Source: Prochloraceae cyanobacterium
GTDB lineage: Bacteria > Cyanobacteriota > Cyanobacteriia > Cyanobacteriales > JBFRWL01
Assembly: GCA_051439565.1 (NCBI GenBank)
Contig: JBFRWL010000139.1
Span: forward strand, 1 to 33,456
Length of the DNA: 33,456 nucleotides
Direction: 5' to 3'
Positions 1 to 33,456 of this stretch are shown piece by piece. The translations under genes and the position numbers were made by a program. The number at the start of each line of letters is the position of its first letter. Positions within the stretch are counted from its first letter, which is position 1. The notes under the pieces were generated by a model. The model saw nothing but the letters and a program-made list of their open reading frames with translations. It was not told where the DNA came from and searched no databases.

Positions 1-3000
1 GTACTAGCTGCTACCCAATGGCAAAGATTCCCTGCTGCAGGGCAATACGGGATTTTATGGACCTATACGCTGACTTTCTGGGGCATTGGTTTTTGGGCTT
101 TTAAACAGGAAAATTTACAATTAACTGCTCAAACGCTGCAAACTATCAGCTTGTTATTAATGCCGCTTAATTTTTGGGCGATCGATACTTTTAATTTATG
201 GCGGCATCCACTGGAATGGCTAGTAGTGGCGATCGCCTCAGTTAGTTTAAGCGCTATCTATCTCATACACAACATACAAAGACAAAGTTTATTCGTAATC
301 TTTAACTACTTAGGACTGTGTTATCTCCACTGGGGTTGGAGATTTTCAGATTTACCTCTAGTCGCTGTATATATAGGTGCGATCCCCACTACGATTGCTA
401 TCTGTTTTCTAGAGAAGAGATATTCCAGAGAATCTCTATACGGAAACCAGAAGCAGCGAAAAACAGGTAAAGCTTTGGTAGTATTCGCCTTTGCTGTCTT
501 ATTAGTACGGGCAATTTTTGTCGTCCACCTACCGATACAACAATTAGGGTTAGCCGTTGGCATTTGTGGCTGGTTGTTGACACAGGAGGGAAGGAGAGAG
601 GGGGGAGACAAGGGAGACAAGGAAGATATAGTTGCTTCCCCATCCTCCTCATCTTCAGAAACTTCTCGTCCTCCCACACTCCCCACACTCCCGACTTCCT
701 CATCATCCTCTCCTTTAGAAATAATTGGCGGAATTTTACTGTTTCTGGGTTGGTTGGTGTCAGTAACGGAGAAGTTTCCTTGGCAAGCAACGGCTGTGAG
801 TGGACTAGCTTTACATTTTTGCAGTCAACGGTTGCGGCGTTATTGGTTGCGTAGAGATTTATTCGCTATCTTTGTCATTGGCTTGCAGGGAATTTTATTA
901 GTTGTGGAGTTGATCCCCGTTCAATTAAGACAAACAGCGATCGGTGTTTGGATTCAAATTGCCGACGCAGGGGCTTTTCCTGATTCTATATTTAGTATTA
1001 CTCTATTTCCCTACGTTATTTTCTTAGTTGGTTTGACAGATTGGTTATACCGCCGAGAAAAACCCAAGCTGGCTATTTTTGGGGAACAACTGGCACTGTT
1101 ACTAGGCGCAATATTGACACTAATTAGTTGGTACAATCCGACAGCGCGATCGCTCAATCTGTTCCTTTCTACCATTACTCTCGCCTATGTCAGCGATCGC
1201 CGCACTCCCACAAGCATTTTTCTCGTTTATTTCACTCACAGCACCGGATTAGCAGCGATTGCCGCTACTATTGATTGGTGGTTTCCTTCTCTAACTCAGG
1301 AAATCTGGGCAACTATTTTACTAGTGTTGATGGTAGCCGAATGGACGATCAGTACCCTGGAAACATCTTCTAACTACCAACAAATTTGGTATCGCAGTGG
1401 CTGGCACCTCGGTTTTGTTTTAGCATCTGTAAGTTACTTCTTATTATTAGATCCTGTTATTAATCAGAATCAGCAATGGGGTTTATTGTGGCTACTAACT
1501 CCTCTAACGCTAACAGTAGTTGCCAGTCGTAGAGAAGAAAGAAGGCGGATAAATGCGGTCTGGTTTAGTTGTGCTGCTTTGGTAGCGGCACAGTTTTTAA
1601 CCTTTTGGCAACCTGGGGTGAGATTAGTGGGTTTGAGTTTCGCTACTGGGTTGATGTTAGTCAATACCCGTTACGTCAGGGAAACAGTATTAGCGATAAT
1701 TAATCTTGGTTTTGCCCTTGGTTTCGTCGCTGGGTTACTTTGGGGGCAAATATCAGGACCAGATTTGTTTTTAGTCGGCGCGATCGCGATCGTAATTTTA
1801 TGGTTGTTAGCAACTTGGCTGCAGCAATACCCTGGTACTTTTGCCGCTTTATATGCCGAAGCATCTGATGGCTGGGCAATCTTCCTCTGTGTAGTGGAGT
1901 TGACGATCCTTACTTTCCACTACTTGAAAACTGATTTTCTCGCAATCTCTCCTGCCTGGCAATATCTAACAGCGCCTACCTTAATTGGGGGGACAATTAT
2001 TTATCGTTATTGGCGACAGCCTGACAATTTAACAGTATATGGAGTTGGTTGGGCAATAGAAACTTGTCTTGCTGAAGGAATTCTGTTGTTTGGCGGTTCT
2101 AATTTGGAAATAGCCACTGCTAATATAGTTTTGGCATTGTTGAGTCTCTTGCTAACTAATTGGTGGCGATCGAAAAGGTCTAGTTTAGCGAGATTAAGCA
2201 GTCTGAAACAATTACCCTTAATCTATGCTTTAATTGGCATAGCCTGGAGGTGGCAGTACTTTACAGCTTACACGGGATGGCTTACTCTTGGTGCCGCTAT
2301 TACTTGTATTGCTGTCGGTAGTCGCTATAGACGGGAGAAAATAATTACTTATCTTTCTCTTGTTGGTATTTCTCTAGGTTGTTACGAACTTGTTATCTAT
2401 CAGATGTTACAGTCATCGGGGGGAAGTCCTGCTGATGGCTTGACAATTTTAGCAGTTGTAGCAGCAGCGATCGCCCTTGCTTATAGTTTCTTTGTTAGCT
2501 GGTGGCGATCGCGGGGTCGAGATACTTTCTTGAACCTTAGTATTGCAGAAATCAAAATTACTGCCCACATTCACTGGGCGATCAGCAGTATTCTCAAGGT
2601 TATAACTGCGGCAATTGCCCTAGAAAGTACTCCACAACTGACCCCTATTAGTATTGCCGTCAGTCTAATTTTAGCTGCTTATGCCTTAATACAAGGACGA
2701 GATGCAGATACCGAGGCAAAAGGGACTGCTTCTGACTGGTGGGTGTATGCGGGAATTGTCGAAATATTTGCCACAACTTTATACGCGCGTCTAATTTGGA
2801 CGGAGTTAAGCATACTCGATCCTTGGAGAGTAATTCTCGTTTCTCTTGTTGCCCTTTTTATCTATCAAATACCTTGGAGAAGTTGGGGATGGCAACCAAC
2901 GCCTTGGCAACGTGCTAGTTTAGTAATTCCTGCTTTGACTGCGCTAATTAATGCTGAAGATATTTCCTATCTTAGTTTACTGGTAGTTGCTGCTTTTTAC

Positions 3001-3540
3001 GCTCGCATAGCTATTAAACAAAGGAACATCCGTTGGAGTTATCTGAGTTTGGGATTTGTCGATGGCGCGATCGTCCGGTTTCTTTCTGAACAAGGCTTGA
3101 CAGATATTCTCTGGTATGCTCTTATTTTAGGCTTATCTTTACTCTACATTGCCCAATTCGATCCCAGTTTAATTAAACCCGCACAAAAGCAACAGCGTCA
3201 TTATCTACGTATTTTGGCTGTGGGAATTATCTGCTTAGTAGCTTTAAGTTTTCATCAAGATACAGGTGGAATTATTCCTAGCATAATTAGTTTGGTGACA
3301 ATTTTTGCCGGCTTGGGTTTGCGAATTAGAGCTTTTCTCTTTGTCGGTACTGTTACCTTTATTCTGACTATTTTTTATCAATTAGTAGTTTTAATTTTTA
3401 CCTACTCTTTTTTAAAGTGGGTAATTGGTTTAATTGCTGGAATTGTTATGATTAGCATTGCTGCTAATTTTGAAAAACGAAGCGAGCAAATAATTACTAT
3501 TTTACAAAATTGGTTTGAAAAGTTAGGAGAATGGCAGTAA
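1..3540 (+). CDS. Very large polytopic integral membrane protein, function unknown (5' end runs off the window)
   Basis: Frame 1 is open from base 1 (VLAATQWQRFPAAGQYGILW...) into the listed 151..3540 ORF, so the real start is upstream of the window. It has dozens of helix-length hydrophobic W/L/I/A-rich segments and in-frame HIP1 sites. I recognise no catalytic motif. Confidence 0.75.
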   Translation, partial: VLAATQWQRFPAAGQYGILWTYTLTFWGIGFWAFKQENLQLTAQTLQTISLLLMPLNFWAIDTFNLWRHPLEWLVVAIASVSLSAIYLIHNIQRQSLFVIFNYLGLCYLHWGWRFSDLPLVAVYIGAIPTTIAICFLEKRYSRESLYGNQKQRKTGKALVVFAFAVLLVRAIFVVHLPIQQLGLAVGICGWLLTQEGRREGGDKGDKEDIVASPSSSSSETSRPPTLPTLPTSSSSSPLEIIGGILLFLGWLVSVTEKFPWQATAVSGLALHFCSQRLRRYWLRRDLFAIFVIGLQGILLVVELIPVQLRQTAIGVWIQIADAGAFPDSIFSITLFPYVIFLVGLTDWLYRREKPKLAIFGEQLALLLGAILTLISWYNPTARSLNLFLSTITLAYVSDRRTPTSIFLVYFTHSTGLAAIAATIDWWFPSLTQEIWATILLVLMVAEWTISTLETSSNYQQIWYRSGWHLGFVLASVSYFLLLDPVINQNQQWGLLWLLTPLTLTVVASRREERRRINAVWFSCAALVAAQFLTFWQPGVRLVGLSFATGLMLVNTRYVRETVLAIINLGFALGFVAGLLWGQISGPDLFLVGAIAIVILWLLATWLQQYPGTFAALYAEASDGWAIFLCVVELTILTFHYLKTDFLAISPAWQYLTAPTLIGGTIIYRYWRQPDNLTVYGVGWAIETCLAEGILLFGGSNLEIATANIVLALLSLLLTNWWRSKRSSLARLSSLKQLPLIYALIGIAWRWQYFTAYTGWLTLGAAITCIAVGSRYRREKIITYLSLVGISLGCYELVIYQMLQSSGGSPADGLTILAVVAAAIALAYSFFVSWWRSRGRDTFLNLSIAEIKITAHIHWAISSILKVITAAIALESTPQLTPISIAVSLILAAYALIQGRDADTEAKGTASDWWVYAGIVEIFATTLYARLIWTELSILDPWRVILVSLVALFIYQIPWRSWGWQPTPWQRASLVIPALTALINAEDISYLSLLVVAAFYARIAIKQRNIRWSYLSLGFVDGAIVRFLSEQGLTDILWYALILGLSLLYIAQFDPSLIKPAQKQQRHYLRILAVGIICLVALSFHQDTGGIIPSIISLVTIFAGLGLRIRAFLFVGTVTFILTIFYQLVVLIFTYSFLKWVIGLIAGIVMISIAANFEKRSEQIITILQNWFEKLGEWQ
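584..716 (+). repeat. Repeat-derived purine-arm/pyrimidine-arm insertion translated in-frame inside the membrane-protein CDS
   Basis: A purine-rich arm (ggagggaaggagagaggggggagacaagggagacaaggaag) is followed by a small central hairpin (ggaag..cttcc) and a pyrimidine-rich arm (cttccccatcctcctc...ctcccacactccccacactccc...cctctcc). It translates as QEGRREGGDKGDKEDIVASPSSSSSETSRPPTLPTLPTSSSSSPLE between two hydrophobic helices. Bases 602-620 are the exact reverse complement of 21378-21396. The reverse complement of 670-692 contains the 14-mer gggagtgtggggag also found at 19902-19915. Confidence 0.55.
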
Positions 3541-4011
3541 TTAGCGATCGAATTTGATATAATTAGTGTATTCAGTGACTACTGCTGTAGTGAGATTTCC
3601 GGTTGGCGATCTCACGAAGGAAGATAATGCTCGATCGCCTGCTGTGGTTATTGAGCACCTACCTGGTGGCATAATAGCTAAACTGACAGTATAGTTCACC
3701 ATAAAAGAAAGACATATTGTTGGTAAATTCTTCTAACCTCATAATCTCTTGACTTTTCTTAACGTTATTAAATAGGATAGGAGAAATACTATTTAGTTGT
3801 AGAAAAAACTAAGCGGTCTAAATCAAAAGCAAACCCAAATTCAGTTTAAGCATATTAGAGGGCTACACAGTACTCCCTAGTCAAAGATAAGCTTAAGTTA
3901 GAGGAAATTAACCTTTAAGAGCAAAGATTAAGGTAAAATCCGAAAATGCTTCCAGCTTTACCCTAATTTAAATATATTTTCAGCCAATGGAACTCTCAGT
4001 TTCTATCAATA

Positions 4012-5349
4012 ATGAAAACATCTGAGTCGAAACCAAATTATAAATTTGAAGATGTTTCCCCACTACCACAGCGCCAGAAAAAACTATGGCTGACCTTATC
4101 AGTTACTCTCCTACTCGCAGGAGGTACTTGTCTTTTGTGGTATCTACTAACCCCTAAAAACCCCTCACAAGTAGCTACAGAGGTTTCCCGTCCTCGTCCA
4201 GTAGAGACAGCAACCTTGAATAAAGGCGATGGAACCAGGCGAGTTATTCTCATTGGACAGGTAGAGGCTAGTAAAATTGCTACCATTCGCGCTCAGACAA
4301 CAGGTTTAGTTGAGCAAGTCTTAATCAGAGAAGGCGATCGCGTTACCAAAGGTATGACCATTGCCATTCTCGAAAATACCGACCAGCAATTAGCTCTCTC
4401 TCAAGCCAAGGCACGACTGGCAACCGAACGTAGCAAGCTAACTCGCCTAGAACTTGGTACCCGCAAAGAAATCATCCAACAGCGTCGCGCTGCTCTGAGT
4501 GCCGCCAAAGCTAGAGAAAAAGAAGCCCTCGACAACCTAGAACGAATTTCCAGTTTGGTAACGGAAGGAGCTTTATCACAGCGAAGCCTGGTAGAAGCAA
4601 GAGCAACTGTCGATACAGCTAAAGGAGAACGTTTAGAAGCTGCTGCTGCTCTTGCCGAGGCGATCGCCGGATCGCTCCCAGAAGATATAGCTGCTCAGAA
4701 AGCTGTAGTAGAAGCAGCTCAAGCAGCAGTCAAACAAGCCAAACTAGAATTCGATCGTACCCGCATCCAAGCCTTATCAGATGGCGTAGTCCAGTCTCGC
4801 TTAGCCACTCGGGGAGACTACCTCGAAGTTGCCGATCCAGTACTGACCTTAGTTGACAGCAGGCAACTAGATATCTTCTTAGAATTACCAGAAAAACTAA
4901 GCGGTCAAATAAGACCGGGGAAAACAGTAATACTTTCCTCTCGGAATCTACCCAACTGGCGAGATAGCGCCACCATAACCGGAGTAATTCCCAGTACTGA
5001 GGAGGGTTCTCGCCGACAGTTAGTGCGCATAAGTATAGATAACCCACCTGAAGAGTTAATCTCGGGAATGGCAGTTCGAGGGGAACTACAAATACCTCTT
5101 GCTTATGACAGCTTTATCATTTCTAGAGATGCTTTAGTCCGGCGAGGGAATAAGTGGTTAGTTTTCACCGTCACTAACGGTCAGGCTCAACAGATAGAGG
5201 TCAAACTAGTTGCAGATATAGGCAGTGAAGTAGCCATTGCTTCCGAGCAGTTGCAAATCGGTCAACAAGTAGTAGTGCAAGGCGGCGATGCTTTGAGTGA
5301 CGGCGCGTCAGTGAAAGCGAAGCAGCGCTATTTTGAACAAGACAATTAG
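4012..5349 (+). CDS. Efflux RND transporter periplasmic adaptor (HlyD/AcrA membrane-fusion family)
   Basis: It has a single N-terminal TM anchor (LWLTLSVTLLLAGGTCLLWYLL) and barrel/lipoyl-like segments flanking a long Ala/Glu/Arg/Gln coiled coil (ALSQAKARLATERSKL ... AAQAAVKQAKLEFDRTRI). It sits upstream of an RND pump gene on the same strand. Confidence 0.88.
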   Translation: MKTSESKPNYKFEDVSPLPQRQKKLWLTLSVTLLLAGGTCLLWYLLTPKNPSQVATEVSRPRPVETATLNKGDGTRRVILIGQVEASKIATIRAQTTGLVEQVLIREGDRVTKGMTIAILENTDQQLALSQAKARLATERSKLTRLELGTRKEIIQQRRAALSAAKAREKEALDNLERISSLVTEGALSQRSLVEARATVDTAKGERLEAAAALAEAIAGSLPEDIAAQKAVVEAAQAAVKQAKLEFDRTRIQALSDGVVQSRLATRGDYLEVADPVLTLVDSRQLDIFLELPEKLSGQIRPGKTVILSSRNLPNWRDSATITGVIPSTEEGSRRQLVRISIDNPPEELISGMAVRGELQIPLAYDSFIISRDALVRRGNKWLVFTVTNGQAQQIEVKLVADIGSEVAIASEQLQIGQQVVVQGGDALSDGASVKAKQRYFEQDN

Positions 5350-5354
5350 GTTGA

Positions 5355-5384
5355 AAAGGGCAGGAGGCAGAGGGCAGAAGGAAA
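5355..5384. repeat. Purine-rich GGCAGRRG-type dispersed motif, copy directly after the adaptor stop codon
   Basis: aaagggcaggaggcagagggcagaaggaaa closely resembles gaaggcaggaggcagatggcagagggtagaagg at 23902-23933, which also lies directly after a stop codon. Confidence 0.5.
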
Positions 5385-5445
5385 TTATCAAAAGGGGACT
5401 TACCCCCCCTGATAAAAAGCCACTGAATCTAGATTCAGTTGGGAA

Positions 5446-5519
5446 GAGTTAGGTATTTTATTAGAGTTAGCTGTTCCCTCTCTCAACTATTTTTTAATTA
5501 ATTTGATCGACCTACTTAT
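5446..5519. repeat. Short, degenerate copy of the MITE-like element seen at 21307-21451
   Basis: ctctctcaactattttttaattaatttgatcgacctacttat aligns at roughly 40/44 with cttctctcaatcattttctaattaatttgaccgacctacttat at 21408-21451. Both share gttagctgtt upstream. The left end (gagttaggta) is a degenerate version of ataagtaggt. Confidence 0.45.
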
Positions 5520-5904
5520 TTGTAGCAATAATCTAGTCAAATGATTTGACACTCTCCTTACTAAAGCAACGCTTCCCTAGGAGATTCTTAAGACATAAGA
5601 ATGCTTAAAGGGTTAACCAAAAACCCGCTACTCTCTCTCCCCTTTCTGGGTCTGAGCATACTTTTAAATTTAGATATCGTTAGCTATGTTTAACTGTTTT
5701 GTTTCGCTCAATCTGAAAGCTTTGCTGGTAAAGGCTAGGTCTAGAGTGCATGGCACCGAGATTGGGATTTCCCCGGCCTACCTTTTAACTAGAGCGTCCA
5801 ATTACCGGGAGTCTCACCCTCAATCCAAAAATTTCTGCGAGTGGTTAACTATTTGTAGTTAACCAGATTTCACTCACGGCTAAAGCCGTTCGACGATTGT
5901 TCCT

Positions 5905-5925
5905 CCGCGAGTGGAAACATCGCGG
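5905..5925 (+). terminator. GC-rich stem-loop followed by UUUCU, 20 nt upstream of the RND start (candidate terminator/attenuator)
   Basis: ccgcga-gtggaaaca-tcgcgg is a perfect 6-bp stem followed by tttctc. Two further perfect hairpins precede it: ggttaact-atttgt-agttaacc at 5843-5864 and acggc-taaa-gccgt at 5876-5889. Confidence 0.3.
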
Positions 5926-5945
5926 TTTCTCAAATACGTATCATC

Positions 5946-8900
5946 ATGAATATAATCGAGACTGCCGTTCGCTGGCGACATGGCACCTTTGTATTGTTTT
6001 GTATCTTGGCATTATTTGGTATTTTATCTCTCTTCCAATTGCCGCTAGAACTGCGACCAGGAGGCGAGCGACCAGAAATCACCATTACTACCTCTTATCT
6101 GGGTGCTTCTCCCGCTGAAGTGGAAGACTTAATTAGTCGTCCCATTGAAGAGAAACTTGAAGAAGTCAAAGGGGTAAAAGAGATTAAAAGTAGCAGTAGT
6201 TCTGGCAGAAGCAGTATTACCCTAGAATTCAACTGGGATACGGACATTAATCAGCGTCTAGTAGATGTCATTAATAAATTAGGTCAAGTAGAAGCCTTAC
6301 CTCCAGAAGCAGGGGAGTCCGACGTAGAAATTGTTAGCGATAGCAGTCGTCCGATGATCTGGGTAGCTCTCGTTCCGAAACCAGGTTATATTGCTGATGA
6401 CTATCACTATCGCGATTTAGTTGACGATATAATCGTTCCTCGTTTCCGACAAGTTCAAGGGGTAGCTCAATTTATAGTTTCTGGTGGTAGAGAAAGGGAA
6501 GTAGAGGTAGTTGTTGACCCCAAAGCTCTGGCTGATCGCAATCTTACCATCACAGACGTACTCAATACCCTGCGCAATAACAATCGGGATATTCGCGGCG
6601 GTCCCTTAGTTCTAGGACGGCGAGAATACCGAGTACGCACCGTCAGTCGCGCCACCGATGTTAAGCAACTAGAAGGGTTGGTTCTGCGCCGCGATCGCTC
6701 GGGAACTGTTTTCTTAGGGGATGTAGCCCAAGCGCGCATAGGTCGCAAGATTCAAGACCGCGCTCTCTTGCGTAACGACGAGCCAGCAGTTGCCATGGGT
6801 ATTATTCGACAGGTTGGTAGTAATGTTCCAGAAATTTCTCAAGGGATACGAGAAGCCTTAGTAGAATTAGAAGCCCGTTTCGATCGCCAAGGTGAAGGTG
6901 TTGCCTTTGATATTACCTATGACGAGAATGATTATATTAACCGCTCCATATCCTTCGTACAAACTAACTTAATTATTGGTGCGATTCTGGCAGCTACCAT
7001 TTTACTCTTATTTCTCGGTTCTCTGCGCACAGTAGCGGTCATTGCCATTACTATTCCCACTACTATAGTTACTGTATTTATTGTCTTCTTGTTGCTTGAT
7101 CGCAGCCTTAACGTTATTAGTCTGGCAGGGTTAGCTTTTGCCGTAGGCATGGTGGTAGACAACGCGATCGTGGTACTAGAAAACGTCTTTACCCACATGC
7201 AACGGGGAAAAACCACTCTACAAGCTGCCATTGACGGCACAGTTGAAGTTGGAGGCGCGATGTTGGCCTCTACCCTAACCACGGTAGCCGTATTTGCTCC
7301 CATTGTCTTAGTCACAGGAGAGCCAGGACAGCTATTTTTTGATATTGGCATTGCCCTCTCAGCAGCAGTAATTTTTTCTTTATTTGCTGCTATCACTCTG
7401 GTGCCGATGCTGTGCGGACTGTTTCTCAACCAGGCAGAAGCGCAGCAGGCACTTTGGCGAGGAGAGTACCGAGGTGGCAATTGGTTGGAGCAATCTGTGG
7501 CTAAGACTTCAGCACTTTTTCAACTTTTCCAAACTAAATTAGAGCAATTCTTGCTAGCTACAGTCAGTTGGTCTCTAGGTAGAGGAAAACTGGGTCGTCG
7601 TTTGATGGTGCTTGCCATTCCCCTAGGACTGCTCGTGGTTAGTTTTCAACTCCTCCCCCCTGTTGATTATTTACCAGAAGGAAACCGCAATCTAATTCTT
7701 TGGTTAGCTGAGCCTTTTCCGGGTACCAGCATTCCAGAAGCAATTAGGCTTTCAGCCGGACCAAGAAGCTTTATTAGAGAACAACCAGAAGTAAAACGAA
7801 CTTTGTATGTTCACAGAGGAGCATTTAAGGCGATCGCCGCTTTTCTTGACCCAGATGAAGCTACAGGTAGTAAGCTAGACAATCTAGTCAATAAAATGCG
7901 TGGGGTTAGCAAAGATTATCCAGGATATCGCTTTTTAGTCCCCATACGCATCCCGATTTTCCGCAATCCTGGCAAAGAGTTTGAGGTTCAACTTATTGGC
8001 AACGACCTCGATCGATTAAACCAACTGCAGCGACAACTCAGGGAAAAATTAAGTCTTCTCGAAGGCGTGCAGAACGTTCGTTCTAATTTCGTCACTGGTG
8101 CCCCAGAAATCCAAATTATCCCCAAGCGGGAACGTCTAGCAGAGGTAGGTCTATCGGAAGCAGAGATCGGGCAGATAGTAGAAGCTGCGCTGGGAGGTTT
8201 GAGAGGTTCCAAATTTATCGATCGTAGCCGAGAATTAGATGTTACGGTTAAGCTACAAAATACTTTTGTACAGACACCGGAAGACCTAAGGCAACTTGTT
8301 ATCTACGGCGGCAATGGCAAGCGGGTCCAATTAACAGACGTGGCAGAGGTGGTGGAAACTACCGGACCAGATACAATTAACCACGTGGATCTAGAGCGTT
8401 CCGTCACTTTAACTGTTAGGGTAGCGCGGGAGGCTGCTTTAGGGGCATTATTGGAGCAAACTAGGCAACAAATTCTCGAACCGCTAGAATCGACTTTACC
8501 TGCTGGTTTCCGGCTAGAATTAGCTGGCTCTGCGGACGTGTTATCTGAGACCTTGTTCCAGTTAGGAACGACTTTTGTACTCTCCTTAGTTATTACCTAC
8601 CTGCTATTGGTTGCTTTATACCGTTCTTTTAGCTACCCATTTCTGATTATGGCAACTGTACCGATGGGTATAAGTGGGGCGCTGTTGAGTTTGGTGATTG
8701 CTAATTCAATTCCTGGCGTAGTGGTACCGCTGGATATGATTACTAGCTTGGGATTCGTAATTTTGACTGGGGTGGTGGTTAATAATGCGATTCTGCTGGT
8801 AGACCGAGCTTTGCAGTTACAACAGGAAGGAAAGAGCTATGACGATTCTCTGTATAGTGCGGTGCGCGATCGCCTCCGTCCCATTTTTATGTCCGCTGGT

Positions 8901-9137
8901 ACCAGCGTCTTAGGAATTTTACCTCTAGCTCTAATACCAGGTCAAGGTGCTGAACTGTATCAAGGTCTTGGCATTACTTTGGCTGGAGGTTTGGCTTTAT
9001 CTACTATCCTGACACCAACTGTAATCCCAGCTTTGATGGGTTTACTGCGAGATTTCCACTCAAGGAAACCAAGAGCAAGAAAGGTAGATATTAACACGGC
9101 TAAAAGTAAATTGGATTCTACATTCACCGACACTTAA
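5946..9137 (+). CDS. RND efflux transporter permease (AcrB/AcrD/AcrF-CzcA superfamily)
   Basis: The 1063-aa protein has an N-terminal TM1 (FVLFCILALFGILSLFQLP), two large soluble loops, and the duplicated conserved TM blocks AFAVGMVVDNAIVVLENV and VILTGVVVNNAILLVDRA typical of RND pumps. Confidence 0.93.
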   Translation: MNIIETAVRWRHGTFVLFCILALFGILSLFQLPLELRPGGERPEITITTSYLGASPAEVEDLISRPIEEKLEEVKGVKEIKSSSSSGRSSITLEFNWDTDINQRLVDVINKLGQVEALPPEAGESDVEIVSDSSRPMIWVALVPKPGYIADDYHYRDLVDDIIVPRFRQVQGVAQFIVSGGREREVEVVVDPKALADRNLTITDVLNTLRNNNRDIRGGPLVLGRREYRVRTVSRATDVKQLEGLVLRRDRSGTVFLGDVAQARIGRKIQDRALLRNDEPAVAMGIIRQVGSNVPEISQGIREALVELEARFDRQGEGVAFDITYDENDYINRSISFVQTNLIIGAILAATILLLFLGSLRTVAVIAITIPTTIVTVFIVFLLLDRSLNVISLAGLAFAVGMVVDNAIVVLENVFTHMQRGKTTLQAAIDGTVEVGGAMLASTLTTVAVFAPIVLVTGEPGQLFFDIGIALSAAVIFSLFAAITLVPMLCGLFLNQAEAQQALWRGEYRGGNWLEQSVAKTSALFQLFQTKLEQFLLATVSWSLGRGKLGRRLMVLAIPLGLLVVSFQLLPPVDYLPEGNRNLILWLAEPFPGTSIPEAIRLSAGPRSFIREQPEVKRTLYVHRGAFKAIAAFLDPDEATGSKLDNLVNKMRGVSKDYPGYRFLVPIRIPIFRNPGKEFEVQLIGNDLDRLNQLQRQLREKLSLLEGVQNVRSNFVTGAPEIQIIPKRERLAEVGLSEAEIGQIVEAALGGLRGSKFIDRSRELDVTVKLQNTFVQTPEDLRQLVIYGGNGKRVQLTDVAEVVETTGPDTINHVDLERSVTLTVRVAREAALGALLEQTRQQILEPLESTLPAGFRLELAGSADVLSETLFQLGTTFVLSLVITYLLLVALYRSFSYPFLIMATVPMGISGALLSLVIANSIPGVVVPLDMITSLGFVILTGVVVNNAILLVDRALQLQQEGKSYDDSLYSAVRDRLRPIFMSAGTSVLGILPLALIPGQGAELYQGLGITLAGGLALSTILTPTVIPALMGLLRDFHSRKPRARKVDINTAKSKLDSTFTDT

Positions 9138-9243
9138 GTTTATAGCAATTGCAAAAAATACTGCTACACATCAATTATCCGAATCTATTGCCTCTTGCCT
9201 GTGGCTTTTCTTAACCGAAGTGTAGCAATCTTAAATGAAATAA

Positions 9244-10389
9244 CTATACGGTTGCGACTCCAACCTCTTTCTTAGCCGCCTCAGATTTATCTCGGATCGC
9301 GAAGCGTTTATCTAGGACTTCGAGTTTTTCCTTAATGCCGGTATACTCTAGCTCGGTCATGGGTAACATAGCGGGACCAAAGAAACCTTGACGGCGCATC
9401 TCTAGAGCTTTATTAGCTACTTTATCCCGAACGGTATCCCAGAAAGGATGAGCGAAGGTATCGACTGCCTCTGTCAGCTTGCCTTCGTGTACGCACAAAG
9501 CAGTACCGCTCACTACTGGCGGACCGTCAAAATAGCTGATGCTAGAATTCAAAGACACTGGCATAAGTGGCATCTGGTGCGAACCGCGCATGCAACCAGC
9601 GACGTAAGGACCCATAGCATAGGGTGCTAAGATTTCACCAGTAGCAGGGAAGTTTTTTTGCACTCGCACTAGCATAACCGGATCGTCCTTACCCGTATAC
9701 TTGCCAGCGATATTGTGCAGCCGCGAGGTAGAAACGATAACTGCTTGATCTCCAGTGGAACGCGACCAGATCGATTCAATCACGTAGCGTTCTGGGTCTC
9801 GTAACAGTGCGGCAATATCGTAGAGTTCTTCCGGTGCGTTTAGTTCGATTAGGCGATCGCCTTCAGTGTAATTCACGTCCATAATTACGAACTTGAAGCC
9901 TTTTGCCATCGACGGTGCCAGTATCAATCCTGGCGTATTCATGGGATCGGCAAAAGCAAGATAGAGCGGTAAATTGTATGCTCCTGGATCAGTCTTATCG
10001 GCAGCGAAAAATAGGAAAGGCTCATTAGGTCGCTCTTCAAACTCCATCTCCGCTACAGCGGGTCCCATGCCGCGCACGTTGCCAGAAAAGGCATCTTTGA
10101 GCAGATCCTGACCAGCACCATACAAACCTTGTATGTTAGCTATCTCGGTTCCAGCAATAAACGCATCCCAGGCTAATTTGTGAATCTCCCGGTTTCCGAT
10201 TCCACGAGTATGGGTCATCAATATGGCAATATCATCACCCGTATGGCTGATATAACTGTCGATTAGCAACCCGACACCGTGTTCTGCTATGTAAGACTTC
10301 ACTCTTTCCAGCAAGCGCTGGGACGGGCAAATATGACCGCCGACCGAACCAATATCTGCCTTAATAACGCTTAAGGTAATCTTCATCAC
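9244..10389 (-). CDS. Fructose-1,6-bisphosphate aldolase/phosphatase (class V, archaeal-type FBPase)
   Basis: The blocks MMKITLSVIKADIGSVGGH, LYGAGQDLL..FSGNVRGMGP, DKTDPGAYNLPLY, GKYTGKDDPVMLVR, CMRGSHQMPLMPV and FDGPP match, from memory, the full-length ~380-aa class V enzyme (e.g. Sulfolobus tokodaii ST0318). An AAGGAGG Shine-Dalgarno sits 7 nt before the ATG. Confidence 0.88.
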   Translation of the reverse strand: MMKITLSVIKADIGSVGGHICPSQRLLERVKSYIAEHGVGLLIDSYISHTGDDIAILMTHTRGIGNREIHKLAWDAFIAGTEIANIQGLYGAGQDLLKDAFSGNVRGMGPAVAEMEFEERPNEPFLFFAADKTDPGAYNLPLYLAFADPMNTPGLILAPSMAKGFKFVIMDVNYTEGDRLIELNAPEELYDIAALLRDPERYVIESIWSRSTGDQAVIVSTSRLHNIAGKYTGKDDPVMLVRVQKNFPATGEILAPYAMGPYVAGCMRGSHQMPLMPVSLNSSISYFDGPPVVSGTALCVHEGKLTEAVDTFAHPFWDTVRDKVANKALEMRRQGFFGPAMLPMTELEYTGIKEKLEVLDKRFAIRDKSEAAKKEVGVATV

Positions 10390-10570
10390 ATACCCTCCTT
10401 ATCGCAAAGGCTGCCCTACTGCTGAGGCTACTCTAGCAATCCTCAATGATTAGTAAAATCTGACTGTATTATGTGTCATTCGTTCTTAATCCTTAGTCCC
10501 AGGTTGACACAATTGAGGAATGACAAAGGACAATTGAAGCTAGTTTTTCAACACTGACAGAGGAATGCTA

Positions 10571-10694
10571 TAAGCTGATGTGCATCTAAATTGCATATCG
10601 TTTAGTTAGGGAAGCAACCATCAAATCCTCTCCTCGTTTACCCTTTCCTCCCGTCAGACGAGAGCTGGTAAATTAAATACTTGACAGCTTAGTT
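10571..10694 (+). repeat. ~120-nt dispersed element with 7-bp terminal inverted repeats (TAAGCTG...CAGCTTA), copy A; candidate structured sRNA or MITE
   Basis: Its 5' block taagctgatgtgcatctaaattgcatatcgtttagttagggaagcaacc and 3' block ccgtcag...aattaaatacttgacagcttagtt recur in the same orientation at 24306-24421. The internal 8-bp hairpin gatgtgca/tgcatatc contains a G-U wobble that pairs only in plus-strand RNA. Confidence 0.45.
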
Positions 10695-11015
10695 ACTATC
10701 CCATCGGACGCAGCAGGCAGGAGGACTCTGCTAATATTATCTTAGCTACTGGAGTTTGAAGAAAATTACATTTTTTGGTCTTTTTTTATCAAAATTAACC
10801 CTAGTTTGCAAAAAGTTATTAATGCTTCGCTAGTTTTGGTCCAACTACTTTTGTTTCCACTTTCTATGCTTCAGCAATACTACGCATGACACTCACGGAA
10901 AGGAGGTTAACATATTGAGAGTTAAAAAAGGTAATTTTTGCACCCTAAACATTGCCCGTCTGAACGAATCGCTCGTTTGAGGAAGGGATTTTACGCCGTA
11001 TTTTGATAAAAAGCT

Positions 11016-12842
11016 TTACCCAGAGCCTTCTAAAACACTCTCTGCTGACTTATTATCTAAGGGTTTGAAAAAAAAGTATCCTTGAGCAGACTCGCATCCT
11101 ATGGCTTTGAGTTGATCGGCCTGGTTGTTAGTTTCTACACCTTCAGCGACGACATCCATACCTAGATTGTGGGATAAGGTGACGATCGCCTTAATAATTT
11201 TTAGATTCTCGTCATTGCGATCGACTCTATTAATAAAAGAGCGATCGATTTTTAAAGTATCTACCGGAAAACGGTGCAGATAACTCAAGGAGGAATATCC
11301 GGTGCCAAAATCATCTATGCTTAACTGAATCTGCCGAGATTTTAATTGCTCTAGAATCGTAGTCACTGATTCAGCATTATCCATAATCACGCTTTCGGTA
11401 ATTTCTAGCTTTAAACTACTACCCTCGAGTTGAGTTTCTGCGAGAATTTTGTCGATCTGGTCGATCAGATCCGGTTGGTAAAACTGTTTCACAGAAAGGT
11501 TGACACTGATAGTCAAATTTTTATTGAGATATTGATTTTGCCAATAATGAAGCTGACAGCAAGCTTCGCGCAATACTAACATTCCAATAGGAATAATTAA
11601 TCCGGTTTCTTCTGCTAAGGGGATAAATTCCCCTGGAGATACCATTCCTTTTTCTGGATGATGCCAGCGTACCAGAGCCTCAAATCCGGTGATTTTCCCA
11701 GTAATTAGAGACACAATTGGTTGGTAGTGAACGAAGAACTCTTGGCGAGCAATAGCTCGTCGCAAATCAGTTTCTAACTGTAAGATTTTCTGAGCGCGAA
11801 CGCGCATTTGGGTTTCAAATACTTGATAGCGGCCTTTGCCCAGTTCTTTAGCACAATACATTGCTGTGTCAGCATCTCTGAGGATTGTCTCTGGTTGTTG
11901 ATAATCTTTCGTACCGAGAACAATACCCACACTAGCGTTGATAAATATCTTATGTTCCTCCAGCCAAAAAGGTTCGTTTAGTGCTTTGTGGATTCGCTGG
12001 GCAATGGTAGTAGCGCTGCTGATATCTTCGAGTTCATCTATGAGAATAGCAAACTCGTCTCCGCCTAGGCGAGCAATGGTATCATTGGGACGCAGACAAG
12101 ATTTTAAACGGCGAGCAACTGCGATCATAAGTTGATCTCCCATCAAATGACCGAGGGAATCGTTGATTACCTTGAAGCGATCGCAGTCTAAAAACAATAC
12201 CCCAAACAAATAATCTTGCTGAATTTTGGCATACTTGAGTGCTTGGTTCAGTCGCTCCAAGAAAAAAGCTCGATTTGGCATACCAGTAAGGTTATCGTGG
12301 AACGCTCTATGCACTAATTCCTTCTGGTATTTTTCGCGCTGAGCGATTTCCTGTTTCAGTTGTTGATTAGCCGTTTCCAATTGAATGGTACGGTTTCTAA
12401 CCCGTTGTTCGAGTTCTTGATTCAACTGTTTAATTTTTGCCTTTGCCGAGGAAAGACTGATTTGATTCTTGACGCGGACTAAAACTTCTTGTAAGTGAAA
12501 TGGTTTACTAATGTAATCGACTCCACCAACTTCAAAAGCTTTTACCTTATCTATCACTTCATCGAGAGCACTGAGGAAAATCACTGGAATCTCACAGGTA
12601 GCAGCATCTGCTTTTAGTTGTTGACAAACCTGATATCCGTCCATATCTGGCATCATAATATCGAGCAAAATTAGATCTGGCGGTAAAGTCCGCACTGCCT
12701 TGATAGCCATCCGACCCTTTTTAACCGCTCTAACTTCGTACCCTTGCTCTGTCAACATTCCTGATAAAAGGCGCAGGTTAGCCGGTGTATCGTCAACTAT
12801 TAATATATTTCCTTGACACTTATTCATAATAGTCTTTGGCAA
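11016..12842 (-). CDS. Response regulator with REC, coiled-coil, GGDEF and EAL domains (c-di-GMP turnover)
   Basis: The REC domain shows ILIVDD...LILLDIMMPDMDGY...ISKPF. The GGDEF motif (RLGGDEFAILI) is intact, with an RxxD I-site (RPND) five residues upstream. The EAL motifs EALVRW, EITES, DDFGTGYSSLSYL, KIDRSF, EGVET and QGYFF are all present. Confidence 0.9.
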   Translation of the reverse strand: MPKTIMNKCQGNILIVDDTPANLRLLSGMLTEQGYEVRAVKKGRMAIKAVRTLPPDLILLDIMMPDMDGYQVCQQLKADAATCEIPVIFLSALDEVIDKVKAFEVGGVDYISKPFHLQEVLVRVKNQISLSSAKAKIKQLNQELEQRVRNRTIQLETANQQLKQEIAQREKYQKELVHRAFHDNLTGMPNRAFFLERLNQALKYAKIQQDYLFGVLFLDCDRFKVINDSLGHLMGDQLMIAVARRLKSCLRPNDTIARLGGDEFAILIDELEDISSATTIAQRIHKALNEPFWLEEHKIFINASVGIVLGTKDYQQPETILRDADTAMYCAKELGKGRYQVFETQMRVRAQKILQLETDLRRAIARQEFFVHYQPIVSLITGKITGFEALVRWHHPEKGMVSPGEFIPLAEETGLIIPIGMLVLREACCQLHYWQNQYLNKNLTISVNLSVKQFYQPDLIDQIDKILAETQLEGSSLKLEITESVIMDNAESVTTILEQLKSRQIQLSIDDFGTGYSSLSYLHRFPVDTLKIDRSFINRVDRNDENLKIIKAIVTLSHNLGMDVVAEGVETNNQADQLKAIGCESAQGYFFFKPLDNKSAESVLEGSG

Positions 12843-13274
12843 CCTGCCAAAATAGTAGTCTTAGCAACATTAAAAATGAGGTTTAAAATTATTCTTATAA
12901 TTACTGTTTATAAAGTAACCTACAATTGGCAGGATCAACCAGGTTTATTTGATTTGAAATTTTAATTAGCTTAAACCCTAAATAACTTAGATGTTCTGTG
13001 AAATATGGCTGTCTTGAGGATAAATAATCCTCAATGCTTAGTCCTTTGTTAACGTCAGTTCGATAAGTAACAAAAATTCTGTAAGTGGCAATTCATACAA
13101 TTTCTTTTTTATTTTCTACAAATAGTTATGCCAATTTCACAAAATACTACCACAGATCAATTCTGGAGAATCTGTCCCCTGTTTCCTTTTCTAAATAACG
13201 AATGATCAAGAATAATTTTGTTTAGAGTTTAGAGTTTCACAACTTAAATATTAGGAATAAATAATTAATTAATA

Positions 13275-15566
13275 TTACTGAGAAAATTCAGTAGCTTGTT
13301 GAGCTAAATCCATGATTTCATCAAAACAAAAGTCATCGACTAAACAAGCGATCGCCTGAGTGAGAGAGGCATGGGACTCAGGAATTTGCTCTAGCAAAGT
13401 CAAAATCTCCTTAGCATTGGCTGCAGAAGCATAGTGGTAAAGTTGGTTAAGCCACTCAGTCGGCATTGCTGCTAGAGCAGATGGTGTCAGCGCTACTTTA
13501 GGAATGTCTGATGGAGGTGAGCTGATTGTTTGGTCTTCGTAGACATAACGCACTCCCAAATTGTTGGCTATTTTCTCTAAGAGTACTCCTTCACGAAAAG
13601 GTTTGCTAATAAAATCATCGCAGCCAGCGGCTAAGATTTTGCTTCGCTCCTGTTGAAAAGCGCTGGCAGTTAGAGCAATAATCACCGTAGCTTGACTGTT
13701 GAGATCTGCTTTGATCTGTTTGGTTGCTTCATAACCATTCATCACCGGCATATGCATGTCCATTAAAATCAGATGCGGCGACCAATTTTTCCACAGAGCA
13801 ATCCCTTCTCGACCATTGGTAGCTTGGATGACCTCGAAACCGATTACACTCAGCATATTCACTATTAACTGGCGATTTTCCTTTTTATCTTCCACTACCA
13901 AGATGCGATACTTAGGTAGATCCCCTACTAGCCCAATTACTTTTCGCTTTTGCTGCTTGTCTGTATCTCCATCACCTTGGGCTATACCAATCTGGATATC
14001 AAAGGTAAAAATAGTTCCCTGACCTAAATTACTGCTGACACTGATATTTCCTCCCATCAGTTCTATAAATTTGCAGCTAATAGCTAAACCCAAGCCTGTT
14101 CCTTCCTGCGATTTCCTTCCTGTTTTCGTTTGCACAAAAGGCTCAAACAAAGTTTCCATTTCTTGAGTCGCAATTCCAGCGCCAGTATCTTCTACTTCTA
14201 GCAGCAAACGGGTATTATTGGAGTTTGGGGATTTAGGGTCATTGATTTCTTCTTTTGTGGGAGCCATTCCCACCCGCAAGGTAACGCCTCCTTCTACAGT
14301 GAATTTAATTCCGTTACCTAAGAGGTTAATTAAAACTTGACGTAATTTCTTTTCGTCAGTTGTTATATAGTGGGGAACATCTGACGCTATTTCAAAGAGT
14401 AGCTGTAAACCTTTAGATTCTGCTCGCAGTCGTAACATCTGTTTGAGATTTTCGAGCATTGTATATAAGTCGAAGCTACTTTCATTAAGCTGGATTCGAC
14501 CTGACTCAATTCTGGACATTTCCAGCACGTCATTAATTAATTCCAATAAATGTAGACCACTTTGATTAATAATTTCGAGTTGTTCGATCTGCTCCTCGGT
14601 GAGGGATGGTTCGATAATTAGCAGTTGGGTGAAGCCAATGATAGCGTTTAGTGGCGTTCGCAGCTCGTGGCTCATGTTGGCTAGGAATTGGCTTTTGGCG
14701 CGATTAGCTACTTCCGCAGCTTCTTTAGCTTGTTGCAGCGCCTCTAGAGTTTGTTCTACTTGTAAGGCTTTTTCTAGGGCGATCGCTTCGCTTTGACGCA
14801 GAGCTTCGGCTCGTTGCTCCAAACTCTCTACCATTTCTCGAAGTCTGGCAGTCATAATGTTAAAGGCATTAGCCAACACTGCCAGTTCGTCGTTGCTAGA
14901 AATGGAGATTTCTTGGTTCAGATCGCCAGCAGCGAGGCGCTGTGTAGCGTCGAGCATTTTCTGTAAGGGATCTGAGATCGAGCGACTGAACAAGATTGCT
15001 AATAAAGTGCCGACAAGTGCTGCTGCCAGTGCGAGATAAATACCTTGATTGCGTACCGCAACAATTTTTTCCTCTAGAGGCGCTGTAGATAGCCCCACAC
15101 TGATTGCTCCTAGCGGCTCATTCCCCAAAATTACTGCCTTGCCAGCTATTAAGCAATCTTGATGCCACTGAAAAAGTATTTCGTTACTTTGCAGAATCTC
15201 TACTCCCAAAGGATCGGGATTGAGGCTATATATTTCTATGCGCGGGACATTGGCATCAGTGAGAATTCGCCCATCTTTTTGATAAATTCGACCGAAGACC
15301 AATACCTTATCCTCTCTAAGCTGAGTCACCAGATCTTCGATAAATTCCATGTCTCCAAAGTAGAGAGCATTAACTGTAGTTATGCTTAGAGTATTTAACA
15401 AGGTTTTAGCTTGTTGTTCGAGTTCTTTATGAAAGTTTTGTTGCTCCCGGCGAAGAGATAGACCCGTAATACTGCCCACCGCTACGATCACTAAAGTGGT
15501 CATCATTAGCGTCAATTTCGTGGTCAGCGACCCTTTCCCTGTGCGGAATCTACCGCTCCAATTCAT
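13275..15566 (-). CDS. Hybrid sensor histidine kinase (2 TM with extracytoplasmic domain, HAMP, HisKA, HATPase_c, REC, C-terminal unknown domain)
   Basis: It has TM1 ([19 protein letters not shown]), a ~140-aa outside domain and TM2 ([16 protein letters not shown]). These are followed by a HAMP-like segment, the H-box [16 protein letters not shown]-boxes DTGAGI and GTGLGL, and a receiver [11 protein letters not shown]...LILMDMHMP...SKPF. Its start overlaps the upstream gene's stop by 17 nt. Confidence 0.9.
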
Positions 15567-16536
15567 GTTGCTTAATCTTGGCGTACAACTCTCGCATTCT
15601 GCTCAATAACCCTTCAACGGGAAATTCATCAAACTTAGTAGTTTTTTGAAACTGCTCTAGAATAGCCTGTCCTTCAGGCGTTCGATCCATCTTCAGCAGC
15701 AAGGTCTTAATAGCTTCCACCATCTCAGGCTCCATATCAGCTCTCACCACCGCCAGACCTCGAGGTAATGTCTCGGTTTTTTCCAAAATGAGCATCGACT
15801 GGCGAATTTTCTCAGGAATCTTCTCGAAATTGCCATTGTCAGTAGCAGCAGCAGCTACCTTGCCCCCGATCGTCCATTCAATAGTATTGTCATCATCATT
15901 AGTGAAGATGTATCCTACTTGCTCTGCTGATACTGGCGCACTTACTGAGGTCTTTTCTACCGGATTCAGTCCAGACTCAATTAGATAGGTTACGGGTAAG
16001 AAATAGCCCGAGGTAGAACTGGGATTGTCTAGGGCAATTATTTTTCCTTTCAGGTTGGATAAAGAATTTATGCCTCGATCGCTCATAGCGAAAAATACTG
16101 TGTAGTAGTCGCCACTACCCTTCTTCCAGCGACGCAAAATAGGTTTAGCACCAGAAACATCAACTACTCTCATAACAGCATAAACGCTGTCAAAGTAGAC
16201 ATCAACTTCACCAGACTTGAGCCATTCAGCTATTGTTTCCCAATCAGAAGCTACTTTTACTCTACCCCTGCCGATATTAAACTGGCTCAAATTGGCAGCT
16301 AGATAATCAGCTAAGGGCTGGTATTGTTTAACTATCCTCTGGGGATTGGTGTTAGTATCGGCTATGACGATCGCTTGGGTGACTTTGGGATTAGTTGAAG
16401 ATTGCGAGATAGAGTTTGTTTTCGATTGGGAGCTACAGCTTGCTAAGGTGGCAAGTATGCTCGCGAATGCAACTTGTCTCAAAAGCTTGGATAACATTTG
16501 CTCTTTTTGGGGAGATATAGATATGATGACACGCAA
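15550..16536 (-). CDS. PhnD-like (phosphate/phosphonate-type) periplasmic substrate-binding lipoprotein, orphan
   Basis: The fold and length match a PhnD-type ABC substrate-binding protein as recalled. A lipobox LASC in [23 protein letters not shown] suggests the real start is the internal Met at about 16497. No permease or ATPase genes are adjacent, and the 3' end overlaps the histidine kinase start. Confidence 0.78.
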
Positions 16537-16722
16537 TACAGTTAGATTTCACGAATTGTTTAGGATTGCTGTCTTACAGGCTATCAACTTAAGCTAGGAC
16601 ATTTTGATGGTGAGAAGGTTTTAAGTATTAGATTAATGAATTTTAGCATTACTCGCCGGGAATCCTCCTCTTCATTCAAAGAATTGAAGAGGGCATGAAA
16701 GGCAAGATAATATCTTTTGCTC

Positions 16723-16977
16723 TTAAGCAACTAGCGTGCATATACCACCTCTTCGTCTAACTTTTATTACCTTGTTGATTCCTGCTGTCAGGTTTTTGAT
16801 CTTCATATCATCTGAAACCAGCTTTACTCTGGTTCCCTTATTTTGCATTGCAACTACTACATAAACCTTCTGATTAAACAGAACTAAATCGTGTTGTCTG
16901 TAAGGATAACGATGGTGTTTAATCTTTAAGTCTCTCCGTTTAGTTTTGGTGAGGTAGCCAAACGTAGCTTCTAAGGT
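16723..16977 (-). pseudogene. Start-less open frame, possible 3' remnant of an HNH/RRXRR-type endonuclease-like gene
   Basis: An 84-codon open frame (TLEATFGYLTKTKRRDLKIKHHRYPYRQHDLVLFNQKVYVVVAMQNKGTRVKLVSDDMKIKNLTAGINKVIKVRRRGGICTLVA) has its first ATG only 41 codons from the end. The tail pattern resembles, from memory, the C-terminal tails of cyanobacterial HNH/RRXRR endonucleases. This is weak evidence. Confidence 0.25.
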
Positions 16978-17055
16978 TTATTTTTCACCGATAACTAAAC
17001 CGTCTGCCCTCGAGCCTAACTCAGATGCAGTTGCTTTTGGTGCCTCCTGCTTTCT

Positions 17056-17898
17056 TCAAGGATATAACCACCATAAAACAGCTCCTGTTCCCAGTAAACA
17101 GATAATTCCCGATATGCCTGCTAAGGGCTGTTTTGCTGCACCAGTCATCCACACTGAACCTTTACCGGTGTAAGAAATCAACTGTGCCTCCTCCAGACAG
17201 GATAAACCCCAAATCCAACCGGAATGTAATCCAATCGCTAAAGCTAAGCTACCACCATCTGCCAATCTAGCTCCTAGCAATACTATCCCCATCAGCCAAA
17301 GTCCAGGCAATTGGGGTATAGTTTTTTTCGGTTCCCAAATCAAATGGGAAAGGGCAAAAATCAGGCTAGAAATTGCTGCAGCTATCCAGATAAAATAATC
17401 TTCCTCTAACTGGTTAATTAAAAAACCCCGAAAAATCAATTCTTCTGTGATTCCTATCCACAGTCCCAATCCGAGAATCGGCAGACAAACTGAGCGCAAA
17501 CGCTGTCTATTTTCTGGGTGCCAGTTAATCCACCCTAATAGGTACTCGGTCCCAAATACGACTGCTAAACTGCTAATTCCTAGACCTAATCCTCTTGCTA
17601 AAGAGATAAAAATAGTAGGCTGCCAATCTAAACCATAATCTGAAAAAGATACTTCCTCAACGCGAGCAGCTCCCCATACAACTAGGGGAGCAATTAGGTA
17701 CAGAGAAGCAAGTAATGGTAGTTTTTGCTCTGTCTTTAATGGTTTGGCTGGATGCCATTTAATTAACTTAGCCACCGGAATTGCTATAGGTAACCAAACA
17801 ACCAACCAAACAAGCAAAAAAATGATCGTTCCTACCAAAGAATTACTGCTTTTGAGATAGTTTAGCCATTGATTTACCTCGAGATTGAAGATCGTCAT
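17056..17898 (-). CDS. CPBP family intramembrane glutamic endopeptidase (CAAX protease/bacteriocin-processing family)
   Basis: It is a multi-TM protein carrying the signature motifs ITEELIFRGF and FALSHLIW, plus a later GLHSGW. Confidence 0.85.
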   Translation of the reverse strand: MTIFNLEVNQWLNYLKSSNSLVGTIIFLLVWLVVWLPIAIPVAKLIKWHPAKPLKTEQKLPLLASLYLIAPLVVWGAARVEEVSFSDYGLDWQPTIFISLARGLGLGISSLAVVFGTEYLLGWINWHPENRQRLRSVCLPILGLGLWIGITEELIFRGFLINQLEEDYFIWIAAAISSLIFALSHLIWEPKKTIPQLPGLWLMGIVLLGARLADGGSLALAIGLHSGWIWGLSCLEEAQLISYTGKGSVWMTGAAKQPLAGISGIICLLGTGAVLWWLYP

Positions 17899-17937
17899 AG
17901 GCGAAGAAGAGCGTCTTAATCTTGCAGCTTGTACTCA

Positions 17938-17958
17938 AACTACCTACTGGAGGTAGTT
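17938..17958 (-). terminator. Candidate stem-loop terminator downstream of the cyAbrB gene
   Basis: aactacct-actgg-aggtagtt is a perfect 8-bp stem about 25 nt after the cyAbrB stop. On the minus strand it is followed by tttgag, a weak U-tract. Confidence 0.35.
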
Positions 17959-17982
17959 TTATAGTCAATCAATCAACAACGA

Positions 17983-18396
17983 TTATGCTGTAACAGCTTC
18001 TGGCTCTTCTACTAAACTATCTGAGTCCATCAGATCTATCTGTTTTAAGTGAATGTGTTTGTAGCCTAATTTGATTTCAAACTCATCTCCGGGCTTTAAG
18101 TTCATTGCCTTTGTATAAGTTGAACCAATCACAATTTGACCGTTTTGATGGACGCTAACGCGATAGGTTGGCTCTCGACCGCGACCGTCTTTTGTTCCTT
18201 CTGGATTAAGAGGAACTCCTTTAGCAGCAAGAACTGCGTCGTAAAAATCTGTTAAATTAACCCTGGTTTGGTTATTTTTGGTTACTGTGTAATATCCACA
18301 GCGTTTGGCTGTTTCTCGTCGAGGTAAGTGGGATAGCTCTTTTACTTTTTGAAGTAGAGCTTTTCCTGTTAAGGCAGTACTCGCGTTTTCACTCAT
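17983..18396 (-). CDS. Cyanobacterial AbrB-like transcriptional regulator (cyAbrB; C-terminal AbrB/SpoVT domain)
   Basis: The N-terminal part LTGKALLQKVKELSHLPRRETAKRCGYY and the C-terminal swapped-hairpin block YRVSVHQNGQIVIGSTYTKAMNLKPGDEFEIKLGYKHIHLKQ are typical of the cyAbrB (Sll0359/Sll0822-type) family as recalled. Confidence 0.85.
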   Translation of the reverse strand: MSENASTALTGKALLQKVKELSHLPRRETAKRCGYYTVTKNNQTRVNLTDFYDAVLAAKGVPLNPEGTKDGRGREPTYRVSVHQNGQIVIGSTYTKAMNLKPGDEFEIKLGYKHIHLKQIDLMDSDSLVEEPEAVTA

Positions 18397-18880
18397 AACT
18401 TTGAAAAGGTTCCTTTATTTTTTTCTACCTGTCAATCTATTTTCTGTCAATATTTTACCTTATAAAAAAGATAACGTTAAATATTTATCCCTGGGCAAGT
18501 TTTTTTTCAAAAATTATAAATTCGATCATACAATGGTCACAATAGATTAATCTATGTTACTAGAGTAAAAGCCCAACTAGATTGATGGACTAGCAATTAT
18601 CAAAAATAAAGAAAGATTAATAAGTGCTGCTCGAGCTACCATAGTCGATCACAGCAAGTTTCATATTGGGTAAAACCAACCCGAATCTTAAGGATATTTT
18701 ATTGAGGAGCAGGTGTGGAAATTAGATTAAAGCTATTGGGACAGTAGATGTCTTAGACTAGAATCATTGAAGAAAAAATTCCTCAATTGGTGAGGACTGA
18801 CAAACTAGGAGAAAAATTAGCTCATTTCTCAACCATAATAAGAACTCGGTCAGTATTGGAAGAATTAAGAGTTTTTTAAT

Positions 18881-19876
18881 ATGCAAGTTCTCTTCAAAGT
18901 AATTCGACAGAAGCACGACACAACTCCTAGAGTTGAAACTTATCCCCTGGATGTGGAACCAGAAAACACAATTCTAGAATGTCTCAATCGAATCAAGTGG
19001 GAATTGGATGGAAGTTTAGCTTTTCGCAAAAATTGTCGCAATACAATTTGCGGAAGCTGTGGGATGAGGATTAATGGTCGCTCGGCTTTAGCTTGTAAGG
19101 AAAATGTAGGTAGCGAGCTATTACGACAGCCAAAAATAACTAGCTCAAAAATACCAGAAATCGTCTTAGCACCGATGGGCAATATGCCAGTAATTAAAGA
19201 CTTAGTAGTAGATATGAAAGGTTTCTGGGGACGTCTGGAGGCGATCGAACCCTACGTCAGTACTAGTGCGAGAAAAATTCCCGAGCGAGAATTTCTTCAA
19301 ACTCCCGAAGAGCGATCGCGCCTAGATCAAATGGGTAATTGTATATTATGCGGTGCCTGTTATTCCGAATGCAATGCTCGCGAGGTCAACTCAGATTTTG
19401 TTGGACCCCATGCCTTGGCTAAAGCACAACGGATGGTAGCAGATTCTCGCGATGATAATACAGAAGCACGACTGGAGAAATATAACCAAGAAACTCAAGG
19501 AGTATGGGGTTGTACCCGCTGTTATATGTGTAATGCAGTTTGTCCGATGGATGTCGCTCCCATGGACCAAATCGGCAAAATTAAACAGCAAATTTTACAA
19601 CGTAAAGACGCTCAAGCTAGTCGTTCAATCCGTCACCGCAAAGTATTAGTAGATTTAGTCAAACAAGGCGGTTGGATTGACGAGCGCAAGTTTGGTGTGA
19701 TGGTGGTAGGGAATTATTTTCGTGATCTGCGCGGGTTACTGGGAATCGTTCCTTTGGGGTTACGGATGTTGGTAACAAATAAGTTTCCCCTCTCATTTGA
19801 GGCTTCCGAGGGGACAGATGAGGTGCGATCGCTCATTGAATCAGTTCAGCAAAGTCAAGAACAAGTAGAAATGTGA
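18881..19876 (+). CDS. sdhB: Succinate dehydrogenase/fumarate reductase iron-sulfur subunit (orphan, with C-terminal extension)
   Basis: It has the 2Fe-2S motif CRNTICGSCGMRINGRSALAC, the 4Fe-4S motif CILCGACYSEC and a third cluster motif CTRCYMCNAVCP. No sdhA or sdhC is in the window. Confidence 0.85.
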   Translation: MQVLFKVIRQKHDTTPRVETYPLDVEPENTILECLNRIKWELDGSLAFRKNCRNTICGSCGMRINGRSALACKENVGSELLRQPKITSSKIPEIVLAPMGNMPVIKDLVVDMKGFWGRLEAIEPYVSTSARKIPEREFLQTPEERSRLDQMGNCILCGACYSECNAREVNSDFVGPHALAKAQRMVADSRDDNTEARLEKYNQETQGVWGCTRCYMCNAVCPMDVAPMDQIGKIKQQILQRKDAQASRSIRHRKVLVDLVKQGGWIDERKFGVMVVGNYFRDLRGLLGIVPLGLRMLVTNKFPLSFEASEGTDEVRSLIESVQQSQEQVEM

Positions 19877-19893
19877 CCGGGTTGGTCTGTACA

Positions 19894-19915
19894 GGGGTGA
19901 GGGGAGTGTGGGGAG
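19894..19915. repeat. G-rich dispersed motif directly after the sdhB stop
   Basis: ggggtgaggggagtgtggggag contains the 14-mer gggagtgtggggag, which is also present as the reverse complement within 670-692 inside the large membrane-protein CDS. Confidence 0.4.
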
Positions 19916-19959
19916 AAACAAACAACAAATAACCAGCAGCTAACACCTAATACCTGCTT

Positions 19960-21294
19960 TCACCGAGTAGTTTTCTCTCCAGACCCCAGATTTTTGCTGT
20001 ACTGAACTCGATAGATTCTCCCATTGGCTTCTTCAGAAAATAGCAAACTGCCGTCTGGTAGTATCAGTAAACCTACAGGACGACCCCAAGTAGTTGGTAC
20101 AGACGGATTAAGTAAAAAGCCAGTGAGAAAATCTTCATAGTACCCTTGGGGTCTTCCCTGGCTGTTGAAGGGGACAAAAACAATTTTGTAGCCAGTACCT
20201 CGATCGCGATTCCAAGAACCCCGAAAAGCTACAAAAGCTCCGTTATGATATCTTTGCGGAAAAGTATTTCCGTCATAAAATTGCAGTCCTAAAGCCGCTG
20301 AGTGAGACTGGAAGAGAACATCAGGGGTTTTAGTTTGCGCTGCTAGTTGGGGATTAGTGCTTTTGGCATTACGCACTTGACGGGGATCGAGTAAATGTGG
20401 TGCTAGATAAGTGTAGGGCCATCCGTAAAATTCTCCTGGAACAATGCGCGTGAGGTAATCAGGCACCAAGTCATCCCCTAGTCTATCTCGTTCGTTGACA
20501 GTGGTATAAAGTTCTTTGGTAAAAGGATGAAAATCTAAACCTACTGGGTTGCGCAAACCATAAGCAAAGGTTTGGCGATCGGAACCGTCTAAATTGATTA
20601 TCTGCACGGAAGCGCGAGGGAGGGGTTCAACATCAACATTAGAACGGGAACCGATCGAAACATAAAGTTTTTTTCCGTCTGGTGAGACTATGACATTGCG
20701 CGTCCAGTGCTGTCGATATCCGCCGCCAGGAAGATCGGTGATTTTTTCACCCCGACCAGTAATTTTTTCTTGTCCTGGAGTGTAAGGATATCTCCTAACA
20801 GCATTGTGATTGCCGAGGAAGAAATAACCATCAGCAAAGGCCATACCGAAGGGGATATCTAGTCCATTTTCTGAGTTGGCAAAAGTTTTACGCACCTCAG
20901 CAACACCATCTCCGTTACTGTCGCGCAAGAGGCGAATTCGGTTTTTACGGGTTTCGGTAACTAAAAGATCGCCACTGGGAGTTAGAGTTAACCAGCGGGG
21001 ACGATCTAAACCTTCGGCAAAAACGTTAACTTGAAAACCAACAGGAACTTTAAGTATGGGATTCTCTGGAATACTTACTACGCGCGGTGGTTTAGAAGCA
21101 CTGTTAGTAGCGTAGGGTTGGGGTAAATCTTCTAGACTAATGCGAATTGGTTGAGGGTTTAGGGTGTTGGTGTCGATCGAGTTTTTACTGGTAACAGTAG
21201 CAGACTGCTGTATATTTAGCTTCTCAATAGAAACACTTTTGGTCCTGCAACCAGCTATAAGAATTAATAACAGTATAAATATGTTTTTTAACAT
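19960..21294 (-). CDS. PQQ-dependent sugar (glucose/sorbosone) dehydrogenase-family beta-propeller lipoprotein
   Basis: It has a lipoprotein signal MLKNIFILLLILIAGC and propeller blocks such as GLRNPVGLDFHP, GWPY and FVAFRGSWNR, typical of soluble PQQ-type dehydrogenases. Confidence 0.8.
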   Translation of the reverse strand: MLKNIFILLLILIAGCRTKSVSIEKLNIQQSATVTSKNSIDTNTLNPQPIRISLEDLPQPYATNSASKPPRVVSIPENPILKVPVGFQVNVFAEGLDRPRWLTLTPSGDLLVTETRKNRIRLLRDSNGDGVAEVRKTFANSENGLDIPFGMAFADGYFFLGNHNAVRRYPYTPGQEKITGRGEKITDLPGGGYRQHWTRNVIVSPDGKKLYVSIGSRSNVDVEPLPRASVQIINLDGSDRQTFAYGLRNPVGLDFHPFTKELYTTVNERDRLGDDLVPDYLTRIVPGEFYGWPYTYLAPHLLDPRQVRNAKSTNPQLAAQTKTPDVLFQSHSAALGLQFYDGNTFPQRYHNGAFVAFRGSWNRDRGTGYKIVFVPFNSQGRPQGYYEDFLTGFLLNPSVPTTWGRPVGLLILPDGSLLFSEEANGRIYRVQYSKNLGSGEKTTR

Positions 21295-21306
21295 ATTTTT
21301 TCCTTA

Positions 21307-21451
21307 ATAAGTAGGTAAGCAAAAATAAATATAAAACCGAAATGAGCAGTTAGCTGTTTGTTGATTGCTGATTGTTATTGTCTCCCTTGTCTCCCCTGCC
21401 CCCTAACTCTTCTCTCAATCATTTTCTAATTAATTTGACCGACCTACTTAT
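21307..21451. mobile_element. MITE-like element with perfect 10-bp terminal inverted repeats (ATAAGTAGGT ... ACCTACTTAT)
   Basis: The inverted repeats are at 21307-21316 and 21442-21451. The interior carries the 19-mer ttgtctcccttgtctcccc, whose reverse complement is at 602-620. The right half is about 90% identical to 5476-5519. It has no coding capacity. Confidence 0.5.
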
Positions 21452-21634
21452 ACGGTTGAAGCAAGTGAGTGGAGTCAAAAAATTTGGCTCGAACTCGAAA
21501 AATTCAAAAATTGACTTTCTTATCTATACAGAGGTGACTTAGTCCGTCTCTCTGGTTACAAAAAATGTAACACAACCACCATTCGAGCATTAAAGAAGAC
21601 ATACTGGAGCAAAACTTAAACTATTGCTTATCTT

Positions 21635-22558
21635 ATGCTTTTTCAAGATGCTCGCGATTATCAAATTCTTTTTCTTTCCCTGTTCCTGTTTGTTGGTATT
21701 AGTACTAGGGATTGGACGCTGCAACCAGATTTAATCCTGGTAACGATCGCTAGTTGTCTCTTGACTCAGTTTTGTTTATCATTTTTTATTAATTTTGTCA
21801 AGAGTAAAAACAAATGTGATTTACCAGTTAAGCAGACATCTGCAAAATTATATCACCAAGTGAGCCTAGCGGCGATCGGTCAGTTGCGTAGTGCGATAAT
21901 TACAGCTTTAGGACTGTGCTTGCTTCTTCGTGCTAACGACTACACTACTATGGCGATCGCTGCTTGTTTAGCCATAGCTAGTAAGTTCCTATTTCGCTTT
22001 CGAAACAAGCATTTTTTTAACCCAGCCAACTTTGGTATTATTGCAGTTTTAATTATTACTAATGATGCTTGGATTTCTCCCGGACAATGGGGAACAGATT
22101 GGTGGTATTTACTGCTATTTCTTGGCACTGGAGGCACCATATTAAGAAAAGTCGGTCGTTGGGATACATCGGCTGCTTTTTTGTTAGCTTATTCTGGATT
22201 AGAAGCGATACGTAATCTTTGGTTGGGTTGGAGTTGGAATGTCTGGCAACATCAATTAATGAGTGGTACTTTATTGCTGTTTGCTCTGTTTATGTTGACC
22301 GATCCTCGGTCTATTCCTGATGCACGTATTAGTCGTTTAATTTGGGCAATTAGTATTGCTTTGCTGAGTTTTATTCTCGGAAATTATTTCTTTGTTACTC
22401 AGGCAATTTTCTGGACTTTATTCTTTGTTTCTCCTTTGACTATTTTCTTAGATTCGATTTGGAATGCACCTCGGTTTAATTGGCAGTCTCATTTACACGA
22501 CAATCGCTGCGATCGCACAGGTATAAAATTCAGTTTGCTTCCAAGCGTAACCCAGTAA
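21635..22558 (+). CDS. NqrB/RnfD-family polytopic membrane protein (orphan)
   Basis: It has about 8-9 TM helices. LLLFALFMLTDPRSIP matches the conserved FFM-x-TDP block of NqrB/RnfD, and the N-terminal DARDYQILFLSLFL is typical of stand-alone RnfD-like proteins as recalled. No other rnf or nqr genes are in the window. Confidence 0.62.
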   Translation: MLFQDARDYQILFLSLFLFVGISTRDWTLQPDLILVTIASCLLTQFCLSFFINFVKSKNKCDLPVKQTSAKLYHQVSLAAIGQLRSAIITALGLCLLLRANDYTTMAIAACLAIASKFLFRFRNKHFFNPANFGIIAVLIITNDAWISPGQWGTDWWYLLLFLGTGGTILRKVGRWDTSAAFLLAYSGLEAIRNLWLGWSWNVWQHQLMSGTLLLFALFMLTDPRSIPDARISRLIWAISIALLSFILGNYFFVTQAIFWTLFFVSPLTIFLDSIWNAPRFNWQSHLHDNRCDRTGIKFSLLPSVTQ

Positions 22559-22585
22559 TTAACTTAAAATTTAGAGGATTTAACC

Positions 22586-23899
22586 ATGAAAAGATTACGA
22601 TTTTTACTAGCTATTATCTCAGCTGTAGTTAGTTTAATTTGTTTCGCCGAACCAGTTTGGGCATTTTGCGGTTTTTATGTAGCAAAAGCTGATGCTAATC
22701 TTTACAATCAAGCTTCTCAGGTAATTATTGCTAAGGATGGCGATCGCACAGTTTTAACTATGGCAAATGACTATCAAGGTGATGTGGAAGATTTTGCCTT
22801 AGTTGTACCCGTCCCTGTTGTTTTGCAAGAAGAGCAAGTTCGCATTGGTAATCCTAAAATTATCCAAAGGTTAGATAATTTTAGTGCTCCTAGATTGGTC
22901 GAATATTTTGATTCTAATCCTTGTCAAGTTTATCGTTCTAAAAAACCATCGGTATTGCAACAAGAAGCAGCAACTAGCGATGAGAACAGAGAATTAAAAA
23001 GAGATGAAACTTTAGGTGTAACTGTAGAACAACAGTTTACTGTCGGTGAATATGACATTCTCATTCTTAGTGCTAAAGAATCTAACGGACTAGAAATTTG
23101 GCTCAGACAAAATGGTTATAAAATTCCCCAGGGTGCGAGTCGTTTATTACGGCCTTATATCCGGCAAAATATGAAATTTTTCGTAGCTAAAGTTAATCTC
23201 AAAGAATATGACAGCAAAGGTTTTAGCTCTCTTCGTCCTCTTATGATGGCCTATGAATCGCCAAAATTTATGTTACCAATTCGTTTGGGTATGATTAATG
23301 CTAAAAACGCACAAGATTTGATTGTTTATTTACTTTCACCCCGAGGTCAGAGTGAGTTGACCAATTATCGTACAGTCAAAGTACCTTCAAATGTAGATAT
23401 TCCTGAGTTTGTCGAACAAAAATTTAATGACTTTTATAAAGCCATGTTTCAAACTGCCTACGAACGGGAAAACAAAAAGGTAGCCTTTATCGAATATGCT
23501 TGGAATATGGGAAGCTGCGATCCTTGTTCTGCTCAACCTTTAAACCGAGATGAATTGCGGCAAGCTGGCGTATTTTGGCTTAATTCTAGATCTCGCCAAA
23601 ATGTATTTATTACCCGTCTCCACGTGCGTTATACTCGCAGTACTTTTCCTGAGGATTTATACTTTCAAGAAACATCAAATCGTCAATTTTTCCAGGGTCG
23701 TTACGTAATTCGTCATCCCTATAGAGGAGAAATAAATTGCGGTGCAGCACAAGAATATCAACAGTCTGTGCGACAGCGACAAGAACGAGAAGCACAGACA
23801 TTAGCCAAGTTAACTGGCTGGGATCTTAATGATATTCGCAGCAAGATTAATTTTGTAGAAAATAAACCAGTTCCTTGGTGGCACAGACTTTGGAATTAA
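22586..23899 (+). CDS. Secreted DUF2330-like protein
   Basis: A Sec signal peptide (LAIISAVVSLICFAEPVWA) is followed at once by FCGFYVAKADANLYNQASQVIIAKDGDRTVLTM, with conserved Cys positions (DSNPC, GSCDPCS). The family assignment is from memory. The gene starts 27 nt after the RnfD-like gene. Confidence 0.6.
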   Translation: MKRLRFLLAIISAVVSLICFAEPVWAFCGFYVAKADANLYNQASQVIIAKDGDRTVLTMANDYQGDVEDFALVVPVPVVLQEEQVRIGNPKIIQRLDNFSAPRLVEYFDSNPCQVYRSKKPSVLQQEAATSDENRELKRDETLGVTVEQQFTVGEYDILILSAKESNGLEIWLRQNGYKIPQGASRLLRPYIRQNMKFFVAKVNLKEYDSKGFSSLRPLMMAYESPKFMLPIRLGMINAKNAQDLIVYLLSPRGQSELTNYRTVKVPSNVDIPEFVEQKFNDFYKAMFQTAYERENKKVAFIEYAWNMGSCDPCSAQPLNRDELRQAGVFWLNSRSRQNVFITRLHVRYTRSTFPEDLYFQETSNRQFFQGRYVIRHPYRGEINCGAAQEYQQSVRQRQEREAQTLAKLTGWDLNDIRSKINFVENKPVPWWHRLWN

Positions 23900-23901
23900 A
23901 C

Positions 23902-24062
23902 GAAGGCAGGAGGCAGATGGCAGAGGGTAGAAGGCCAATTTAAAAGAAGATTTAAACCCCTTTTAATTGAAGTAAATTCATCTGCGATCCAAGAGAGGAA
24001 TTAAACCTAATTGGCGTAAGGATATGTAGACTTTATTATTATCATTATCCTCCCTTCTGCCC
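23902..24062. repeat. Inverted-repeat element built from the GGCAGRRG motif (left arm 23902-23933, complementary right arm 24049-24062)
   Basis: The left arm gaaggcaggaggcagatggcagagggtagaagg is matched downstream by cctcccttctgccc, whose reverse complement is gggcagaagggagg. It starts directly after the DUF2330-like stop. Confidence 0.45.
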
Positions 24063-24305
24063 AGGGCTATTTCATTATCAACACAATGAACCAAGAAATA
24101 AATTTCTTTGCTGAGATTTAAAGTCCGTTTAAACAGACTTTGGTTATTAGACAGAGAATGAATTCTCTGGCTGGTGAGAATCAAATAGACCTGGTTTGAG
24201 ATAATGTATTATCCCATTTTCTTTTTCAGATGTTACACAGGCAAGGGGGATCATAGGTCAGAGATCGGAAGTAACAGCCAACATCCAACACCTATCTTCA
24301 TCAAG

Positions 24306-24421
24306 TAAGCTGATGTGTATCTAAATTGCATATCATTCAGTTAGGAAACCAACTGTCTCCCCCTCTCTCCGTCAGTCCCTACTAGTCAATTAAATGCTGG
24401 ACAGCTTAGTTTGCAGATAGA
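24306..24421 (+). repeat. ~120-nt dispersed TIR element, copy B (see 10571-10694)
   Basis: The sequence taagctgatgtgtatctaaattgcatatcattcagttaggaaaccaac ... ccgtcag ... aattaaatgctggacagcttagtt matches copy A. The hairpin difference from copy A (c to t) turns a C-G pair into a U-G wobble on the plus strand. It ends 2 nt from the stop codon of the 24424-24645 gene. Confidence 0.45.
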
Positions 24422-24423
24422 CC

Positions 24424-24645
24424 CTAGTTTTCCGAAGAGTCAGCCTTGTTCTTTTCTAAGTTGACTTTTGGCACCCAGTCAGGAACATCAGCATCTTCCC
24501 AACCCGCAGGGCGTTTAGAATTATACCAAGCAATAGAGCCAATAATTATAGCGATTAAAAAACCCCCTGCAAGAATGGCTATAAAAGACCACTGAACATA
24601 GGTGGAATAATTAGAATTAGTTGTTACTTCCAATAATAGATTCAT
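24424..24645 (-). CDS. Small single-TM membrane protein, possibly Psb35-related
   Basis: The 73-aa protein has one TM (WSFIAILAGGFLIAIIIGSIAWY) followed by NSKRPAGWED, which I recall as characteristic of Psb35 (Ssl2148)-like proteins. An AGGAAG Shine-Dalgarno lies 5 nt upstream of the ATG. The name is tentative. Confidence 0.5.
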   Translation of the reverse strand: MNLLLEVTTNSNYSTYVQWSFIAILAGGFLIAIIIGSIAWYNSKRPAGWEDADVPDWVPKVNLEKNKADSSEN

Positions 24646-24926
24646 CTTATCTTCCTGCTGGAGACCCCCAATTTATTAGGAGAGGAAAGCAGGGCAGGCT
24701 GTACCACTTTCCTATTGACAATTTGGAAAAAAATTCGCTAAGAACTTTACTTCGACACGAAACATGTCGTGGATAAGCCTACTAATTATAGCGCCACTTA
24801 TACCCACCTAGTTATCACTGAATATTTTCTCAAGTGCAATCAAAGGTTATAGAGGGATATGCTCATCAAGTAGTGGGTGGTGATTGACTTTGCGAAGAGT
24901 TTAGGACGCGGTGACGCAGTGAATTC

Positions 24927-24950
24927 GCCGTGTCCTCGTGTCTCCGTGTC
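24927..24950. repeat. Three tandem octamers (gccgtgtc ctcgtgtc tccgtgtc)
   Basis: The direct tandem repeat is visible in the sequence about 50 nt downstream of the HLIP stop on the minus strand. Confidence 0.5.
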
Positions 24951-24997
24951 TGGAATGTCAGTCTCAATCGAAAACCAACAGGTTTCGATCGCATTCG

Positions 24998-25210
24998 TTA
25001 CAGACTAGTTAGCCACCCAACTATGCCGTGTCCAGTAATAGCTTCCAATGTCAAGAGTGATACAAAACCAATCATCGCTAGACGGCCATTAAGCTTTTCC
25101 GCATACTCGGTAAAGCCAGTCCTTGAGGTCTGATCTACATAAACTTTAGGTTCAACTGCAAAGTTGTTGAGTCGTCCTCCATCTTCAGTTGTGTAGCCGC
25201 GTACTGTCAT
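24998..25210 (-). CDS. hli: High-light-inducible protein (HLIP; one-helix CAB/ELIP/HLIP family)
   Basis: The 70-aa protein carries the chlorophyll-binding signature [27 protein letters not shown], with an AAGGA Shine-Dalgarno upstream. Confidence 0.9.
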
Positions 25211-25394
25211 TTATTTTTCCTTATTTCTACTTTATGTAAATAAATATAACAGAAAGTAAATTATATTTACAATAGTTTGACATATATTAAAAAATATAAT
25301 AATCTGCCGAGTGAGCGATTAGCCTTTAAAGAAAACTTAATCGTCAGTTCGACAGCTATCAGATTACTGGCAAAAATTTAGCCTTGGGAGAATA

Positions 25395-26066
25395 TCAGGC
25401 GGCCTTCCTATTAGACCAATCGCGAGGAAGACGAGGGGAAGTAGGATCTAGTGTTAGTAAATGCTCGATATTGCGTACAATTGTATTGGAGATAAAATCT
25501 AGGGGCAGGTCGTTGAGATCGCGTCCGAAAGGCTCTTCAATCTCAGCGCCAATTTCATTGATACTGAGTATAACTAAACTAATGAAAGCCATGGCTGGAC
25601 AAGTCCACCAGCCTATACTTTGAATTAATTCAAAGGGCAGCAGTAAGAAGTAAACTATTAAGAGTATATTAAGAACGATCGTGTAAATGATGGGTACTGG
25701 CGTTTTCAAAATACGTTCGCAGCCACCCAGGATATCTACCATATCATCTATGTCTGCCTGCAAAGTATTAAGCTGAAAAACATTGATTTTTTTCTGGTTA
25801 TACTGTTGCTGCAAGTAATCAGCGAGCCAGAAAGCAATTTCTAGAGGAGCGTGTTGTACTTCTTGCAACCTCTGATACTGCCACTGTGACATTAATGGCA
25901 TTAATTCAGAATTGACTGGTTCGCTTCGCAGATGATATTTCATCGCTACAGCAAAGGCAGGAACTAGTTGTGCCGCCGCCCGTTTTTCTTCTTTATCTCT
26001 TGATGAGCGTTCTTCAAGGATCTGTGGAAGGTTTTTCTGGTGACCGGAGCCAAATGATTTTTCTGA
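25395..26066 (-). pseudogene. Bestrophin/YneE (UPF0187) family anion-channel homolog lacking the N-terminal ~100 residues
   Basis: GGCERILKTPVPIIYTIVL...LLLPFELIQ...EIEEPFGRDLNDLPLDFI aligns with E. coli YneE AGCERIAYTPIPFAYTLIL...EELEDPFGTENNDLPLDAI as recalled. The homologous frame stays open 41 codons upstream of the first ATG (25943) and then hits a stop at 26067-26069. The two N-terminal TM helices and the GFRNN..Y.R..EAR block are absent. Confidence 0.6.
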
Positions 26067-26487
26067 TTATTATTAGTTGGTTGAACCATTTCTAGTAATC
26101 CTATAAATTTTGTTGATGGCGTAGAGCTTGCATAATTGTACGGACGTTACTGTGAATGTTGTCCCGGTTGTATCGAATCTTGCTTGTGTTGATGATGTTG
26201 TCTTTGATTTTGTTCATTTTGTTAGATTGGCTACTTTTCTCAGCTCAATTTGTAGGTTTTTGTATGTTTTGATTATCTTTTTATTCTGGAAAAAACAGTT
26301 CGGCAAAATGACTATATCGGGGTCAGTAAATTCCCTTAATTATTGTTGATTAATAAAAATTTACTTATACTATTTGTGAAATATAAGCTAAGTTTTTAAG
26401 TTATTTAGCCGATAGCTGACTCGAGATGAAAAAATTATTATATATAAAGCACAACTACATGTCGCAGAATAGCAAAATTTAATATAT

Positions 26488-27150
26488 TTATCCTGAAAAT
26501 TGCCATTTAATTAATAAAAAACTTCCTGTTAAAAACCCAATTATCAGTCCTAAAGAATGACTTAACATACTCACCTGAGGCATAATACCTAGAAGTTTTG
26601 GCATAGCCAGATCGCAAGCAAATTGCATCGCAACTATAAATAGTGAAACCTGAAAACGCTTAGCAGCAAGACGAGATTTTTTTGTCAGCCACTGCCTCAT
26701 GAAAATAGCAGAAATCACCCCAATTAAACCCATAATTGCAGCAGATGCCCCAACCAAAATTTGATTTTCAGCTCCCATCTTCAGTGCGATGAGCGAGAAA
26801 GCTAACATTGAACCTATGCCACTGATAAAGTAGGCAAGAAGATATCTACCAATGCCCAGATTCAGTTCAACAAATCTACCAAGAAAATAAAGACCGAGCA
26901 TATTAGTAAATAGGTGTAGCCAATCAAAGTGAAGAAAATTTGCATTCAATAATCGCCACCACTGTCCCGACCACACTTCTTGGGGGTCTAAAGCACCTAG
27001 GAGATATAAAGTGTTTATATTTTCGCTCCCTCCGCTCATTATCTGAAGGAAAAAAAATAGTAAATTTAAGCTAATTAATCCGTGAGTGGCACGAGCTTCC
27101 AGAAGAGCTTCACCAATAATAATATTTGTTTTTTTTCCAGCTCTTATCAT
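26488..27150 (-). CDS. Rhomboid family intramembrane serine protease
   Basis: It shows the HFDWLHLFTNM (H..H..N) block, the catalytic-Ser motif GASAAIMGLIG, and the His in LSHSLGLIIGF, across about 6 TM helices. Confidence 0.85.
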   Translation of the reverse strand: MIRAGKKTNIIIGEALLEARATHGLISLNLLFFFLQIMSGGSENINTLYLLGALDPQEVWSGQWWRLLNANFLHFDWLHLFTNMLGLYFLGRFVELNLGIGRYLLAYFISGIGSMLAFSLIALKMGAENQILVGASAAIMGLIGVISAIFMRQWLTKKSRLAAKRFQVSLFIVAMQFACDLAMPKLLGIMPQVSMLSHSLGLIIGFLTGSFLLIKWQFSG

Positions 27151-27202
27151 TATTAACTCTGGTTTTTAGTTATTTTTTTCAAGACAAGGATTTAGTGAAA
27201 TG

Positions 27203-27229
27203 AATCTCCCGACCAAGAATCGGGAGATT
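27203..27229 (-). terminator. Perfect 10-bp stem-loop between the grrM/transposase-remnant region and the rhomboid gene
   Basis: aatctcccga-ccaagaa-tcgggagatt forms the stem. No clear U-tract follows on either strand, so its function is uncertain. Confidence 0.3.
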
Positions 27230-27539
27230 GTTAAGAGGAGAATAGCTCATTAAGCAACTCAATTATTATTTACTTTAATTTAGCTGGATTCAGGCTAATT
27301 GTTTGATTTAGTTAGTCATTTTTCTCTTCCTAAAGATTGCTTTGTTTATCTCTGCAACTAATTTATACGAATTAACGGAATAGCCGCCAGGGTTTTTACT
27401 GAACTTAATCTGATTTTTATAATATCTTTAAATAATCCTCAAAAAACAAGTATGCTAGAAGAAAGATGCCAGCAAAAACCATCTGACATCAGAGCAAATA
27501 CTGCTCGGTTAAGCTCAAAAACATCCGTTCAGGAGGAAT

Positions 27540-27755
27540 TTAGAATTTAGAATTAAAAATGCAAAATTCAAACATTTTAAAGAGACAAATTTTGAATTGG
27601 AGCGAAGCGACTTGACGAAAAGCTTGCATCAAAACATAAGTAATTGAAGATAGCCATAATCTTAATTGATTACTCTCAAATGTTTGAATCGCCAATGCCA
27701 TTTTTTGTTGTAACCCTAGTTTGAACCATGCCCACTTTTGCAAGAATTCTATTGT
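27540..27755 (-). pseudogene. C-terminal fragment of a DDE transposase (IS4/IS1380-like)
   Basis: IEFLQKWAWFKLGLQQKMALAIQTFESNQLRLWLSSITYVLMQAFRQ resembles the conserved C-terminal ...K.gl.l......F.aNq.RL.L..lAY.L....R block of IS4/IS1380-type transposases as recalled. No N-terminal or catalytic part is present, and the frame is closed by a stop 25 nt from the grrM stop. Confidence 0.4.
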
Positions 27756-27780
27756 TTATTACCTTTTGTTGCTCAGGAAA

Positions 27781-28986
27781 CTATAACCCAAAAGACTGTT
27801 CTAACTCTTCGAGAACAATATCCGTTACTATCTGAATTCGATATTGGCAAGCCTGGGTTTCGGTGGAAGAAAAAGTGCCATTTTCCCAGTATTTGTTACT
27901 TCCAGCACCGCCGCCACAAACGCCAAAATAGTCACAGGTTTGACGGCAAAGATTAACTCCTGCGGTCATATCTCCGTAAACCTTTTGGAACTTCTCACTG
28001 TAGCAGGCTGACTCAAAAGTATCATCTAGGACGTTACCGAGGATAAAATCGCCGTAGGGTTTAGTTTTCACGGACAGTAGTTCAGGGTCGAAGGTAGCAA
28101 AATTACCCTGGTGATCAATGCTGACGATCGCAAAGGGAGTATTCATATCGGTAGCCGAGAGTCTTTGATCGTTATAAATGAGACTGCAAATAGACTCGAA
28201 CTCCCGCACTACCAACTCGCCTTTGGTTTGAGTCGTCAATTCCCAAAACCGCTTCATAAAAGCACGATAACGGGTTTCAGTGCCCTGACGCTGCAAAGAA
28301 GATGATTGATGTACTCCTTCAGTTTCTTCGAGGTTAAAAGCAACATCGGTAATACCATTGTCCCAGAAAAACTGAAACATCTCATCTGGGTAATCCAGGG
28401 AATCTTGGGTAATGACGGCAATGACATTAAAGGAAATATTGTTTTTGTGGAGGCAATCAATCCCCCGCATCACGCTGGCATGACTGCCTAATCCCCTCCG
28501 AGTTTGGCGATGACGATCGTGGATAAAGGAAGGACCATCAATACTAAGACCAACGTGAATATTATTCCTCTTAAAACACTCACACCAGGCGGGAGTAATC
28601 AGGGTACCATTGGTTTGAATAGAGTGATAAACTGGGCGCTGTTGAATATTATACTTGCGACTAGCCACTTCAATACGCTCGAAAGCCTGATCGTAAAAGG
28701 AAATTGGTACAGCAAGTGGTTCCCCTGCATGCCAGCAAACGTCAACAAATTCTCCTAAGAAGCGACTGGTAAAGATAGTTTTAAAGATCGGTTCAATCAA
28801 GTCGAGAGATAGTTGTTTTTTTAAGTGGCGATCGGGCAAATAGCAATAATCACAGTTGAGATTGCAAAAGGAAGTTGGCTGGAGTACCACCAGACCTATA
28901 GGACCAAAATTTACAAGCTCGATAGATCGATCTCCGGCATCGTGGTTGGTTGTCCCCGTTGCCATAGCTGAGATTAGTTGATTCAT
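27781..28986 (-). CDS. grrM: Radical SAM/SPASM peptide maturase, GRRM-system type (cyclophane-forming GrrM/OscB-like)
   Basis: It has the CX3CX2C radical SAM motif in VLQPTSFCNLNCDYCYL and a C-terminal SPASM Cys cluster (CRQTCDYFGVCGGGAGSNKYW...ETQACQYR). Overall it resembles anSME-like maturases, but it sits 90 nt downstream of a Gly-rich repeat peptide gene rather than a sulfatase. Confidence 0.88.
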   Translation of the reverse strand: MNQLISAMATGTTNHDAGDRSIELVNFGPIGLVVLQPTSFCNLNCDYCYLPDRHLKKQLSLDLIEPIFKTIFTSRFLGEFVDVCWHAGEPLAVPISFYDQAFERIEVASRKYNIQQRPVYHSIQTNGTLITPAWCECFKRNNIHVGLSIDGPSFIHDRHRQTRRGLGSHASVMRGIDCLHKNNISFNVIAVITQDSLDYPDEMFQFFWDNGITDVAFNLEETEGVHQSSSLQRQGTETRYRAFMKRFWELTTQTKGELVVREFESICSLIYNDQRLSATDMNTPFAIVSIDHQGNFATFDPELLSVKTKPYGDFILGNVLDDTFESACYSEKFQKVYGDMTAGVNLCRQTCDYFGVCGGGAGSNKYWENGTFSSTETQACQYRIQIVTDIVLEELEQSFGL

Positions 28987-29076
28987 TTTTCCCTAACACC
29001 TTTGTTCGCCAGTCAGTTCACAAATCAAATGCGATCGCTAACCCTTTATTTTCCTACCTCCAGTATTTTGCAGGGA

Positions 29077-29463
29077 CTACCAGCGGTTGTAGAAACGCCC
29101 CCCGTCTCCCCAGCGACGATTAAGAAATCCGCCTCCATTTACCCAGCCACGACGATTAACAAACCCTCCGCCGCCACGACGATTGAGAAACCCTGCAACA
29201 ATTCGAGGGTCTACTTGTCTCTCATCAGCTTCTGAGTGCTGAGTTTCTCGCTGTTTCACCGCTTTTGTAATTCTAGAGAGACGATTCTCAATGTTTGGAG
29301 AAGTCCAAGCTGAGGTTGACTCCGAGATGGTAGCATTGGCTGTAGAGGCTTTGAGAACAGACACAGCCAGCAAAAAGCCCATAAAACTAATTCTTGTCGT
29401 GATTGACAAAGCTCGTTCTCCTTTGAGGAAAGTCTCTTCAGAACTGTAGCAAAAAATAGTCAT
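29077..29463 (-). CDS. grrA: rSAM-associated Gly/Arg-rich repeat precursor peptide (GRRM system)
   Basis: The C-terminal 38 aa are GFLNRRGGGGFVNRRGWVNGGGFLNRRWGDGGRFYNRW, encoded by imperfect ~27-30 nt DNA repeats (cgacgattRaRaaaYcc x3). An N-terminal hydrophobic segment (MGFLLAVSVLKASTANA) is present. An alternative start is Met28 at 29382. The gene is co-directional with and immediately upstream of grrM. Confidence 0.8.
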   Translation of the reverse strand: MTIFCYSSEETFLKGERALSITTRISFMGFLLAVSVLKASTANATISESTSAWTSPNIENRLSRITKAVKQRETQHSEADERQVDPRIVAGFLNRRGGGGFVNRRGWVNGGGFLNRRWGDGGRFYNRW

Positions 29464-29568
29464 CCTGAAAAATTTTGGTTAATTTTTCTAAAATTCTGTT
29501 TCCTCTCTTGCTGAGAATAGTAACAATTGTTTTGCTGTCGTTATTGACCCAGTCTCAATTTAGAGAAA

Positions 29569-30459
29569 ATGTATAAAAAATTATCGATTGCTCTGCTTAG
29601 TCTCATAGCTCCTCTCATGCTACCCGCTCCGAGCTGGGCGGAAACGGTAATGGAAAGAGTGGCAAAAACCGGAGTTCTCACAGTTAATACGAGCACTAAT
29701 TTGGTTCCCTATACCTATGTGAACGATAAAGGGGAGTTAGTCGGTTATTCCATAGATCTATTAGAACTGATTCGAGAACAACTCGAACAAGAGTTGGGGA
29801 GAAAAGTCGAACTAGACTTTCTTACTGATAATAGTTTTGAGGACAGAATTCAAAAAATTATCAGCAGAGAAGCTGATATTTCCTGCGATACAATTTTTAC
29901 CTGGCAGCGAGATAAGTTTGTTGACTTTTCCATTAGCTATAGCGTTTCCGGTATCAAGTTGCTTGTCAAGAAAGGAAGTCCTTTGGGGTCATCGGAATCT
30001 TTACAGAACAAGCGGATTGGTTTAGTTAAGACTTTTTCTCTTCCACGGGCAATTGAAGCGATCGAGTCTCGGGCAAAGATAGTACCACTCAGAAATCTTG
30101 AGGAGGGTTTTTCCGCACTCGATCGAGGAATCATTGATGGATTTGCCTACGATGCTATTATTCTCGAAGGAATGAGACAAACCAGGAGAAATCCCGATGC
30201 TTATCAGATAGTGCCGGAGCAATCATATTTTAAGCATGGCGTTGCCTGTATGGTGCCGCAAAATGATTCCAGTTTCAAGCATCTGGTGGACTACACCACT
30301 ATCAAGCTAATGCAGGGATACGTGTTTAACGAGTCTCCCTATGTGGATATCATCAATCGTTGGTTTGGTCCAAAAGGAATTGTACTCCTCAATCGAGCTA
30401 ATATTCGTGATTTTTTCAAGACTATGATCATGACTCGGGAGCAGATCGCTCCTAACTAG
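29569..30459 (+). CDS. Orphan family-3 (amino-acid type) extracellular substrate-binding protein, GRRM-associated
   Basis: It has a signal peptide MYKKLSIALLSLIAPLMLPAPSWA and a type 3 SBP fold pattern (GVLTVNTSTNLVPYTY...GYSIDL...DISCD...). It is divergent from grrA across 105 nt, and no ABC permease or ATPase gene is nearby. Confidence 0.82.
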   Translation: MYKKLSIALLSLIAPLMLPAPSWAETVMERVAKTGVLTVNTSTNLVPYTYVNDKGELVGYSIDLLELIREQLEQELGRKVELDFLTDNSFEDRIQKIISREADISCDTIFTWQRDKFVDFSISYSVSGIKLLVKKGSPLGSSESLQNKRIGLVKTFSLPRAIEAIESRAKIVPLRNLEEGFSALDRGIIDGFAYDAIILEGMRQTRRNPDAYQIVPEQSYFKHGVACMVPQNDSSFKHLVDYTTIKLMQGYVFNESPYVDIINRWFGPKGIVLLNRANIRDFFKTMIMTREQIAPN

Positions 30460-30634
30460 TAAACGTAGGCATAAATTAAGACCACCATTATGCAGTTAAA
30501 GCTTTGCTTGTAAGTCTACTTGAACGGTTTTCCTATCAAGTTGTTATTAGACCTCTCCGGAAATTAAATATTGACCCTGATTGCACAAGGTTTTGATTTT
30601 CTTTTTCGGAGATGTCTATTGTAGTATGCATGAT

Positions 30635-31693
30635 TTAAGTTTTATCGATTAACTCTATACTCTCACTAGATTCAAGGAGTATCTGTGGATTAGCTTGTTG
30701 AGGAGAAACTACATTGACAGTTCCTTGAACTTTTAGGTTTAATTGAGGATTAATAAGCATATTGCGTCCCTTAACAATAGTCTGAGAATGTTTCTGCCAA
30801 ATTTTAGCCAGCTTTTCTCTTATTTGGCGAAATTTCTCACTATCTTGGAAATTAACTAAGGTAAAATTACGTTTGGTGCCCCATGTTTCTTTTTCAATTG
30901 CAAATACATCAAACTTAAGCTGAGGACTTTGTGGGAATTTTACTAACCGACCTTCCATAACCGTTTTTTTCCCGTGAAGCGAAGCAATGCGTTCTAATAC
31001 TTCCAGTGGGGGGTCTACTTCAGGATCTAAGTTTAAGTGAAGAGGTAGCCCGGGTTTTTCCTGGCGACGGAAGTGAACTTTGACAATATCACCTCGATAA
31101 AGTTCTTTTGTATAGGCTGCTTGTTTCACAAAATCTGGAAGAATAGCTTCTCCGTACTCTAGGACTAGAATCGTTCCTTGTGCGTCAATAGCGTGAACTT
31201 TTCCGATGAATTCATTTTTTCCTTTTAAAGCCAAAGGTAGCTTAACTTCTCTTTCGTAGTCAGATAGATTTTTGGGTTGAGGCCATGATTCAAAGACAGA
31301 TATCTTCTTTACATGAATATGCTTTTGGGGACTGGGATTAGTAAGAAATTCTCCTTTAAGACAAATTCGATCGTGTCGATTCAAGGAATTAAGGGTTTCC
31401 AAAACTTTAGCATTTTCAGGGACAAGTGAATAATTTATAGCCTGAAAAAAATTCTTTGGGTCGCGAACTGTCATCAAAAAAAGTCCGGCTTCGGGAACGG
31501 CTCCGTGTATTCTTCCTATTAAACCATTGTTACTCAGCTCTTCTTCTAAAACTCCTGGTTCTAGTCCAATGTATCTTTCAGGAATGTATTTACAGGGGGT
31601 TTCCTTTGTCAGTCCTATTCCTATCCATGAAAGCCAGAGGCTCAAAAATAAGGCTAAAAATCCGGCTGTTATTTCGCTCTTAGAGAACCACAT
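30635..31693 (-). CDS. Hypothetical N-terminally anchored protein (no recognisable family)
   Basis: A 352-aa ORF with one N-terminal TM (ITAGFLALFLSLWLSWIGIGL) and a Lys/Glu-rich soluble domain. It lies in AT-rich sequence, and I recognise no motifs. Confidence 0.55.
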   Translation of the reverse strand: MWFSKSEITAGFLALFLSLWLSWIGIGLTKETPCKYIPERYIGLEPGVLEEELSNNGLIGRIHGAVPEAGLFLMTVRDPKNFFQAINYSLVPENAKVLETLNSLNRHDRICLKGEFLTNPSPQKHIHVKKISVFESWPQPKNLSDYEREVKLPLALKGKNEFIGKVHAIDAQGTILVLEYGEAILPDFVKQAAYTKELYRGDIVKVHFRRQEKPGLPLHLNLDPEVDPPLEVLERIASLHGKKTVMEGRLVKFPQSPQLKFDVFAIEKETWGTKRNFTLVNFQDSEKFRQIREKLAKIWQKHSQTIVKGRNMLINPQLNLKVQGTVNVVSPQQANPQILLESSESIELIDKT

Positions 31694-31871
31694 TAACTAA
31701 TATTTACCTCGTCTATGTTTTACTTAGATTTCTTAGCTTTCATCGCAGTCCACTTATCCTTTTTCGACACCTTCAAAAACCTGGGCGCTTTCTCTATCGG
31801 CTCTACCAACATCTCGACAAAGTTGCGGAGTTAGTTGAAACAAAAAGATTTAAGCAATTGCTATTAGTGGC

Positions 31872-32897
31872 TTAAGCTTTAACTACTTGAGCTTGAGAAG
31901 TTTCCCTAGACTGTGCCACAGGATCAAATTTAACGGCGCGGAACATTCCAAATCTGCAAAGTCCAGCACCAAACCCTAATCGCATTAACAACATAGTGGG
32001 TACTTCTCTCAATGATTTAATAAATCCTGAGAAGCCAAACTTAATTATTCCTTGAGGTCGAACTATTCCTTGCCAAATCGAATCAAGCCAAGAAGGGAGG
32101 GTTTCTTGCGTCCAATCTGCTGTTACTACTTCTCCTGCCACTAATCCAGTCTCTCCTATCAGTTCGGAAAAGACTTCGATACTAGAAAAAGCTGGATGTG
32201 ACCACTGGTCTAGAAGTTGACGCATTAGGGGTTTTTCCCAGAAATTGAGAGGAATTTGGCGATCGTCTCGCTGATTCCAGTCAGCGACGACTAAGATTCC
32301 ACCAGGCTTTAATACTCGCATCATTTCTTGGGCGTACTTGGCTTTATCTCCCATATGAGGTCCAGCCTCAATCGACCAAACTACATCGAAACTATTATCT
32401 GGGAAAGACAGTGCCAGGGCATCATCTACTTGAAATTTGGCACTAACTTTTTCAGGTGTCAATTCTTGAGCGCGTTGGACTTGTTTCGGGCTAATCGTAA
32501 TGCCTTTAACCTCAAATCCGTAATCTTTGGCTAAGATACGGCTGCTGCCACCAATCCCACAGCCTACATCTAGAACAGTAGTCTTGGGAGGTAACTTATC
32601 TAAGCCACCCCATTTGACCATTTCGTGTACAAAGTCAGATTTAGCTGTCAAAAAATCCTTACGCTGCGGTGGTGAACCATAATGACCTAAGTGGATATGT
32701 TCGCCCCAGTAAAATTCTAAAATACCGTCTTGAGTCCATTCGTCATAGGAATTGGCTACCGTATCAGACGATTCATAACTGCGAGCAGTGATTAGATAAA
32801 GCGCGATGCCAATCATTAATAGTGAAATCAGAAATCCCAAGGCGTAATATATGTACATTAAAATCAAAATACTTTTTAATATTTGTGTTATAAACAT
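31872..32897 (-). CDS. MPBQ/MSBQ methyltransferase (tocopherol/plastoquinone pathway; Synechocystis Sll0418 ortholog)
   Basis: It is near-colinear with Sll0418 as recalled: YESSDTVANSYDEWTQDGILEFYWGEHIHLGHYG, the SAM motif VLDVGCGIGGSSRILAKDYGF, VVWSIEAGPHM, GGILVVADWNQRDDRQIPLNFWEKP, and LCRFGMFRAV. The true start may be an internal Met. Confidence 0.88.
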   Translation of the reverse strand: MFITQILKSILILMYIYYALGFLISLLMIGIALYLITARSYESSDTVANSYDEWTQDGILEFYWGEHIHLGHYGSPPQRKDFLTAKSDFVHEMVKWGGLDKLPPKTTVLDVGCGIGGSSRILAKDYGFEVKGITISPKQVQRAQELTPEKVSAKFQVDDALALSFPDNSFDVVWSIEAGPHMGDKAKYAQEMMRVLKPGGILVVADWNQRDDRQIPLNFWEKPLMRQLLDQWSHPAFSSIEVFSELIGETGLVAGEVVTADWTQETLPSWLDSIWQGIVRPQGIIKFGFSGFIKSLREVPTMLLMRLGFGAGLCRFGMFRAVKFDPVAQSRETSQAQVVKA

Positions 32898-33224
32898 TCT
32901 CTTACAGATTTGCTATCGAGCGAGTACCTAAAGTGACACAAGCGAGAAGAAATATTTGGAGAGATGTTATTGGTGAGGGAATTCTAGCTTAAAAGTCTGA
33001 GAAAGGAAGCCAGAAACCTGGGGGCAATTTAGCTTATTCTTTCAACAAGATAAGCATTTTGCCAATTTAGCTAGTCGGAAATGATAAAGATTACTTCTGT
33101 CAGCAATTTGTAACTTTGATGTATTTTTGTTAAAAAATGTTGCAGAATGGGAACTGAGGAGAGCAAATAATCAAGCTTTCTTCTCAATGGCAACATCAAC
33201 TATCGCTAGTAGTGCGACAGAGCT

Positions 33225-33456: not shown

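What the first reader, a model, noticed from the sequence alone, without database searches (positions are those of the whole stretch)
29077..29200. Core peptide carries five aromatic-X-Asn triads in a Gly/Arg repeat scaffold encoded by tandem DNA repeats
The last 38 residues read GFLNRRGGGGFVNRRGWVNGGGFLNRRWGDGGRFYNRW. They contain FLN, FVN, WVN, FLN and FYN, five copies of an aromatic-X-Asn unit. This is the three-residue pattern (aromatic ring to beta-carbon of residue 3) reported for cyclophane-forming rSAM enzymes. The DNA shows three imperfect repeats (cgacgattaagaaatcc / cgacgattaacaaaccc / cgacgattgagaaaccc), so repeat number can probably expand or contract by slippage or recombination, giving a tunable multi-macrocycle product. 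The peptide ends in NRW with no follower sequence.
Basis: partly seen in the sequence, partly recalled or inferred. Interest (0 to 1): 0.65.

Follow-up and report, generated by a model that had tools for sequence, protein, structure and literature searches.

The report
Known cyanobacterial cyclophane peptide precursor (GrrA)

Summary
ORF 29077-29463(-) ends in GFLNRRGGGGFVNRRGWVNGGGFLNRRWGDGGRFYNRW. It has five aromatic-X-Asn triads, against about 1 expected from composition (P~1e-4).

It is a member of a curated, named family:
- The peptide is GrrA/OscA1 (TIGR04260, 60.8 bits, cutoff 31).
- The next gene is the radical SAM maturase GrrM/OscB (TIGR04261, 633 bits, cutoff 310).
- The divergent gene is the orphan binding protein GrrP (TIGR04262).

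GrrM is 66% identical to OIP69445.1, the OscB shown experimentally to make Trp-C7 to Asn/Asp-Cβ and Phe-C4 to Asn-Cβ three-residue cyclophanes.

- W-G-D is a probable sixth site. WGDGGRF is shared with an OscA-type peptide next to OscB, and this Trp is at least 90% conserved.
- The DNA repeats are degenerate, and Tandem Repeats Finder reports none. Close relatives nevertheless differ by 9-nt indels that each add or remove one W-V-N triad, and one relative has a 98%-identical 36-nt tandem array. Motif number does vary (3-9 across the family).
- The likely start is TTG 29409, giving 110 aa.

Less expected: every homologue starts with a signal-peptide-like segment, as does GrrP. This suggests export of the modified peptide.

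Verdict: a new member of a known kind, of low to moderate interest.

The parts
29077..29409 (-). grrA, the precursor peptide gene. Probable product is 110 aa from TTG 29409. The mechanical ORF extends to ATG 29463, giving 128 aa.
   Evidence: TIGR04260 GrrA/OscA1 scores 60.8 bits against a cutoff of 31, and the profile match begins at ORF residue 20. Homologues start M/V/L-x-I-T-T-R at this point. GGAG lies at 29421-29418, 8 nt upstream of the TTG.
29332..29409 (-). Residues 1-26, MSITTRISFMGFLLAVSVLKASTANA. A signal-peptide-like segment: basic residue, hydrophobic stretch, then A-N-A.
   Evidence: The 11-residue Kyte-Doolittle maximum is 2.54. All 114 homologues analysed have such a stretch (minimum 1.4) followed by a small-x-small site, and 106 have a basic residue before the stretch. 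AF2 gives a helix here at pLDDT about 72. This is a heuristic; no SignalP was run.
29245..29292 (-). Residues 40-55, IENRLSRITKAVKQRE. The conserved leader helix, a candidate recognition element for GrrM.
   Evidence: R43 is invariant, and E41, L44 and R46 are at least 90% conserved in alignment A2. This is the best-predicted part of the AF2 model (pLDDT about 76, helix 39-61). The recognition role is inferred.
29080..29193 (-). Residues 73-110, the Gly/Arg-rich core GFLNRRGGGGFVNRRGWVNGGGFLNRRWGDGGRFYNRW. Net charge is +7.
   Evidence: AF2 predicts it as disordered (pLDDT below 50).
29182..29190 (-). F74-L-N76, predicted Phe-C4 to Asn-Cβ cyclophane.
   Evidence: F-x-N is the commonest motif type in the family (457 instances). 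Chemistry is from PMC11002830.
29155..29163 (-). F83-V-N85, predicted Phe to Asn cyclophane.
   Evidence: N85 is at least 90% conserved.
29137..29145 (-). W89-V-N91, predicted Trp-C7 to Asn-Cβ cyclophane. This triad is present or absent as a 9-nt indel among close relatives.
   Evidence: W-x-N occurs 168 times in the family.
29119..29127 (-). F95-L-N97, predicted Phe to Asn cyclophane.
29104..29112 (-). W100-G-D102, a probable sixth cyclophane (Trp-C7 to Asp-Cβ).
   Evidence: W100 is at least 90% conserved. W-x-D occurs 108 times in the family against 1 for F-x-D. WGDGGRF is identical in the OscA-type peptide OIP69447.1, where W-G-D is the only aromatic-x-Asp motif. OscB is reported to cross-link Trp to Asn or Asp.
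29086..29094 (-). F106-Y-N108, predicted Phe to Asn cyclophane. This is the terminal, invariant motif.
   Evidence: G104, F106 and N108 are invariant in A2.
27781..28986 (-). grrM, the radical SAM/SPASM-type cyclophane-forming maturase. It lies 90 nt downstream of grrA on the same strand.
   Evidence: TIGR04261 scores 633 bits against a cutoff of 310. Pfam Radical_SAM matches. C41x3C45x2C48 is invariant in 77/77 sequences. It is 66% identical to OscB OIP69445.1.
29569..30459 (+). grrP, an orphan periplasmic substrate-binding-like protein, transcribed divergently from grrA.
   Evidence: TIGR04262 scores 245 bits against a cutoff of 190. Pfam SBP_bac_3 matches. It is present in 57 of 80 GrrM loci. 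All 55 homologues with an N-terminus available have a signal-like stretch ending ...A/ETV. No ABC permease or ATPase gene lies next to it.

Best explanation
The region is the core of a GrrA/OscA1-type triceptide precursor, in a complete grrP / grrA-grrM cassette of a cyanobacterium.

**Steps inferred from homology to a tested system**
- GrrA is made as a peptide of about 110 aa. It has a hydrophobic N-terminus, a conserved amphipathic leader helix (IExRLxRI...) and a disordered Gly/Arg-rich tail.
- In the cytoplasm, GrrM uses its [4Fe-4S]/SAM site to abstract a hydrogen from the β-carbon of residue 3 of each aromatic-X-Asn/Asp motif.
- The carbon radical adds to the ring of residue 1 (Trp C7 or Phe C4, para). 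Loss of H restores aromaticity. Each event gives a strained three-residue cyclophane and a mass change of -2 Da.
- Six motifs are predicted substrates: FLN, FVN, WVN, FLN, WGD and FYN. The fully modified peptide should therefore be about -12 Da, not -10.

**Step inferred from sequence only**
- The N-terminal segment is a Sec-type signal peptide, so the stapled peptide is exported. GrrP, which is also signal-bearing, acts on it or binds it outside the cytoplasm.

**Shown by comparison**
- The number of motifs changes between relatives by in-frame gain or loss of whole triads and by duplication or homogenisation of 27-36-nt units.
For: **Family models**
- All three curated NCBIfam models are passed: GrrA 60.8 (cutoff 31), GrrM 633 (cutoff 310), GrrP 245 (cutoff 190).
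- GrrM has the invariant CX3CX2C motif plus conserved C-terminal cysteines. Its nearest solved relatives are anSME and the triceptide synthase ChlB.

**Link to the tested enzyme**
- GrrM is 66% identical over 382 residues to OIP69445.1. The review PMC11002830 names this as the OscB that forms Trp-C7 to Cβ(Asn/Asp) and Phe-C4 to Cβ(Asn) cyclophanes in E. coli co-expression with NMR.

**Motif conservation**
- 84% of core aromatic residues in 114 homologues have N or D at +2. The types are FxN 457, WxN 168, WxD 108, FxD 1 and YxN 0, which matches the reported chemistry.
- The W-x-[DN]-G-G-x-F-x-N block is the most conserved part of the core.

**Gene order**
- My motif filter found a GrrA-like ORF in 59 of 80 GrrM loci, in all but one directly upstream of GrrM on the same strand (L056 has it downstream, after GrrP). 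Five more were found by eye. GrrP is present in 57 of 80 loci.

**Export**
- Signal-like N-termini occur in 114/114 GrrA and 55/55 GrrP homologues.

**Motif-number variation**
- Two 9-nt indels, each equal to one W-V-N triad, separate the window, L081 and L084. L081's GrrM is 95% identical to the window's.
- L081 has a 36-nt tandem repeat of 2.6 copies at 98% identity.
Against: - No mass spectrometry or expression data exist for this peptide. No RNA run holds the locus, and the window is known only from marine sediment metagenomes.
- 66% identity to OscB does not prove that every motif is modified. F-Y-N has a bulky middle residue, and W-G-D rests on one review sentence plus conservation.
- The primary papers (Nguyen 2020; Purushothaman 2024) were not held and could not be read.
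- The signal peptide is a heuristic call. The hydrophobic segment could instead be a membrane anchor or an enzyme-recognition element.
- No protease or exporter is conserved next to the cassette, so the mature form is unknown.
- The AF2 model is of low confidence (mean pLDDT 55).
Confidence: 0.85

Rival explanations
1. GrrM modifies only some of the motifs, or installs a different modification on some of them (for example hydroxylation or an ether link). The product would then differ from six C-C cyclophanes. The reader's count of exactly five Asn-based rings is one such case.
For: Related enzymes (XncB, DarE) give ether or oxygenated products when residue 3 is changed (PMC11851443). Some triceptide synthases modify motifs in an order-dependent way (PMC12912966). 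W-G-D and F-Y-N differ from the other motifs.
Against: OscB is reported to cross-link Trp to Asn or Asp, and Phe to Asn. WGDGGRF is identical in the OscA-type peptide beside OscB. The W of W-G-D and the F and N of the last motif are the most conserved core positions, as expected for modified residues.
Confidence: 0.12
2. The tail is an ordinary unmodified secreted Gly/Arg-rich low-complexity protein, and its position next to a radical SAM gene is coincidental.
For: The peptide has a signal-like N-terminus and a low-complexity tail. One homologue carries a weak Pfam glycine-rich-protein hit (PF07172).
Against: The peptide-enzyme pairing recurs in at least 59 of 80 loci across many cyanobacterial genera and in Eremiobacterota. 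The aromatic/+2 Asn register is kept while the spacers vary. A homologous pair has been shown to react.
Confidence: 0.03
3. On the evolutionary sub-claim: motif number changes by replication slippage on the DNA repeats seen in this window. The alternative is unequal recombination or gene conversion between units plus small triad-sized indels.
For: Relatives with 4, 5 and 6 aromatic-X-Asn triads exist at about 91% DNA identity. L081 carries a near-perfect 36-nt tandem array on which slippage could act.
Against: In this window the repeats share only short exact matches (about 11 nt), have irregular spacing of 36 and 27 nt, and are not detected by TRF. The indels actually observed are 9 nt, not a repeat unit. 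Units within one genome resemble each other more than their orthologues do: the middle residue is V,V,V in L081, A,A,L in L084 and L,V,L here. That pattern points to homogenisation by recombination.
Confidence: 0.3

Closest known systems
OscA/OscB of Oscillatoriales cyanobacterium CG2_30_40_61 (OIP69447.1 / OIP69445.1), the characterised GRR-type triceptide system
   Same: - The same three NCBIfam families are present.
- The maturases are 66% identical.
- The precursor layout is the same: signal-like N-terminus, IExRLSRIT leader helix, and a Gly-rich core ending WGDGGRF-x-N.
- The gene order grrA then grrM, with grrP adjacent, is the same (L021).
   Different: - The precursors are only 43% identical, and that only over the leader.
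- This core is Phe-dominated and Arg-rich (FLN, FVN, FLN, FYN; net charge +7). The OscA-type core has more Trp motifs (WGN, WRN) and few Arg.
- L021 carries two precursor genes and this window has one.
- This peptide has not been tested.
XyeA/XyeB (XncA/XncB) triceptides of Xenorhabdus/Yersinia/Erwinia
   Same: The chemistry is the same: radical SAM formation of a three-residue cyclophane between an aromatic ring and the β-carbon of residue 3, including Phe-C4 to Asn.
   Different: The enzyme family is different. The window's GrrM scores 61 bits on TIGR04496, whose cutoff is 450. XncB links Trp at C6, not C7, and uses Arg or Asn at residue 3. Its precursors are short and are not Gly-rich repeat proteins.
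ChlB (PDB 9gm3), a multiple-cyclophane triceptide synthase
   Same: It is a radical SAM enzyme that makes several cyclophanes on one precursor. It is the closest solved triceptide enzyme (E = 4.6e-16). It shares the C-x2/3-C-x5-C-G-G-G motif in which anSME's fourth Cys is replaced.
   Different: The sequence relationship is distant. ChlB acts on Tyr/His-type motifs (YDR), and its cassette is different.
Darobactin/dynobactin maturases DarE/DynA
   Same: They are related radical SAM/SPASM enzymes that cross-link aromatic side chains to β-carbons of nearby residues in a ribosomal peptide.
   Different: Scores are far below the family cutoffs: DynA 143 against 450, and DarE 79 against 650. These enzymes make fused bicyclic products with ether links from a single short core, not a string of separate three-residue rings.

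Membership tests
GrrA/OscA1 family cyclophane-containing RiPP precursor (NCBIfam TIGR04260) | Profile HMM score above the curated cutoff | tested here: met
   60.8 bits against a cutoff of 31, E = 1.7e-16. The match covers profile positions 2-118 of 118.
GrrA/OscA1 family cyclophane-containing RiPP precursor (NCBIfam TIGR04260) | Gly-rich C-terminal half with repeated Phe/Trp-X-Asn(Asp) motifs | tested here: met
   There are six motifs in 38 residues, 12 of which are Gly. The register is conserved in 114 homologues.
GrrA/OscA1 family cyclophane-containing RiPP precursor (NCBIfam TIGR04260) | Encoded next to a GrrM/OscB radical SAM gene, usually with the orphan binding protein GrrP | tested here: met
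   grrM lies 90 nt downstream on the same strand and grrP is divergent. The same arrangement holds in most of 80 loci.
GrrA/OscA1 family cyclophane-containing RiPP precursor (NCBIfam TIGR04260) | The peptide actually carries aryl-Cβ cross-links (-2 Da per motif) | not testable with these tools
   This needs co-expression followed by MS/MS and NMR. No RNA or proteomic data were found.
GrrM/OscB cyclophane-forming radical SAM/SPASM maturase (NCBIfam TIGR04261) | Profile HMM score above the curated cutoff | tested here: met
   633.1 bits against a cutoff of 310, over the full-length profile 1-363.
GrrM/OscB cyclophane-forming radical SAM/SPASM maturase (NCBIfam TIGR04261) | CX3CX2C radical SAM cluster motif | tested here: met
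   C41, C45 and C48 (FCNLNCDYC) are conserved in 77 of 77 aligned homologues. Pfam PF04055 matches.
GrrM/OscB cyclophane-forming radical SAM/SPASM maturase (NCBIfam TIGR04261) | C-terminal SPASM-type cysteines for auxiliary Fe-S clusters | tested here: inconclusive
   C347, C351, C357 and C380 (plus C135) are invariant, and C328 is present in 54 of 77. The position of anSME's fourth Cys in CX2CX5CX3C is Ala361 here, and Ser in ChlB. The number of auxiliary clusters cannot be told from sequence.
GrrM/OscB cyclophane-forming radical SAM/SPASM maturase (NCBIfam TIGR04261) | Close relationship to the experimentally characterised OscB | tested here: met
   66% identity and 81% positives over 382 residues without gaps to OIP69445.1. 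The accession is named as OscB in PMC11002830.
GrrP orphan substrate-binding-like protein (NCBIfam TIGR04262) | Profile score above cutoff, and no adjacent ABC permease or ATPase | tested here: met
   245.3 bits against a cutoff of 190. The neighbours are an unassigned 352-aa ORF and a methyltransferase.
Other triceptide or daropeptide maturase families (XyeB, FxsB, YhhB, AmcB, DarE, DynA) | Profile score above each family's curated cutoff | tested here: not met
   Scores against cutoffs: AmcB 293/425, YhhB 155/445, DynA 143/450, FxsB 116/370, DarE 79/650, XyeB 61/450.

The most novel reading that the evidence does not exclude
GrrA may not be a classical leader/core RiPP that is cut and pumped out. 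It may instead be a Sec-exported small protein. On this reading, its N-terminal segment is a cleavable signal peptide. GrrM staples the Gly/Arg tail in the cytoplasm before translocation. The cationic, multi-cyclophane tail then works in the periplasm or cell envelope together with GrrP, as ligand and receptor or as carrier and cargo. I did not find a radical-SAM-modified peptide routed through the general secretion pathway and paired with a dedicated orphan binding protein discussed in the literature I could read.
Probability: 0.3. Interest if true: 0.55.

Novelty: new member of a known kind. Interest (0 to 1): 0.27.

Why it matters
**For the scan.** It should not rank as a discovery.

**What this member adds.**
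- Two 9-nt indels, each one W-V-N triad, separate this gene from its two close relatives (about 91% DNA identity). In the one relative whose maturase gene is available, GrrM is 95% identical. This is a natural series for asking how ring number affects function.
- It gives a correction to the expected ring count: six, including Trp-Gly-Asp.
- A signal-peptide-like N-terminus appears on every GrrA homologue examined, and on every GrrP homologue whose N-terminus was available. This bears on an open question for the family: what the mature product is, where it goes, and what it does.

From my own knowledge, not checked here: no biological activity has been assigned to GRR-type triceptides.

Tried and rejected
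- **Tandem Repeats Finder** on 28900-29500 at minimum score 30 found nothing. 'Tandem repeat' is too strong for this window.
- **Rhomboid protease** (26488-27150) as the leader protease: rejected as a conserved part of the system. It is next to GrrM in the window and in the near-identical relative L081, but in only 1 of 80 other loci.
- **The 352-aa ORF 30635-31693, the methyltransferase 31872-32897 and the bestrophin-like ORF 25395-25943** were likewise not conserved beside GrrM (0, 1 and 0 of 80 loci).
- **Promoter and terminator scan** of 27000-30600 found no more sites than in shuffles.
- **Rfam and tRNA scans** of the window found nothing.
- **RNA-seq evidence:** no run holds the locus. 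DNA runs are marine sediment metagenomes only.
- **A second grrA copy** in the window: none found.
- **Primary papers:** Nguyen 2020 (Nat Chem) and Purushothaman 2024 (ACS Chem Biol) are not held. The chemistry is cited from a review and from reference lists.
- **Literature on the GrrA signal peptide or on GrrP:** searches found nothing relevant.
- **AF2 model of GrrA:** mean pLDDT 55. I used it only to note two helices and a disordered core. I ran no fold search because the model is too poor.
- **Plus-strand ORF 28978-29235,** which overlaps the core, is treated as an antisense shadow ORF with no support.

Full report
**1. The observation**

The minus-strand ORF 29077-29463 ends in GFLNRRGGGGFVNRRGWVNGGGFLNRRWGDGGRFYNRW followed by TAG. 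The five aromatic-X-Asn triads are at these coordinates:
- FLN 29182-29190
- FVN 29155-29163
- WVN 29137-29145
- FLN 29119-29127
- FYN 29086-29094

Shuffling the 38 residues 200,000 times gives a mean of 1.02 such triads, with P(>=5) = 9.5e-5. The arrangement is not a by-product of composition.

The three quoted 17-mers are on the + strand at 29114-29130, 29150-29166 and 29177-29193. They are the reverse complement of the codons for G-F-(L/V)-N-R-R. They are not a regular tandem array:
- The spacing is 36 and then 27 nt.
- Identity falls to 60-73% when the units are extended to 30 nt.
- Tandem Repeats Finder reports nothing at score 30.

Six of eight Arg codons in the core are CGT, against 20% CGT in the window's other genes. 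This fits the units sharing a common ancestor.

**2. What it is**

NCBIfam places three adjacent genes in three families that are defined together:

| Gene | Coordinates | Family | Score / cutoff (bits) |
|---|---|---|---|
| Peptide | 29077-29463 (-) | TIGR04260, 'GrrA/OscA1 family cyclophane-containing rSAM-modified RiPP' | 60.8 / 31 |
| Maturase | 27781-28986 (-) | TIGR04261, 'cyclophane-forming radical SAM/SPASM peptide maturase GrrM/OscB' | 633 / 310 |
| Binding protein | 29569-30459 (+) | TIGR04262, 'orphan protein GrrP' | 245 / 190 |

Other cyclophane or daropeptide maturase models (AmcB, YhhB, DynA, FxsB, DarE, XyeB) score far below their cutoffs.

GrrM has the radical SAM motif C41x3C45x2C48. 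It is invariant in 77 of 77 aligned homologues, along with C135, C347, C351, C357 and C380. Its nearest solved relatives are anSME (4K37) and the triceptide synthase ChlB (9GM3).

The host is a cyanobacterium:
- The HIP1 octamer GCGATCGC occurs 21 times, against 0.22 expected.
- The named relatives are nearly all cyanobacterial.
- The sequence itself is found only in marine sediment metagenomes.

**3. Start codon and layout of the precursor**

The profile match begins at ORF residue 20, and homologues begin M/V/L-x-I-T-T-R. A TTG at 29409 is preceded by AAAGGAG with an 8-nt spacer. The product is therefore probably 110 aa, beginning MSITTRISFMGFLL....

Its layout is:
- **Residues 1-26:** a basic residue, a hydrophobic stretch and A-N-A.
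- **Residues 40-55:** a conserved helix, IENRLSRITKAVKQRE. R43 is invariant, and E41, L44 and R46 are at least 90% conserved.
- **A variable acidic linker.**
- **Residues 73-110:** the core.

AF2 gives a poor model overall (mean pLDDT 55). Its two best-predicted stretches are these two helices, and it predicts the core as disordered.

**4. Link to experiment**

The review PMC11002830 states that OscB (IPR026357, OIP69445.1) was co-expressed with its precursor in E. coli. It reports that OscB forms C7(Trp) to Cβ(Asn or Asp) and C4(Phe) to Cβ(Asn) cross-links between residues i and i+2 (citing Nguyen et al. 2020). PMC11499958 adds that the Phe rings are paracyclophanes.

A cluster look-up shows that OIP69445.1 is protein P0247, on the 61,126-nt contig that I hold as locus L021. 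The window's GrrM is 66% identical (81% positives, no gaps) to it over 382 residues.

The neighbouring peptide OIP69447.1 has the core AWGNGGGGFVNRGGGGNWRNGWGDGGRFINSR. Its only aromatic-x-Asp motif is W-G-D. The seven residues WGDGGRF are identical in the window's peptide.

**5.

They do. 140 homologues were found, and 114 cores could be analysed:
- Of 871 aromatic residues with a +2 position, 625 have Asn there and 109 have Asp.
- 625 of 723 Asn, and 109 of 144 Asp, lie two residues after an aromatic.
- The motif types are F-x-N 457, W-x-N 168, W-x-D 108, F-x-D 1 and Y-x-N 0. This is the same specificity pattern as reported for OscB.
- The middle residue varies freely (L, V, G, R, A, I and others).
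- Motifs per precursor range from 3 to 9, or 4 to 11 when Asp is counted.

In a 23-sequence alignment the invariant core positions are G104, F106 and N108, and W100 is at least 90% conserved. The terminal W-x-[DN]-G-G-x-F-x-N block is thus the family's signature. Tails after the last Asn are short (NRR, NRY, NRRY, NRF, NRW), which agrees with 'no follower sequence'.

**6. Gene neighbourhood**

I scanned one genome per species and kept 80 GrrM loci.
- My motif filter found a GrrA-like ORF in 59 of them, in all but one directly upstream of GrrM on the same strand (L056 has it downstream, after GrrP). 13 loci have two copies. Reading the rest by eye adds at least five more.
- GrrP is present in 57 loci.
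- The rhomboid protease that follows GrrM in the window (26488-27150) recurs in the near-identical relative L081, but in only 1 of 80 loci. I do not count it as part of the system.
- No conserved protease or exporter was seen.

**7. Repeat-number evolution**

Two close relatives were recovered: L081, whose GrrM is 95% identical to the window's, and L084. Their grrA DNA aligns with the window's at a mean identity of 91%. Within the core it differs by two in-frame 9-nt indels. In codon register, each indel is exactly TGG GTA AAY, one W-V-N triad inserted in a Gly spacer. The three genes therefore have 4, 5 and 6 aromatic-X-Asn triads, plus W-G-D in each.

L081 has a genuine 36-nt tandem repeat of 2.6 copies at 98% identity. 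Units within a genome resemble each other more than their orthologues do: the middle residue is V,V,V in L081, A,A,L in L084 and L,V,L here. This points to homogenisation by recombination between units.

The specific mechanism (slippage on this window's repeats) is not shown.

**8. Something the literature I could read does not discuss**

All 114 GrrA homologues have a signal-peptide-like N-terminus. Each has a hydrophobic 11-mer with mean Kyte-Doolittle of at least 1.4, followed by a small-x-small site, and 106 have a basic residue before the stretch. All 55 GrrP homologues with an available N-terminus also have one, ending ...A/ETV(I/M)E(K/R)VARTG.

A radical SAM enzyme works in the cytoplasm. 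The simplest model is modification first, then Sec export of a still-flexible stapled chain, with GrrP meeting it outside. This is inference from a heuristic, not from a trained predictor. The segment could instead be a membrane anchor or part of enzyme recognition.

**9. Verdict**

The expected ring count rises from five to six, and 'tandem DNA repeats' needs toning down. The locus is a new member of a known, curated and experimentally anchored family. It is well annotated by existing models and is not a discovery. The residual interest lies in the natural triad-number series and in the unexplored export and GrrP question.

Noticed in passing
L053:7229-7597 and L054:7305-7652: Two Microcoleaceae/Lyngbya loci have a GrrM-like enzyme (54-55% identical). 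It is preceded by a signal-bearing precursor whose tail is W-E-N repeated back to back (HWENWENWENWEN...WDNYC) with no Gly spacers. This is a distinct precursor style for the same enzyme clade.
   Followed up: no
L012, L015, L017, L022-L028, L044 (Microcystis): Microcystis genomes carry a GrrM homologue (66-67% identical), but no GrrA-like ORF and no GrrP within 8 kb on either side. Either the maturase is orphan or its precursor is encoded elsewhere.
   Followed up: partly
L046, L048, L052 (Eremiobacterota); L074 (Rhodospirillales): GrrM homologues (45-62% identical) occur outside Cyanobacteria. The Eremiobacterota precursors are long, with FRN, FKN, FHN, WKN and WRN motifs and no GrrP. No precursor was recognised in the Rhodospirillales locus.
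   Followed up: no
window 27781-28986 (GrrM residues 347-361): The SPASM-like motif reads CRQTCDYFGVCGGGA. The position of the fourth Cys of anSME's CX2CX5CX3C is Ala here and Ser in ChlB. Only C347, C351, C357 and C380 (plus C135) are invariant, which raises the question of how many auxiliary clusters the enzyme has.
   Followed up: partly
window 29031-29038, and 20 other sites: The cyanobacterial HIP1 palindrome GCGATCGC occurs 21 times, against 0.22 expected. One copy sits in the 90-nt grrA-grrM spacer. Only that one lies beyond position 22747.
   Followed up: partly
window 26488-27150 and 25395-25943: A rhomboid-family protease and a bestrophin-like protein follow grrM, here and in the close relative L081, but not in other GrrM loci. 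This looks like local synteny rather than a functional link.
   Followed up: yes
homologues such as P0039, P0054, P0060, P0076 (first motif): In one subgroup the first aromatic motif is W-x-K (WLK, WVK, WGK) instead of W-x-N. There are 31 cases of Lys at +2. Whether Lys is cross-linked is unknown.
   Followed up: no
window 151-3540: A 1129-aa ORF with no Pfam hit at E <= 1e-5. It lies upstream of an HlyD/AcrB RND efflux pair at 4012-9137.
   Followed up: no
window 30635-31693: A 352-aa ORF with a hydrophobic N-terminus and no Pfam or NCBIfam match. It lies next to grrP but is absent from all 80 other GrrM loci.
   Followed up: partly
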